Shown one piece after another: positions 1 to 64,000 of a DNA stretch of 64,000 nucleotides. Numbering within the stretch: the first letter of the stretch is position 1; every line of letters begins with the position of its first letter. This DNA is from Nostoc sp. DedSLP01 (GTDB lineage Bacteria; Cyanobacteriota; Cyanobacteriia; Cyanobacteriales; Nostocaceae): NCBI GenBank assembly GCA_034530875.2, contig JAVRCJ020000024.1, positions 63,048-127,047 of the forward strand. The letters are read 5' to 3'. Under the pieces are notes generated by a model, which saw only the letters and a list, made by a program, of their open reading frames with translations, ran no database searches and was not told the DNA's origin. Both the position numbers and the translations under genes were made by a program.

Positions 1-3000
1 AGGACATTTGCAGCTTGCCAGTTTTCTTCCATCTGTCTGCCTAAAGCGACTGAGGGAATTTCCTCTGGAACATTTTGGACGATATAATCGCGTACCAGTT
101 GCTTACGGGTTAACTCTGGCCCGATCGCTGTTATTTTGCCATTGTTTTGTCTAAAATCTTGCTTGAGAGAAACTGTTGAGCTAGATTCTGAGATTTTGAT
201 TCCATTACCGTTACCATTATTGTTTGGTATGTAATTGTGAATTGTCTCAGCAATCTCTTGAATCGTGGCGTTGGCTAGAGAAGGCGGGTCAATTTTCCCG
301 GCGGCGCCAAATAGCTTGGCGGCTTCTGCGACGACTTCACCGGCTTTGATGGAATCAAGGTTGAGGTCGTCGAGCAATCGCAATTCGGCTGTGATACTTT
401 CTCTGACATATCCTGTTTGTTGGATAATCAGGTCAGTCAGTGAAGAGGCGATCGCATCAGTTGTTTTCGTTAAGCTTGTGGGTATTATAGAAGCTGCTTC
501 ATGACCGTTGGATATGAAACTGCGAATCGTTTCAGCTATCTCTTGAATTGTGGCATTGGCTAAAGCAGGTGGGTCAATTTTCCCAGCCACACCATATTGT
601 TTGGCGGCTTCTGCGACAATTTCACCGGCTTTGATGGAATCAAGGTTGAGGTCGTCAAGCAATCGCAATTCTGCTGTAATACTTTCTCTGACATATCCTG
701 TTTGGCGAACAATCAAGTCTGCTAACAAGAACTCAACACTCTGATTAGTGTTTGTTTCTGCTGGCTTCAGTAACGTAGAAACGGTACTGTGGGAACCATT
801 ACCATTAACTGCATGAGTTATTCTCGCACCATTTTGAGGTGTTGCAGCTAAAGGCAGAGTTTGCATATCGGCTCGGATGACTTCAGCGATAAACTTACCG
901 CGTCGAGCCAGGTAATCTTGCAGTACCTCTGGTGAAGTATGGTTATGTTCGGCAAACAGCGAATAATTCAACAAGCTTTCAGAACCAATTCCCAAGGATG
1001 GAGATGAGTGAGTTGCAGATACAGCAAATGGCCTTTCTACAGGATTGTCGATGAAAATGCGCTCTGAGGCTGGTACAAAAGGACGTACAAGCCGACCTTC
1101 GTAAAGTGCTTCCCAGTTGATGTTATGACCGCGAACAAAGACGTTAGCTAACATCGTATTCAATGACTGGTCAAATCCAGGTTTGGCTTCCACTGGCAGA
1201 CATTCCAGCCCTTGCAACCCGGTGATGTCGTTTACCAATCCTGAGAGTACTTTGCCAGGGCCGACTTCTATGAGGACATCGCATATTTGCTCTAAGGTTT
1301 TCACCAGGGATACGAAGTCTACTTGTGCTAATACCTGATGGGCGAAGTGTTCGCGCAATTGCAATCCTATTGGTGGCTGTTTGCCATCTACAGATGAAAC
1401 TAGGTCTAAGGTAGTGTTCGAGAGTCTATCTGGAATTAGTTCGTATTTGTGTAGATATTGGGCGGCTTCCGAGACAAGTTGAGAATGAAAGGCATGAGAA
1501 ACTGGCAGCTTGTGTGTCCTGATTTCTTCCGCGGCGGCGAGTTCAATGACTTGTTCGATGCTCGATCGCTCGCCAGATATAATTATCTGGTTGGGACTAT
1601 TGATATTGGCGATCGCTACATAGCCATTGACTTGCTTTAACAATTCCTCGGCTTTTACACGGGAGCAAGCAATACTTACCATGCTTCCGCCCTGCTTACA
1701 CGCAGACATAGCGCGTCCCCGAACAGCAGCTAAACGAATCAAAGCTTGCTCGTCAAATGCACCTGCTGCGTGAAAAGCAGTTAGTTCTCCCAGACTATGA
1801 CCGCCGACAGCAACGGGGTTTAATCCTAGATGTTGCAGGTAGCGCATCCAAAGCAAAGAAGTTAAGCAAATAGCTGGTTGAGCGATTTCAGTTTGGGCAA
1901 TTTTCCCTGACCATTCTTCAAGCTGCTCTCCATTGATAGCCCGGTCTACAGGCTGATAAATCGACTCATTAATACCTGGAACACCAATTTCTTGCAGCCA
2001 TTTGTCGGCTCGATTTACTAATTCCTTCGCCCAGCTAAAGCGTTGTACGAGGGTACGGGCCATGTTCAGCTTTTGAGAACCTTGACCGGGGAAGAGAAAA
2101 CCGATACGGCTTGGTTGGACTTTATGGCCGACCCAAATTCCTTGTTGTGAGTTGAGGATGACCTCTCCCTCGGCTAGTGGTTTAGCATTCAACAATTCTT
2201 GCAAGAAAGTCAGACGTTCAACTAACTCATCAGGCGATCGCGCGATAATTGCTGCTCTAACTGGAAGTTCCTGATTGACTTTTTGAGCAAGATGTGATGC
2301 TAAATCGATGAGTTCGCTTAAACTCAAACCTTGGACTTTCGGAAGTAATGCATCTATGCGTTGCAACAAACCTGCAATTGATGCCGCACTCAAGACAAAA
2401 ATCTCTGTTTCTTGAGCAGAAACTAACAAAGCTTCCTCGTCAATTGACGGTTCTAGTTGAGTAGCAGGAGCATCGCCAGATTCTAAAGTAACGTGGCAAT
2501 TGATACCGCCAAATCCCATCGCGGAGACTCCAGCCCTGAGCGTATCTGTTGGCTGGCGAATTTCTCCTTGCATCACCGGGTAAAGAGAACGAGCAGCTTT
2601 GTCAAAGACTTCGCTTGGCTCGTTGCAACCGGCTAATGGCGGTATGACTCGGCGGTTAACAGCCATCACAGCTTTGATGAACCCGCCAATACCTGCTGCG
2701 GCTTTGGTATGTCCGACTAAAGATTTGAAGGAGGTAACACCACAAGAACGGAAATTGGTTTCGCTATCCGCACCCATCGCTAAGGCAATACCTTCTAATT
2801 CGGCGCGATCGCCTACTGGTGTGCCGGTACCATGACCTTCGATAAAATCAACCTGACTTAAGCTGTAACCTGCTCGGTTATAGGCGCGGCGTAGTGCCTT
2901 GGCTTGTCCTTCTCGAGAAGGAGCTGTTAGCCCGCCTTTACCATCAGATGAGATTCCCCAGCCATTCAACACTGCATAGATATAATCGTTATCGGCCCGG

Positions 3001-3878
3001 GCATCTTCTAAGCGCTTCAAAACGACAAAACCAGCACCCTCTCCGGGGATAAAACCACTGGCTTTTTTATCGTAAACGGTCATATCTTTGCTAGTTAAGG
3101 CACCTGTTTTAGCAAATCCTACTAATTCAAAGGTGTCTAAGCTAATATCTACGCCGCCAGCTAGTGCTAAATCGAGGTCGCCATTGCTTAATGCATTAGC
3201 AGCAGTGGCAACGGCAATCAATGAGGAAGAACAAGCGCCGTCTACCGTATAACCACCACCATGAAAGTTAAAGAAGTTACAAATTCTGCCAGCAATAGTG
3301 TTAGAAAGATTTCCAGAAAGTGTGTCTTCGGTGAAGGGCGAGAATACTGATTTGTAGTATTCTTGCATTGCCGTTGTCAGTTCATCTACGACTTGTAATG
3401 GCAAACCCTTGGCTTTTGCGGCTGTCTGTATGACTCGTTCGATAAACGGCCAGCGTAGCCGCATGTTATTAGAGCGTGTTTGTTCGCCTGTTAAGGAGTT
3501 ACCGAGGATGACTCCTGTACGTTCGTTGGGAACATTGGCCTTTGTATAACCTGAATCTTGTAAGGCGGCGATCGCTACTTCTAATGCCAGCCAGTGAGCG
3601 ATATCTGCGGTCTCGACTACAGTTTTGGGAATGCGCTTACTTGCCCAATCAAAATCAAAACCCTCAATCACGGCCATACGTTTGCCGTAGGTTTTGTCTG
3701 GCACCGCCGGGTCTGGATCGTAATAATCTGCAAGTGGTAAACGCTGCACTGGCGATTCTCTAAATTGTCGCCGCCGGGAAAGTATGTTTTCCCAAAGTTG
3801 TCGTAAATCCCTCGCACCAGGATACCAACAACCCATACCAATAACCGCAATTCTAGGTTGAGATATTTCTATTTGCAT
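1..3878 (-). CDS. pksE: Enediyne-type (PksE-like) iterative type I polyketide synthase, 3'-truncated by the window edge (KS-AT-ACP-ACP-start of KR)
   Basis: Not in the ORF track; translated by hand from ATG at 3878: MQIEISQPRIAVIGMGCWYPGA...DIAHWLALE...GVILGNSLTGEQTRSNNMRLRWP (PksE-typical), KS active site GGGYTVDGACSSS, EGHGTGT, GHTKAAAG, AT GHSLG and HAFHS, two LLDDLNLDSIKAGE ACP motifs. Motifs checked along the gene are in one frame. Confidence 0.9.
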   Translation of the reverse strand, partial: MQIEISQPRIAVIGMGCWYPGARDLRQLWENILSRRRQFRESPVQRLPLADYYDPDPAVPDKTYGKRMAVIEGFDFDWASKRIPKTVVETADIAHWLALEVAIAALQDSGYTKANVPNERTGVILGNSLTGEQTRSNNMRLRWPFIERVIQTAAKAKGLPLQVVDELTTAMQEYYKSVFSPFTEDTLSGNLSNTIAGRICNFFNFHGGGYTVDGACSSSLIAVATAANALSNGDLDLALAGGVDISLDTFELVGFAKTGALTSKDMTVYDKKASGFIPGEGAGFVVLKRLEDARADNDYIYAVLNGWGISSDGKGGLTAPSREGQAKALRRAYNRAGYSLSQVDFIEGHGTGTPVGDRAELEGIALAMGADSETNFRSCGVTSFKSLVGHTKAAAGIGGFIKAVMAVNRRVIPPLAGCNEPSEVFDKAARSLYPVMQGEIRQPTDTLRAGVSAMGFGGINCHVTLESGDAPATQLEPSIDEEALLVSAQETEIFVLSAASIAGLLQRIDALLPKVQGLSLSELIDLASHLAQKVNQELPVRAAIIARSPDELVERLTFLQELLNAKPLAEGEVILNSQQGIWVGHKVQPSRIGFLFPGQGSQKLNMARTLVQRFSWAKELVNRADKWLQEIGVPGINESIYQPVDRAINGEQLEEWSGKIAQTEIAQPAICLTSLLWMRYLQHLGLNPVAVGGHSLGELTAFHAAGAFDEQALIRLAAVRGRAMSACKQGGSMVSIACSRVKAEELLKQVNGYVAIANINSPNQIIISGERSSIEQVIELAAAEEIRTHKLPVSHAFHSQLVSEAAQYLHKYELIPDRLSNTTLDLVSSVDGKQPPIGLQLREHFAHQVLAQVDFVSLVKTLEQICDVLIEVGPGKVLSGLVNDITGLQGLECLPVEAKPGFDQSLNTMLANVFVRGHNINWEALYEGRLVRPFVPASERIFIDNPVERPFAVSATHSSPSLGIGSESLLNYSLFAEHNHTSPEVLQDYLARRGKFIAEVIRADMQTLPLAATPQNGARITHAVNGNGSHSTVSTLLKPAETNTNQSVEFLLADLIVRQTGYVRESITAELRLLDDLNLDSIKAGEIVAEAAKQYGVAGKIDPPALANATIQEIAETIRSFISNGHEAASIIPTSLTKTTDAIASSLTDLIIQQTGYVRESITAELRLLDDLNLDSIKAGEVVAEAAKLFGAAGKIDPPSLANATIQEIAETIHNYIPNNNGNGNGIKISESSSTVSLKQDFRQNNGKITAIGPELTRKQLVRDYIVQNVPEEIPSVALGRQMEENWQAANV
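238..742 (-). repeat. Tandem duplicated ACP domains inside the PKS (285-bp period)
   Basis: Near-identical TGYVRESITAELRLLDDLNLDSIKAGE..AEAAK..G.AGKIDPP.LANATIQEIAETI twice; active-site Ser codons at 351-353 and 636-638. Confidence 0.9.
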
Positions 3879-4054
3879 ATCTGTAATTAATCTACTTCCA
3901 ACACAAAATGAAAACTTTGATTCTAATGCTCAAGTTTGATTTTCAAGTTATATGACTCTTCTTGTAGGATGAGCGAGACACCTATCCTCCAAACTCAGCA
4001 GTCTAGAGAGTTTACCCTACAAGAATTAGAGTAGTAATTTATTGCTTGAGTTGC

Positions 4055-4555
4055 CTAACTAGCTATCTTGACCATTTCTTCAAACTTGCGATCGAGCATT
4101 TGCATAATTGTGGAAATCTTTTCATCGGGGAATTGACCTAGCAGTGACGATGGTTTGTCATAAGCAACATGTGTCTTACCATCGTAGTCATCGTAGACAA
4201 ATAGCCTTAATGGAACATAAAGACCAACCGCAGGGTTTTGTTCAAACATTTGATTGGCTATTAATGGGTTACCGATTATGTAAAGCTTGGCCTTTTTATT
4301 TTTACCAGCAAGAGACATGAGTTTGCCATGTTCAATTTGCGAAAAGATGGTAAAACCGCTTTGACCAATCATCGATTCAATACCACTTTTTATTTGTTCA
4401 AACGATTGCTTGGCTGCAATCATTTGTTGAAAAAGTGCGCTGTCAATTTTACCATTGATGGTTTCGATATTATTGGTAACTTCTTCAAATGACTTTTCCG
4501 AAGTAACAATTATACGAGTTGCTGTAAAATTGACGGTTTCTATCACAGTTTGCAT
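4055..4555 (-). CDS. DUF302 domain protein
   Basis: Motifs IDH/IEHGK, IGNPLIA, VGLYVPLRLFVY, YDKPSS typical of DUF302. Confidence 0.8.
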   Translation of the reverse strand: MQTVIETVNFTATRIIVTSEKSFEEVTNNIETINGKIDSALFQQMIAAKQSFEQIKSGIESMIGQSGFTIFSQIEHGKLMSLAGKNKKAKLYIIGNPLIANQMFEQNPAVGLYVPLRLFVYDDYDGKTHVAYDKPSSLLGQFPDEKISTIMQMLDRKFEEMVKIAS

Positions 4556-4692
4556 GACTATTTAACTCTTTTAATCTAGAGGTGTACAATCAATTCCTAC
4601 AGTTACTAAGTCAGATTATTAGGGCGTTGCAGATTGAAAACTCACGCAGAGGCGCAGAGTCGCAGAGAGTAAGAGTTGAGAAGAGTTGATTT

Positions 4693-6615
4693 TTATGTGA
4701 GAACAAAGCGTTCTTGGAGAATGCAAGTACTGAGCATTTTCATCAATGTCGGATCTATAGAACCGAGTTGATTTTCATTCATGTGTGGTATTTGGTCGAG
4801 GAATTGAACTACTGCTGGTTGGTTATAAAAAGGAACAGAAGCAAATGCTGAACTGCGTAAGGTGTCTTGGACAAGTTGGTGTAGAGGTTCGTTTTGCTTC
4901 AATGTGGAAGGCGGGGCAAAAAATGGATGTTTTTTGCGGTTATATACCATATCTGGTAGATAAGGTTTGGCAGCTTCTCGCAATATGTATTTGACATTCA
5001 TGCCACGAATCTTCAATGAAACAGGAATATTGCGCACTGTTTCTACAAGTTCATGGTCTAAAAATGGTAGTCTTCCTTCTGTAGAATGCGCCATTTCTGC
5101 ACCATCTCCCAATATCCTAAATAGGTAGGGTAGAACAGTTTTAGACCATAAATAAAGAGACTGATGAACGGGTTCTCGTTTTGCTAGTTGTCCTTGGACG
5201 TCGATTTCATTGAAGAATATACGATATGCATCTCGCTGGCCAAAGTGAGCTAAAAATTCTGGTGAGTATAGAGAAAGAGATTTGGCATATCCTTTAGCAT
5301 TAGCTTCTATCCAAGTGGGTACAAACCCTAAAAGGCGTTCGATATTAGCCAAAGGTTTGGATATTTCTTCAGGTAAGAAACCGGCTGCGGCGGAGACTTG
5401 GTTGTTACGTTTTAATTCTTCCAAGATATGCTTGATAGTCTGTTCGTCTTGACCTTTGGTGTTGTAACGCAACATGTCCATCAGAAAATGAACGTAGCCG
5501 CCAAAGATTTCATCAGCACCTTCACCTGTAAGTACAACTTTGTAACCTGCTTTTTGTACTGCTCGACTCAAAAGGTACTTAGCAGCAGCGCCAGCATTGA
5601 TACACACCATTTCACAGTGCCAAATGGCGTCTGCAAAATGCTCGGCTAAGTCAGATTGAGTGATGGGGACAATTTCATGGTTTGCTCCAGCTTTGGCTAC
5701 TGCTTCCCGAGCGAAAACTTCTTCGTTGTAGTCTTCGTGGTCGAAGGCGAGGGTAAATGCTGTAATTGGCTCGCTTGTATGGGTGGCCGCAATTCCCAAC
5801 ACCGCAGATGAATCAATTCCGCCACTAACGTGACAAGCTACCGGTACGTCTGCTCTTAACCGCAGTCGTATAGACTCGTTTAAACTATGGCGAACTTGTT
5901 GAATATAATCTTCTTCGCTTTGTTGGGGTTGTACATCGTTATTGGGGTAATCAAAATCCCAATAACGATGCAGTTGGATATTAGTACGAGATGCGAGTAG
6001 AAAATGTCCGGGTGGTACTTGATATATGTTTTTGAAGAAAGTCCGATCTGGGCTGAAGAGTCCGAGATCGGCTCTAAACCAAAATTCGCTATCCCAGTTA
6101 GCCGGAACGCCCGCAGCAAATAAAGCTTTGACTTCTGAAGCCAAGTACAGTGTATCGCCATGCATAGTGTAGTACAGAGGCTTGATGCCAAAGCGATCGC
6201 GCGCTGCAAACAATGTTTGATTGCGCTCATCCCAGATAACAAAAGCAAATTCACCCCGCAAATGATGGAGACATTGAGTGCCAAACTCGTTATATAGATG
6301 AATCGCAATTTCGCTGTCAGAGTGGGTTTGCAGCTTATATCCTTTTTGCTTTAAGTCCTGCTGTATCCTCTCAAAGTCATAAAACTCTCCATTGGCAACA
6401 ATATGGAGTGTGCCATCTCGATCGCTTATTGGTTGGTCTCCACTAGTGAGGTCAATAATACTAAGCCTTCTATGTCCTAACCCGACTCTGCCATCTTCGG
6501 AAATCCAAACCTTCTGTGCGTCAGGGCCTCTATGATGTAGGCTATCTATTCCTCGCTTCAAAGAGGTTTCGGAAATTGGTTCCTGTCTTGAGAACAATGC
6601 TACAATCCCACACAT
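4693..6615 (-). CDS. asnB: Asparagine synthase (glutamine-hydrolysing)-like amidotransferase, cluster-associated
   Basis: N-terminal MCGI, HRGPD, RLSIID, NGE, RDRFGIKPL, SGGIDSS, TGEGADE, RLPFLD; AAGGAG RBS. Confidence 0.92.
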   Translation of the reverse strand: MCGIVALFSRQEPISETSLKRGIDSLHHRGPDAQKVWISEDGRVGLGHRRLSIIDLTSGDQPISDRDGTLHIVANGEFYDFERIQQDLKQKGYKLQTHSDSEIAIHLYNEFGTQCLHHLRGEFAFVIWDERNQTLFAARDRFGIKPLYYTMHGDTLYLASEVKALFAAGVPANWDSEFWFRADLGLFSPDRTFFKNIYQVPPGHFLLASRTNIQLHRYWDFDYPNNDVQPQQSEEDYIQQVRHSLNESIRLRLRADVPVACHVSGGIDSSAVLGIAATHTSEPITAFTLAFDHEDYNEEVFAREAVAKAGANHEIVPITQSDLAEHFADAIWHCEMVCINAGAAAKYLLSRAVQKAGYKVVLTGEGADEIFGGYVHFLMDMLRYNTKGQDEQTIKHILEELKRNNQVSAAAGFLPEEISKPLANIERLLGFVPTWIEANAKGYAKSLSLYSPEFLAHFGQRDAYRIFFNEIDVQGQLAKREPVHQSLYLWSKTVLPYLFRILGDGAEMAHSTEGRLPFLDHELVETVRNIPVSLKIRGMNVKYILREAAKPYLPDMVYNRKKHPFFAPPSTLKQNEPLHQLVQDTLRSSAFASVPFYNQPAVVQFLDQIPHMNENQLGSIDPTLMKMLSTCILQERFVLT

Positions 6616-8180
6616 TTGCTGATTCTCCTTTGAAAAATTTTGAGATAGTTTGAATGTTTTGGCGTCAAAACATTATTTAGTGGATGAAATCATAATATTG
6701 AGAAAAACATTAGGTGTTAAAACGGTTGTGTTGTAAGGCTTTGGGAAAAGCTAAAGTTTTTGTGAAAATTACAGGCGATCGGAAAATCTAGAGTTATCGT
6801 ATTAACTGTCGGAATCAAAGATTAACATCTACCCTTAAATCAAAGTCTTTCCATTGCTTTGTAGTAGTTAAAAAATTTTTGCAATTTACTAATTGAACCT
6901 GCTTGCAAGCGAGCTCAAAATTCCTTGACTGTTCTAGATAGTAACTGAATTTGGCGAATGGAAAGTAAATTCTTCGGGTGAAGAAAAAGCCAAAATCACT
7001 GTACCATTTTTTCCAATCAATTCAACAGAGATTTGCTTATTTTTTGAAATATTCCAAATCACTCGCCTAATTTGATATTAGCCCAAAGGATGATTTTCCT
7101 GGTTCTATATGGTTGTCAATTCTTCTAATTAGGTTACATACCTTAGCTTGTGAGTAGTTGATGAGAAACCTACGCATAAGTAAGTAACCCATTTTCTTAG
7201 TCAGAAAAGCACAGAGATAATATTTGTAGACTCTACAAAAGTTGTTCAATTAACTTTGATAGGGTTAGCCCTATCAAGCTAGTTTTCATTAATCTCGAGC
7301 TTAATAATTGTCTAAGCCAATTTCGGATTGCTGTAAATATCAAAGCTTCTAAAGTCCTTTATTATAACTAGATTTTTCTACAAGATAAATACTCATTAAT
7401 CTGAGATTAATGACAATGTTTGATAGAAAAAGCAAGGATTAAAAGGCTGGTTTTGAAAACCGTTGGAAAAGTACAAAGCTTCTTTAAAGCTCGATAGCTA
7501 TAACTCAACAGCATTACTTCTGTTTATTATTCACAACCAGCAATTAGGATAATAGTACCCTTAAGGGTACTTTTTTTGCTGTATGCAATGCTGGCCTTTA
7601 ATGGAAAGTGTTGAAACTCTATCACTGATTAATTTGTAGCCAATAGCTTATTTAGGATTTATAGGAAACCTATGAGAACGACTAACACTAAATCAGCTTT
7701 AGAAAGCTAGTCTGGGATCAAACCCTGTCTATCAAGTTTAACCTCGTTTAATCTTTGCGATCGCAGAATACGACAATTTTGGTCTTTGTAAATTTAGGAA
7801 AGGTTAACATTAAAGTAAATTTTGGTTTTTTCTAAACTCAAGGCTAAATGTAAACAAATGTAACTAGATATGAATTTTTAGTAACAAAAGGATCGAGATC
7901 GACTCAATGGCAAATAACAAAATACTGTTTTGTTATACATAGCGATCGAGCTACCCGCAATCAATAAGTATGTTAATAATTTAACACTCTTAAAAAATTA
8001 GACATTTAAATAATAATTAAAATAAAGGCTTTTAACTGCCTAATTCTAAAATTATACGTAGTGTATTAGTCAAAAAATAAACTAAATATTTAGTTGTTGC
8101 ATTCGAGCATACAGCGATCCTAAATGGCTAGATAACAGCTTTTAAAGGTCAGGGCAAGCTCAATGGTCAATAAATTTAGC

Positions 8181-8210
8181 TTGACAATTAGCGGTTAGTT
8201 GTATATACAC
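8181..8210 (+). promoter_or_regulatory. Putative marR promoter (TTGACA-N17-TATACA) overlapped by palindromic operator TTGTATATACAC
   Basis: Consensus -35 at 8181-8186; perfect palindrome TGTATATACA at 8200-8209. Confidence 0.55.
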
Positions 8211-8237
8211 TTAATTTATGGTTATTAAAACCTGTTT

Positions 8238-8702
8238 ATGGAAAAGCAAGTTAATCGGTTAGATTTAGCTCAACTGATTGCGATTGAAAATACCTGCGCC
8301 TGCTTCAATCTGCGTAAAGCATCGAGAGCAGTCACGCAACTTTTTGATGAGAAGCTAGAGCCAACTGGTTTGCTGGTTACCCAGTTGACGCTTTTAGTTG
8401 CTATCTCAATTCTCGGCTCAGTCACAATGAGCGATTTAGCCGAAGGTTTAGTCATGGATAGAACTACCCTGACGCGAAATCTCAAGCCTCTCGAAAGGGA
8501 AGAAATGATTCAAATTAATCCTGGCGACGATCGCCGGGTGCGAATGATAACCTTGACGGATAAGGGACGCTCTATTTTGGCGCAAGCATTACCACTATGG
8601 CAACAAGCCCAAGCTCATATAGTCGAGAGCTTAGGCGAGGAAACTTTTAATTTGATGCTGTCGAGCTTAACTGCTACGGTTTCCATAGCTCGGAAAGGCT
8701 AA
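8238..8702 (+). CDS. MarR family transcriptional regulator
   Basis: CACFNLRKASRAVTQLFD, MDRTTLTRNLKPL, DRRVR winged-helix motifs. Confidence 0.92.
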   Translation: MEKQVNRLDLAQLIAIENTCACFNLRKASRAVTQLFDEKLEPTGLLVTQLTLLVAISILGSVTMSDLAEGLVMDRTTLTRNLKPLEREEMIQINPGDDRRVRMITLTDKGRSILAQALPLWQQAQAHIVESLGEETFNLMLSSLTATVSIARKG

Positions 8703-8719
8703 TTTTTTTTGGATAAAAC

Positions 8720-8731
8720 GTGTATATCCAC
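8720..8731. promoter_or_regulatory. Second copy of putative MarR operator (GTGTATATCCAC) upstream of the devB-like gene
   Basis: 11/12 match to palindrome GTGTATATACAC, as is the copy at 8199-8210. Confidence 0.5.
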
Positions 8732-8754
8732 CTAATAAAAGGTCGAGTATTTTT

Positions 8755-9873
8755 ATGTTTGAGCAAGAAGTATCTTTAACTCCTGAGAAAAACCATAGAC
8801 CCTCGCTCAAACCTATAGTGCAGTGGGCTGGCATTTTAGGAGCGATAGCAGCATTAGGGATAGGTGGATTTGTAGTTTGGAAAGTCAGTTCCCAAAGTGC
8901 GGTTGAAAATCAGACTGCGATACCTGCTTCTTTACCTAAAGCAGAAAAAGTTGTAGAGACAATAACTGCTTTAGGACGTTTGGAACCACACGGTGAAGTC
9001 ATTCAAGTCTCAGCACCCACTTTTTTAGAAGGCGCACGGGTTGAGAAACTTTTGGTGGAAGATACAGATTGGGTAAAATCCGGTCAGGTGATAGCAATCC
9101 TCGATCGCCGCGAACGCTTGGAAGCTGCTTTTAAACAAGCTCAAAGACAAGTTGAAGTAGCCCAAGCACACCTAGCACAGGTAAAAGCTGGAGCCAAACA
9201 GGGAGATTTAGCAGCCCAAAAAGCAACCATCGCTCGGTTAGAAGCAGAATTACGCATTGCCGAAACAGAACATCAACGGTACAAATTTCTCCAACAAGAG
9301 GGAGCTATCTCTGCTTCACTGCTAGATTCAAAACGCCAAATCGTCGAAACAATTCAAGGACAGCTCAATCAAGCTAAATCTACCTTAACTAGCATTGCAG
9401 AAGTTCGTCCGACTGATATTCAAGAAGCTCAAGCAGAAATTGCCAGTGCTGTAGCATCGGCGCAAAAAGCCAAAGCCGACTTAGAAACCGCCTTTGTCAC
9501 CGCACCGCAGAACGGTCAAGTTTTAAAAATTCATACTCGTGCGGGAGAGATGGTTGGAGCCAAAGCGATCGCAGATATAGGGCAAACTAGCCAAATGGAC
9601 GCCATCGCCGAAGTTTACGAAAACGATCTTGCGAAAGTGAAAATAGGTCAAAAAGCTACGATTACCAGTATTAACAAAGCCTTCCCTGGAAAACTCCAAG
9701 GAACTGTATACCGAATTATTCCTCAAATTGGCAAGCGGGATGTCCTCAATGACGACCCAGCAGCAGCAGTGGATGCCAGAGTTGCCGAAGTCAAAATCCG
9801 TTTGTTACCGAAAGATAGCAAGCGAATTATGGGTTTGATCAATCTGAAAGTAGAAGTAGCGATCGCTCCTTAA
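8755..9873 (+). CDS. devB: DevB-family ABC exporter membrane fusion protein (paralogue)
   Basis: N-terminal TM, TALGRLEPHGEVIQVSAP, coiled coil, AEVYEND, DARVAEVKIRL. Confidence 0.85.
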   Translation: MFEQEVSLTPEKNHRPSLKPIVQWAGILGAIAALGIGGFVVWKVSSQSAVENQTAIPASLPKAEKVVETITALGRLEPHGEVIQVSAPTFLEGARVEKLLVEDTDWVKSGQVIAILDRRERLEAAFKQAQRQVEVAQAHLAQVKAGAKQGDLAAQKATIARLEAELRIAETEHQRYKFLQQEGAISASLLDSKRQIVETIQGQLNQAKSTLTSIAEVRPTDIQEAQAEIASAVASAQKAKADLETAFVTAPQNGQVLKIHTRAGEMVGAKAIADIGQTSQMDAIAEVYENDLAKVKIGQKATITSINKAFPGKLQGTVYRIIPQIGKRDVLNDDPAAAVDARVAEVKIRLLPKDSKRIMGLINLKVEVAIAP

Positions 9874-9973
9874 TTCTGGCAGTGAAAGTAATATGTTTTC
9901 TCAATTTCAGGAGTGTAAAAACTCTAAATTGTATTTTCTCAAGAATGAAACTTAAATTAACTTATGTAATGCA

Positions 9974-11161
9974 ATGATAGGTTTTAATTTATTCTTCCTT
10001 GATAGGAATCAAATTCCCCTAGCATGGTTGCAACTAATGCGGGAGAAAACGCGGTTACTCGTTGCCATTTCAGGTATTAGCTTTGCAGTAGTGCTAATGT
10101 TTATGCAGATGGGATTTCTGACTGCTTTATTTGATAGTGCAGTTGGTATGCATAGCAGTTTACAAGGCGATATTGTGCTGGTTAGTCCTCGGTCGGTGGC
10201 CTTAATTGCTATGAAGCCATTTTCCCAACGGCGGCTATACCAAACATTAGGCTTTGAAGGCGTAGAATCAGTTAGTCCTATTTATGTAGATTCTGGCATC
10301 TGGAAAAACCCACAAAATCCTAGTATCACTCGCAATATTCGAGTCTATGGAATTAATCCTGACGAGCAAGTTTTTAACATGCCGGGGATAGCTGAAAATC
10401 TAGATAAGATTAAAAAGCCTGATGTAGTTTTATTCGATTGGGGTTCGCGTACTGAATTTGGACCGATTAGCACTTTATTCAAGCAGGAAAAAAGTGTAAT
10501 TACAGAGGTAGAAGAACGCCGAGTTAATGTTGGGGGTTTGTTTGAATTGGGAGTTACCTTTGGCTCTGATGGCACTTTAGTCACCAGCGATATAAATTTT
10601 TTGAGAATTTTTGAAGGGCGTAGAAGTGCAGGATTAATTGATATCGGTTTGATTAAATTAAAACCGGGTGTAGATGCAGTAAAAGTCCTAAAAAACTTGA
10701 GGGAAAATCTACCCAAAGATGTGAAAATTTTATCAAAAAAAGAATACAAAGATTTTGAAGTCAACTATTGGAGTGGCAGCACGCCCATTGGTTTTACCTT
10801 TATACTTGGTACAATTATGGGCTTTATTGTCGGTACGATTATCGTTTATCAAGTACTTTATACTGACGTTAACGATCATCTACCAGAGTATGCCACACTC
10901 AAAGCGATCGGATACAAAGATTCCTTCTTTTCAGGTGTTGTATTTCAAGCAGCGATAATTTTAGCCGTGTTAGGCTTTTTGCCTGGAATATTAATTGCTT
11001 GGGGTTTATACGAACTCACGCGCAACGCTACACTATTGCCGATGTTTATGCAGCTAGATAAAAATTTACTAGTTTTAGTTTTGACATTTGTGATGTGCTT
11101 TGTCTCTGGTAGTATCGCTATACGTAAGCTGCGAGAAGCAGACCCAGCCGACATATTTTAA
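9974..11161 (+). CDS. devC: DevC-family ABC exporter permease (paralogue)
   Basis: IPLAWLQL..EKTRLLVAISGISFAVVLMFMQ.GF, HLPEYATLKAIGY, C-terminal ADPADIF. Confidence 0.9.
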   Translation: MIGFNLFFLDRNQIPLAWLQLMREKTRLLVAISGISFAVVLMFMQMGFLTALFDSAVGMHSSLQGDIVLVSPRSVALIAMKPFSQRRLYQTLGFEGVESVSPIYVDSGIWKNPQNPSITRNIRVYGINPDEQVFNMPGIAENLDKIKKPDVVLFDWGSRTEFGPISTLFKQEKSVITEVEERRVNVGGLFELGVTFGSDGTLVTSDINFLRIFEGRRSAGLIDIGLIKLKPGVDAVKVLKNLRENLPKDVKILSKKEYKDFEVNYWSGSTPIGFTFILGTIMGFIVGTIIVYQVLYTDVNDHLPEYATLKAIGYKDSFFSGVVFQAAIILAVLGFLPGILIAWGLYELTRNATLLPMFMQLDKNLLVLVLTFVMCFVSGSIAIRKLREADPADIF

Positions 11162-11190
11162 ATAGAAGGCTCCAAAAAACAAGACTTATT

Positions 11191-11370
11191 TATAGGACTG
11201 AGATTTGATTGCGTGAAAAAAATCAGTACATCCAGACAAGGCTTCTGTCCTACTCCCTGCCTATCGCGCTTGCGCTGCGCTTCTCTACGAGACGCTTTGC
11301 GTAGCTTGCTTCCCCGCAAGGGTACGCGCACCACACAAATAAATTCTCCAAATAAAACCGGATTTCTATA
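11191..11370. mobile_element. MITE-like element between devC and devA carrying a nested small dispersed repeat
   Basis: Ends TATAGGACTGAGATTTGA / AAACCGGATTTCTATA; internal 34-mer at 11279-11312 recurs at 63567-63600 (32/34). Confidence 0.5.
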
Positions 11371-11436
11371 GTTTCTGGATATCATTTGAGATTTAATCTT
11401 GTCTAACTACTCAATATCCTTTTTTATAGTTTTATT

Positions 11437-12168
11437 ATGCAATCGGAACCTATTGTTAATATTGAAAACCTCAGCCATTACTACGGTCAAGGAGCTTTAC
11501 GCAAACAAATTCTGTTTGATATTAATCTCCAAATTCAACCAGGCGAAATTGTAATTATGACCGGGCCTTCTGGGTCTGGTAAAACTTCTTTACTAACTTT
11601 AATTGGTGCTTTACGTTCAGCCCAAAGCGGGAGTTTAAAAGTTTTTGGTCAAGAGTTATGTAGAGCTAGTCAAGACCAATTAGTGCAAGTCCGACGCAAT
11701 ATCGGCTATATTTTTCAGGCACATAACTTGTTGAGTTTTTTAACAGCTCAACAGAATGTGCAAATGTCGCTACAACTCCAACCTGGTATGACCAAACAAA
11801 AGGCTCAACGCCGAGCAAAATCTATACTTGAAGTTGTTGGACTAGGGCAAAGAATTAATAGTTATCCAGAAAACCTTTCTGGCGGACAAAAACAGCGAGT
11901 TGCAATTGCTCGTGCTTTGGTAAATTCTCCTAGATTAGTTCTAGCTGACGAACCTACTGCTGCTTTAGATAGTAAGACTGGTCGCGATGTAGTAGATTTG
12001 ATGCAAAAACTAGCTAAAGAACAAGGGTGTTCTATTTTATTAGTGACTCACGATAATCGGATTTTGGATATTGCGAATCGGATTGTATATATGGAAGATG
12101 GCCGATTACAGAAAAGTAAAACGCAAACTTTTGTTAAAGAAGATGCCATACAAAACGCACTCAGGTAA
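11437..12168 (+). CDS. devA: DevA-family ABC exporter ATP-binding protein (paralogue)
   Basis: GPSGSGKT, LSGGQKQRVAIARAL, LADEPTAALD, VTHD. Confidence 0.9.
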   Translation: MQSEPIVNIENLSHYYGQGALRKQILFDINLQIQPGEIVIMTGPSGSGKTSLLTLIGALRSAQSGSLKVFGQELCRASQDQLVQVRRNIGYIFQAHNLLSFLTAQQNVQMSLQLQPGMTKQKAQRRAKSILEVVGLGQRINSYPENLSGGQKQRVAIARALVNSPRLVLADEPTAALDSKTGRDVVDLMQKLAKEQGCSILLVTHDNRILDIANRIVYMEDGRLQKSKTQTFVKEDAIQNALR

Positions 12169-12507
12169 TTTATGGCGGCGTTGTTTTCTCCGTTGATGCT
12201 TGCACTGAGACTGTATTCATTGAAGAAGAATTCAGAAGTCAGAATGGGCTACGCCCCGCTACGCTAACAGGAGCCAGAACAAGAAAGTGGAGGATTCAGA
12301 GGAGCCACTAATTGTTTTGCACCAAATTTTTAATTTTGTGGGGGTGCAAAAACGCCGTTTATTTATTCACCAGCCGTACAAAATTCCCAAACTGAATTCA
12401 GAATTCAGAATTCTGTTTTGATAAAACCTTCTATTTTTTATTTAAAATTATTTTGTCTAAATTCCATCAGGCAGCAAAACTGTTGTAAATAAATCACAAG
12501 CCATCAT

Positions 12508-12627
12508 TAGACTTCTTGCAGAAGTCGGGAAAAGGGAAAGGGGGAAAGGTTTGGTATTTTCCTTTCCCCAATAAAGATGCATACCTTTTTCCACAAGAGT
12601 GCAAAAAACAGTTTTGCAAGAACTCTA
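12508..12627. mobile_element. MITE-like element
   Basis: Inverted termini TAGACTTCTTGCA / TGCAAGAACTCTA; internal GGGAAAA-type repeats. Confidence 0.5.
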
Positions 12628-12860
12628 TTGTCAATTTGTATTTCCGTCTTTACCCGGATCTCGGCTTTACCTCTATTGGATTCAATAGAAACAGATCGTA
12701 AATGGGTTTAACTCTATTATATTTCCGATTTGACAGCGAACTTTGTTTGAGAAATATCTAATATGGATAATTCTTACTCAAAAAGCTCAGATGTGGAGCT
12801 AATCTAAACCTGCGATCGCAAGAGAAACTCAATAATCCCAACTGGAATTCAGGATTGACC

Positions 12861-15800
12861 ATGAGCCAACGATTCCCATCTGAAAATTTCCAGACAAATG
12901 TTGGAACTAATACTGGTTTAATTGGAAGCGATCGCGCACAAATCCCTCTGTGTGAGAGCGACGCATATTGGCAGCAAGCAATTGAGTATGCTTCTTTGGG
13001 GATAGCCATATTCGATCGAGAAATGCGTTATCTAAATGTGAATCGCAAATGGCTCGACGATTATCAGCTGACTGATAACATTATTGGATGCTCACACTAT
13101 GAGATATTTCCTGATATTACACCAGAGTGGAAGCAAATTCATCAAAAGTGTTTGGCAGGGGAGACCATACAACGTGCTGAAGATCCTTGTCTACTAGCAG
13201 GCGGAACTATAGAGTGGATCGGTTGGTCAATCCGTCCTTGGTATATGGCAGACGGTGAAATCGGCGGCATTATGATGTTCAGTGAGAACATCACCCAGCG
13301 CAAGCAAACGGAAATAACGCTGCAAGAACGCGAGGAACAATTCCGCTTAACTTTTGAACAAGCGGCCATAGGGATTTGCCACGTAAGTTTAGATGGACAT
13401 TGGGTGCTGGTTAATCAACGCTTCTGTGAAATTGTGGGTTACGAGCGTGAGGAATTATTAGCTCTGACATTTCAAGATATTACTCATCCGGAGGACTTAG
13501 AAACAGATTTCAGTTATGTCCAGCAGTTGCTTCAAGGTATAATTACTCGCTACTCAATTGAGAAGCGATACATCCATAAAAACGGTTCTATTATTTGGAT
13601 CGCTCTCGACGTTTCCTTGCTGCGTCTAGCTTCTGGAGAACCTGTATACTTTATTTCCACTATTCAGGATATTGGCGATCGCAAACAAGCCGAAATCGCA
13701 CTCCAGCAAAGCGAAGAACGTTATCGTTCGCTAATTGCTGCAACTTCTCAAATAGTCTGGACAGCAGATACTCAAGGGCGATCGCCAGATATGCCAACCA
13801 TGAGGGCTTACACCGGACTAACCGAATCAGAGGTAATTAATTTGGGTTGGTTAAATGCAATTCATCCAGACGATCGCCAAAAAACAACTCAAGTCTGGAT
13901 GCAAGCAGTGGAAACCAGAAGCTTATATGAAGTAGAGTATCGGATTCGAGGAGCTGATGGTAATTATCGCTATTTCCAAGGTCGAGGTGTTCCCGTTCTC
14001 AATGGAGATGGTAGCATCCGCGAGTGGGTAGGGACTTGTACCGACATCCACGAGAGCAAAGAAGCTGAAGAAGCTTTACAAGAAAGCAATACATTGTTGC
14101 GATCGATTTTAGAAAGTACTCCAGACTTCATTGTTGTCAAGGATCTTGATGGGCGTCATGTTGCTCTTAACTCGAATTTAGCCAAATTCTTTGGTAAGCC
14201 AATTGAGGAAATTATCGGCAAAGATGATTTTGAACTACTATCGCCTGAGGTTGCAAGTGCAATGATGGCTAAAGACCGCCAGATTATGACCGCAGGCATT
14301 GCTGAGACTTATGAAGAAGATGTCCATAATGGTGAAATTAGAGGAACCTACCTGACTACAAAAGCTCCTTGGCGGGATACTCACGGGAATATTCTCGGTA
14401 TTATTGCCATCACTAGAAATATTAGCGATCGCAAACAAGCAGAACTAGCGCTGCAACGAAGTGAAGAAAGATTCCGTTCGTTAATTGAAGCTACATCTCA
14501 AATTGTTTGGAGTACTGATGCTGAAGGTGCATTCGTCACCGACCAACCACAATGGCGAGCTTTCACAGGACAAACCGCGGAAGAACTGTCGGGTTTGGGA
14601 TGGCTAAATATGATACATCCAGAAGATAAAGCTCACACTAATGAGGTTTGGTCAGCAGCACTTAGCAAGCGCACTGTTTATCAAGCCGAGCTACGGATTC
14701 AGCGTCATGACGGTGAGTACCGCTACTTCAGCGCCCGTGGCGTACCGATGTTGGATGTAGATGGCAGCGTGCGAGAGTGGGTAGGTGCTAACACTGATAT
14801 TACCGATCGCAAACAAGCAGAAATTGCTCTTGCCAAAGCCAAAGAAGCAGCAGAAGCAGCGAGTTATGCCAAAAGCGAATTTCTGGCTAACATGAGCCAT
14901 GAGTTACGGACACCGCTTAATGGCATCCTTGGCTATGCCCAAATTCTTCAGCGTTCCAAAAATTTAGATGAAGAAGCGCGATCGCGCATTGATGTCATCT
15001 ACCAGTGCGGTTCGCATTTGCTGACCTTAATTAATGACATCTTAGATTTGTCCAAGATTGAGGCGCAGAAAACAGAACTCATGCCTACGGATTTCCACTT
15101 CCCGGCCTTCTTGCAAGGTGTCGCCGAGATGTGCCGCATCCGTGCCGAACTGAAAAATATTAATTTTCAATATCAATTAGCCTCAGAACTACCTATTGGC
15201 ATTCGTGCCGATGAAAAACGCCTGCGGCAAGTATTAATCAACCTTCTGAGCAACGCCATCAAATTTACCGATACAGGTAGCGTCACCTTTACAATTAGCT
15301 ATGGCTCGGAAGAAAAAATTCGCTTTGAAATACGCGATACAGGCATCGGTATTGCTCAAGACAAACTCGAAGCGATTTTTCAACCCTTTGAACAAGCAGG
15401 AGATAGCCGCCGCCAAACCGAGGGTACTGGGTTGGGATTGGCAATCAGTCAAAAAATTGTAGAACTGATGGGTAGCACGATTCACGTTCAAAGTGAGATA
15501 GGAGTCGGCAGTATTTTCTGGTTTGATGTCAACTTACCTGTTGCTGACGAATGGGTGAAAACATCGCAAGCTGACGATAAAGGACAAATTATTGGCATCA
15601 AAGACTGTCGTCCTAAGGTGCTTGTGGTTGATGACAAATGGGCAAATCGCTCAGTCGTTGCCAACTTGCTTACTCCCATTGGTTTCGAGATCGCTGAAGC
15701 ACTCAATGGAGAAGAAGGTTGGCAAAAAGTTCAAGAATTTCAGCCAAATCTCGTCATTACCGATTTATTGATGCCAGAACTCGATGGCTTTGGTCTCATC

Positions 15801-16223
15801 AAGCGTATTCGCGAATCGGATACATTCAAAGATATTGCCATAATTGTTTCCTCAGCTAGCGTATTTGAAAGCGATCGCGATCGGAGCTTAGAAGTGGGGG
15901 GAGATGAGTTTCTTCCCAAACCTTTACAAGCAATGGATCTGTTTCAAAAATTACGCAAACTTCTCAATCTAGAGTGGCTTTACGAACAGCAAGATTTAAG
16001 TCAATCAGAGCACCACTATACTCAGCTAGTCGCTCCACCTACAGCAGAATTAGAAACTCTGTACGAGTTGGTAATGAAAGGTAACTTCAAGGGAATTATT
16101 AAACAAGCAGCATTGCTTGCACAAATGGATGAAAAATACATCCCCTTTGCTAATAAGCTGCACGAACTGGCAAAAGGATTTCAAGACCAAGATATTCTTG
16201 CACTCATTCAATCTTACAAATAA
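12861..16223 (+). CDS. Multi-PAS hybrid sensor histidine kinase (about 5 PAS/PAC, HisKA, HATPase, REC)
   Basis: Repeated HPED/HPDD and DITDRKQAE PAC ends; FLANMSHELRTPLNGI; NLLSNAIKFT; GTGLGL; VDD..TDLLMP..KP receiver. ORF track starts at TTG 12855. Confidence 0.92.
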   Translation: MSQRFPSENFQTNVGTNTGLIGSDRAQIPLCESDAYWQQAIEYASLGIAIFDREMRYLNVNRKWLDDYQLTDNIIGCSHYEIFPDITPEWKQIHQKCLAGETIQRAEDPCLLAGGTIEWIGWSIRPWYMADGEIGGIMMFSENITQRKQTEITLQEREEQFRLTFEQAAIGICHVSLDGHWVLVNQRFCEIVGYEREELLALTFQDITHPEDLETDFSYVQQLLQGIITRYSIEKRYIHKNGSIIWIALDVSLLRLASGEPVYFISTIQDIGDRKQAEIALQQSEERYRSLIAATSQIVWTADTQGRSPDMPTMRAYTGLTESEVINLGWLNAIHPDDRQKTTQVWMQAVETRSLYEVEYRIRGADGNYRYFQGRGVPVLNGDGSIREWVGTCTDIHESKEAEEALQESNTLLRSILESTPDFIVVKDLDGRHVALNSNLAKFFGKPIEEIIGKDDFELLSPEVASAMMAKDRQIMTAGIAETYEEDVHNGEIRGTYLTTKAPWRDTHGNILGIIAITRNISDRKQAELALQRSEERFRSLIEATSQIVWSTDAEGAFVTDQPQWRAFTGQTAEELSGLGWLNMIHPEDKAHTNEVWSAALSKRTVYQAELRIQRHDGEYRYFSARGVPMLDVDGSVREWVGANTDITDRKQAEIALAKAKEAAEAASYAKSEFLANMSHELRTPLNGILGYAQILQRSKNLDEEARSRIDVIYQCGSHLLTLINDILDLSKIEAQKTELMPTDFHFPAFLQGVAEMCRIRAELKNINFQYQLASELPIGIRADEKRLRQVLINLLSNAIKFTDTGSVTFTISYGSEEKIRFEIRDTGIGIAQDKLEAIFQPFEQAGDSRRQTEGTGLGLAISQKIVELMGSTIHVQSEIGVGSIFWFDVNLPVADEWVKTSQADDKGQIIGIKDCRPKVLVVDDKWANRSVVANLLTPIGFEIAEALNGEEGWQKVQEFQPNLVITDLLMPELDGFGLIKRIRESDTFKDIAIIVSSASVFESDRDRSLEVGGDEFLPKPLQAMDLFQKLRKLLNLEWLYEQQDLSQSEHHYTQLVAPPTAELETLYELVMKGNFKGIIKQAALLAQMDEKYIPFANKLHELAKGFQDQDILALIQSYK

Positions 16224-16228
16224 AGGCT

Positions 16229-17557
16229 ATGAATCTCCAAATCGAACAAATTCCGACGGTTCTTATTGTTGATGATAATCCAGCCAATTTAGGTGTTTTA
16301 TCTGATGCCCTCGATCAGGCTGGCTTAGAAGTTTGGGTAGCAAAATCTGGCAAGGTAGCTCTCGAACGCGTGATGTATGCTCTACCAAATTTAATCTTGT
16401 TGGATGTAATGATGCCAGAGATGGATGGTTTTGAAACTTGTCGCCAATTGAAGGCAAATCCTGTAACTAAAGATATTCCAGTCATTTTTATGACTGCACT
16501 CTCTGATACTGCCAACAAAGTCGAAGGTTTTGAAGTTGGCGCTGTAGACTACATTACAAAACCTTTCCAGCAAGAAGAAGTTTTATCACGGGTGAAATTG
16601 CATTTGAAGCTGTACGATTTAACAAATAAGCTAGAGCAGAAAAATACTCTTTTGGAGCAGAAAGTTTCAGAAATTAGCCTTGCATATAATGATTTACAAG
16701 AAATGCAAATCAAGCTGATTCAAAGCGAGAAACTATCTAGTTTAGGACAAATGGTAGCTGGAATTGCTCATGAAATTAACAACCCCGTAAATTTTATTTA
16801 TGGCAATCTCAGCCATGCTAATGAATATACCCGAGAAGTGTTGAATCTGCTGCGTCTTTATCAAGAAGAATATCCCAATCCCACACCCCGTATTCAAAGC
16901 GAACTGGAGGCGACTGATATAGATTTTATCCAGGATGACTTATTCAAATTACTCAACTCAATGAATATCGGTGCAAAACGTATTCGTGAAATCGTACAAT
17001 CTATGCGGATTTTCTCTCGTGTAGACGAACTCAACATGAAAGCGGTGAATATTCACGAAGGTATTGAGAGCACACTGACTATTTTAAACTACCGATTAAA
17101 ATCAAGACCAGACCATCCTGGAATCGAAATCGTTAAAAATTACGGTCAATTACCACTAGTTGAATGTCATGCCGGACAACTCAACCAAGTATTTATGAAT
17201 GTGCTTGCTAATGCCATTGATGCATTAGACGAACACAATCAAAATCGCTCATTTGAAGAGATTCAAAAACAACCAAGTCGGATTGAGATTACCACCAAGG
17301 TAATTGGAGATAATTGGGTTTCTATTCATATAGTTGATAACGGCCCTGGTATTTGTGAAGATGTCAAAGCAAAGCTGTTCGATCCATTTTTCACAACGAA
17401 AGCTGCCGGCAAAGGAACCGGATTAGGCTTGTCTATCAGCTACCAGATTATTGCTCAAAAGCATGGTGGCAGTCTTTACTGTGAATGTATACCTGGAAAA
17501 CAGACAGAATTTGTAATTCAAATTCCAATTCAACAGCGAGTTGCCCAAGTTGCTTAA
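16229..17557 (+). CDS. Hybrid response regulator/histidine kinase (REC-HisKA-HATPase)
   Basis: [44 protein letters not shown]. Confidence 0.92.
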
Positions 17558-17753
17558 GGCATTATTGGTCAATAATACTCTGTGTCCGGCAATAATCCAC
17601 TTAAACAATAAATAAACTGATTTAATAATTAATATTTTTAAATGTAGGGTGTGTTGTCGCCAAGCGCCGCACCCTCAAAAATTCATGAAAGATACCTTAT
17701 CCTCAGCAATAATATACCTCCGGAAATTTATATTTCAATGTATTCATCATTAA

Positions 17754-19082
17754 TCACAAACTAAATTCGGCTGCATTATCTTCATCGAAATCTGCATCTT
17801 TCCCAACAGCAGTTGGTTTAAATTTAGAATCGTGAACTAATTCACTAAATGAAATTCCTGGGTTTTGCACCAGAATATTCAGCACGCTCATAAAATCCCG
17901 CACAATTTCCCCTGGCGTCAGCAATGCTTCTGCACCCAAGCGATTGACAATTTCTTGCACGAAATCTTTTAACTCACGATTTGTTAAAGTCTGTTGATAA
18001 CCAAAATTGAGAGCATGAATTTCAGCTAAACGTTGCAAAAGCGTCAAAATTTCTACTTCACTTAACGGATTTAATCGAATTACTGGCCCTAAAACTTCTT
18101 GAACGTTAGCTTGTGCGGCAAAACGGCTTTCTTTCGTGCGTCTTCGCCAAGCTTGGTCTGCAAAAAGTCCCCTATTTGGATCTTCTAAAAATTTGGTTGT
18201 TCCACCAATAAAAATACCAAGATGTTCTGCTTTACATTGCATGGTATCGTTAAACATTGCTAGAAGTCGATTATAATTCTTTTCTCGCGTGACCGTAGTA
18301 GAAATTTGATATAAATGTACAGCTTCATCAACTAAAATTAACAGCCCTTTATAACCGATTTCAGCGACAAATTTAGCAAATAATTTGATGTAGTCATACC
18401 AACTATCATCATCAATAATGACTCGGACTCCTAAGGCTGCTTTCGCCTCAATTCTAGTAGTAAATTCTCCGCGCAACCAGCGCATTGCTGCATTTTTTAA
18501 ATTGTCATCATCCAATCTGTAGCCGCGCCAATAAGCAATAATCACACTACCAAAATCGAAACCGTGAACTAAATCTTCAATGTATTGAACTACTTCCCTA
18601 ATTTTTAATTCAACTCGGTCGTCAAAACCGTCGTCATTAGGACGCATTTCAGTTTCTTTGACTACTTCTTGTTGAATTTTATTAATCCATCCTTCCAAAA
18701 TCGAAACTAAAGCACCACCATCAGGACGAGTTTTTGTAGCTAAATGGCTCATTAATTCTCGATAGGTTGCTAAACCTTCGTTGTTACTTCCTGCTAACCG
18801 ACGTTCAGGCGATAAATCAGCATCAGCGACGACAAAACCTTGCTCCATCGCTCGGTTACGAATTAGTTGCAGTAAAAAGCTTTTTCCCGAACCGTAATTG
18901 CCAATTATAAACCTAAATGCTGCTACGCCTTCTGCAATATCATCCAAATTTTGTAATAGGCTTTTGAGTTCTTTTTCTCGACCTACTGCTATATGTTCAA
19001 CTCCCATTCTTGGTACTACCCCCGCACCAAGGGAATTAATCAAAGCAGTGGAAATTTTTTTCGAGATTTTGAGCTTTGCCAT
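17754..19082 (-). CDS. DUF2791 / BrxD-like P-loop ATPase (Shango SngB-like)
   Basis: SLGAGVVPR.G, GNYGSGKS Walker A, LSPERRL.G, RWLRGE, LVDE Walker B. Confidence 0.85.
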   Translation of the reverse strand: MAKLKISKKISTALINSLGAGVVPRMGVEHIAVGREKELKSLLQNLDDIAEGVAAFRFIIGNYGSGKSFLLQLIRNRAMEQGFVVADADLSPERRLAGSNNEGLATYRELMSHLATKTRPDGGALVSILEGWINKIQQEVVKETEMRPNDDGFDDRVELKIREVVQYIEDLVHGFDFGSVIIAYWRGYRLDDDNLKNAAMRWLRGEFTTRIEAKAALGVRVIIDDDSWYDYIKLFAKFVAEIGYKGLLILVDEAVHLYQISTTVTREKNYNRLLAMFNDTMQCKAEHLGIFIGGTTKFLEDPNRGLFADQAWRRRTKESRFAAQANVQEVLGPVIRLNPLSEVEILTLLQRLAEIHALNFGYQQTLTNRELKDFVQEIVNRLGAEALLTPGEIVRDFMSVLNILVQNPGISFSELVHDSKFKPTAVGKDADFDEDNAAEFSL

Positions 19083-19197
19083 GTATTACACTTCACTTTA
19101 TTCTAAACCCAGAAGCAGGCAGCGGCTAGTTAATGTATTTTCTTGCCTTATTCATAATATAACAACGTCAGCATTTAGAAGTCAGGATTAAGAAGTC

Positions 19198-20532
19198 CTA
19201 CATTTGAGTGTGTCTAGCCATCAGGTCGTCATACATTGCAATTATTTTTTTTAGATATGGCTGATGTTCTTGATAAATTTGTGGAATTTCGGAATTTGCA
19301 TCTACGATCAATTCACCAATAATATCATTGGCTCGTTCGTTTATAGAGTCTATGAGCAAATTTGGCATGGTGATATGTGCTTCAGCAATTTTTTTAATAG
19401 TAGCTTTTGTATCATCTTGTTCGACTATAGATTTTAATACTTGTAATTCATATCCTGGAAGTTGTTCTAAAAAATTAGTCCATTCTTCTGGTATATTTTC
19501 TAATGTCTCATTTTCTGGAGAATCTGTTATTGTTGAAGGTTCGATTATTTCATTAAAAGGAAATAATTCAACATCATCTTCTGTTACATTGTTAGGCAGA
19601 GGTTCTTGATTGAAGGTATCTATTTGTTGGAGTAATTCCCACACTTGATTTTGCAATAAATCTCGTTCTTCTTGCAATAATGAAATTTGTCCTTGCAATT
19701 GTTGCAACTCTTGTTTTTGCGTTACTATTTGAGCTTGTGAGGACTTTAGGAAAGCTTGTATATTTTCTCTCTCGGTTGTTGTCGCTACAAGTAGTTCGTT
19801 TTCTTTGTTGACTTTAATTTCTAGCTCTTGAATTGCGATTCTTAGCTCGTATAGTTTTTCTTCTAATTGGGGTTTGAGTCTGCCTAAAAGAGTTAAATTG
19901 CTTTCAAGTTCTTGTTTTTGTTGTTGGAGTTCGGAAATTTGAACTTGTAGCTGAGCGATTTCCGCGCGGGATATATGACAATTCGACTCTAAACGGCGCT
20001 TTTCTGTTGTCAGGTTAGCAAAAGTGTTGTTTAACTCTGCTTGGTTCTTTTCTAGGTTACTCAGTTCAACTTGTAGATTATTGATTTCGCTTTCTAATTG
20101 CTTTTTTTGCCCGGCAAATGTTCTGACTTCTCGATTGAGACTGTCTCTTTGGGTACGATTTTCAGTTACTTGATTTTGCAGTTGTTTTGACTCTGCGTAT
20201 AATAAATTATGATGTTCTTCAATTTGGTTGATTTCTCTGACAATCCGAGCTTTCAATCCCTCCATTTCTTTAATGCGTTTTTTCAGAGAACCTAAAACTA
20301 ACATTTCATAGTTTCTGCGCCGTTTATCTACGAATAAAGCTGTTCCATAGATAATAAATGCAGTAATTATACCCGTGAGAAAGGCTTTGTTAAAATCCCA
20401 GTTGGGAACAAGGCTAAGTCCAAAACTCACACTAAAGGCAACTATGCCTAAAATTAATCGATTACTGATCGTTACTGATTGCATATTGCTGGTTGTTAGC
20501 GTAGTTAATTTATTGGAATAAGCCGTTTTCAT
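19198..20532 (-). CDS. Membrane-anchored coiled-coil protein with TerB-C-like C-terminal domain (SngA-like); alternative start at 20484
   Basis: Two N-terminal hydrophobic helices, long heptad coiled coil, C-terminal IAE..ITMPNLLIDSINERANDIIGELIV resembling TerB-C. Confidence 0.7.
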   Translation of the reverse strand: MKTAYSNKLTTLTTSNMQSVTISNRLILGIVAFSVSFGLSLVPNWDFNKAFLTGIITAFIIYGTALFVDKRRRNYEMLVLGSLKKRIKEMEGLKARIVREINQIEEHHNLLYAESKQLQNQVTENRTQRDSLNREVRTFAGQKKQLESEINNLQVELSNLEKNQAELNNTFANLTTEKRRLESNCHISRAEIAQLQVQISELQQQKQELESNLTLLGRLKPQLEEKLYELRIAIQELEIKVNKENELLVATTTERENIQAFLKSSQAQIVTQKQELQQLQGQISLLQEERDLLQNQVWELLQQIDTFNQEPLPNNVTEDDVELFPFNEIIEPSTITDSPENETLENIPEEWTNFLEQLPGYELQVLKSIVEQDDTKATIKKIAEAHITMPNLLIDSINERANDIIGELIVDANSEIPQIYQEHQPYLKKIIAMYDDLMARHTQM

Positions 20533-20685
20533 AGTATTTGGTAATTTTTAATTAGAATATACATAGAAAAATCCTTAATAAAAATAGGTTGAAATTTGTA
20601 GTATAATAATATTTCTAAAATCTATAATTAGAATTATTTGTCAATAACATTGTTACGCAATAAATAAAAAAGTGTCATCAACAAA

Positions 20686-22038
20686 TTAAGTTTCATCTTC
20701 AGTGTTCGATTTATCTTGATTTGCTGCTGGTTGAAAAAGTTTTAAATCTGCTTTTAAAAAGTCGATAAACTGTCGTGCTGTGCGTCCAGAACGACCATTG
20801 TGGCGAGTCGCCCACTGTAATGCTTGATATTTCAATTCTTCTGGGGTAATATTAATTTCAGCTTGTGCTGCTAGGTGGCGAACAATATTTAAATAGGTGT
20901 CTTGGTTCGCTGGTTCAAAGGTCAAGGTTAAACCAAAGCGATCGCTAAACGAAAGCTTTTCCTGCATCGTATCCCAAGCATGGATTTCATCGTTATCCTT
21001 GGGCGCTGGCCTATCCACAAAAAACTCCCGAATCAAATGACGGCGATTAGAAGTAGCATATACCACTACATTTTGCGGTCGTGCAGTTAAATTACCCTCT
21101 AACACTACCTTCAGTGCTTTAAAAGCATCATCATCTTCTTCAAATGAAAGGTCATCGACAAAAATAATAAACTTTTGTGGCACTCCCCGTAAATGTTCCA
21201 CAATTTCTGGTAAATCTTTTAAATCAGATTTTGCGACTTCCACCAAACAAAGAGAGCGTTCCTTATATTCATTTAATAAAGCTTTCACTAAAGAAGATTT
21301 TCCCGAACCACGACTGCCATAAAGTAATACATGTAGTGCCATTTCTCCTGATAATAAAAACTCTGTATTCTTGAGTAAAGTATCTCGCTGAGACTCGTAA
21401 CCCACAAGCGTACTAAGCTTAATCGGATCTGGATATCGAATACCGATAAACTGTCCACCTTGCCAGCGAAAAGCGCGATATTGTGCAAATAAACCAGAAC
21501 CATATCGTTGATAATAAGCTGCTAAGTCTTCTACAGCATCACCCCAATTGTCTAACTCGTGTAGGTATGTAGCAAATGCTGGCTGTACTGCTAGCTTTTT
21601 AGGTTCCTCATACCAGACTACTGGTGAAATCGGTATATGAGCAACAGTTTGCACCCACTCACTCAAAGAAGCGCTGCTACATTCATAAAGGCTTTGCAAA
21701 ACTTGTAAATCGTGCTGCACTGCTGCTATTAAAGCTGGGGGTAAGTCGTCAAATTTTCGTTGTTGAGCGAGTCTGGTAAAAGGATTATCAGAAAAGAGAA
21801 TTTCAGTAATTATATAATCTTCCCAGTTTTGATTTCTCGCAGCCAAAGCATGAAAATAACTGCCGTAGGCTAAAAGACAACCGCGTGCATCGGCGTCAGT
21901 GTAACGTATAGCTTGCAACAGTTCAAGAAATGCCATCCCGACTTCGCCTTCCAGAACAGACTGGTAGAGTAAAAGTGAGGCTGCTTGGCGCTGGAGATAT
22001 TGAACTTTTGTATGGGAGGAAGTACTGGCCATTGGCAT
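20686..22038 (-). CDS. DUF815 family AAA+ ATPase
   Basis: AFRWQ, LLYGSRGSGKSSLVKA, FVDDLSFE, YATSNRRHL, EKLSFSDRFGL, GRSGRTARQF. Confidence 0.9.
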   Translation of the reverse strand: MPMASTSSHTKVQYLQRQAASLLLYQSVLEGEVGMAFLELLQAIRYTDADARGCLLAYGSYFHALAARNQNWEDYIITEILFSDNPFTRLAQQRKFDDLPPALIAAVQHDLQVLQSLYECSSASLSEWVQTVAHIPISPVVWYEEPKKLAVQPAFATYLHELDNWGDAVEDLAAYYQRYGSGLFAQYRAFRWQGGQFIGIRYPDPIKLSTLVGYESQRDTLLKNTEFLLSGEMALHVLLYGSRGSGKSSLVKALLNEYKERSLCLVEVAKSDLKDLPEIVEHLRGVPQKFIIFVDDLSFEEDDDAFKALKVVLEGNLTARPQNVVVYATSNRRHLIREFFVDRPAPKDNDEIHAWDTMQEKLSFSDRFGLTLTFEPANQDTYLNIVRHLAAQAEINITPEELKYQALQWATRHNGRSGRTARQFIDFLKADLKLFQPAANQDKSNTEDET

Positions 22039-22136
22039 TGCTTGATTATCGATCGACTGGGTGATGTAGCTAGATAGCTATGGTAAATTGTCTGCTGACC
22101 CTGGCAGCAAAATCAAAATCTACATAGGTTTTAACA

Positions 22137-22457
22137 ATGAATTTAAGTATAATCGCTGCTTTTGCTTACGGGATATTGGCGATCGCTGGTGGCATTATTG
22201 GCTATATTCAAGCTAGAAGTCAGATTTCGCTCCTCAGTGGTACTATTAGCGGTTTATTACTAATTATTGCCGCTTACCTCCAACTCCAAGGACAAGCTCA
22301 AGGTTTAATTTTAGCCGTTTTGGTTACCGCTGTTTTAGTAGTATTCTTTGCCTTTAGACTCGCTAAAACGCGCAAGTTTATGCCTGCGGGATTGATGACT
22401 GTTTTAGGTATGCTGGCGCTGGCGGTGATGGTGAATGAAGTTGCGGCCATCAAGTAG
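22137..22457 (+). CDS. TMEM14 family small membrane protein
   Basis: YGILAIAGGIIGY...S..SL.SG, RLAKTRKFMPAGL. Confidence 0.85.
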   Translation: MNLSIIAAFAYGILAIAGGIIGYIQARSQISLLSGTISGLLLIIAAYLQLQGQAQGLILAVLVTAVLVVFFAFRLAKTRKFMPAGLMTVLGMLALAVMVNEVAAIK

Positions 22458-22954
22458 CACCAGCCTGAAAGTTCCTAACCACCCTCCTGTTTTTTGACAT
22501 AGCATTACTCTTCCTGTTGTGAGTACTTGTATTAGTACATTTATATTACAGGAGAGTTGCTATCCTTGCCTAATATTTTGTACTGTAAGAGCAGGCGCGC
22601 ACAGATGTCATTGGTGTCAACTTAACGTCAAACCAATGTCCCGCAAGGAAATGAAGTTCCTTGCTCATAGTAAAAGTCATTTAAAGATTACTAAATATAC
22701 ACAAAATTCTTGAGTCTACTTCACTAGACTGTCTTCTATTAGCCTGGGAATTGATTCCCAGATGCGTGACTTAATACTACGAACACTAATTAATATTGAT
22801 ACTGTGAACTCTTCATGAAATCAAAATCAAATAGCCGTCATTTCATCAATGAAATATCAATCATAAAAACAGGTAAGTTTGCGGCTTTCAACTGCGATTG
22901 AGATTCTTTAGCATGAAAGTCGAAACGAACCCAAGATTTTCCCAGGAATGACCG

Positions 22955-23752
22955 ATGAATAAGCATCTTTCTACTAACGCTTTGGCTATTTTCGTTAGTT
23001 TGCTTGGCGTATGTTCTTTTATCGCACCTGCTTCAGCTTTGACAGGTATAATCAAAACAATCACACAGACTCCAGTTACTAAAACAGTAGAAAGTGTCAC
23101 CCAAACCACTAGCACTACTCAAGTTGGAAACAACGTTACGGCTGCTGTCCAACAAACAACTAATACTACTGTTGGGCAAGTGGTAGGAGTTGCAAGCAAT
23201 TCGCAAACCACTAGCACTACTCAAGTTGGAAACAACATTACAGCTACTGTCCAAGAGACAACTAATACTACTGTAGGTAAAGTGGCAGGAGTTGGAACCG
23301 ATTCTACAACAACTGCACAACTAGACCCAAGTCAAATTAAGCTACCGTCCCTGGATAATCTAGCACAGACTGTTCAAACCACTGGTGGAGCTACGGTTGG
23401 AATTCAAAGCAATCAACAAAGCACTCAAGCTGATGCAGAAGCCAACCTGGGAGTAAAAATCGGTGATTTTGCCACAGCAGGTATTTGTTTAGACGCCAGT
23501 GCAACTTTAGGAATTTTGAATCAAGATAGTTCAGCTAATTGTCCCAAAGATGTTAAAACCCCACCGACTGTAGTTGAAACTCCACCTGCTGTAATTGAAA
23601 CCCCACCGACTGTAGTTGAAACTCCCTACTATGTTCCTATTAAAGTTCCATCCGTTAGCGTTGATGTTAATTCTGTTCCAGAACCTGCAACTCTTGGAGG
23701 ACTTGCTTTGTTAGGAGTTTACTTTACTTCCCGCCGTCGTCAAATCTCTTAA
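22955..23752 (+). CDS. Thr-rich secreted PEP-CTERM sorting domain protein
   Basis: Signal peptide ending ASA; C-terminal VPEPATLGGLALLG..RRR; internal repeats. Confidence 0.88.
   Translation: MNKHLSTNALAIFVSLLGVCSFIAPASALTGIIKTITQTPVTKTVESVTQTTSTTQVGNNVTAAVQQTTNTTVGQVVGVASNSQTTSTTQVGNNITATVQETTNTTVGKVAGVGTDSTTTAQLDPSQIKLPSLDNLAQTVQTTGGATVGIQSNQQSTQADAEANLGVKIGDFATAGICLDASATLGILNQDSSANCPKDVKTPPTVVETPPAVIETPPTVVETPYYVPIKVPSVSVDVNSVPEPATLGGLALLGVYFTSRRRQIS
23102..23296 (+). repeat. 102-bp (34-aa) tandem duplication within the PEP-CTERM gene; also three 21-bp TPP(T/A)V(V/I)E repeats at about 23557-23626
   Basis: CAAACCACTAGCACTACTCAAGTTGGAAACAAC at 23102 and 23204. Confidence 0.85.
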
Positions 23753-23776
23753 TTTAGAACATACATTCCGCAGTCC

Positions 23777-23883
23777 TAAGTAGGAGGCAGGAGGCAGTTA
23801 TTGCTGGAGGCAGAAGGTAAAACCCTCAATAGTAAAAGGTTTCGCTCCTTTGGATTTTACATTTAATTATGTCCGCCTACTTA
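23777..23883. mobile_element. MITE-like element
   Basis: Inverted termini TAAGTAGGAGG / CCGCCTACTTA. Confidence 0.45.
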
Positions 23884-24081
23884 ACAATATATTCAGAGGC
23901 TAAAATAAAGCGCATCTTGTCAACTAGTTAAAATACTCAAAAGAGTTTTAATCAAAATGATAATTCTGCGTTAGAAAGGGGGCAAGGAGTGTTGCACCCT
24001 TTTTTATTTTCAGTCTCAAAGCTTGGGGTCAAGGCTATTTTACTTATGAATTCTGAATTCTGAATTCTGAATTCTGCTCTA

Positions 24082-24486
24082 TTATTTATTCCCTTGAGCA
24101 ACCCGCGCTTCAATATCTTCTAATGTTTGTAATAATAAACGCCTTGCTTGCAATTGCCAACCCCATTTTTGAATTCTGTAAGCTGATACAGTCCCACCTA
24201 CGGCGGCTAACAAACCTATAGGTTGATTTAGAGAAATTCCCAGTAACAAACCTAACCCAGCGATTCCCCAAAATGGTAAGGCTACTGTTTGTCTTTGTTC
24301 TTCGACAATTTGGGTAATCATATTAGATTTATTTGTAGCTAATAATGCCTCTTTTACTTGTCGCTGTTCGGCTGCGGATACTGATAAACCTATTTTACGG
24401 CGTAGCTTTTCAATTTTCCGAGCATCAGTACTGTACTCAGTTAGCTCATCTTCTGCCATGAGCAGCAGTCTTTCTAATTGCCCCAT
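24082..24486 (-). CDS. Hypothetical membrane protein
   Basis: 134-aa ATG ORF with hydrophobic hairpin (PFWGIAGLGLLLGIS...). Confidence 0.75.
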   Translation of the reverse strand: MGQLERLLLMAEDELTEYSTDARKIEKLRRKIGLSVSAAEQRQVKEALLATNKSNMITQIVEEQRQTVALPFWGIAGLGLLLGISLNQPIGLLAAVGGTVSAYRIQKWGWQLQARRLLLQTLEDIEARVAQGNK

Positions 24487-24829
24487 TGTCGATTGTATCT
24501 AATATTACGATACAGCCATTATCTCGAATAATTGTTATTTTCGATCTATAGCTGGGCATTTCCTTGCACTATCCAAAATTATGCCAGGAGATTGGCTGCA
24601 AAATTTACAATTAAATATGGGAAACATATACTAGTCTTAAAACCGCCATAGATTAGAAATATACCGCTAATAGCCAAAGTCTTCTCAAGAGGAGTAAACA
24701 CTGTTGGCGTTATGTTTCTTAATAAACTTCAGCGGGATCAAGCTAAAAGCCTGTAATATTTATTTTCGGCTGAAAATTAGGTAGTAATAATTAGGAACTT
24801 TTAATACATAAAATCAAGAGGTAATACAC

Positions 24830-27307
24830 ATGGCTATAGTATCTACAAGCACTTTATCTCAATCTTCCAAAGAGCGATCGCTTATCCTCTGGTTTGATGA
24901 AGTTGGTATTAGTGATATTCCCTTAGTTGGTGGGAAAAATGCATCACTAGGTGAAATGATTCAACAACTAACACCCAAAGGTATTAACGTTCCGACAGGA
25001 TTTGCTACCACTGCTTATGCTTATCGTTATTTCATCGAATCAGCCGGGTTAGAAGCAAAGCTACGGGAATTATTTGCTGACTTGGATGTTGAGGATGTGA
25101 AAAATTTACGCGAACGAGGCAAAAAAGCGCGATCGCTATTAATCCACACGCCATTTCCTGTAGAATTGCGAAGAGCGATCGCCGCAGCTTATGAAAGTCT
25201 TTGCGATCGCTACAATGCAGATACAGATGTCGCCGTCCGTTCTAGTGCCACCGCTGAAGACCTCCCCGATGCCAGTTTTGCCGGGCAACAGGAAACTTAC
25301 CTTAACGTCGTCGGTGTCGAAGGAGTTTTAGCAGCTTGTCATAAATGCTTTGCTTCCATATTTACTGACCGCGCCATTTCCTATCGCCATACAAAAGGAT
25401 TCGATGACTTTAGCATCGCCCTCGCCGTTGGCGTACAAAAAATGGTGCGTTCTGATTTAGCAACCTCTGGTGTGATGTTCTCCATTGACACAGAAACCGG
25501 CTTTAAAGATGCAGCGCTAATTACAGCCGCCTACGGTTTAGGTGAAAACGTCGTCCAAGGGTCAGTAAATCCAGATGAATATTATGTTTTTAAACCGACT
25601 TTAAAAGCAGGTTTTCGCCCAATCATCGATAAAAAATTGGGCAGCAAAGAATTAAAAATGGTTTATGACGATGGCTCAAAATTTACTAAAAATGTCTCTG
25701 TTCCTTTCCGAGAAAGAGGTAAATTTGCCCTCAGCGATGCAGAGATTTTAGAATTAGCAAATTGGGCATGTTTAATTGAAGACCATTATTCCAAAACCCA
25801 CGGTATTTACACGCCAATGGATATCGAATGGGCAAAAGATGGAATAACTAACGAACTTTTTATCGTCCAAGCGCGTCCTGAAACAGTGCAATCGCAAAAG
25901 AAAGGAAATGTGCTGCGGACTTATCGGTTATTAGGGAATAGGGAATCGGGAATAGGGAATGGGGAAAAATCTTTCCACTCTCCACAGCCTCTTGTTACCG
26001 GGCGCGCAGTTGGAGAAGCAATTAGTCAAGGAAAAGTACGTTTAATTTTAGATGTACAAAAACTCGAACAGTTTCAACCAGGGGAAGTTTTAGTAACAGA
26101 AAGAACTGACCCAGATTGGGAACCAATTATGAAACGTGCCAGTGCAATTGTGACTAATTCTGGTGGTCGAACCTGTCATGCAGCGATTATTGCGCGAGAA
26201 TTGGGTGTACCTGCGATCGTTGGCTGTGGCAATGCTACAGATGTCTTAAAAAATGGGCAAGAAATCACAATTTCTTGTGCGGAAGGTGAAGAAGGAAAAG
26301 TTTACCCAGGTTTATTACCTTTTGAAGTTAAAGAAGTCGCCCTAGAAAACTTACCCCGCACTCGCACGCAAATTTTAATGAATGTGGGTAATCCCCAAGA
26401 AGCGTTAAGTTTATCGGCAATTCCCAACGATGGAGTCGGTTTAGCGCGGACAGAATTTATTATTGCTAACCAAATTCAAGTTCATCCAATGGCATTGATT
26501 CAATATGATGCATTAGAAGATGAATTTGTCAAAGATAAAATTGCGAAACTGACTGCACTTTATGAGGATAAACCTCAATATTTTGTAGATAAATTAGCTC
26601 AAGGTGTCGGTAGAATTGCCGCAGCATTTTATCCCAAACCAGTAATTGTGCGAATGTCAGATTTTAAGAGTAACGAATACGCAAATCTATTGGGCGGTCA
26701 ACAATTTGAACCAGATGAAGAAAACCCCATGCTCGGTTGGCGGGGGGCAGCGCGTTACTATGATGAAGGTTACAGAAAAGCTTTTGCCTTAGAATGTCAA
26801 GCCCTGAAGCGGGTGCGGGATGACATGGGTTTGACTAATGTTATTCCAATGATTCCTTTTTGTCGCACTCCCGACGAAGGACGGTTAGTGTTAGCAGAAA
26901 TGGCAAAAAATGGTTTAAAGCAAGGCGTTAATGACTTGCAAGTTTATGTGATGTGCGAATTGCCCAGCAATGTGATTATGGCTGAAGAGTTTGCTGAGGT
27001 ATTTGATGGTTTTTCTATTGGTTCCAACGACCTAACTCAGCTGACATTGGGGTTAGATAGAGATTCGGCTTTGGTAGCGCGGTTGTTTGACGAACGGAGT
27101 GAGGGTGTGAAGCGAATGGTCAAAATGGCTATAGAAACTGCGAAAAAATGCGATCGCAAAATCGGCATTTGCGGACAAGCACCAAGCGATTACCCAGAAT
27201 TTGCCCAGTTTTTAGTCGAACAGGGAATTGATTCTATTAGTTTAAATCCAGATTCGGTGTTAAAGACAATGTTAGAAGTGGCAAAAGTTGAAGATACTAA
27301 TTTGTAA
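24830..27307 (+). CDS. ppsA: Phosphoenolpyruvate synthase
   Basis: VGGKNASLGE, VAVRSSATAED, SFAGQ, GGRTCHAAII phospho-His, DGFSIGSNDL, ICGQ. Confidence 0.97.
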   Translation: MAIVSTSTLSQSSKERSLILWFDEVGISDIPLVGGKNASLGEMIQQLTPKGINVPTGFATTAYAYRYFIESAGLEAKLRELFADLDVEDVKNLRERGKKARSLLIHTPFPVELRRAIAAAYESLCDRYNADTDVAVRSSATAEDLPDASFAGQQETYLNVVGVEGVLAACHKCFASIFTDRAISYRHTKGFDDFSIALAVGVQKMVRSDLATSGVMFSIDTETGFKDAALITAAYGLGENVVQGSVNPDEYYVFKPTLKAGFRPIIDKKLGSKELKMVYDDGSKFTKNVSVPFRERGKFALSDAEILELANWACLIEDHYSKTHGIYTPMDIEWAKDGITNELFIVQARPETVQSQKKGNVLRTYRLLGNRESGIGNGEKSFHSPQPLVTGRAVGEAISQGKVRLILDVQKLEQFQPGEVLVTERTDPDWEPIMKRASAIVTNSGGRTCHAAIIARELGVPAIVGCGNATDVLKNGQEITISCAEGEEGKVYPGLLPFEVKEVALENLPRTRTQILMNVGNPQEALSLSAIPNDGVGLARTEFIIANQIQVHPMALIQYDALEDEFVKDKIAKLTALYEDKPQYFVDKLAQGVGRIAAAFYPKPVIVRMSDFKSNEYANLLGGQQFEPDEENPMLGWRGAARYYDEGYRKAFALECQALKRVRDDMGLTNVIPMIPFCRTPDEGRLVLAEMAKNGLKQGVNDLQVYVMCELPSNVIMAEEFAEVFDGFSIGSNDLTQLTLGLDRDSALVARLFDERSEGVKRMVKMAIETAKKCDRKIGICGQAPSDYPEFAQFLVEQGIDSISLNPDSVLKTMLEVAKVEDTNL

Positions 27308-27326
27308 TTCCTAATTGGAGTAATGT

Positions 27327-27761
27327 ATGCCAGTTAGTAAACGCTATCATGAGAACGTCAAAAATGCCCTCATCAAAGATGGCTGGACGATTACCGACGA
27401 TCCTTTTCATCTGAAGTGGGGAAAAAAGGATATGTATGTTGACCTGGGTGTAGAAAAAGTAATTGCTGCTGAAAAGGAAGGACACCGGATAGCTGCTGAG
27501 ATTAAGACATTTCGCACTGTATCCGACATGACCGATCTTGAGCAGGCACTAGGGCAATATCTTGCATACCGTTCTGTGATGATTAGAACCAATCCCGATC
27601 GCGTCCTCTATCTTGCCGTTCGTGACGAAGTGTACGCTGATATCTTTGAGGAACCAATTGCTAAACTTTTGGTAGAAGATTACAAAGTTAATGTCGTTGT
27701 ATTTCAGCTAGAACAAGAGGTTATTTTCAGATGGATACCTTGGAGCAATACAGGCACTTAA
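27327..27761 (+). CDS. xisH: XisH family protein
   Basis: H..VKNALIKDGWTITDDP, YVDLG.EK.IAAE, EIK.F, LEQALGQY, R.LYLAV. Confidence 0.9.
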   Translation: MPVSKRYHENVKNALIKDGWTITDDPFHLKWGKKDMYVDLGVEKVIAAEKEGHRIAAEIKTFRTVSDMTDLEQALGQYLAYRSVMIRTNPDRVLYLAVRDEVYADIFEEPIAKLLVEDYKVNVVVFQLEQEVIFRWIPWSNTGT

Positions 27762-28090
27762 TTCGGAATATTCTCATTGAACATACAAAAATTCCGTTCA
27801 GTACTGGCAATATTCGATTTGAAACAGTTTTCGACAGGGAACAAGACCGCTATCTGTTAATGATTTTGGGAAGAGAACCAGCATACGATTTGTCTCCTGA
27901 TATCACTCGCCGCGTGCATGGTTGTCTGATTCACGTTGATATTATTGATGATAAAATTTGGATTCAACGTGATGGTACTGAAGAGGGTATTGCAACAGAA
28001 TTTCTCAGTGCAGGTATACCAAAGGATCGGATTGTATTAGGATTTCGGTCTGAGGAACTCAGGAAAGATTCCGAATTTGCTGTTGCATAA
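27731..28090 (+). CDS. xisI: XisI family protein
   Basis: MDTLEQYR, VHGCLIHVDII..KIWIQRDGTEEGIA, GIPKDRIVLGF; overlaps xisH end. Confidence 0.9.
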   Translation: MDTLEQYRHLIRNILIEHTKIPFSTGNIRFETVFDREQDRYLLMILGREPAYDLSPDITRRVHGCLIHVDIIDDKIWIQRDGTEEGIATEFLSAGIPKDRIVLGFRSEELRKDSEFAVA

Positions 28091-28170
28091 CCAATTCAAT
28101 GACCAGCAATTATGTATTATGCTTGTGTAATTGGCTTATTGCTTTTGACTGCTCAACCATAACTATCTTA

Positions 28171-28323
28171 GAGGGTGTTTGTAAACTTCACCGTTGTATC
28201 AATATTTCCCCAAATAAGCCTTATAAAGGGAGAAATAAACTTCTTAAATTTTCCTTTTTCAGGATAAAAAGAAGAGGCATCTACAGTTTTGGTTACCTTA
28301 GTCACCACTTTTAAAACATCCTC
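28171..28323. mobile_element. 153-bp MITE with TTA target-site duplication (IS5-like ends)
   Basis: TTA|GAGGGTGTTTGTAAACT ... ACTTTTAAAACATCCTC|TTA; TIRs 13/17. Confidence 0.7.
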
Positions 28324-28366
28324 TTAATATCTTGCAAAATAGTCAATTTGTTTAGTCAAAGCGAAA

Positions 28367-28915
28367 ATGACAAACCTGTTGGAAACCGATCGCTTAATAA
28401 TTCGCAGTTGGATACCCGAACGCGATGCCGAACAAGCGTTTGCTATTTATAGTGACTCGGAGGTTACATATTTTCTGGGTAACGGTTCTCGCGTGACAAG
28501 CATTGAGTCACAGCGTCAGCGCTTAATGGATAATGTGGAGCGATGGCAACGACGCAATAATGGTAGCGGCTCCTGGGCAATTATCGAAAAGGAAACTACA
28601 ACAATTGTGGGAACTATTCTTCTCAAACAATTGCCAGACAAAGACGGCCTAGCTACTCAAGATTATGAAGTAGGCTGGCACTTACGACGAGCATCTTGGG
28701 GTAAAGGATATGCAACCGAAGCCGGACGAGCTATGCTCAACTACGGATTTAATGTCTTGAATTTGCCAATAATTTATGCAGTAGTGAAGCCAGAAAATCA
28801 TGCTTCAATCCGGGTGACGCAAAGACTGGGTATGAAACCAATAGGACGGACAAAAAAGTATTACGGTATTGAATTGCTCTTATTTGAACAAAATGCACCG
28901 GGAGGTAGGGAATAG
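28367..28915 (+). CDS. GNAT family N-acetyltransferase (RimJ/RimL-like)
   Basis: LETDRLIIR, EVGW, WGKGYATEA, N.ASIRV..RLGM. Confidence 0.9.
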   Translation: MTNLLETDRLIIRSWIPERDAEQAFAIYSDSEVTYFLGNGSRVTSIESQRQRLMDNVERWQRRNNGSGSWAIIEKETTTIVGTILLKQLPDKDGLATQDYEVGWHLRRASWGKGYATEAGRAMLNYGFNVLNLPIIYAVVKPENHASIRVTQRLGMKPIGRTKKYYGIELLLFEQNAPGGRE

Positions 28916-28935
28916 GGAGATGGGGAGATGGGAAA

Positions 28936-28992
28936 ATGACTAATGACTAATGACCAATGACTAATGATTAATAACTAATGACTAATGACTAA
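28936..28992. repeat. STRR2-type heptamer array (AATGACT/AATGACC)
   Basis: About 8 tandem units ending in the start codon of the next gene. Confidence 0.85.
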
Positions 28993-30556
28993 AAAATGGT
29001 TCCGAATTGGAATTGCGGGTGTATTTCTGATGTCACTTGCCTTACGGTTTTGGGGACTAGAACGATTCAACACCCTGGTATTTGATGAAGTTTATTTTGC
29101 CAAATTTGGTAATAATTATCTGACGCATACGCCATTTTTTAATGCTCATCCGCCGCTAAGTCAATATATGATTGGTATCGGCATTTGGATTGGCAGTCAC
29201 ATTCCTTTTTGGCACGATACGGTAAATGGGCTAACAGGTTCAATGCGATCGCCTTGGACTTATCGGTGGTTCAATGCCCTGACTGGCTCATTTATTCCTG
29301 TAGTTGTAAGCGCGATCGCTTATCAAATCAGCTATCGTCGTAGCTTCGCTTTGCTTGCAGGTTTTTTCACTGCTTGTGATGGTCTATTTCTCGTTGAATC
29401 TCGCTATGCCTTAAGTAATATTTATATCATCATTTTTGGTTTATTAGGGCACTGGTTTTTATTATTAGCATTGGATAATCAAAACCAACGACGCTCATTT
29501 TGGTTAGTTCTAGCTGGCATTAATTTTGGTGCTTCAGTCGGTACTAAATGGAATGGTTTATGGTTTCTTTTCGGTGCTTATCTCATTTGGATAACGGCCT
29601 GGATAATTCAAGGAATATATTCTTTTTCTAATTCCAAATTTATTTCTATATCCTCTTCTTTGAGGGAAACAGACGAGCAGGAGAGCAGACGTCTACGGCA
29701 GGAAGTAGGAGTTATGAGTTACTCTCTCCCATCCCCCCATTTCCCCATCTCCCCACCTCCCTATCTCCCCATCTCACAATCTCAGACACCATTACAAAAA
29801 CTGACTCAATTAAATGTTTTCCAGATGTTATTTTATCTAGGAATAATTCCGGCTTTTATTTATAGCATCATCTGGATTCCTCACCTTCAGCTAGATAAAA
29901 CTTATGGATTTATTGCAGTACATCAGCAAATTTTGAAATTTCATTTACACATGGGTGGTAATAGTTCGAACGTACATCCTTATTGTGCTGCCTGGGACAA
30001 ATGGCCTTTGATGACTCGACCAATGGCATATTATTATCAAACGGCTGCAAATATTAACGAACCGCTACCTGTTATGGGGCCGCCTTTACCTGCTGGCCCT
30101 GGACAAATTATTTATGATGTCCATGCAATGGGCAATCCATTTCTGTGGTGGTTTGGTGTTGCTGCGATTTTATTTTTAGTAGGAATGCTGGTGTTGCAGG
30201 TTGGAATTACTTGGTTAAAAGAAAAGCACTTTTCTCCCCCTACAACTCTTAGCGTTGATACTTGGATTGCCTTGTATTTAGTTATAAATTATGCCGCTAA
30301 TTTATTACCTTGGGTAAAAGTTACAAGGTGTGTTTTTATCTACCATTATATGTGTGCAGTGGTATTTGTATTTATAGCGATCGCTTGGTTTACAGATCAG
30401 TGTCTTCGCAGTTATTATCAACAACTGCGCGCGGTAGGCGTCACCATCACTTTTATCATCTTAGCTGCCTTTATTTTCTGGATGCCGATTTATTTGGGTT
30501 TACCCCTCTCCGCTGAAGGTTATCATATACGGATGTGGTTCAAGTCTTGGATTTAA
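28985..30556 (+). CDS. Dolichyl/polyprenyl-phosphate-mannose protein O-mannosyltransferase family (PMT)
   Basis: LVFDEVYF, HPPL, W.WRWFNAL.G-like, ESRYAL, KWNG, HPY, GNP.LWW, FIYHY; many TM segments. Confidence 0.85.
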   Translation: MTKKWFRIGIAGVFLMSLALRFWGLERFNTLVFDEVYFAKFGNNYLTHTPFFNAHPPLSQYMIGIGIWIGSHIPFWHDTVNGLTGSMRSPWTYRWFNALTGSFIPVVVSAIAYQISYRRSFALLAGFFTACDGLFLVESRYALSNIYIIIFGLLGHWFLLLALDNQNQRRSFWLVLAGINFGASVGTKWNGLWFLFGAYLIWITAWIIQGIYSFSNSKFISISSSLRETDEQESRRLRQEVGVMSYSLPSPHFPISPPPYLPISQSQTPLQKLTQLNVFQMLFYLGIIPAFIYSIIWIPHLQLDKTYGFIAVHQQILKFHLHMGGNSSNVHPYCAAWDKWPLMTRPMAYYYQTAANINEPLPVMGPPLPAGPGQIIYDVHAMGNPFLWWFGVAAILFLVGMLVLQVGITWLKEKHFSPPTTLSVDTWIALYLVINYAANLLPWVKVTRCVFIYHYMCAVVFVFIAIAWFTDQCLRSYYQQLRAVGVTITFIILAAFIFWMPIYLGLPLSAEGYHIRMWFKSWI

Positions 30557-30677
30557 CTCATAATATGGGGCATAGGGCATTAGTCATTATGCTACTTTTT
30601 TAATGCAGTAGATAATTGGCGCAAGCGATCGCTCCATTGCACCCGAAACAATCCTAAGCTGATAAATAATTGCCACA

Positions 30678-33038
30678 TCACTGGCTATTAATCATGGCAG
30701 CAATGGTAGATAAAGGCACTTCTGCAAAATAATTTTGCTGAAATTGTTCTTCGCTGACAGCAGCTAAAAATTCTCTCACAGCCGCATCACCCTTAGTTTC
30801 AAAGACATTATTAGGATTCCAGGTGATTTGCAAATTGCGGTCTTCTCTTGTAACTGTGAATCCGTAATATTTTAAAGCTTTGATTCCTAGAAATAAGGTG
30901 CGATCGCTTATCCCCAGTTTATCTAAAAGTTTAACGCGAGTGACTGGTTGATTTGTACGACTGAGATATTTGGCAACACCAACTAAGGTCTGCCAAATTT
31001 GTTTTGGTGGTTGGTGGTTGGGTTTAGACCAAGCGATCGCTAGTTGTTTTTGGTTATCAACGGTACTATTTAAACATCGCCGCAACCATGCACGTAAATC
31101 ATCCCAGTTTGTCGGACAATCTTCAAGCAGCAGTGGAGGAGTGGGGAGTGGGGAGTAGGGAGTAGGGAGGTTGCGCCAGTCGAGGATGAGTGGTAAATGC
31201 CCACTTGTGCGTACTGAGTGTTCGCTGGGACGCACCGCAATTAATCTAATTTCATAGCGTTTTTTGAAGGTATTGTAGTCAAGTTCTGCGATACAATCAC
31301 ACCTTCCGACAGGCAATTCATCTTTGTAGTGTCCCCACCAGATACCGGGAAATGGACTTCTAGTTGAATCATCCCGAATGTCAAACTCAGTTTTAATGTA
31401 CTGTACCTTTTTTCCTTGCCAATCCTGCTGATTGCGATGCCAACTATTTTCAAACCAGCAGTTTTGAATTAGCAATTTTGGCACGGGATTACCCATTCCA
31501 CAAGGTTCTAATAATTTCAGTTCTAAAAATAACTCTTTCCCCAAGTCTGCAACTTTTACCACTATGTCTGCTTGTACCGTTGGCGTGAGAGTCGTACCGC
31601 CCAAAGATTGCCGTAACTGCTGATTAATTGCTGCTGTAAATAAAGGAATATTCTCAATCGGCAAACTCAAACCCGCAGCAAAAGGATGTCCGCCAAAGCG
31701 GTGCAAAAGATGTGCTTGGTCTTTTACCAGCTGATACAAATCGACCGAATTCACAGAACGGGCGGAACCACGGGCTAGTGATTGGGGATTAGGGAGTAGG
31801 GAGTAGGGAGTAGGGGTAGAATCTTCCCCACTCCCCTCTGTACTTAACAAAATCGTCGGGCGTCCTGTTTCTTGTGCTACTTGTCCGGCGACTAAGCCCA
31901 ACACACCAGCAGGCCATTGGGGATCTTCAAGGACAATGACGCTGGTGGTTGATAAATCTAATTGAGTCAGTTTTTGTGCGACTTGGGCTTGTACATCTTT
32001 TTGCAAGGATTTGCGGCGGCTGTTTGCGAGTTCTGTAACTTCGGCTAATTCGTTACAACGTTTGGCATTGCGGCTAGTTAATAATTCGACGCAGAAACTA
32101 GCGTCGCCTTGGATGCGGCTAACAGCGTTGATTCTAGGCCCCAAACCGAAGGAAATATCTGTGGGGCGATCGCCACTTTTCTGGCACAATTCTAATAATC
32201 GCCCTACTCCCGGTCGCCGTCGTGCTGTAGGTGGCTGTTGAAAATCTGCTTGCAGTCGTTGAATTCCCAACTGTGCCAAATAGCGACAATCTCCACTCAG
32301 CTGCACTAAGTCGGCAATTAATCCTACTGCCACTAAATCTAATAAATCCTGTAATGGATGTTGGGGAATATCAGGCAAACTTTGATAAAGTGCTTCTACC
32401 AACTTATAAGCTACCGCCACCCCAGAAAGATGAAATAGCTGATGTTCTTTTGGCAGATATCGGGGATTAATAATTGCTGTTACTGGTGGGCGTTCTTCAG
32501 GTAATGTATGGTGGTCGGTAACTATGACATCGATACCTAATTCTTTGGCATAAATAATTTCATTAATATTTGTGCTACCCGTATCGCAAGTGACTATTAA
32601 TTTACAACCTTGTTTTGCTAAATTCTCAATTCCTTGATTATTCAGTCCGTGAGATTCTTTTAAACGATTGGGAATGTAATAACTTAACTCGATATTTTGG
32701 ATAAAAAACTCTCCCAATCCATCCCAAAGTACGGCAGTGGAGGTAATCCCATCAGCATCAAAATCTCCCCAAATAGCAACTTTTTCTCCAGCTTTACGCG
32801 CTTTTTGTAAGCGGGCGATCGCCAGATGCATTTCTTGTCCAAACTCAAAGGGACTTGCTGCTTGATAGTCTTTATAGTTAATAAAAGCTGATAATTGTGA
32901 TTTTTCTTTAATTCCCCGTTGCCACAACAATTGCGCTGTATACAGTCCATTTGATGCAGGTGTATGCTGTTTCACCGCTTGAATAAACCACTCTGGTGGT
33001 TGTTCTGTTGTTGCTAGAGTCCACTGTTGTGCTGCCAT
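30678..33038 (-). CDS. recJ: Single-stranded-DNA-specific exonuclease RecJ
   Basis: GDFDADG, YIPNR, TCDTG, TDHH, RINA, RGSARS, GGHPFAAG, LEPCGMGN. Confidence 0.92.
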   Translation of the reverse strand: MAAQQWTLATTEQPPEWFIQAVKQHTPASNGLYTAQLLWQRGIKEKSQLSAFINYKDYQAASPFEFGQEMHLAIARLQKARKAGEKVAIWGDFDADGITSTAVLWDGLGEFFIQNIELSYYIPNRLKESHGLNNQGIENLAKQGCKLIVTCDTGSTNINEIIYAKELGIDVIVTDHHTLPEERPPVTAIINPRYLPKEHQLFHLSGVAVAYKLVEALYQSLPDIPQHPLQDLLDLVAVGLIADLVQLSGDCRYLAQLGIQRLQADFQQPPTARRRPGVGRLLELCQKSGDRPTDISFGLGPRINAVSRIQGDASFCVELLTSRNAKRCNELAEVTELANSRRKSLQKDVQAQVAQKLTQLDLSTTSVIVLEDPQWPAGVLGLVAGQVAQETGRPTILLSTEGSGEDSTPTPYSLLPNPQSLARGSARSVNSVDLYQLVKDQAHLLHRFGGHPFAAGLSLPIENIPLFTAAINQQLRQSLGGTTLTPTVQADIVVKVADLGKELFLELKLLEPCGMGNPVPKLLIQNCWFENSWHRNQQDWQGKKVQYIKTEFDIRDDSTRSPFPGIWWGHYKDELPVGRCDCIAELDYNTFKKRYEIRLIAVRPSEHSVRTSGHLPLILDWRNLPTPYSPLPTPPLLLEDCPTNWDDLRAWLRRCLNSTVDNQKQLAIAWSKPNHQPPKQIWQTLVGVAKYLSRTNQPVTRVKLLDKLGISDRTLFLGIKALKYYGFTVTREDRNLQITWNPNNVFETKGDAAVREFLAAVSEEQFQQNYFAEVPLSTIAAMINSQ

Positions 33039-33139
33039 AAAAAGAAAGTTAGTAAAGTAATAAATAAAGTCTTAAAGTTTCTGAATTTGTGGTTTTTGAA
33101 CGTATTTTATCTGTGTATTTCTATAGCATTCCTAAATGA

Positions 33140-33240
33140 TACCAATTTGAAAAAACAATGCGATAGATACACCATTTGTAGAGACGCGATTTATCGCGTC
33201 TTTAACCAAGGATATGTTGCAATCATTAATTGAATTGGTA
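33140..33240. mobile_element. 101-bp MITE with TGA target-site duplication and internal REP-like palindrome
   Basis: TGA|TACCAATT ... AATTGGTA|TGA; internal AGACGCGATTTATCGCGTCT (related copy near 35070). Confidence 0.65.
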
Positions 33241-33362
33241 TGAGTTGTTCAATTAGTCCTGGAGGCAGGCAATAGCCAATAGATTGTTTGACAAATGACT
33301 TAGGATTGCTATAGAAATACAAAGAATCCAGAGAATAATAATAGTGCAAAATTCTGAAAGCT

Positions 33363-34925
33363 TTACTCCCAATTTCTCAACCGAAAGCGCACTGGCATTT
33401 TATCGGACGGATAAATTAACAGGTTTTGCTGTAATTGTTCCAGAGAAGAACGACCGTTGACTAACTCCCAGTCGAAGTAGCGGAGTAATAATGCCAGCAT
33501 CAGAGTTCCTTCCAGCATTGATAAATGCTCTCCTAAGCAACGATGAGGCCCTGAGCCAAAGTCTATCATTGGCAGCGAACTATTTTCCTTATTCTTGTCT
33601 AACCAACGTTCTGGTAGAAATACCTCTGGATTAGCATAGACTTCTGAATCTCTTCCAGCAGCAAGCATTGACCAGGATACTCTTGTACCGCGAGGAATCA
33701 CTTTACCCTCAATTACAATGTCGCGTTGAGTCTCCAATGAAGTCGAGCCTGAGGCGACTGAATAAAGGCGCAACGTTTCCTTGATAATTGCACTGATATA
33801 AGCTAATTCTTTAAAGCTTTCTGTATTAATACAGCCTTTGCTTTGCCAAACTTGGTCAACAATGTCCCGTGCTTGCTGAAAAACCCTTTGATTTAAGCTC
33901 AACTCTCCTACTGTAAAGGATAAAGTATGGGCTGTTGTGTCAGTACCAGCTATTAAAAGCTCAACAGATTCTGCTATTAATGTTTCGCGATTGTATTTTG
34001 GTTCTTTGGCAGCGATTTTGACTAAGATTGATTCTTGAAACAAAGGACTGACTTGTGGTAAATCACTCCGGTTTTGTTCTCTCATCTGTAAAGCTAAGTC
34101 TACACGAGGAGTCAGAAATTCCTCTAAATATCGCCTTGCTGCCCAATAATCTCGTGAATTCTTAGTTGGCAAATATTTCATCCATATCTTCTCACCAGTA
34201 GCTTGTCGTAGGAACCGATAGCCTACAATAGACATCGCTTCGTACACCTTGGAAACTTCCAGGGGTGGCCCTTCAGGACTAGTACTCTTTCTATCCACAG
34301 GAATGCCTAGTACTAAAGAGCAAATCACCCTCATTGTTAGTTCTACAAACAGAGGATCCACCTCAACTTCTTTTGGCGGTGCAGTTTCTTTAAGTGTCTC
34401 AATTACTTGTTCGCAAGCTTGGCTAATAATTTCAACATATTTGGAGAGACCGCTAGAACTGAATTCTGGGTTCCAAGCTCTGCGTCGCCACTGCCACTCA
34501 GTCCCGGTTTCTCCTAACAGAATGGAACCACTGATATCGTTCCAAGCCTTACGCAAGCGCTCAGATCTAATTAAGCTACCATCTCTCATCCCATTGACAA
34601 TGGTATCTTCGATAACTTTTGGCTTACTTAAAACGACAATTGGAGAACTGCCATTCCAGATAACATACATTGGGCCTAGCTCTTTACTCCAATCAAAAAA
34701 TTGTAGGAATAATTTCTTCTGTTTCACTGCTGCTAATATTTGCGGAAGATTTCCTAACAGCCAGTGTTTGGGAGGAGAAGGGAGTAATTGTAGCGATTTG
34801 TATGTATTCTTTTGTTTCCACCAGCGCCAACCAAGTGTTCCCGCTACACTACTAACACCTAAGACTGTCGCTAAATATGGAAATGAAGAAGAATAATCAA
34901 TCTGAGCAATAATTTCTTGGAACAT
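33363..34925 (-). CDS. Cytochrome P450 with N-terminal membrane anchor
   Basis: AGTDTT I-helix, ETLR, PERW, FGSGPHRCLG heme motif; start moved to ATG 34925. Confidence 0.93.
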   Translation of the reverse strand: MFQEIIAQIDYSSSFPYLATVLGVSSVAGTLGWRWWKQKNTYKSLQLLPSPPKHWLLGNLPQILAAVKQKKLFLQFFDWSKELGPMYVIWNGSSPIVVLSKPKVIEDTIVNGMRDGSLIRSERLRKAWNDISGSILLGETGTEWQWRRRAWNPEFSSSGLSKYVEIISQACEQVIETLKETAPPKEVEVDPLFVELTMRVICSLVLGIPVDRKSTSPEGPPLEVSKVYEAMSIVGYRFLRQATGEKIWMKYLPTKNSRDYWAARRYLEEFLTPRVDLALQMREQNRSDLPQVSPLFQESILVKIAAKEPKYNRETLIAESVELLIAGTDTTAHTLSFTVGELSLNQRVFQQARDIVDQVWQSKGCINTESFKELAYISAIIKETLRLYSVASGSTSLETQRDIVIEGKVIPRGTRVSWSMLAAGRDSEVYANPEVFLPERWLDKNKENSSLPMIDFGSGPHRCLGEHLSMLEGTLMLALLLRYFDWELVNGRSSLEQLQQNLLIYPSDKMPVRFRLRNWE

Positions 34926-35109
34926 AAATTTGCCTTTGTTTCCCAAAAACTTCAGATTACCCAGATACTACCTTATTGTTTACCAATTTGTTCAGCCTGT
35001 TTTTATTTTCAGAAAGTAATATTAATAAGATTCAAGATAGTTTTAATTCATAACTCTTAACTCTTGTGCAGACGCAATTCATCGCGTCTCTATTTTATTA
35101 AATTGGCGA

Positions 35110-35739
35110 TTAGTCTTCGGTGATTTGAGATTCGCTCACTAGGGGATTAATTAATATTTCATTAGCAGCACTATCGGGCTTACGGGCGCGAATTGCTGGA
35201 CGCGATCGCCTGTAACCTGCTCTTTCGGCTTTTTGATGTTCGTAATCAATTAATCTGCCATAATATTCGTGTTTGCTTAAATTCATTGATAAGAAAATAT
35301 GCTGGCGAATATTGCCAAATCCTTTACGATTAAAAAACTTTAATGCTGAAGTATTGGTAGGGTCAGTATCGACTAGCATGAACCGCGCCCCATCTTCAAT
35401 CATCCTGGCGACGACTTTATCAACTAGCTTGTCTGCAACTCCCCGACGCTGGAATTTGGGACTTACTCCCAGCCATAAAATGTAACCGTAAGTCCAAGAT
35501 GCTTTAGTAATAATTGTTCCCAAAACAAAGCCTGCTACTTCTCCCTCTCTTTCAGCCACCAGGCAATATTCTGGATCTGTATTGTAAAGTCCAATTACTT
35601 CCCATTCGTCCCACGTGCGGTATAAATAAGGATATAAATCGCTGGTAAATAATTCTTCTCCCAAGTGGTAAACAGGAGCAATGTCATCTATTCCTAATTC
35701 CCGTACATAAATCGCTTCAGTTTCATCAAAGTTTGACAT
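35110..35739 (-). CDS. GNAT family N-acetyltransferase
   Basis: LGVSPKFQRRGVA acetyl-CoA motif, NTSALKFF...GF. Confidence 0.9.
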   Translation of the reverse strand: MSNFDETEAIYVRELGIDDIAPVYHLGEELFTSDLYPYLYRTWDEWEVIGLYNTDPEYCLVAEREGEVAGFVLGTIITKASWTYGYILWLGVSPKFQRRGVADKLVDKVVARMIEDGARFMLVDTDPTNTSALKFFNRKGFGNIRQHIFLSMNLSKHEYYGRLIDYEHQKAERAGYRRSRPAIRARKPDSAANEILINPLVSESQITED

Positions 35740-35790
35740 AAATTTATAATTTGTAATTTACTTATATTTCAATGATTTCAAAATAAAAAA

Positions 35791-36597
35791 TCAAAGCGAT
35801 ACTTCTTGAATGTTGTCAATATTTAGCATTGAATCTGTCACTTCTTCTTCTTTAACTTGCGTGCGATCGCACCTTTTAGCAAACTGACAATAATCGCAAG
35901 TTTTACTATCTTCCGCTACTTGCGGAAACTGCTTGTTGTAATTTTGGTAGTCTTCCAACCAATTAGTTAATTGATTTAACAGTTGATTAAGTTTTTTTGC
36001 TGTTTTTGTATGTTGAGCAGTATTGTAATTAAATTTAATATTTTGCGGTTTGCCTTCAGATTGGACAAACCAGTAAGTCATAGAAATATTTTCTGGCGAA
36101 TATGTACTAGTTTCAGCCAAAACATACAAATAAAGCCGTGTTTGCCAGTTAGATTCTAACTTGCGTTTATGGGGTGGTTTCGGATAAGTTTTCCAGTCGA
36201 GAATTTGTGCTTGTTGGTTATCTGCAATCAATAAATCATAGACAACCGTCAACAAATAGTCCTGAACTTGCAGAGTCCGGTAGTGTTCGCTTTCACGAAA
36301 AGTTTGATTGTCAGTTGCAGGCTTTAATATTTCTGGTGCTGCATCAGCAAAACCCGCCATCCAGCTTTGCAGTTGAGGATCTGCTTCTAGGAAATTATCA
36401 ATTGGCAAACCCATTTCTCGCTGCTGCATTAGCAGGTGAAAGCGGCTACCTAAAGTTTGCCGTTCCTCGTGTTCGGGGTTCGCGGGTGAATTGAGTTGTT
36501 CTAGATAAGTATGTTGAAATTTACGCGGACAAGCTTCTAGTAAGTTAAGTTGTCCTTGAGAAAGCCGTAGTAATTGTTGAGTGGGAGCTGATAACAT
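35791..36597 (-). CDS. PD-(D/E)XK nuclease family protein (RecB/AddB/Cas4-like, 4-Cys)
   Basis: LSQ..L....CPRKF, G.RFH, YDLL..ILDWKT, Q.RLY, CDYCQFAKRC. Confidence 0.85.
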   Translation of the reverse strand: MLSAPTQQLLRLSQGQLNLLEACPRKFQHTYLEQLNSPANPEHEERQTLGSRFHLLMQQREMGLPIDNFLEADPQLQSWMAGFADAAPEILKPATDNQTFRESEHYRTLQVQDYLLTVVYDLLIADNQQAQILDWKTYPKPPHKRKLESNWQTRLYLYVLAETSTYSPENISMTYWFVQSEGKPQNIKFNYNTAQHTKTAKKLNQLLNQLTNWLEDYQNYNKQFPQVAEDSKTCDYCQFAKRCDRTQVKEEEVTDSMLNIDNIQEVSL

Positions 36598-36769
36598 TCT
36601 TCTATTTTAGAAGCGATCGCTAGTAATTTTTGCATCAGAGCGATCGCGGGTATTGGGATTTCTGCTACTAAATTCGCATATAAAGTATTATTTGAATAGT
36701 CAGGTCAAATTTCGCAAATCGAATCAAACCCAACCTTGCCATGAACGAGTTGAGGATGAGACATCACAA

Positions 36770-37138
36770 TCAAGCTGGAATCTGTGTATTTTCCTCAGAA
36801 GCTATTTCACCTAACTCATCCGCTTCTAGCCTTTTCTTCCTATTTTGAAATTCAGACAACAACCTGTAGAAGGCATTAAAACCTTCTTGTTCGGTTCCAC
36901 AATGGAGCATAATTATCTTAGCCCAAGAATTAGAAGTTGATACATGATATTTTTTTTGTACCCAAGGCTGAAACTCCCGATAAAAATCCATTTCTTCTGC
37001 CGTTGCTTCTATCCCTAATTCTCTCAAAGCCGTTTTAAAACCCACTATAAAATGAAATAAATCGCTAACGGAAGCACGTCCTATATAGATTCCTGGCTTC
37101 GTTTGAATTTTTGACAAAATCTCAAATAGTTTACTCAT
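36770..37138 (-). CDS. Hypothetical protein, putative immunity/partner of the upstream papain-fold toxin
   Basis: 122-aa ORF from ATG 37138 (PGIYIG..S...L..F..G, FQPWV, SW..II); lies 45 bp downstream of the toxin gene. Confidence 0.65.
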   Translation of the reverse strand: MSKLFEILSKIQTKPGIYIGRASVSDLFHFIVGFKTALRELGIEATAEEMDFYREFQPWVQKKYHVSTSNSWAKIIMLHCGTEQEGFNAFYRLLSEFQNRKKRLEADELGEIASEENTQIPA

Positions 37139-37183
37139 TTTTTCTTCAAGCCTAGCTGACAAAATTTATCTAATTATTTAGTT

Positions 37184-37543
37184 TTAAATCTCATCCAAAT
37201 AGTCAACCAAAAATTCTCCGCTGGGGCAATCAAAATCATTCAGCCAATCACTAAGAGTCAATCCCTCAGTTGATAGATTATCAAATACTCTTTCTTTAAC
37301 CTCCACACCATAATGAATTCCGTTGAGTGTAATTTAATCGTTTATTAAGAGCCTTTCTAGACGTGTACTAATTATATAATCCTCACCATTACGCGTTTGA
37401 ATTTTAATAATCCTTCCGGATATCCCATTTTCTCTTAACCACTGCATCACAGCACTAGCGCATTCGTCACATTTATACAGTTCAAAATTTGCAACTATTT
37501 TACCAACTGACTGGTAAATCTCCTCATCGGATAGCTGGCTCAC
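37184..37543 (-). pseudogene. Papain-fold toxin 2 (Tox-PL-2-like) gene with in-frame TAA at codon 70
   Basis: CDECASA before the stop; the frame continues ITLNGIHYGVEVKERVFDNL...DEI to TAA at 37184-37186. Confidence 0.75.
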
Positions 37544-37954
37544 TCACACACCCTAATATTAAATAAATAGATCTAGTTATATTTAAAAATCTTCTCACCG
37601 TCAGTTACTTCGGTATATACTGCCGTTGATGATTGACTTGGGGTGAAAATTTTGAACTGGGGTTGCAGGGCAGCGTTCATATCACGCTTTAGTCAAAAAC
37701 AAGGGTAGAGGTGTCACGGGTAGGGTGTATGGAAGGAGAGGACGCCCTTCAGGGCTTGTTGCGCGACCAACGCAATCGTTTTAAAAGATGGGGCTTGGTC
37801 TTGGTCAATGATATTAATTTCTTCTAATTGTTTATTTAATGACAAACTCCCCCACCTCTTAGCAAAGCTAGAACTGGGGGAGTTTTGACATTTACTTTTT
37901 ATTTTTTAATTGACTGTCAACAGCCAACAGTCAACCATAAATTCTGATTTCCTA

Positions 37955-38608
37955 TCACTGCATTTCGTCGTATTCTGGGGCTTCAACTCGTCTTGCTTCT
38001 AAGCGAGAAGCAGGCAGAAATTCAGCACGACGTACCGGAACCAAAGGCGGTGTGGGGCCTTGGTAAGGGTGAATCACTTGTACGGTGCGGGTGGGACGCT
38101 GGCGTGGCGAGAACAAAGCTAATACTCCAGCAACGACAACACCACCGCCAATAGTCAAAGCTGCGCCTCCCACCGCCCAAAGCATTGGTGAAGACCACCA
38201 AGGACTTTGTGGCTGTAATGCAGCTGCTTTTTGTTGGTTATTCAATAGCAACTGTTGTTGAGCATTGTAATTCTGGACTTGACCTTCAAGTTGTTGCTTG
38301 AGCAACTTCAGCTGTTCGTTGTCTTTTCTTAAACTCTCCATCTGCATATTCAGCTTTTCTATTTCTAGACGCTGGTCAGAATTTGGAGGTGTTGGTTGTG
38401 TATTAGGATAAACTGGTTGTGCTTGGCCGTAATATCCAGGAGGATATTGCACCTGTGGGGGCATAACCTGGGGCTGTACTACAGTAGTCGGCATTTGCTG
38501 ACCAACAGCAAAGTTAGGTTGTAGGGGGGTATTTGTCCCTTTGAGCAATACCAGAGCCGCTAATCCAGCGACAGCGACCCCACCGATAAATGCCATACTC
38601 TCACTCAT
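37955..38608 (-). CDS. patN: Heterocyst patterning membrane protein PatN
   Basis: MSESMAFIGGVAVAGLAALVLLK N-terminus, Gln/Pro-rich region, coiled coil, TM helix; located after trpA as recalled for Nostoc/Anabaena. Confidence 0.8.
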   Translation of the reverse strand: MSESMAFIGGVAVAGLAALVLLKGTNTPLQPNFAVGQQMPTTVVQPQVMPPQVQYPPGYYGQAQPVYPNTQPTPPNSDQRLEIEKLNMQMESLRKDNEQLKLLKQQLEGQVQNYNAQQQLLLNNQQKAAALQPQSPWWSSPMLWAVGGAALTIGGGVVVAGVLALFSPRQRPTRTVQVIHPYQGPTPPLVPVRRAEFLPASRLEARRVEAPEYDEMQ

Positions 38609-38959
38609 CGCCTTTGCCCCTCAACTGTTGAAGTAACTATATCTATTTGTAACTTACTCACTCTCACACTCATATTTCTTTGACTGCTTCACATAATACT
38701 CAGACTATAAGCAACTGTATCAGGTAGTTTTTTTACATTCTGATATCTGATGTTAATATTCAAGACCAGAACAGTCAAATTGTCTACTAAATTCAGGATA
38801 AAAAAACTACGCTGTTACACTTTTTTAATCTACTTTTCTGCTCTAATCAATATGAGTATTTGTGCTGCTATCCTACATTTAAGGGTTTAAGACCCCTTAA
38901 TGCGTGAATTTTGAGTCGCAGCTTTGGTGCGCTGAAAGCGCAACTTGAATTTTGAATTG

Positions 38960-39760
38960 TTAAGGGGTCTTGATGGCTGCTTTGAGACTTTGACAAAATT
39001 CAGCGATCGCATTTAGTCCCTGTTCTGGCGTACCTTCTGCCAACCGCTTCACAAAAGCACTACCGACAATTGCTGCATCTGCTCCCCATTCCTTTATCTG
39101 AAGCGCATGGGCTGGTTCGGAGATTCCAAAGCCCACACCTACGGGTTTATCAGTAACACTACGTATTTCTTTGAGTAAATCTGAGACTCGCGTTTGCACT
39201 TGCGATCGCATTCCGGTCACGCCTGTGACACTGACTAAATAAATAAATCCTTGTGAAGAACGAGCAATGGCTTTTATCCGTTCGGTAGAACTGGTGGGAG
39301 CCACTAACAAAGTTATATCAATTCCCATTTTCCCAGCTGGTTCGAGTAACCCCGCGGCCTCTTCTAAAGGTAAGTCGGGTACTACTAATCCTGCTACCCC
39401 AGCCGCAGCAACTTGTTGGAGAAATTTTTCAATCCCACGGTGCAAAATGGGATTGTAGTAGGTAAATAAGACAATAGGCGATCGCAATTTAGGAGTAGTT
39501 GCTTGCACCATCTCCAGCACTTGCTCAAATTTCGTTCCCCTTTGCAAAGCGCGGGTAGCTGCTGCTTGAATTACCGGCCCATCGGCCAGAGGATCGGAGT
39601 ATGGTACACCCAGTTCAATGATATCTGCTCCACTGCGATCGAGAACTTGCAACGCTGCTGCTGTTGTTTCTAAATTTGGGTCACCAGCAGTAATAAATGG
39701 AATCAAAGCACACTCACGATTGTGCTTCAGGGTTTCAAAGCACTCAGAAATTGCAGTCAT
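38960..39760 (-). CDS. trpA: Tryptophan synthase alpha chain
   Basis: [41 protein letters not shown]. Confidence 0.97.
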
Positions 39761-39767
39761 TGGTTTT

Positions 39768-39903
39768 TAGTCATTAGTCATTGGTCATTGGTCATTGGTT
39801 ATTGGTCATTGGTCGTTGGCCTTTGGGCATTGGTCATTAGTTAAAACTCATCATTTAACCAAGGACTAATGACAAAGGACTAATGACTAATGACTAATGA
39901 CCA
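39768..39903. repeat. STRR2-type heptamer arrays (TTGGTCA/TTAGTCA, then inverted TGACTAA)
   Basis: Directly visible tandem heptamers in opposite orientations between DUF3007 and trpA. Confidence 0.9.
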
Positions 39904-39912
39904 ACGATCAGT

Positions 39913-40224
39913 TTACACCTGAGACTGCTCTTCTTGTTCTATCTCGGCTTGAATTCGTGCTAGTTCTTCGGGAGTTAGTTCTTCCAAGCGCTGTTGCAGA
40001 AATTCTTGCTCGTACTGTTCCCGCTGTTGGTGGTAGGTCATTTTTTGCCCCACCGCACGGAAAAAATAGGTAGCTAACCAGCCAAGTAACCCAGCCACTA
40101 GTAAGAGTTGGCTCCATATACCAGCTTGCTGATTATCGAAGCCGAATAGCTGTAATCCTACATACGCCAGGCCGCCGGCAATAAAAATGCCTAAGCCAAT
40201 TCCAATAGCGTCAATCCGTCGCAT
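39913..40224 (-). CDS. DUF3007 family protein
   Basis: MRRIDAIGIG..., AGIWSQ, MTY.QQ...YE; ndhL-DUF3007-trpA synteny. Confidence 0.85.
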   Translation of the reverse strand: MRRIDAIGIGLGIFIAGGLAYVGLQLFGFDNQQAGIWSQLLLVAGLLGWLATYFFRAVGQKMTYHQQREQYEQEFLQQRLEELTPEELARIQAEIEQEEQSQV

Positions 40225-40248
40225 GAGAGTTATGACCTACCAATTTCG

Positions 40249-40461
40249 TTAAACTTCAATTTGTCGCGGCCGGGGTCGAAAATTTGCAAATGGTGATAAA
40301 ACCAACAAACCCGGAAAGAAGAAGAACACCAAAAAGTACATAAACACGCGCTCGATGGAGCTAGCCACATACCAACGCTGCTTTAGGTAGAGCAAAACAG
40401 CGATGGGAATTACTAGAAGGTAAGCTCCAGCCAAAATCAGATACAGCAGGGCGACAATCAT
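40249..40461 (-). CDS. ndhL: NAD(P)H-quinone oxidoreductase subunit L
   Basis: [35 protein letters not shown]. Confidence 0.93.
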
Positions 40462-40835
40462 AACTTCTTTGTCTAAGCATCTATTTTCTCATCATAGGCT
40501 GAAGAGTCGGACTCAGGGAAGTAGAGTTGAAGAAACACAGAGGAGACGGAAGGGGGAAAGGGAAAAGGGGAAGGGTAAATAAAAGGTTTAAAAAAAAGTT
40601 GCTAGGAGAATTGACATATCTTGGGGAGATGATGCTATGATGTTTAACCCAGTGGCACATAAATGTTATTGCCAAACAAGCTAGAAAATGTTCGTCCAAA
40701 TTGGTTAGAAAAAATAAAAAACTTCCAATTTGAAAAAATATTTTCAATCTAGTTGGACAAAAGACACATTTGGTGCTGGAATAGATGAGGGAGTATTTGC
40801 TGCCTCTACAAAATAAATAGTTACCAAACACCTGC

Positions 40836-41193
40836 GGGGGTGTGGCGGAATGGTAGACGCTACGGACTTAGATAACTGAGCCTTGAAGGAGAAATCCCTC
40901 AAGTGTAAGCTCTCAAACTCAGGGAAACCTAAATCTGGTAACAGACATGGCAATCCTGAGCCAAGCCGAAAAAAGTGCTGAGTGTTGAGTAAATTAAAAA
41001 CTCATAACTCAAAACTAATCGGAAGGTGCAGAGACCCGACGGGAGCTACCCTAACGTAAAGTCGAGGGTAAAGGGAGAGTCCAATTCTTAAAACTTGAAG
41101 TGGCTTTTGCCATCAAGTAGCAGTGAAAACTGCGGGAGAATGAAAATCCGTTGACCGTAAAAGGTCGTGTGGGTTCAAGTCCCTCCACCCCCA
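40836..41193 (+). tRNA. trnL: tRNA-Leu(UAA), split: exons 40836-40869 and 41143-41193
   Basis: GGGGGTGTGGCGGAATGGTAGACGCTACGGACTT | AAAATCCG...GGTTCAAGTCCCTCCACCCCCA; acceptor stem GGGGGTG/CACCCCC. Confidence 0.97.
40870..41142 (+). ncRNA. Self-splicing group I intron in the tRNA-Leu(UAA) anticodon
   Basis: Conserved elements CTCAAACTCAGGGAAACCT, GGCAATCCTGAGCCAAG, GGTGCAGAGAC, GAGAGTCC; ends in G; no internal ORF. Confidence 0.95.
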
Positions 41194-41504
41194 TTAAATT
41201 TAAATTTATCGCTTGTTCTACACTGACTAATTTTTGTCATCAGTGAAATTTTGTTGTCATTGAGTCGAACTTAGTTATCTTAGCGATAAATTAATTGCAT
41301 TTTGTTTATTTTTGACATAATTAACGTCGCTGATAATACGAAGCGATCGCACTAACAAACTTTGCAACTAGCAGATTTTGTTATCATACATTTGCCCTGC
41401 TATTTGCAAAAGCTCAAAAACAATGTATTTAGATACATTACGGGCATAGCAAAAGCTAAATCAATCAAGCATAATGGTTGGATTTTGGGAGGTTGGAAAA
41501 TCAA

Positions 41505-41966
41505 ATGACAGCGCCTCAACCAACAGTATTTACAAACTCTCATCTTTACGAGCAAGATTTTTATTTGTGGATAGAGACAACAGCTAAACAATTAAAAGAA
41601 GGTAGATTTTCTGAAGTTGATTTAGAAAATCTCATTGAAGAGATTGAATGCATGGGGAGAAGTGAAAAACACGCACTTGAGAGTAATTTAGTTGTTCTAT
41701 TAATGCATATACTGAAATATAAATATCAGCCAGAAAAACGCTCTAATAGCTGGAAAGTAACTATTAGAGAACATCGTCGCAGGTTAAGAAAAACTTTTAA
41801 GGATAGTCCAAGCTTAAAACCATATTTCCAAGAAGTTATACCAGAGTGTTATCAAGATGCAAGAAAGCAAGCCAGTGATGAAACTGGTTTATCACTTAAT
41901 ACTTTTCCCGTAGAGTCTCCCTTTACTGCGGATGAATGTTTAGATGAAGAGTTTTTACCTGATTAA
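41505..41966 (+). CDS. DUF29 domain protein
   Basis: LYEQDFYLW, DLENLIEEIE.MGRSE, LK..YQP, SW..TI.E.R, SPSLK; GGAGG RBS before ATG 41505. Confidence 0.9.
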   Translation: MTAPQPTVFTNSHLYEQDFYLWIETTAKQLKEGRFSEVDLENLIEEIECMGRSEKHALESNLVVLLMHILKYKYQPEKRSNSWKVTIREHRRRLRKTFKDSPSLKPYFQEVIPECYQDARKQASDETGLSLNTFPVESPFTADECLDEEFLPD

Positions 41967-42002
41967 CAAGAAAAAATAAAAGCGTTAGAATTCAAAATTG
42001 AA

Positions 42003-42923
42003 TTATGAGTTGGTAAGGCGTTCGTGTAACCAAGCTAAGGCAGCACCGGCAGTTTCAGCTAGAATGCTAACGAGGCGATATAAAGCGATCGCACTAAATA
42101 TTAACGCTGCTGGAAACTGGTGTCGTAAAAGTTCGTAAGCAGTCGCTTCAAACACACCTAACCCCCCAGGCGCACCCGGAATCACTAATCCCAACAACCA
42201 AGCGCAACTAAAAGCCCCTAGTAATAAAGGAATTTGGCTCCAGCTCCCAGAATTTAGTGCAAATACAGTTAAAATAAATCCGACGCTACGCAAACCTAAA
42301 AAGCCCAATTCCCCTAATAAAGGTCGTAGGGGATAGCGTTTAATAGTTAAAACGACACTTGGCTGAGTATTAGGGCCGGATTTTTTTGCTTTGAGTTTGT
42401 ATAAAAAGCGAATGGCTGGGTTCAAAAATCGGGGATGAACTGCACACAGAACTACAGCTAAACTCACAAATTGTAAGATTTGTATAACCAGAGTGCTATT
42501 CTTTGCCGCAAATTGACTACTGAAGAGAATAATCAAAATTAAAGCAGCCGTTGCCATCAGTAACGGTTCTAGCAAAACGCTTAAGGTGGCTGCACCAGCG
42601 GAAACATTGGCATTTTTAGCAGCGAGAATTCGTCCGTAGTAATGCCAGATGTTACCTGGCAAATACTTAGCAATATTAGTTTTTAAGTAAACTTGGATGA
42701 ATTGGGAAGATGAAACCGATTGATTTAACTCTTGCAAAACCCAAGTCCAAATCCAGCCAGCCCAGGTATGTGCGAGTAAAGTGACGGCTGTAGCGATCGC
42801 CATAATTCCCCATCCTACCGCATTAATGTGGATAGCAGTCACTTCAATCCAATTATCTTTCAGGGCTTTCCCTAAAAAAAATAGCGTTCCGCCTAAAATT
42901 ACCCAACGTAAAAATTGTTTCAT
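42003..42923 (-). CDS. Lysylphosphatidylglycerol synthase TM-domain (UPF0104) flippase-like protein
   Basis: KYLPGNIW...GR, PGAPGGLGVFEA, LYR; multiple TMs. Confidence 0.8.
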   Translation of the reverse strand: MKQFLRWVILGGTLFFLGKALKDNWIEVTAIHINAVGWGIMAIATAVTLLAHTWAGWIWTWVLQELNQSVSSSQFIQVYLKTNIAKYLPGNIWHYYGRILAAKNANVSAGAATLSVLLEPLLMATAALILIILFSSQFAAKNSTLVIQILQFVSLAVVLCAVHPRFLNPAIRFLYKLKAKKSGPNTQPSVVLTIKRYPLRPLLGELGFLGLRSVGFILTVFALNSGSWSQIPLLLGAFSCAWLLGLVIPGAPGGLGVFEATAYELLRHQFPAALIFSAIALYRLVSILAETAGAALAWLHERLTNS

Positions 42924-43272
42924 GAAATTAGTAATTTAACGGTTAGAGTAAAAACAGCTAAATACCTCACATCTTACTATATATATCAGCTACATATTTT
43001 AAGATTTAAAAGTAATAAAAAACCTATTGTAATCTTTTTGACACAAACACTATTATATTATTTTATATCTCTCTACAGTTAGATAAAAACGTTATTTTTA
43101 TATTAATAAAAATGTGACCTGCGCTAGAGGTAAAAGATGTTTTATTCTTCCTATCTTGAAATAGAGGTTACTCACAAATTAACCAAATTAAACACCCAGA
43201 ATAACTTAACTGAGTAATACCAATGATTCAGCTAAGACTTCAGCTTATTAATACTTTGCTAAGGAGGACTGC

Positions 43273-43803
43273 GTGAACGCTGTAATAGCTTTTTTGAAAA
43301 AACTACGACTGCGCCAAATATTAACAATTTTTCTTGCAGGATTATTGTTAATAGTTAGTACTGCTTGTAGTACAGGAAACGCTCAAGGTGCGAATCCGCA
43401 AAATCCTGCTGTGCAAGCTGGTGGAGCCAACAATCCTTATAAGAATGGCGGAGACAAATACACTAGAAATCAAGGACGCAACCAAGCTAGCCTAGAGCAA
43501 AGCTCACTTTTGATTGCTACAAGTGTTGGAAATAGAGATTCAGAAATACTTTATCCGGGTGCTGAAACACCAACAGGTCGGCTCGAGAAAGAAGCAGAAT
43601 TGCCAATTATCACAAAAGAGAATTTCCAACAACCAGAACCAGGTGGTTTGATTCAGAACCAATCCAACGTAGGAAATCGCATTCAACAACGCCTTGAAAC
43701 TGTGAAAGAAACTGTTGAAGAAGCTTCTGGCTTTTTGAAAGACAAGGCAGATGAAGCAGGCGCTAGACCAGAATTAAAAACAAATCCAGCAAGAGGCAGA
43801 TAG
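43273..43803 (+). CDS. Putative lipoprotein (DUF6658-like)
   Basis: Basic N-terminus, hydrophobic core, VSTAC lipobox-like; AAGGAGG RBS before GTG. Confidence 0.7.
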   Translation: MNAVIAFLKKLRLRQILTIFLAGLLLIVSTACSTGNAQGANPQNPAVQAGGANNPYKNGGDKYTRNQGRNQASLEQSSLLIATSVGNRDSEILYPGAETPTGRLEKEAELPIITKENFQQPEPGGLIQNQSNVGNRIQQRLETVKETVEEASGFLKDKADEAGARPELKTNPARGR

Positions 43804-43900
43804 AATTCTTGTTTTGTCTCAATGCTTGAGATTTGAAATCGATTCCAAATGTCATCTTGATTGAAGTTTAACTTAGTCACAAAATACAAGGAGTAAGAGT

Positions 43901-44446
43901 ATGAAACAGTTAGCTACTTGGTTGAAAAATGTTCGTCCGTTGAAGGTTTTAGCTGCTTTTTTAGTAGGAATATTCTTGTTTGTCACACAAGCTTGTGCAG
44001 CGCCAGGAGTAGCAACACAACCACCACAGCCTGACGCACAATCGCCTCAATCACCTTATGCCAAACGCTACGATCCCACAAAAGATTATCCTCTCTCTGC
44101 ACCCGCTGGTGGGATGAATAACTTCAGCGATGTAGATCCCAGAGGAGCAGCAGGTGAAAAGGCAGCTAATGACAAAGCTGATGCCTTAGCAAAAAATGCT
44201 GAAAAAAATATCAATCAAAAGGGAATTGACTCCCGCGAACAATATGCCCGCAATTACCAACAAGGTACTCCTTTGGGCGAAAGAGTGAAAAACCTGGGTG
44301 AAGATGTTGGAAGTTCTGCTAAAGAATTAGGCGAAGGTTTCGCTAAGGGAACTCAACGCGGAATTGAAAATATCAAAGGAAATACCCAAAATGCAGCTGA
44401 AGATGCAGCTAATGCAGCTAACAGAACTGTCAGAAACATTGACTAA
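43901..44446 (+). CDS. Putative hydrophilic lipoprotein with LEA-like C-terminus
   Basis: VTQAC lipobox-like, GGMNNFSDVDPR, Ala/Lys/Glu/Asn-rich tail; AAGGAG RBS. Confidence 0.7.
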   Translation: MKQLATWLKNVRPLKVLAAFLVGIFLFVTQACAAPGVATQPPQPDAQSPQSPYAKRYDPTKDYPLSAPAGGMNNFSDVDPRGAAGEKAANDKADALAKNAEKNINQKGIDSREQYARNYQQGTPLGERVKNLGEDVGSSAKELGEGFAKGTQRGIENIKGNTQNAAEDAANAANRTVRNID

Positions 44447-44698
44447 AATTAGCCGTTAGACTGGTGGCAAAAATCCACTTTAGCAACAAAGAATAAACGC
44501 ACTGCTCGTCAGAATTCAATTTGAATTTTGACGAGTTTTAATTTGATAAATAGGAGTCATACCAATTCAAAATTCACGCATTCAGAAATCTATATTTGGC
44601 AAGGGTTTCTGAATTTGAATCTGTTCCAAAATTTTAGTGAATCGAGAATGGGCTACGCCTCTCTGTACTAACGGAATTCAGAAGTCAGGAGCGAGAAT

Positions 44699-44785
44699 TA
44701 GAACTTACGCGCTGCGATCCCCAACCCCCCTTAAAAAGGGGGGTTAGGGGAGATCGGGGTTTCAGGGTTGAGTGCGTAAGTCCTA
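44699..44785. mobile_element. Short MITE-like element with internal C-rich/G-rich palindrome
   Basis: TAGAACTTACGC ... GCGTAAGTCCTA termini; CCCCCCTTAAAAAGGGGGG core. Confidence 0.6.
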
Positions 44786-44866
44786 AGAATTTCAAAATAA
44801 GGTTTTCTACCCTACTCCCCACTTCCCCACTCCCTATTCCCTTTTTCAAAAAATTGTCAAACGAGG

Positions 44867-46147
44867 TTAGTTTTGATTTTCTAAATACCAAAGCTGTAGG
44901 GCTAGCCGTTGGATTTCTCGCCAGGGAATATTATGTTTTCGAGCTAATTCTGCACAATCTTCATATTCTGGCTGGACGTTAGCAATAACTTTTTCTGCCG
45001 ATCGCTCTTTCCATGCAACTTTAACGCGTACTTTGCCATACTCAGTTTCCACCTGTTGAATTTCTCGTTGTAAAATGGCGCGTTGCTGATTAGTTCGCCG
45101 AATACCTAAAGTTGTGGTTTCACGAAAAATAACCGCTTCACAACTGAGTAAATTTTCTGGATGACAAATAACAGTCAGCAAAATTCCTGGACGCGATTTT
45201 TTCATCGCGATCGCTTGAGTAAAAACATCCAACGCACCAGCCGCAAACAAAGCCTCAAACACATACCCGATGGCTTGCGGATTTAAATCGTCAATTTGGG
45301 TTTCTAATACCGATATGGTTTCCAGATTTGAGCTAGTATCGCCAGAATCGTTGAAATCCGATTGTAAAATTGCGCTTTCGCCCAGCCAGAGGCGTAAAAT
45401 ATTGGAGATGGGTAAATTTATGGTTCCTGCTCCCAATCCTATCTGCTTGATAGCGATGGGGGGCGGCGAACCAAATTCTCTAGCTAAAGTAGTGGCGATC
45501 GCGGCACCCGTTGGCGTGACCAGTTCTCGTTCGATGCCGTTGCTATAAACCGGGCAACCCCGCATTTCCCACAGCTTTAATACTGCTGGTACTGGTACAG
45601 CCATTTGACCGTGTGCTGCCCTCACAGTGCCGCCACCAGTCGGGAACGCCGAGCAGTATAGTAAGGGCAATCCTGACTCATTGCTTTCAATCCCCAACCA
45701 ATCCAACCCCAAACAAGTACCCACAATATCTACAATCGCATCTACAGCACCCACCTCATGAAAATGAACTTTTTCAGGAGAAATGCCATGCACCGCCCCT
45801 TCTGCCACAGCTAGCTGCCGGAATACCGCCAAACTCCAAGCTTCTGCCTGTGGTGGCAATCCCGCTTTGAGAATCATCTGCTCTATTTCTGGCAGATGGC
45901 GTCCGTGATGATGAGTGTGTTCGCGATCGTGGTGGTGATGATGGTCTACCAAATCCACATGGACTTTAGTCGCCTGCTGCCCATTCCGTTGCACCAGTTC
46001 TGCTTTTAACTGATATTCCCGTTCAATTCCCAACCCATTGAGTTTTTCAACTAAATACTCCACAGGAGTGCCCAAACTCACCAAAGCACCCAGGCACATA
46101 TCACCAGAAATTCCTGTCGGACATTCAAGATAAGCGATTTTATTCAT
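44867..46147 (-). CDS. larC: Nickel-pincer cofactor biosynthesis protein LarC
   Basis: GISGDM.LGAL, His-rich HHHHHDREHTHHH, VHFHEVGA.D.I.DI, LETQIDD, MKKSRPG, PEYEDC. Confidence 0.93.
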   Translation of the reverse strand: MNKIAYLECPTGISGDMCLGALVSLGTPVEYLVEKLNGLGIEREYQLKAELVQRNGQQATKVHVDLVDHHHHHDREHTHHHGRHLPEIEQMILKAGLPPQAEAWSLAVFRQLAVAEGAVHGISPEKVHFHEVGAVDAIVDIVGTCLGLDWLGIESNESGLPLLYCSAFPTGGGTVRAAHGQMAVPVPAVLKLWEMRGCPVYSNGIERELVTPTGAAIATTLAREFGSPPPIAIKQIGLGAGTINLPISNILRLWLGESAILQSDFNDSGDTSSNLETISVLETQIDDLNPQAIGYVFEALFAAGALDVFTQAIAMKKSRPGILLTVICHPENLLSCEAVIFRETTTLGIRRTNQQRAILQREIQQVETEYGKVRVKVAWKERSAEKVIANVQPEYEDCAELARKHNIPWREIQRLALQLWYLENQN

Positions 46148-46248
46148 AGTTATTAGTCATTAGTCATTGGTCATTAGTCATTAGTTATTAATTATTCTCC
46201 TCTGCTTCCCCTGCTTCCCCTGCTCACTCATCTCCCCACCCCCCTGCT

Positions 46249-46908
46249 ATGGCAAAAATTTTCGTAGTTCATCCGGACAATCCCCAAATTCGCCGAATAG
46301 AAGAAATAAAGTCAGCGCTCTCTAGTGGCGCTGTCATGCTTTACCCTACTGATACAGTCTATGCGATCGGTTGTGATTTGAATGTCAAATCAGCGGTAGA
46401 ACGAGTGCGGCAAATTAAGCAGCTAGCAAATGATAAGCCACTGACATTTTTATGTCCCTCGCTTTCAAATGTGGCAACTTATGCCTTCGTAAGTGACACA
46501 GCTTACCGGATTATGAAGCGCTTAATTCCAGGTACATACACGTTTCTGCTACCAGCGACTAAGTTAGTACCGCGATTAGTGCAAAGTCCGAAGCGGAAAA
46601 CTACTGGAATTAGAGTTCCAAACCATACTGTGTGTTTGGCTCTTTTGGAAGCCTTGGGCAATCCGATTATTTCAACTTCCGCACATGTGCCACCAGATGA
46701 ACCAAATAATGGCTTGGTTCACATAGATCCAGAGACTATTAAATCGCGGGTAGAGCTATTTGACCGTTTGGACAAGTTCGTAGACATCATTGTAGATACA
46801 GGCGAGGAACCTACGTATGAAGTGTCTACAATTTTGGATTTAACGGGAGATGAAGCTGTAATTATACGGAGGGGTTTAGGTTGGGAAACAGCAGCAGCGT
46901 GGGTATAA
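46249..46908 (+). CDS. Sua5/YciO/YrdC family protein (threonylcarbamoyl-AMP synthase fold)
   Basis: HPDNPQ.R, YPTDTVY, PG.YTF.L, GIRVP, ISTSA, STILDL. Confidence 0.9.
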   Translation: MAKIFVVHPDNPQIRRIEEIKSALSSGAVMLYPTDTVYAIGCDLNVKSAVERVRQIKQLANDKPLTFLCPSLSNVATYAFVSDTAYRIMKRLIPGTYTFLLPATKLVPRLVQSPKRKTTGIRVPNHTVCLALLEALGNPIISTSAHVPPDEPNNGLVHIDPETIKSRVELFDRLDKFVDIIVDTGEEPTYEVSTILDLTGDEAVIIRRGLGWETAAAWV

Positions 46909-47293
46909 GAATCAAACTTCATCAGCACATCTCTTGGTTTCGGAAATTGTGATTTAAACGACTCCACTTTTGAAATTGGCATAATTAAAGACGCTCGCAC
47001 TGGATATAACAGGATGCTGGCAACACTCGGTAGAGCAAGGGATTGAAGAATTTTGCAAAAATGGTGTGTATCCATTTACTAGCAGCGATATGGTGGTTTA
47101 TAAAAGAACCGACACATTGTCTTAGCTATAACTCTGTCGTATTTCCTACAGTTTTAAATATGAGCTTTAGATGTAAGCATTACCTGCGACAAGTCTTGAT
47201 GGATGAATGCCTAAAGATTCTCCAAGCCTTGGCTAACCCCGATCGCTTTGTCTGCGTTGTAATTACGGTGCAATACTACTCCCTGGAAAAGTC

Positions 47294-48514
47294 ATGAAAG
47301 CTAATGTCGTTAATCTACCGAACTCTACACAAGTTTTTGACAACCATGTTTCTAGCGAAGAATTTCCAGCTAGCAGCACTGAAACCTTAGTCAACTTGCT
47401 GTGTCAGGAAATGCAAGGGCAAGTGAAAGCATCACCCAGATGCGTACAAGCTTTAGCAAACCGCATCGCTAAGGAAGTAGAACGCATTTGCGATAAAAGC
47501 TCCCGTATCCAAACATCTGGACAAATTAAGTCTTGGCAGCTGACACTGGCAAGGCATCGGATGCAAAAGTGCTTGCGTTATTACCAACTAGGTTCAAAAC
47601 AAGGGCGGGTAGAATTACATAGTAATTTGGGCGCGATGGTTTACCGCCATGTAACTATATCCGGTTCGGAGTTAGGTTTTGACGCTCGTTACAGCCTAAT
47701 AGAAGATTTTTTACAAGCATTTTATATTGAAGCGATTAAAGCTTTCCGCCGCGAAAACGAATTACCTGAGGATCACACGCCCCGCACTCAGCTGCAATTA
47801 GCTGAATATATGGCGTTTACAGAACAGTACGCCAAACGTCGCATCAATTTACCTGGCGGTGCAAATCAGCAATTAATTATTTTGCGGGCGCAAGGTTTTG
47901 CGCGTCGTCAGCCCCAAGAAACTACCGTGGATATTGAAATGGCGGTGGAATCTGCTAAGGGTGAAGAAGCAGAATCTTACCAGCGTAATTCTGCGGTACA
48001 ACAACTGCGATCGCAAATGATTGCCAAAGCTAGTTTCGACCCCTCCGAAGACTCAGAACGCGATCGCGTCATCGCTGAATTGATGAAATATTTAGAGTCT
48101 CAAGGTCAATCTGACTGTATGGACTACTTAAGCCTCAAACTCCAAGACCTTTCAGCACCAGAAATTGACCAAATTCTCGGTTTAACTAGCCGTCAACGCG
48201 ATTATCTCCAACAGCGCTTTAAATATCACGTAGAAAAGTTTGCCAAGCAACACCATTGGCAATTGGTACATCAATGGTTAGGTGCGGGTTTAGAGCAAAA
48301 GTTGGGTTTATCTTCCCACCAGTGGCAAATTTTTCTCAGCCAGCTTACAGAACAGCAACAGCAAATTTTACAACTTAAAACTGCACGCGAAAGCGACCAA
48401 GCGATCGCCAAAGTCATCAAATGCACCCCCAAACAACTCCAAAAGCGTTGGACTCAATTATTAGAATTAGCATGGTCTATCCGCAACGGTAATACCGAAG
48501 CGCAGACAGGTTGA
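47294..48514 (+). CDS. HetZ-related protein (paralogue)
   Basis: LARHR.QKCLRYYQLGSK.GRVELHS, IEDFLQ.FY.EA..AFRREN, QRDYLQQRFKYH resemble HetZ. Confidence 0.8.
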   Translation: MKANVVNLPNSTQVFDNHVSSEEFPASSTETLVNLLCQEMQGQVKASPRCVQALANRIAKEVERICDKSSRIQTSGQIKSWQLTLARHRMQKCLRYYQLGSKQGRVELHSNLGAMVYRHVTISGSELGFDARYSLIEDFLQAFYIEAIKAFRRENELPEDHTPRTQLQLAEYMAFTEQYAKRRINLPGGANQQLIILRAQGFARRQPQETTVDIEMAVESAKGEEAESYQRNSAVQQLRSQMIAKASFDPSEDSERDRVIAELMKYLESQGQSDCMDYLSLKLQDLSAPEIDQILGLTSRQRDYLQQRFKYHVEKFAKQHHWQLVHQWLGAGLEQKLGLSSHQWQIFLSQLTEQQQQILQLKTARESDQAIAKVIKCTPKQLQKRWTQLLELAWSIRNGNTEAQTG

Positions 48515-48706
48515 AGTCCAAAAGAAAATTATTACTTCAATTAATAACTGATTCCTTATTTAAATTATTAATACATTTGTATTTATTTAGTACAAAATTA
48601 CCAAACTTTTGTACTTTAAACAAAAATTTATATATAGCAACTGACCATTTATTACTGCTTCTATGGAATCCTAGAAGAAGCAGTACTTTTGGCAGAGGAA
48701 TTTAGG

Positions 48707-49183
48707 ATGGCTCTGACTCAAGGTGGGCGGGCAAATAAAGCAGGGAAGATTTTAGAAATTAATGTAGAAGCAATTTTGAACGGTCATAATTATTTCCAAG
48801 TTGGAAATCATGTCTCCAAAGAAATTGTCTTAAATGCGGCTTTATTACCAAAACGCTACGGGAAAGAGGTTTACATCGGAACTGGAATTTATCATACCGA
48901 TTTAAAGGTTGATTTTTACGTTGTTGGTTCGCCAGCAATGCCATCTGGTTTAATTATCGAATGCAAATGGCAAGAAAGTCCTGGTTCTGTTGATGAAAAG
49001 TTTCCTTATTTAAATATGAACATTCAGCATTATTACCCTGCACCGACTATCGTTATATTAGGTGGTGAAGGAATGCGAGAAGGTGCAAGTAAATGGCTGA
49101 AAGCAAGAGTTAACGATAACCATAATTTATTAGCAGTTTATAGTTTAGATAGATTTATTGCTTGGGCAAATAAAAATCTTTAG
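48707..49183 (+). CDS. PD-(D/E)XK nuclease superfamily protein
   Basis: QG..AN..G..LE, VDF, IIECKWQ...GSVDEKFPYL. Confidence 0.75.
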   Translation: MALTQGGRANKAGKILEINVEAILNGHNYFQVGNHVSKEIVLNAALLPKRYGKEVYIGTGIYHTDLKVDFYVVGSPAMPSGLIIECKWQESPGSVDEKFPYLNMNIQHYYPAPTIVILGGEGMREGASKWLKARVNDNHNLLAVYSLDRFIAWANKNL

Positions 49184-49304
49184 AATTCTGAATTCAGAAT
49201 TCAGAATGGATCATTTGCTCGATTGTGATGCAAACTTTTTTATTGAATACTAAATCTTGATTTGATTTATGCAGTTGTCAGAATTAAGAATTCATGCTGA
49301 ATTC

Positions 49305-50144
49305 TTAATTCTTAAAAGATGTAATTAATAGTTCGTCAATCATACCTCGATTTTTGATGTTCGAGTTAATGGAACGCGCTGCTTTTATTGTGTATATTTG
49401 AAAATTGATATCTGTATAAATTTTTTTAATAAATTCGCTATCAGAATTACATACCATAACTTTAACGCCGCGACTTGCTAACTCTGCACAAGTATCTCGC
49501 AAAAGTTCTTGGTCTTTTTTAGTAAAAGAATTTGAACTATAAGAGGTAAAATAACTAGTCTCACTGATAGGATGGTAAGGCGGATCGAAAAACACAAAGT
49601 CATCATTGCTATTAGCACGACTAAGCACTTCTGTAAAATCTGCTTGTTGAATTTTTGCCTGAGCAAGTGCTGTAGAAGCAACTCGCAGTAAATTTTCAGG
49701 ACAAATATTGGGCTTCTCATATCTGCCTAAAGGTACATTGAAATTCCCCTGGGAATTGACTCGATAAAGACCATTAAAACAGGTTTTATTCAGATAAATT
49801 AAACGCGCAGCTTTTTCTAAATCTGTACCATCAGAGTTTTTTCTTACACTATAATAATAATCTCTATTATGTAGTTCTCTATGTTTTTTAAGTAATGAAA
49901 TTAATTTTTCAACATTATCTCTAACACAGCAATAAGTATTAATTAATTCGGCATTAATATCAGTTAAAAGTGCTTTGCTTGGTTGCAAATGGAAAAAAAC
50001 AGCACCGCCACCTAAAAAAGGTTCATAGTAATTTTTATAATTCTTAGGAAAATAAGGAATATATTGCTGAATCAACCTAGTCTTACCCCCTGCCCACTTC
50101 AAAAATGGACGCGGGCTAGTTTCTTTGGGGATTTGAATAACCAT
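49305..50144 (-). CDS. dam: Dam-family (D12 class) DNA adenine methyltransferase, probably the GATC-specific cyanobacterial enzyme
   Basis: FLKWAGGK, YEPFLGGG, FNGLYRVN, FDPPY. Confidence 0.9.
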   Translation of the reverse strand: MVIQIPKETSPRPFLKWAGGKTRLIQQYIPYFPKNYKNYYEPFLGGGAVFFHLQPSKALLTDINAELINTYCCVRDNVEKLISLLKKHRELHNRDYYYSVRKNSDGTDLEKAARLIYLNKTCFNGLYRVNSQGNFNVPLGRYEKPNICPENLLRVASTALAQAKIQQADFTEVLSRANSNDDFVFFDPPYHPISETSYFTSYSSNSFTKKDQELLRDTCAELASRGVKVMVCNSDSEFIKKIYTDINFQIYTIKAARSINSNIKNRGMIDELLITSFKN

Positions 50145-50307
50145 TTACTTACAATTTCACCGAAATAATTGCGACTAAATATAGTTAATATAGCTGACGA
50201 ACCATATTTTATATTAACTGAGTAAATTTCCAGCGCATAGATTACAATTAGGTAGATAAAGGATATCAAAACAAACGTAAGTCTATAACAAGGCAGTTTA
50301 CATTCAA

Positions 50308-50514
50308 ATGTTTGATGGATTTTGGGATAACGTATTTCGCTACCCCCGCTATTTCGTTACTGTACTCTTAGGAGTATTTCTTAACACCTTTGCGCCGTTA
50401 GTGCCACTGTTGAAACGCCCAATTACTTTAATTGCACTTTTGGGTTTGTTTATCGGCAGTTTGGTGTTCGTAACTCTTACCTTACGTGCAATGCTGGGCT
50501 TGAGTACTATCTAG
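50308..50514 (+). CDS. DUF751 family protein
   Basis: FWDNV.RYPRYF....LG, TLRAMLG; precedes rbfA. Confidence 0.85.
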   Translation: MFDGFWDNVFRYPRYFVTVLLGVFLNTFAPLVPLLKRPITLIALLGLFIGSLVFVTLTLRAMLGLSTI

Positions 50515-50643
50515 ATTAGGATAATGCAGTGGCTTCTGCCCTTTAGACAGTTGTTTTTGGTGTTACTTGCATACGCTAGGTATTCTCTACCCAGCTTGCG
50601 TATATACTATGTCGTACAACCTCTGTGAGGAGGCTAAACTTTT

Positions 50644-51063
50644 ATGGCTACAAATCGCCGCGTTTCCCGAGTTGCTGAATTGATCAAACGGGAAGTTAGC
50701 CAAATGCTACTCAACGGCATTAAGGATGACCGTGTGGGTACAGGAATGGTAAGCGTTACTGATGTTGATGTTTCTGGCGATCTCCAACACGCCAAAATCT
50801 ACGTCAGTATCTACGGTACAGATGAAGCTAAGGCAGAAACAATGGCAGGCTTAAAGTCAGCCACGGGTTTTGTGCGGAGCGAACTTGGTGCTAGGGTACG
50901 CCTACGTCGTACACCAGAGGTCATCTTTGTCGAAGATCGCTCAATAGAACGTGGTAATAAGGTACTGGCACTCTTAAACCAGCTAAACAATCAGCGATCG
51001 CCAGAAAATCCTTTACCAACAGAAGACAGCACAGACCTAGATGATGAGGGCTTCTCAGAATAA
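50644..51063 (+). CDS. rbfA: Ribosome-binding factor A
   Basis: [40 protein letters not shown]. Confidence 0.96.
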
Positions 51064-51764
51064 GTAACTCAAATAACAATGTAACTTCAGAACAATCGAT
51101 CTCAGCAAATCCGCCAAACACTTTACAGACGCCATTTGGTCGCGTCTGTTTTAATGTGTCTATAAGCATAGGGCATAGGAATGGGGTATTGGGATTGGGG
51201 TAAGGGGGAAAGGAGAAAGATTATATTTATTCCTTTTCCCTTTAACCTTTAACCTTTTCCCCTGCTCTCCCTGCTTCCCCTGCCCCTCTGCCTTTCTACA
51301 GATGTTTATCTAAAAAAAACCATGTAACATCGACGCTGATATTAACCGCCTGGTTGTAGAATTTATTTAAGAAATTGTTAACAGTCGCTTGCTTAAAAGT
51401 CTTGATAGTGTAACTTAACCGTTAGTTTTGCCATAGTTTATACCCTAGTTGCTGCCCAATATCCTTATCTTATTTACCTTGAGATAGATACCAACAGTTC
51501 TAGATACACCTTTCAGGTAATTATTTGGTATATGAGCGATCGCTATGTAAACCTTTCTCATCAGCCAGATCGTGCCTCAAAGCATCAATAGCAAAACTTT
51601 CTAACCTGTTGAATCAAAGTCACAGAACTAACTCAGCAGGTTTTGTTAACTTCTTTGGCATTGTTTTGTGAAGCGTATTTTTCACGAATGTCAGCTTTTG
51701 TTGACTTTCTTAACATTTCTTGAGATAATTTCAGGTTATGTAGCGTCAAAATGAAATTAGTTCC

Positions 51765-51778
51765 GTATAGCAAACTAC
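51765..51778 (+). promoter_or_regulatory. Putative NtcA box
   Basis: GTA-TAGCAAAC-TAC about 90 bp upstream of the DUF4327 ATG. Confidence 0.45.
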
Positions 51779-51868
51779 AAAACCATAGCGGCAAGTCAAA
51801 TCGATGTCATGTTTGTTCCTAATAGCTAACGGGAACACTATCTAAGTATTAATTTGCGAGTAAAAATC

Positions 51869-52105
51869 ATGAGTGTCAATACGGTGCCTTCTATTAATTA
51901 TTACTCTCTGGATGTGATTCAAGACGAAGCACGCCGACTGGTGCAAAAGGGAATGGTCAGCCGACAACAGCCAATATATACACTCTGCCAATACATTCCA
52001 GCGAGAGAGTGGGTTTGCGTTGAATGTGAATTAGAAAAATGCGACTTTTTGTTGCGCGATCGCATTGGCGATTTGATTGGTCGCGAGCAATGGGATAACG
52101 ACTAA
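51869..52105 (+). CDS. DUF4327 family protein
   Basis: YSLDVIQDEARRLV, RQQPIY.LC.YIP.REW..VE.ELE, IGDL....W..D. Confidence 0.85.
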   Translation: MSVNTVPSINYYSLDVIQDEARRLVQKGMVSRQQPIYTLCQYIPAREWVCVECELEKCDFLLRDRIGDLIGREQWDND

Positions 52106-52351
52106 TCAACGTTTAATTTCGAGTTTGAGATTGGGAGTTTATTTTCGATATGTAAGCTTCGCGATCGAAGATTCGGCCCCAATCTGGGAGATTATCTCTG
52201 ACTTTTGGTAAGCATTGCACGATAGAGAATCTTGCGTTTTTCTTTAATACGGAAACATTAGAGTCTCAGTTTATACAAAAATTCACGTAAATTTAGGCAT
52301 CAGAACCAACATATCTGGTGCAACAGATTGAGTCTAGTATCTAGATTCTCC

Positions 52352-52393
52352 TACCGGAGTAGTTCAGCATTAAGAACTGCTCCGGTAATTTTT
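52352..52393. terminator. Long hairpin between convergent genes (possible terminator)
   Basis: TACCGGAGTAGTTC-N8-GAACTGCTCCGGTA followed by ATTTTT. Confidence 0.5.
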
Positions 52394-52523
52394 CAAATTG
52401 GGGCATTGGGGATTGGGCATTGGGCAAGCAGGAGGTGTGGGAGGTGTGGGAAGATGGGGAAGAAATCTTTCCCCCCTAGTCCCCACACTCCCCCATCTCT
52501 CCCCTGCTCCCGTGCTCCCTGCC

Positions 52524-52877
52524 TCATTCCACTTGGTCTAAATACTGATTAATATCATCAATGATGCGAGTCAATTCGGCTTCTGTAGTTATGCGGATGT
52601 TGATATTGCGAACAGTCAATAAAACTTTAGCTGCGAAGGGACTAGGCCAAATATTAGGATTGCAGAAAACTTCTAAAAAAACTTCGCCAGTGTAACGATA
52701 TTCCAGGGGAGGCTGGGGAGTTGCTTTAGTGCCGCCAGGAGTGGGTTTAGCTGCAACAGCCTTGAGGCGTTCCATTAACTGGTCTATTGCTGCCTTTAGT
52801 TCTCGTGCTGCTTGGGGTGAAAAACTGAAGGACACAGAACCTTCAACTAAGTTGAGTGTTAGAGGAGTTGAAGACAT
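52524..52877 (-). CDS. Hypothetical protein
   Basis: 117-aa ATG ORF (LNL.EGSVSF.F, FLEVFCNPNIWPSPFAAKVL). Confidence 0.8.
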   Translation of the reverse strand: MSSTPLTLNLVEGSVSFSFSPQAARELKAAIDQLMERLKAVAAKPTPGGTKATPQPPLEYRYTGEVFLEVFCNPNIWPSPFAAKVLLTVRNINIRITTEAELTRIIDDINQYLDQVE

Positions 52878-53080
52878 TAGCTTTGTATTGAAACTTGTTG
52901 ATAAATACTAATGTTACTTGAATAAGTAGTCAGGGTTAGAGCAGTTTTCAGATAGGTAAGGTACATAGAAAAATTAACTATAGATGAACATATATCCTCG
53001 TAGGTTAGCACAGGTGTGTTACTCTACTCATTACAAATGAGAGATGATTTCTGTAATCCACAGAAAGGAGCAAGTGATAG

Positions 53081-54184
53081 ATGAAAGTAGAATTTATCTC
53101 CATTCAAAACTTCAAGAAATTTGAAAATTTGATGGTTTCGTTTAAAAACAAAACCCTTGATGAAGCCAGCGATCGCTTTCTTCTATTGGGAGATAATGGT
53201 TCTGGTAAGACAACTTTATTACAGGCGATCGCTCTGCCATTGGCATTAGCTACGGGGCGTATTCAGAGTTTTTCTGAATTTGATTGGATTGGGTTTATGC
53301 CAGGACGCTACTGGCGATGGGGAACACCAAGAATTGAATTAGAGGTATCTTTTGAAGAAGAGGAGTTGCAAGCCACTCAGGAGATTGCAAATAGATGGTA
53401 CGAGGCTCAACCGGCAGAGTTTCGCTCAGAAAGAGACTTTGTGAAACCAGGTAACAGTCGTGTAGTTAAAGTAATTTTGAGTGGAGATTATTGGAAAGCT
53501 GGTAATACACCTGAAGAACGTGCCCAATTTAGAGGGCGTTACTATACACAATGGTTTATCAATCGAGGTGAACAATCATTTCGTCATTATTTCTCTAAAC
53601 TTCCGGGAATTTTTTGGTTCGATCAGTTTCGTAATTTGGGATCGAATCCGAACCAAGAAGGAGGAGAAAGTATTAAAGAACGTAGTAGTGGGATTTCTTT
53701 TGAGTTAGGAGTTGGTCGTTTACGACAATATCTTATTGATTGGAGACGTAAGCAGAATGTCGGTATTAGTTCTAAGAATGATTACCTGAGTCAGTTAGAA
53801 CGACTTTATAAAAAAGTATTTCCTGAACGTTATTTTTACGGTCTAGAAAGTTTACCAAGCATAGATTCTCCGACAGAAGAGACTACTTACTTTTTACTCA
53901 GTGATGGACATCGGACTTACGATCTTGTTGAAATGTCTGCTGGTGAACAATCCATCTTTCCCATTCTCTATGAGTTTGTAAGACAACAGATTGCGTACTC
54001 AGTTGTCCTGATTGATGAAATAGACTTGAATTTACATCCCCCGGCAGCGCAATTCCTTATTAGTCAACTACTTAAAATTGAACCAACCTGCCAATTCATT
54101 ATCACAACTCACTCTGAAACTGTTAGCAATGTCATCAGTGAAAGTGACACATACCGTTTATCTGGAGGAGTTTTGTGTCTGTAA
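53081..54184 (+). CDS. ABC-type (AAA_21/AAA_15-like) ATPase, AriA-like
   Basis: IQNFK, GDNGSGKTT, MSAGEQ, LIDEIDLNLHP, TTHS; AAGGAG RBS. Confidence 0.85.
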   Translation: MKVEFISIQNFKKFENLMVSFKNKTLDEASDRFLLLGDNGSGKTTLLQAIALPLALATGRIQSFSEFDWIGFMPGRYWRWGTPRIELEVSFEEEELQATQEIANRWYEAQPAEFRSERDFVKPGNSRVVKVILSGDYWKAGNTPEERAQFRGRYYTQWFINRGEQSFRHYFSKLPGIFWFDQFRNLGSNPNQEGGESIKERSSGISFELGVGRLRQYLIDWRRKQNVGISSKNDYLSQLERLYKKVFPERYFYGLESLPSIDSPTEETTYFLLSDGHRTYDLVEMSAGEQSIFPILYEFVRQQIAYSVVLIDEIDLNLHPPAAQFLISQLLKIEPTCQFIITTHSETVSNVISESDTYRLSGGVLCL

Positions 54185-55011
54185 ATCTTCTTTACTGTGA
54201 AGGGAACAAAAAAAGTTACGACATTAGAGTAATTCGTCAACTTCTTCCTAAATGTGAGATTCGCCCTCTTGGCGGCAGAACATTTATGGAAAAAATTATT
54301 GCTGATAGAGCAATTAACCCAAATCTAGCTGGTATTATAGATCGTGATTTTGACTACTATGATTTTATTCATACAAACTCACCAATTCCTTACCAATATG
54401 AAGGAGTGCATGTCGGTTGGAAGTGGCAAAGAAAAGAAATAGAAAATTACTTAATCGATCCAGTCGTTGTGCAAAATGCTTTGGGACGTAAAGCACCACC
54501 AATCAATTTATATCAAAAGGCATTAGATGAAGCTGCAAAGGAAATTTCAGTGTATACAACAGCTCGTACTGCCCTTACCTGCTTCAAGTTTCAAAATCGA
54601 TGGGGAGATAAAATACAGAAAGTCTTTGAATCAGATCATTTTTTTCCTAAAAGATTAAGTCTTGAGGCTTGTAAGCAAAACATACGAGAGATAGTTCGTC
54701 AAAATAAAGGCGATAGGATTGTTACAGCAGAGAACGTTTTAAATAAATTTGAAGAGTTGCGTGAATCCTTTAGCCCTGGGGGATTTAGATTTGAAAATTA
54801 CCTAACTTTTTTTGCAGGTAAGGATTTACTCTGGACGATGCGAAATAAACTAATAGAATTTGGCTTTGAAGCAACTACATCAGAAAGTAATAGTCCGATT
54901 TCAGTTTTTTTAGAGAAAATAGTTTCCAGAATAGAACGGGCAGAAGAAGTATGGGCTTGGCTTCCAGAATGGCAAGTATTTAGACAGCAAATTATTAATA
55001 CCAATTTTTAA
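54175..55011 (+). CDS. TOPRIM/DUF4435-like putative nuclease, AriB-like
   Basis: YCEG..D, PLGG, IIDRDFD, KEIENYL; GTG start overlaps the ATPase stop. Confidence 0.7.
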   Translation: MSVNLLYCEGNKKSYDIRVIRQLLPKCEIRPLGGRTFMEKIIADRAINPNLAGIIDRDFDYYDFIHTNSPIPYQYEGVHVGWKWQRKEIENYLIDPVVVQNALGRKAPPINLYQKALDEAAKEISVYTTARTALTCFKFQNRWGDKIQKVFESDHFFPKRLSLEACKQNIREIVRQNKGDRIVTAENVLNKFEELRESFSPGGFRFENYLTFFAGKDLLWTMRNKLIEFGFEATTSESNSPISVFLEKIVSRIERAEEVWAWLPEWQVFRQQIINTNF

Positions 55012-55296
55012 TACTTGCTGTTTAACTTATCTAGAGCATTTGCATACAAATAAAGTTAACTAAAATTTTTATACGATTAATGCTAAAAATATGCTGTTAT
55101 TAGTAGAGTTAATACCAATGATTATCTAGGTTGTAGCTCTTATTAATTAGAAAAAATCTCAATAATTACAATAAAAATTATCAGCTATAGAGATATTTAG
55201 CTCCTACTGTGTAAGAGTTTGATACATTTTATTTGTATTTATTGATGTTTTGAGTTTTACATTAGAAGTCATAGAACTAAATGCAATAAATAATCT

Positions 55297-56196
55297 ATGG
55301 CTTACGATAACCGTGGCGAAGTGCGGAAGGTTTTAATTATCACCCTAGTACTCAACCTGTTTGTAATGGGATTAAAAGCAATAGTTGGTTCGTGGACGGG
55401 TTCATTGAGTTTACTAGCGGATGCTTTGCATAGTGTGACCGATAGTGCCAACAACGTTTTAGGATTAATTGCGAGTAAATTTTCTTCTCCCCGACCCGAT
55501 CGCGAGCATCCTTACGGACACAGCAAGTTTGAAGCAGTGGGAGCCTTAGGAATCGCTGCTTTTTTAGGAATAGCCTGTTTTGAAATTCTCCAAGGAGCGA
55601 TTGAGCGAATTCTTAAGGGTGGCGAACCTGTAAAAATCTCACCACCTGAGTTGTGGTTATTACTAATTGTGTTGGGTGTAAATATTTTTGTAGCGTTTTA
55701 CGAACGTGCTGTGGGTAGGCGGGTAGGTAGCCCGATTCTCATCGCTGATGCTACACACACGATGAGCGACATTTGGGTGACAATTTCTGTGATTGGAGGC
55801 TTGATCGGAGTTTGGCTAGGTTATCAATGGATGGATGTGGTGTTAGCTTTTCCGGTGGCTTTGTTGGTATTTTGGAGTGGCTGGTCAGTTTTAAAAGAAA
55901 ATTTGCCTTGGTTGGTGGATCGAATGGCGATCGCACCAGAAGTAATTCATGGAATCGCGACTTCTGTCCCAGGTGTAATTAACTGTCATGACATCGCTTC
56001 TCGCGGTGTTGTTGGCCGTCAAGTGTTCATTGAAATGCATTTAATCGTAAACGCATCAGATGTAGAAACTGCCCACCAAATTACTGAAGAAGTAGAAAGC
56101 CGATTAGAAGAACGATTCCGCCCAGTCAGGATTTTAATCCACGTCGAACCACCGGGATACAAGTCTGAGCAAATTACCTTCGAGGCTGAGGGATAA
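55297..56196 (+). CDS. Cation diffusion facilitator family transporter
   Basis: LADALHSVTD, HPYGH.K.E, ADATHT.SD, IHVEP. Confidence 0.93.
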   Translation: MAYDNRGEVRKVLIITLVLNLFVMGLKAIVGSWTGSLSLLADALHSVTDSANNVLGLIASKFSSPRPDREHPYGHSKFEAVGALGIAAFLGIACFEILQGAIERILKGGEPVKISPPELWLLLIVLGVNIFVAFYERAVGRRVGSPILIADATHTMSDIWVTISVIGGLIGVWLGYQWMDVVLAFPVALLVFWSGWSVLKENLPWLVDRMAIAPEVIHGIATSVPGVINCHDIASRGVVGRQVFIEMHLIVNASDVETAHQITEEVESRLEERFRPVRILIHVEPPGYKSEQITFEAEG

Positions 56197-56239
56197 GAGG
56201 CCAATGGGACAAGGGGAATGATAATGACCCATGTCCGTA

Positions 56240-56644
56240 TTAATTGTTATGAGAAGCAACTAAATTGACGACAATTGCAACTAATTCTCCTGGATCTATT
56301 GGTTTACCTACATGAATCTGAAAGCCTGCTTCCAGGGCGGTGCTACGATACTCGCGATCGCCATAAGCTGTTAAGGCAATGGCAGGTAGTTTTCTGTAAA
56401 TGTCTGATTGCTGCGATCGGATTTTGCGGATGAGGGTATAACCATCTTCATTAGGCATCGCAATATCACATATCAAGATATCAGGCTGCAATTCGGGTAA
56501 TACTTTCAATGCAGCCGCTGCTGATGCAACTGCTGTGACAGATGCTCCATCTGCTTCCAATACAGTTGTAATGTAAAAGCGGCTATCTTCATCATCATCA
56601 ACTACGAGGATGTTTAAGCCAACAAGAGGGAGAGGGGGTTCCAT
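56240..56644 (-). CDS. Single-domain response regulator
   Basis: ILVVDDD, DIAMP..DG, ALTA, KP. Confidence 0.9.
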   Translation of the reverse strand: MEPPLPLVGLNILVVDDDEDSRFYITTVLEADGASVTAVASAAAALKVLPELQPDILICDIAMPNEDGYTLIRKIRSQQSDIYRKLPAIALTAYGDREYRSTALEAGFQIHVGKPIDPGELVAIVVNLVASHNN

Positions 56645-56905
56645 AACATCTCTATCAATGTTGATAAAATAAAAATTATTGATAATGGCTTGCTAGTTTT
56701 TTTATTCGTAACTACATTATTGGTCATTTTACTGCGATTGCGTCTATTTTTGTAGAAAACACTCAACTCTTTTAGTTATTATTCAATTTCAAGCTAATTT
56801 TGTACTGGCATTTATATTATATTTTGTTCAAAAAATACGATTTTCATGAGATAAATTTATTAGAAAATTTTTATACTAAATTTAATTTTTTTTATTTAGA
56901 GAGAT

Positions 56906-57391
56906 TCAACCAAAAATTTGACAACCTGGATAGAAGCGATCGCTCAAAATATCCTCTAACGAATACAAACATTGTTGGGGAAAAGTTGACAGCGGCAGAT
57001 TTGTTTCACCTGATGCTAAATCCCTAGCATTTTCGTAAGCTTCAGCGAGTAACTCTGCTAAATAAGGCTTTAAACTAGGATTTTCACTCAGCAACTTTAC
57101 AGTTTCCCGCCGTTGTACGCGAATTGTAGCCAACCAACTCCGACTCCGTTTTTCTGGTTGATATTCCCACTTCAGTAAATGTCCAATTAAGACACTGAGG
57201 CAATTTCTCAATTCTTGGCGTTCTTTTCTGCCCAAGGATTCAATTTCCTCAATTAAATTGGACAAATCCAATTGGTTCCATTGCTGATGACGTAACAAGT
57301 TAGCTTGCTGTTGAGTCCAAGCATGGAAATCAGTTTCATAGAGGTTTTGGTTCGCACTTTTAGCCGTTTGTCTTATTTCTGGCGTCTGCAT
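56906..57391 (-). CDS. DUF29 domain protein (second copy)
   Basis: LYETDFHAW, DLSNLIEEIESLGR, HLLKWEYQP, SW.ATI, NPSLKPY. Confidence 0.9.
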   Translation of the reverse strand: MQTPEIRQTAKSANQNLYETDFHAWTQQQANLLRHQQWNQLDLSNLIEEIESLGRKERQELRNCLSVLIGHLLKWEYQPEKRSRSWLATIRVQRRETVKLLSENPSLKPYLAELLAEAYENARDLASGETNLPLSTFPQQCLYSLEDILSDRFYPGCQIFG

Positions 57392-57480
57392 AGTGAAATC
57401 AAAACCTGGCGATGTTTTCCTAATTTTAGTCTTTAATGAAAGGGAAGATAAACTCATCTTCCCTTTTCCAAAAAACTAAA

Positions 57481-59103
57481 TTATTCCCACTCAATAGTTC
57501 CAGGCGGCTTGGAAGTGATGTCATAAACCACCCGATTTACTCCTTTGACTTCATTGACAATGCGAGTCGAAATCACCTCTAGCACATCGTAAGGGACTCT
57601 TGCCCAATCTGCTGTCATTCCATCTTCACTGGTAACAATCCGCAAAACGATGGGATAAGCATAAGTACGTTGATCTCCCATGACGCCAACGCTACGAATT
57701 GGCAGCAACACAGCAAATGCCTGCCAATAGCTATGATACAAGCCGCGTTGGTTAATTTCTTGGCGCACGATTAAATCAGCATCGCGCAAAATATTTAACC
57801 TTTCGGCGGTGACTTCACCGAGAATCCGAATTGCTAAACCGGGCCCTGGGAAAGGTTGGCGTTGGACAATTTCTTCTGGCAAACCAATGGAACGCCCGAC
57901 TTTGCGGACTTCATCTTTAAAGAGTTTCCGCAGTGGTTCCACTAATTTAAATCTTAAGTCTTTGGGCAAACCACCGACATTGTGATGGCTTTTAATTTTC
58001 ACTGCTACCCGTTCGCCTGTTTGGGGGTCAACGTTGGTATCAGCAGATTCGATCACATCTGGATAAAGAGTCCCTTGAGCGAGATAATCAAAGTGACCGA
58101 GACGTTTCGATGTTTCTTCAAATACGCGAATGAATTCGTGACCGATGCGGCGACGTTTTTCTTCGGGATCTGTAACACCAGCAATAGCGGCTAAAAAGCG
58201 ATCGCGAGCATTGACGTATTCTACAGGAATATGAAACTGCTCTTGGAACAACTTCACCAATCGCTCTGGCTCGTACTTCCGCATAAAGCCTTGGTCGATA
58301 AACACACAAGTCAGTTGGTCGCCAATGGCTTTGTATAACAAGAATGCCAAAGTAGAAGAATCCACACCCCCAGACAACGCCAACAATACCCGCTTCTCGC
58401 CGACTCTAGCGCGAATTTCCCGAATAGATTCTTCCACAAAAGCTGCTGTTGTCCAAGTCGGTTCGCAATCGCAGATATGGTAGACAAAATTCCGAATTAA
58501 TGCTAGACCACCAACTGAATGTACCACCTCTGGATGGAACTGCACGCCGTAAAGTTTCCTTTCATGGTCGGCAATGGCAGCACAAGGAGTATTTTCAGTA
58601 TGAGCCAGCAATTCAAACCCCGGCGGCATTTTGGTAACTGAGTCTCCGTGACTCATCCACATGGTGGTACCATCTTCAACATTAGTGAGCAAATCTGTGG
58701 GATCGTCTATATATAATGATGCTTTCCCATATTCGCCTCGGTCGGCCTTTGCCACTTCCCCGCCAAGTTGATTTACCATCAGCTGCATTCCGTAGCAAAC
58801 ACCCAAGATGGGTATTCCCAAATTCCAGATTTCTGGGTCACAATGGGGAGCGTTATCGCCATAAACCGAACTCGGCCCGCCAGAGAGAATGATTCCCTTA
58901 GGATTGAGTTGCCGCAAATGTTCAGAACTAGTGCGATAAGACAAAACTTCCGAGTATACTTGAGTCTCGCGAATGCGACGGGCAATCAGCTCGGAATATT
59001 GGGAGCCGAAGTCCAAAATCACAATCAGTTGCCGATTCAACTGCCCAAAGTTTTCTAATGTTTGGGGAGCTTGTTCAGTTGGTAGAGTCACCGCTGTATT
59101 CAT
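57481..59103 (-). CDS. guaA: GMP synthase (glutamine-hydrolysing)
   Basis: [44 protein letters not shown]. Confidence 0.98.
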
Positions 59104-59336
59104 AACGGGGAGAATTATGTCTGTGAAGGATAAATTAATGCCCTGGGATCTTTATAGCTTGATGCTAGTATCCAGCTTGGGCAGCCAGATAATGGTATGA
59201 TGAACCTTGACAAACGCCTATTTATATGCGCTTGTCCATTTCCTGAGCCGGAGATGGTATTAAAAGGATAAACTTACCCCAAAGAGATTACTTAAAAGAT
59301 TATTTATGGGAATTGTTTACGATTATTCATAATAAG

Positions 59337-60452
59337 TTAACATAATTTTCCCATTAACAGACCAGCAGTTTTACTCTTCACGATAATTTTGCGATCGCCA
59401 TCAAAGAGAATCGAGCCACAGACTGTAACTTCTGTGCCTTTTTTGCTCTGGCTTTGAATGTATTCTTTAGAACGAACGTCGATAGTGTCGGCGATCGCGT
59501 TGTAAACTTGGTTTACCCAATCGCTACCTGTGGCAGCGTCTAGGGAGCGTAAGTATTTTAATGCGGCTTCAGCGGTAGGGCTGTGAAATATAGCTTCAAT
59601 ATCTGGCGATTTTAACCCAGCGATCGCACAGTGGGCTGCTAATATTTCCCGGCGGCCATCAGCTAGGTGGTGATGGGTGTGAAAAATCCCTCCAGCTAAT
59701 TTCATCAGTTTGCCGTGATAGCCAAATAATAAAATTTCTTTCACACCTAGCACATCAGCTTCTACTAGCATTGGCCCAAGCCAGTTAGCAGTTTTCACCA
59801 ATTTTTCGGGATTAATGCCTATTTTTGGCGCTAAATCTAGCCCATTCTCGCCAATACAAAATACCAAACTCTCAAACCGACTGGCTTTATTTTGTAAATC
59901 GGCACGAAAAGCTGCAAGCTGGTCGGGAGTACTCAAAGGTTGAGAAATGCCGGTTGTGCCTAAAAGCGAAAGTCCTTCAACCACACCAAAAGCAGAATTT
60001 GAAGTTCGCACGGCAAGCGATCGCCCTTCGGGTAAAATAATCGTCACCGTGATTTTTTCCCCAGCCGCCAACATTCGTTGTAAATTCTCTTGCAATAACC
60101 TGCGAGCATAAGCATAAATAGCTGGCTTATCCTCAGCATTCGCCTGTCTGCCAATTCCTTCCCCACCCTTAATAATTACAGCTTCTTCACCGTCTTCTTG
60201 CCATTCCACCATTACCCAAATTGGTGTATTTCTGGTCAAATCGAGATTATCGCCAGGGTCGCTGCGGGTAATTGCCAAAGCTGTATTTTCAGATAATCCT
60301 GCTACCTGTTCGATAAGGATTTCTGCGATTTGATTGGGTTCAATTAGATCTATCGACGCTATGGTTAATGGTTGGCGATCGCGTAACCAGTGTAAAGCTG
60401 CAACAGCAGCACCACAAGCAAATACAGGGAGTGTGTATCCAGAACGGGACAT
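59337..60452 (-). CDS. cbiD: Cobalt-precorrin-5B C1-methyltransferase
   Basis: SGYTLPVFA, SDPGDNLDLT, GGEGIG, RTSN.AFGVVEGLSLLGTTGI, GYHGKL.KLAGGIFHTH. Confidence 0.93.
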   Translation of the reverse strand: MSRSGYTLPVFACGAAVAALHWLRDRQPLTIASIDLIEPNQIAEILIEQVAGLSENTALAITRSDPGDNLDLTRNTPIWVMVEWQEDGEEAVIIKGGEGIGRQANAEDKPAIYAYARRLLQENLQRMLAAGEKITVTIILPEGRSLAVRTSNSAFGVVEGLSLLGTTGISQPLSTPDQLAAFRADLQNKASRFESLVFCIGENGLDLAPKIGINPEKLVKTANWLGPMLVEADVLGVKEILLFGYHGKLMKLAGGIFHTHHHLADGRREILAAHCAIAGLKSPDIEAIFHSPTAEAALKYLRSLDAATGSDWVNQVYNAIADTIDVRSKEYIQSQSKKGTEVTVCGSILFDGDRKIIVKSKTAGLLMGKLC

Positions 60453-60651
60453 TTTTTCTCCTCCACGAACATCCTGCCAGTATCTACATTGTGCTTTGTG
60501 CGATCGCCAACTCGCACACCGTCTGAATATTCATCCAGGAGGTCTATTCAAATACTATCCCCGCTTCTGATCTGAGGCTACGGATTATGCAACTTCAAGG
60601 CGGATTAGCTTATGTTTGTAATATGTAAAATAGTATTTTTAACCTGATATT

Positions 60652-62721
60652 ATGGCATTGTCTGAAAAATCCTTCGCTTACCCATCCAGCCACAAAAGCG
60701 ATCTAGTTGATAACTACCACGGTACTTTAGTTGCAGATCCTTACCGTTGGTTGGAAGATCCCGATTCTCCAGAAACAAAGAGTTGGGTTGAGTCACAAAA
60801 TCAAATTACTTTTGGCTACTTGGGAGAAATTCGTGCTAGAGAAAAAATTAAACAACGCCTAACTAAACTTTGGGATTATGAAAAATATACTATCCCTTTT
60901 AAAGAAGGCGAACAATACTTTTATTTTAAAAATGATGGACTGCAAAATCAAAGTGTCCTCTACACCTTAAAATCTCTTGATGCTGAACCTAGAGTTTTAC
61001 TCGACCCCAATAAACTGTCAGAAGATGGTACTGTTGCGCTTTCAGGATTGTCCGTTAGCCATGATGGTAAACTTTTAGCTTATGGTATATCTACATCTGG
61101 TTCTGATTGGCAAGAATGGAAAGTCTGTGATGTTGAAACTGGGGAAGATTTAGAAGACCGTTTGCAGTGGATTAAATTTTCTGGTGCATCTTGGACACAC
61201 GATCGCCAAGGTTTTTTCTACAGTCGCTACGATGAACCAAATGAAAAAACTCGGTTAGAAGATGTTAATTATTATCAAAAACTTTACTATCATCAACTAG
61301 GTAAACCCCAATCAGAAGACGTATTAATTTACCAACGTCCCGACCAAAAAGAATGGGGTTTTAGTGGCGATGTTACTGAAGATGGACGCTATCTCATAAT
61401 TTCAGTTTGGTTGGGAACTGATTCTAAAAATTTAGTTTTTTACAAAGATTTAACTAATCCCGATGCTGAAGTTATAGAACTGATTAACGAGTTTGAGGCA
61501 GATTACAGCTTTATTGATAATAATGGGAGCGTCTTTTATTTCCGTACAGATTTAAATGCACCACGCGGAAGATTAATTGCCATTGATATCAACCAACCTA
61601 TACGAGAAAATTGGCAAGAAATTATTCCCCAGTCAGCGGAAACTTTAGAAAGTGTTGGTATTCTCAATAACCAATTAGTTGCTGATTATTTGAAAGATGC
61701 TCATACCCAAATTAAAATTTTTGACCTCAAAGGTGAATTTATACGCGAAGTAGAATTACCCGGACTTGGTTCGGCAGGTGGATTTGGTGGTAAGCGTTAT
61801 GATACTGAAACTTTTTATAATTTTACCAGCTTTACGACACCAGGAACTATTTATCGTTACGATATGGTAACCGGAAAAAGTGAGGTTTTCCGCGAACCAA
61901 AGGTAGATTTTAATCCTGATAATTACCAGACAACACAAGTCTTTTATCACAGTAAAGATGGTACGAGAGTACCGATGTTCATCACTCACAAAAAAGGCAT
62001 TAAATTAGACGGAAATAACCCCACTTATCTTTATGCTTATGGTGGTTTTAATGCCTCAATGACACCTGCTTTTTCTGTGAGTGTATTGGTGTGGATGGAA
62101 ATGGGTGGTGTCTATGCAATGGCGAATTTACGCGGTGGTGGCGAGTATGGCGAAGAATGGCATCAAGCAGGAATGAAGGAGAAAAAACAGAATGTCTTCG
62201 ATGATTTTATTGCCGCAGCTGAGTGGTTAATTGCTAACAAGTATACTAAGACTGAGAAGCTAGCGATCGCAGGTGGAAGTAACGGCGGTTTATTAGTGGG
62301 TGCTTGTATGACCCAGCGTCCCGATTTGTTTGGTGCAGCTTTACCAGCAGTCGGCGTTATGGATATGTTGCGGTTCCACAAATTTACCATCGGCTGGGCT
62401 TGGACTACTGAATATGGTTCCCCAGATAATCCAGAAGAATTTCCTGCACTGTATGCTTATTCACCATTGCACAATCTCAAGCCAGATACAGCTTACCCCG
62501 CAACCTTAATTACCACAGCCGACCACGACGACCGCGTTGTTCCTGCTCATAGTTTTAAATTTGCCGCAGCTTTACAAGCAAATCACCAAGGTGATGCGCC
62601 AGTATTAATTAGAATTGACACTAAAGCAGGACATGGAACTGGCAAACCTACAGCTAAAATTATCGAAGAAGTTGCCGATAAATGGGCTTTTTTGGTGCGT
62701 ACTTTAAATATTGAAGTTTAA
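60652..62721 (+). CDS. Prolyl oligopeptidase (S9A)
   Basis: DPYRWLED, YGGF, RGGGEYG, GGSNGG nucleophile, DDRV, AGHG. Confidence 0.96.
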   Translation: MALSEKSFAYPSSHKSDLVDNYHGTLVADPYRWLEDPDSPETKSWVESQNQITFGYLGEIRAREKIKQRLTKLWDYEKYTIPFKEGEQYFYFKNDGLQNQSVLYTLKSLDAEPRVLLDPNKLSEDGTVALSGLSVSHDGKLLAYGISTSGSDWQEWKVCDVETGEDLEDRLQWIKFSGASWTHDRQGFFYSRYDEPNEKTRLEDVNYYQKLYYHQLGKPQSEDVLIYQRPDQKEWGFSGDVTEDGRYLIISVWLGTDSKNLVFYKDLTNPDAEVIELINEFEADYSFIDNNGSVFYFRTDLNAPRGRLIAIDINQPIRENWQEIIPQSAETLESVGILNNQLVADYLKDAHTQIKIFDLKGEFIREVELPGLGSAGGFGGKRYDTETFYNFTSFTTPGTIYRYDMVTGKSEVFREPKVDFNPDNYQTTQVFYHSKDGTRVPMFITHKKGIKLDGNNPTYLYAYGGFNASMTPAFSVSVLVWMEMGGVYAMANLRGGGEYGEEWHQAGMKEKKQNVFDDFIAAAEWLIANKYTKTEKLAIAGGSNGGLLVGACMTQRPDLFGAALPAVGVMDMLRFHKFTIGWAWTTEYGSPDNPEEFPALYAYSPLHNLKPDTAYPATLITTADHDDRVVPAHSFKFAAALQANHQGDAPVLIRIDTKAGHGTGKPTAKIIEEVADKWAFLVRTLNIEV

Positions 62722-63125
62722 GATCGCATAATCCCAAATGCGCAAAGTTTTTTCTTAGTAACTTTGCGCCTGGGGGTGATATTTTAAGAGGTTGTTTTAA
62801 AAGTGGTTTGCTCTGACTTTTGACACTTCTCGATCCCCCCACTATCCCCTTTAAAAAGCAGGGTGGTTTCATACAAGGGTAGAAAAATGAGAATACAGAT
62901 ACCCGGATCTTTCTCAACAAAAGTAGAGTATTAATTCACGTTTTTTCCAACCCTGATTAGCTCGTCTTTAATTGTTAATAAAAACGCAGTTTTAGGGAGA
63001 ATAGTAAGCGCTAATTTGTCAAGTATGCCTAACACCCTAGTCGCTAAGATGGTTATTGAACCAGGATTTCAAGATTGTAAAGAAAGATGTGGGTAATGTA
63101 TAGCTTTTTAAGGGGGGTTAGGGGG

Positions 63126-63199
63126 CAATACGGTTCAGATAAGCGTTTTTCTTCCCCTGCCTGCCTAAACAGATAAATTTCCTTAACCCAAGCGTATTG
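63126..63199. mobile_element. 74-bp MITE with 18-bp TIRs and 10-bp target duplication
   Basis: GGTTAGGGGG|CAATACGGTTCAGATAAG ... CTTAACCCAAGCGTATTG|AGTTAGGGGG. Confidence 0.7.
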
Positions 63200-63403
63200 A
63201 GTTAGGGGGGATTGAGGTTTCAAGCTTCAGTGCGTCAGTCTTATCATAAATAAAATTGAATTTCTATATCAATTAACCATTCAGCTAAAAACAAGCGAGC
63301 TATATCATATATAAAGCAATATTTCTATCATTCTATAGATAGTAGAAATAAATATTTTTGGTAGTTAATATTCAGCCTGTTAATGCCTGAAAAACGTGTA
63401 TAC

Positions 63404-63430
63404 ACCCTGGATTTTATTCCAGGGTTTTTT
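63404..63430 (+). terminator. Orphan intrinsic terminator-like hairpin
   Basis: ACCCTGGA-TTTTAT-TCCAGGGT then T-run. Confidence 0.5.
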
Positions 63431-63483
63431 GACGCTGAAGTTAACGTAATTCTAAATTAGTTTGATGTAATAAGTCTTTATTT

Positions 63484-63736
63484 ATAACGCTTCCCACATG
63501 GATGAAGTACACATAAAGAATAGATCGTCGTAGGGGCTTTACAGCTGTAATACCAATTCACAATGGGCTTCTCTACGAGACGCTGCGCGTAGCTTGCTTC
63601 TTCTTAGGAGTATGTCGCTAACGCAATTAAAAAACTTAGATGCAGCAAAGCTTTCAGCGTTTCTATCTGTATTATATTTTTCGTGAAATGGTATAAAGCC
63701 CCTACCCATGTACCTCATTCAAATGAGAATTGCTAT
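63484..63736. mobile_element. Nested MITE/REP/SDR composite
   Basis: Outer 28-bp IRs (20/28); inner element 63551-63693 with TAA duplication splitting a 30-bp palindrome. Confidence 0.7.
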
Positions 63737-64000
63737 GGTATAAATGAAGATTTAGCTTGAAGCTAAATTGGCTTTATATTCTATTTTAGTTTAGTACTTT
63801 GTTGATTATATATTATTGTAATTAAATACATAAATGTATTTACAAAGCCATGTAATATCAAATCTAAAAATATTTAGACACAGCCTCTAGGATGATGATT
63901 TGTCAATAGAGTACAACTAAATTAACGTGAGTTCGATGAAACTAAAAAATCGCAGGAGGCAGAGCAAGTAAATCTTTTGGGTAAATGTCAATGCCAGGTT

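What the first reader, a model, noticed from the sequence alone, without database searches (positions are those of the whole stretch)
1..6615. Non-canonical enediyne-type PKS cluster: PksE-like synthase led by an AsnB amidotransferase and DUF302, without upstream E3/E4/E5
Seen: a minus-strand ORF of more than 1290 codons, absent from the ORF track, with PksE-diagnostic KS text (HWLAL, GNSLTGEQTRSNNMRLRWP, GGGYTVDGACSSS), a malonyl-type AT (GHSLG, HAFH), a post-AT RLVRPF..F..NP.ERP segment and LLDDL.L.SI ACPs. It is co-oriented with DUF302 and an intact MCGI-type asnB. Known: actinomycete enediyne cassettes carry pksE with E3/E4/E5 and thioesterase E10, and PksE plus TE alone yields a linear polyene. 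Inference: this is a cryptic cyanobacterial pathway making an amidated or N-containing polyene/ene-yne lipid rather than a classical cyclic enediyne. It is the best candidate for an uncharacterised system in this window.
Basis: partly seen in the sequence, partly recalled or inferred. Interest (0 to 1): 0.85.

Follow-up and report, generated by a model that had tools for sequence, protein, structure and literature searches.

The report
Enediyne-like polyene synthase with halogenases
A filamentous cyanobacterium carries a relative of the enzyme that starts enediyne anticancer antibiotics, but it has lost most of the usual partner genes and sits instead with halogen-adding, chain-cutting and amide-forming enzymes, so it probably makes a still unidentified halogenated compound, and related clusters recur in other cyanobacteria.

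Summary
The PKS is 2268 aa (KS-AT-ACP-ACP-KR-DH-PPTase, catalytic motifs present) and groups with PksE, not PfaA/HglE, in a clade of its own. Left of the window follow two PltA-like flavin halogenases, an aldehyde dehydrogenase, a CCD1-like cleavage dioxygenase and three DUF1702 (E3-family) genes. So E3 is present; E4, E5 and an E10-type thioesterase were not found in the 99.8%-complete genome. In 301 family genomes, 43 such PKS loci occur: 40 have halogenase genes beside them, only 5 have asnB. Basal relatives carry a fused thioesterase that this subclade lost. AsnB was recruited at least three times but is accessory. Best reading (about 0.5): a polyene is halogenated, cut to an aldehyde, oxidised to an acid and here amidated; not a cyclic enediyne. 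Bolder reading (0.15): E3 plus halogenases make alkynes without E4/E5. Product, expression and activities are untested. No description found in the searched library; MIBiG was not searchable. This scan noted similar rewired PksE operons on other DNA (e1-2855511, e1-4014580).

The parts
4693..6615 (-). asnB-type glutamine amidotransferase, 640 aa; accessory gene, probable carboxamide-forming enzyme
   Evidence: Pfam GATase_7 + Asn_synthase, TIGR01536 above cut-off; N-terminal Cys, SGGIDSS and EGRLPFLD motifs present
4055..4555 (-). DUF302 protein, 166 aa, function unknown; travels with the ALDH-CCO-E3 type of cluster
   Evidence: PF03625 E 1.9e-13; present in 12 of 26 clade loci examined
1..3878 (-). 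5' part (KS-AT-ACP-ACP) of a 2268-aa PksE-like iterative PKS; the full gene is G000 C24 66925-60119 and adds KR-DH-PPTase; no thioesterase. The cluster goes on left of the window (window = C24 minus 63047), all on the minus strand: halogenase-like 1 (C24 58178-59998, 606 aa), halogenase-like 2 (56082-57953, 623 aa), aldehyde dehydrogenase (54611-55966), CCD1-like cleavage dioxygenase (53145-54650), three DUF1702/E3-family genes (52188-53129, 51236-52156, 50213-51130), then a looser tail (37716-49813): RTX-repeat protein, GMC oxidoreductase, UbiA-family protein, small exported protein, two YCII, ECF-type sigma factor, NMT1-type ABC transporter
   Evidence: PKS. Halogenases. ALDH and dioxygenase. 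DUF1702. Tail:
8238..8702 (+). Divergent MarR-family regulator; candidate regulator of the cluster
   Evidence: PF01047/PF12802; same place in L003 and L007
8755..12168 (+). DevB-DevC-DevA-type ABC exporter; candidate export system
   Evidence: TIGR02971 and TIGR01185 above cut-off; same layout in L003 and L007, DevBCA also beside several more distant clusters

Best explanation
A biosynthetic cluster for a halogenated, oxidatively shortened polyene acid, in this strain probably its amide. Step 1 (inferred by homology): the self-priming iterative PKS builds a carrier-bound conjugated polyene from malonyl units as PksE does; chain length is unknown. Step 2 (inferred): the two PltA/CmlS-like flavin enzymes halogenate it, probably while carrier-bound, with a flavin reductase supplied from elsewhere. 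Step 3 (inferred): with no thioesterase, the decarboxylating release that gives the enediyne heptaene cannot occur from this cluster; the CCD1-like dioxygenase cuts a C=C bond, giving an aldehyde and possibly releasing it. Step 4 (inferred): the aldehyde dehydrogenase makes the acid. Step 5 (inferred, accessory): AsnB turns the acid into a carboxamide with glutamine nitrogen. The three DUF1702 proteins most likely bind or steer the reactive polyene; DevBCA exports the product. Shown: gene content, order, family assignments, motif presence, phylogeny and co-occurrence. No activity or product is shown.
For: PKS domain order matches the PksE order in PMC9992847 (passages) plus a second ACP; KS, AT, KR, DH and PPTase motifs align with SgcE. 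Halogenase-like genes lie beside 40 of 43 clade loci in 301 genomes (read by hand from coordinates). All 13 PDB hits of their profile are halogenases; Foldseek ranks PltA first, E 5e-19; W-x-W-x-x-P in 52 of 52 and K85 in at least 90%. All 14 of 26 examined loci with a cleavage dioxygenase lack a thioesterase, and the 6 of 26 with a fused thioesterase lack the dioxygenase. A minimal PKS-CCO-asnB(-ALDH) variant exists (L008, G006a, G144, L122), which spells out cleave-oxidise-amidate. PKS-linked asnB copies fall in three separate clades and three gene positions. A cleavage-then-aldehyde-dehydrogenase route is known for neurosporaxanthin (PMC5133782, passages).
Against: No product, expression or assay data. 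CCO-as-release has exceptions: 5 of 26 loci have neither thioesterase nor dioxygenase, and PCC 7822 has both. asnB is missing beside the G018 PKS, which is 84% identical; 35 of 40 close asnB matches are not beside this PKS, and 8 of 10 inspected contexts showed no PKS/NRPS hit, so it may be a passenger. Halogenase identity to solved structures is only about 21%, a geranylgeranyl-reductase-like protein and monooxygenases also score (E 4e-16 to 3e-14), and no flavin reductase is in the cluster. Three ordinary hot-dog thioesterases on other contigs could act in trans. Close relatives show decay (G219 truncated halogenase, G284 split ALDH). The role given to DUF1702 has no direct support.
Confidence: 0.5

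Rival explanations
1. Same core chemistry, but asnB is a passenger that landed upstream; the product is a nitrogen-free halogenated acid or aldehyde.
For: asnB beside 5 of 43 loci; not beside the G018 PKS; the subfamily often stands alone (8 of 10 contexts); 1 of 80 metagenome asnB loci holds this PKS (many contigs are short); one weak minus-strand terminator-like site lies between asnB and DUF302, though such sites are at chance level.
Against: Three separate recruitments to this PKS, a 3-nt gap after the dioxygenase in L008, and synteny kept in L003 and L007.
Confidence: 0.2
2. Alkyne-forming pathway: the E3 paralogs work with the flavin halogenases in place of E4/E5, using halogenation and elimination to make a linear (halo)enyne or polyyne that is then trimmed and amidated.
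For: E3 homologs are kept in 13 of 26 loci (two copies in 12 of them, three here) although E4/E5 are in 0 of 26; in G014, G007 and G209 an E3 pair sits directly before halogenase genes; halogenase genes were found in 0 of 5 canonical loci. The enediyne pathway passes through an iodinated polyyne (title only, seen in reference lists; the role of E3/E4/E5 in it is recalled).
Against: 13 of 26 loci have no E3 in the stretch read, so it looks dispensable for the family; the E3 alignment has no conserved His; the three own E3s are divergent (28-33% to the C-1027 protein, long branch).
Confidence: 0.15
3. The polyene cyclises (spontaneously or guided by DUF1702) to an aromatic or stilbene-like intermediate, which the halogenases chlorinate as an arene and the dioxygenase cuts to a halogenated benzaldehyde, then benzoic acid or benzamide.
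For: The nearest solved halogenases act largely on aromatic rings (names; substrates recalled); the ALDH's best NCBIfam model is benzaldehyde dehydrogenase MdlD (452 bits, below the 550 cut-off) and the dioxygenase also matches lignostilbene dioxygenases.
Against: The dioxygenase is much closer to carotenoid 9,10-dioxygenase (E 6e-106) than to stilbene enzymes (E 2e-64); no known cyclase gene is present.
Confidence: 0.12
4. A canonical 9- or 10-membered enediyne cluster with the cassette scattered over the genome.
For: PksE-like PKS and E3 are present; a GMC oxidoreductase distantly like the C-1027 E9-position protein (27%) is in the tail.
Against: No E4 (PF07593 rings in G217 and G163, not in G000, G018, G096). 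Profiles of E10, E4 and E5 give only weak hits (18.8, 22.7, 49.9 bits) on other contigs. The KS lies outside the clade holding SgcE and the cyanobacterial full cassettes.
Confidence: 0.03

Closest known systems
Minimal enediyne PKS cassette E3/E4/E5/E/E10 (SgcE of C-1027, NZ_CP013739.1; PMC5181780 and PMC9992847, passages)
   Same: PKS domain order with C-terminal PPTase; KS 50.5% and KS-AT 42% identical to SgcE; DUF1702 genes present.
   Different: Two ACPs; no E4, E5 or E10 ortholog found; E3 genes downstream and in three copies; halogenases, dioxygenase, ALDH, AsnB and DUF302 instead; separate KS clade.
Canonical cyanobacterial cassettes (G163, G020, G217, G186; partial G031)
   Same: Same family of hosts; PksE-like KS at 50-52% identity; E3 at 43-50%.
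   Different: They keep E3-E4-E5-PKS-TE, have one ACP and no halogenase nearby; they group with SgcE.
PltA / CmlS-type flavin-dependent halogenases
   Same: GxGxxG, the Lys aligned with PltA's catalytic Lys (role recalled), W-x-W-x-I-P; same fold.
   Different: About 21% identity, about 150 extra C-terminal residues relative to PltA; substrate unknown.
Carotenoid cleavage dioxygenase plus aldehyde dehydrogenase (NosCCD/CCD1; CAO-2 then YLO-1; PMC5133782, passages)
   Same: CCD1-like enzyme with four His motifs next to an ALDH; both have 61-62% paralogs elsewhere in the genome.
   Different: Here placed behind a PKS, so the substrate is presumably a polyketide polyene, not a carotenoid.
PfaA/HglE glycolipid PKS
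   Same: Related KS family, tandem ACPs.
   Different: TIGR02813 607 bits against a cut-off of 1010, while the genome's own HglE-type gene on C21 scores 1716; KS 37% identical and outside the clade.

Membership tests
Enediyne minimal cassette | PksE architecture KS-AT-ACP-KR-DH-PPTase with intact motifs | tested here: met
   (second ACP added)
Enediyne minimal cassette | KS within the clade of cassette-bearing PksEs | tested here: not met
   Inside the wider PksE-like group (SH-aLRT 99) but in a separate clade (99), sister to SgcE and kin (92); quick tree, 62 rows, only one characterised PksE included
Enediyne minimal cassette | E3 (DUF1702) | tested here: met
   three copies
Enediyne minimal cassette | E4 (ASPIC/UnbV) | tested here: not met
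   PF07593 0 hits in G000 with 2 of 2 positive controls ringing; profile best 22.7 bits
Enediyne minimal cassette | E5 (RnfD-like) | tested here: not met
   only partial 25-32% hits, about 50 bits, on contigs C23 and C31
Enediyne minimal cassette | E10 hot-dog thioesterase | tested here: not met
   none free or fused in the cluster; best genome hits 18.8 and 16.7 bits; three generic 4HBT genes elsewhere
Enediyne minimal cassette | Makes the C15 heptaene or a cyclic enediyne | not testable with these tools
   needs expression and chemistry
PfaA/HglE PUFA-type PKS | TIGR02813 above cut-off and KS grouping with PfaA/HglE | tested here: not met
Two-component flavin-dependent halogenase | GxGxxG, catalytic Lys, WxWxIP (signature recalled), halogenase fold | tested here: met
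Two-component flavin-dependent halogenase | Halide-dependent halogenation; partner flavin reductase | not testable with these tools
   no reductase in the cluster; SgcE6-like genes on C4, C8, C68
AsnB-type amidotransferase | N-terminal Cys glutaminase plus ATP-pyrophosphatase domain | tested here: met
Characterised MIBiG cluster | Match to a cluster with known product | not testable with these tools
   MIBiG is not held; paper searches returned no description

The most novel reading that the evidence does not exclude
This clade is an independent branch of enediyne-type chemistry in which flavin halogenases replace E4/E5 and, with duplicated E3 proteins, turn the PksE polyene into halogenated enynes or polyynes, released by an oxygenase instead of a thioesterase. 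It would be a further bacterial route to alkynes, show what E3 does, and could account for orphan cyanobacterial ene-diyne compounds.
Probability: 0.15. Interest if true: 0.85.

Novelty: new variant of a known kind. Interest (0 to 1): 0.6.

Why it matters
The clade occurs at 43 loci in 38 of 301 family genomes searched and is the kind of locus that gets labelled 'enediyne' from the KS or E3 alone; the gene content says otherwise. It offers a natural series (fused thioesterase, lost thioesterase, with or without E3, dioxygenase, AsnB) for asking what PksE-type enzymes make without the cassette and what DUF1702 does on its own. It also supplies a largely cyanobacterial halogenase-like subfamily for which I found no assay (536 homologs at E<=1e-30) and a cleavage dioxygenase probably working on a polyketide.

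Tried and rejected
RNA evidence: no RNA holder listed; this says nothing on expression. Promoter and terminator scan: 12 and 4 sites against 13.0 and 3.1 expected, uninformative. Fold of DUF1702: confident all-helical model (pLDDT 84.6) but no Foldseek match at E<=0.001 and best VIA Z 4.1 (rmsd 4.3, 115 aligned); this shows neither a new fold nor a function. PDB sequence search and ESM Atlas for DUF1702 gave nothing usable. JamD-type alkyne halogenase: rejected as a label, since PMC11725856 (passages) lists JamD among single-component enzymes while these resemble PltA, and no listed cluster member was named JamD (7 clusters); no JamD sequence was compared. A halogenase-E3 complex prediction was not obtained, so binding is untested. 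First E4 search had no ringing control and was repeated with positive controls. The careful KS tree did not finish; the quick tree is used. Four genomes with split KS matches (G068, G185, G258, G262) and the ten 48-53% matches were left out of the 43-locus count. Fischerellin link: considered, unresolved (see Noticed in passing). A trio of desaturases on C19 looked like ordinary membrane-lipid desaturases from their N-termini and was dropped. No tRNA in the window and no notable repeat upstream of asnB. Gui et al. 2024 and Lukowski et al. 2023 were not held.
Full report
Observation. The window is G000:C24:63048-127047, in a 99.8%-complete genome whose KS is 94% identical to those of two named Nostoc records. 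The minus-strand ORF at 3878 runs off the window and ends 2928 nt further left as a 2268-aa protein. DUF302 and asnB precede it on the same strand with gaps of 176 and 137 nt.

The PKS. Pfam gives KS, AT, ACP, KR and DH. Alignment with SgcE from the C-1027 plasmid and 25 other long relatives shows the KS Cys-His-His, AT GHSLG/HAFH, KR nucleotide and Tyr motifs, DH His and Asp, and the PPTase DxE and WxxxE motifs in register, with two identical LDSI carrier motifs. Identity to SgcE is 42% over KS-AT and 30% over the rear half. That order is the PksE order given in PMC9992847 (passages). In a quick 62-row KS tree the PKS falls in the PksE-like group (SH-aLRT 99), away from the genome's own PfaA/HglE-type gene (TIGR02813 1716 bits versus 607 here, cut-off 1010). 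Within that group it belongs to a 40-row clade (99) of cyanobacterial, Derxia, Desulfosarcina and myxobacterial sequences, sister to the clade of SgcE and five cyanobacterial loci with (near-)full cassettes. Only one characterised PksE was in the tree.

The rest of the cluster. Left of the window, co-oriented, lie two 606/623-aa flavoproteins, an aldehyde dehydrogenase, an RPE65-family dioxygenase and three DUF1702 genes, then a looser tail of RTX-repeat, GMC, UbiA, YCII, sigma-factor and NMT1-type ABC genes. The DUF1702 proteins are 28-33% identical to the C-1027 E3-position protein, so E3 is present. The five-gene cassette E3/E4/E5/E/E10 is the published definition (PMC5181780, PMC10760148; passages). 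E4 was not found: PF07593 rang in 2 of 2 cassette-bearing controls and not in G000, G018 or G096. Six-sequence profiles of E10, E4 and E5 gave at best 18.8, 22.7 and 49.9 bits, all on other contigs. This is not a member of the cassette family, though the PKS should work like PksE.

The flavoproteins. All 11 PDB hits of the single sequence and all 13 of the 39-sequence profile are halogenases, PltA first. The AlphaFold model (pLDDT 77.6) ranks PltA, PltM, FasV and CtcP on top, but a reductase-like protein and monooxygenases follow within a few orders of magnitude. W-x-W-x-x-P is in 52 of 52 cluster copies, with Ile before the Pro in 44, and K85, aligned with PltA's Lys, is nearly invariant; that these are halogenase signatures is recalled. 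No flavin reductase is in the cluster. The dioxygenase keeps four His motifs and is nearest to carotenoid 9,10-dioxygenase; it and the ALDH have 62% and 61% paralogs elsewhere in the genome, as if a carotenoid-degrading pair had been duplicated into the cluster (inference).

Comparative anatomy. In 301 family genomes, 43 loci in 38 genomes match the KS at 67% or more (four genomes with split matches and ten 48-53% matches set aside). By coordinates, 40 of 43 have a halogenase homolog on the same contig nearby and 5 of 43 have a close asnB. For 26 of these loci I read 20-40 kb of context: halogenase 24, dioxygenase 14, ALDH 13, E3 13, DUF302 12, asnB 4 (one truncated), E4 0, E5 0, free thioesterase 0; in 5 canonical loci: E3 5, E5 5, E4 4, thioesterase 4, halogenase 0. 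Six of the 26, and eight further loci (Derxia, two Desulfosarcina, a myxobacterium, PCC 7822, L013, G081, G143 C46), carry a double hot-dog, E10-like thioesterase fused behind the PPTase; our protein stops at the PPTase. All 14 dioxygenase loci lack the thioesterase and the six fused ones lack the dioxygenase. Exceptions count against a strict rule: five loci have neither (a sixth, G284, is cut by its contig end), and PCC 7822 has both. Kin share traits, so these are not independent counts.

AsnB. It is intact and sits at the same place in L003 and L007. PKS-linked copies fall in three clades and three positions: upstream (ours), after the dioxygenase (G006a, G144 in the tree; same layout in L008, L122), after a halogenase (G143 C46, truncated in G193). 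Two of its closest database relatives (P0301, P0302) have the same longest-contig lengths as halogenase homologs, a hint only. Against a firm role: G018 (PKS 84% identical) lacks it, 35 of 40 close matches are not by this PKS, 8 of 10 inspected contexts showed no PKS/NRPS hit (one ends at a contig edge), and only 1 of 80 metagenome loci held this PKS. It is an accessory gene, probably functional.

Mechanism. PksE makes a carrier-bound 3-hydroxy-hexaenoyl octaketide that the thioesterase turns into the heptaene (PMC9992847, passages). Without that enzyme the cluster's own logic is halogenate, cut, oxidise, amidate; the minimal PKS-CCO-asnB-ALDH variant shows the last three steps as a unit. I give this about 0.5, asnB as passenger 0.2, alkyne formation by E3 plus halogenases 0.15, an aromatic product 0.12 and a true enediyne 0.03. 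Every chemical step is inferred. DUF1702 is modelled as an all-helical protein without conserved His, and its role is the weakest part.

What is in print. Enediyne-type KSs in cyanobacteria were noted in PMC4247773 (passages, section 9, supplement search), PMC10308959 (passages) and bioRxiv 2022.10.12.511943 (passages), without this gene set or a product in the parts I saw; figure panels and some supplements were not visible and may show these clusters. Searches returned no description (listings only); most subscription papers and MIBiG are not covered. PMC9682884 (first third of the text) shows PksE clusters can yield linear polyene polyols. The diiodotetrayne paper was seen as a title only. 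Earlier notes of this scan describe a PksE with thioesterase, halogenase and cleavage oxygenase in a soil bacterium (e1-2855511) and a PksE with fused thioesterase (e1-4014580); both are unchecked and show the theme recurs on other DNA.

Verdict. A real, intact, orphan cluster of a widespread PksE-like clade: a new variant of a known kind, interest 0.6.

Noticed in passing
L060, L062, L064, L085 (G163, G020, G217, G186); also L091 (Sinorhizobium meliloti T073 pSymA): Complete E3-E4-E5-PksE-thioesterase cassettes in heterocystous cyanobacteria and on a rhizobial plasmid; true enediyne candidates outside actinomycetes.
   Followed up: partly
L016 (Fischerella muscicola SAG 1427-1) and genome G301: Carries the PKS + two halogenases variant. 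A PF00487 search showed only ordinary-looking desaturases and no polyyne-type cassette in the three contexts read. The fischerellin cluster was unknown in 2021 (PMC8406139, passages). Whether this strain makes fischerellin is not known to me, and the locus has no obvious nitrogen source; a weak lead.
   Followed up: partly
L032:19355-19705, L046:18944-19297: A 117-aa protein with no family hit follows the halogenases in 10 of 26 clade loci, none of which has the ALDH-dioxygenase pair; not found in G000.
   Followed up: no
L103 (G219 C32), L104 (G284 C79): Close relatives show a truncated halogenase and missing second copy (G219) and a split aldehyde dehydrogenase (G284): the cluster decays in some strains.
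   Followed up: no
window 6616-8237: 1.6-kb AT-rich gap without a long ORF between asnB and MarR; L003 and L007 carry a response-regulator-like ORF here that is not in our window.
   Followed up: partly
G000 C24 37716-40991 (left of window): An NMT1/nitrate-type ABC transporter travels with the cluster: a relative's cluster-linked binding protein matches it at 82% and the genome's other copies at 46% or less; its substrate might be a halide or the product.
   Followed up: no
window 12855-17554: PAS hybrid histidine kinase and response regulator right after devA; link to the cluster not examined.
   Followed up: no
window 17757-22077, 48638-50144, 53081-55008: ATPase-like ORFs, a likely methyltransferase/endonuclease pair and an SMC-like ATPase pair; judged from N-terminal text and recall only, possibly defence genes.
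   Followed up: no
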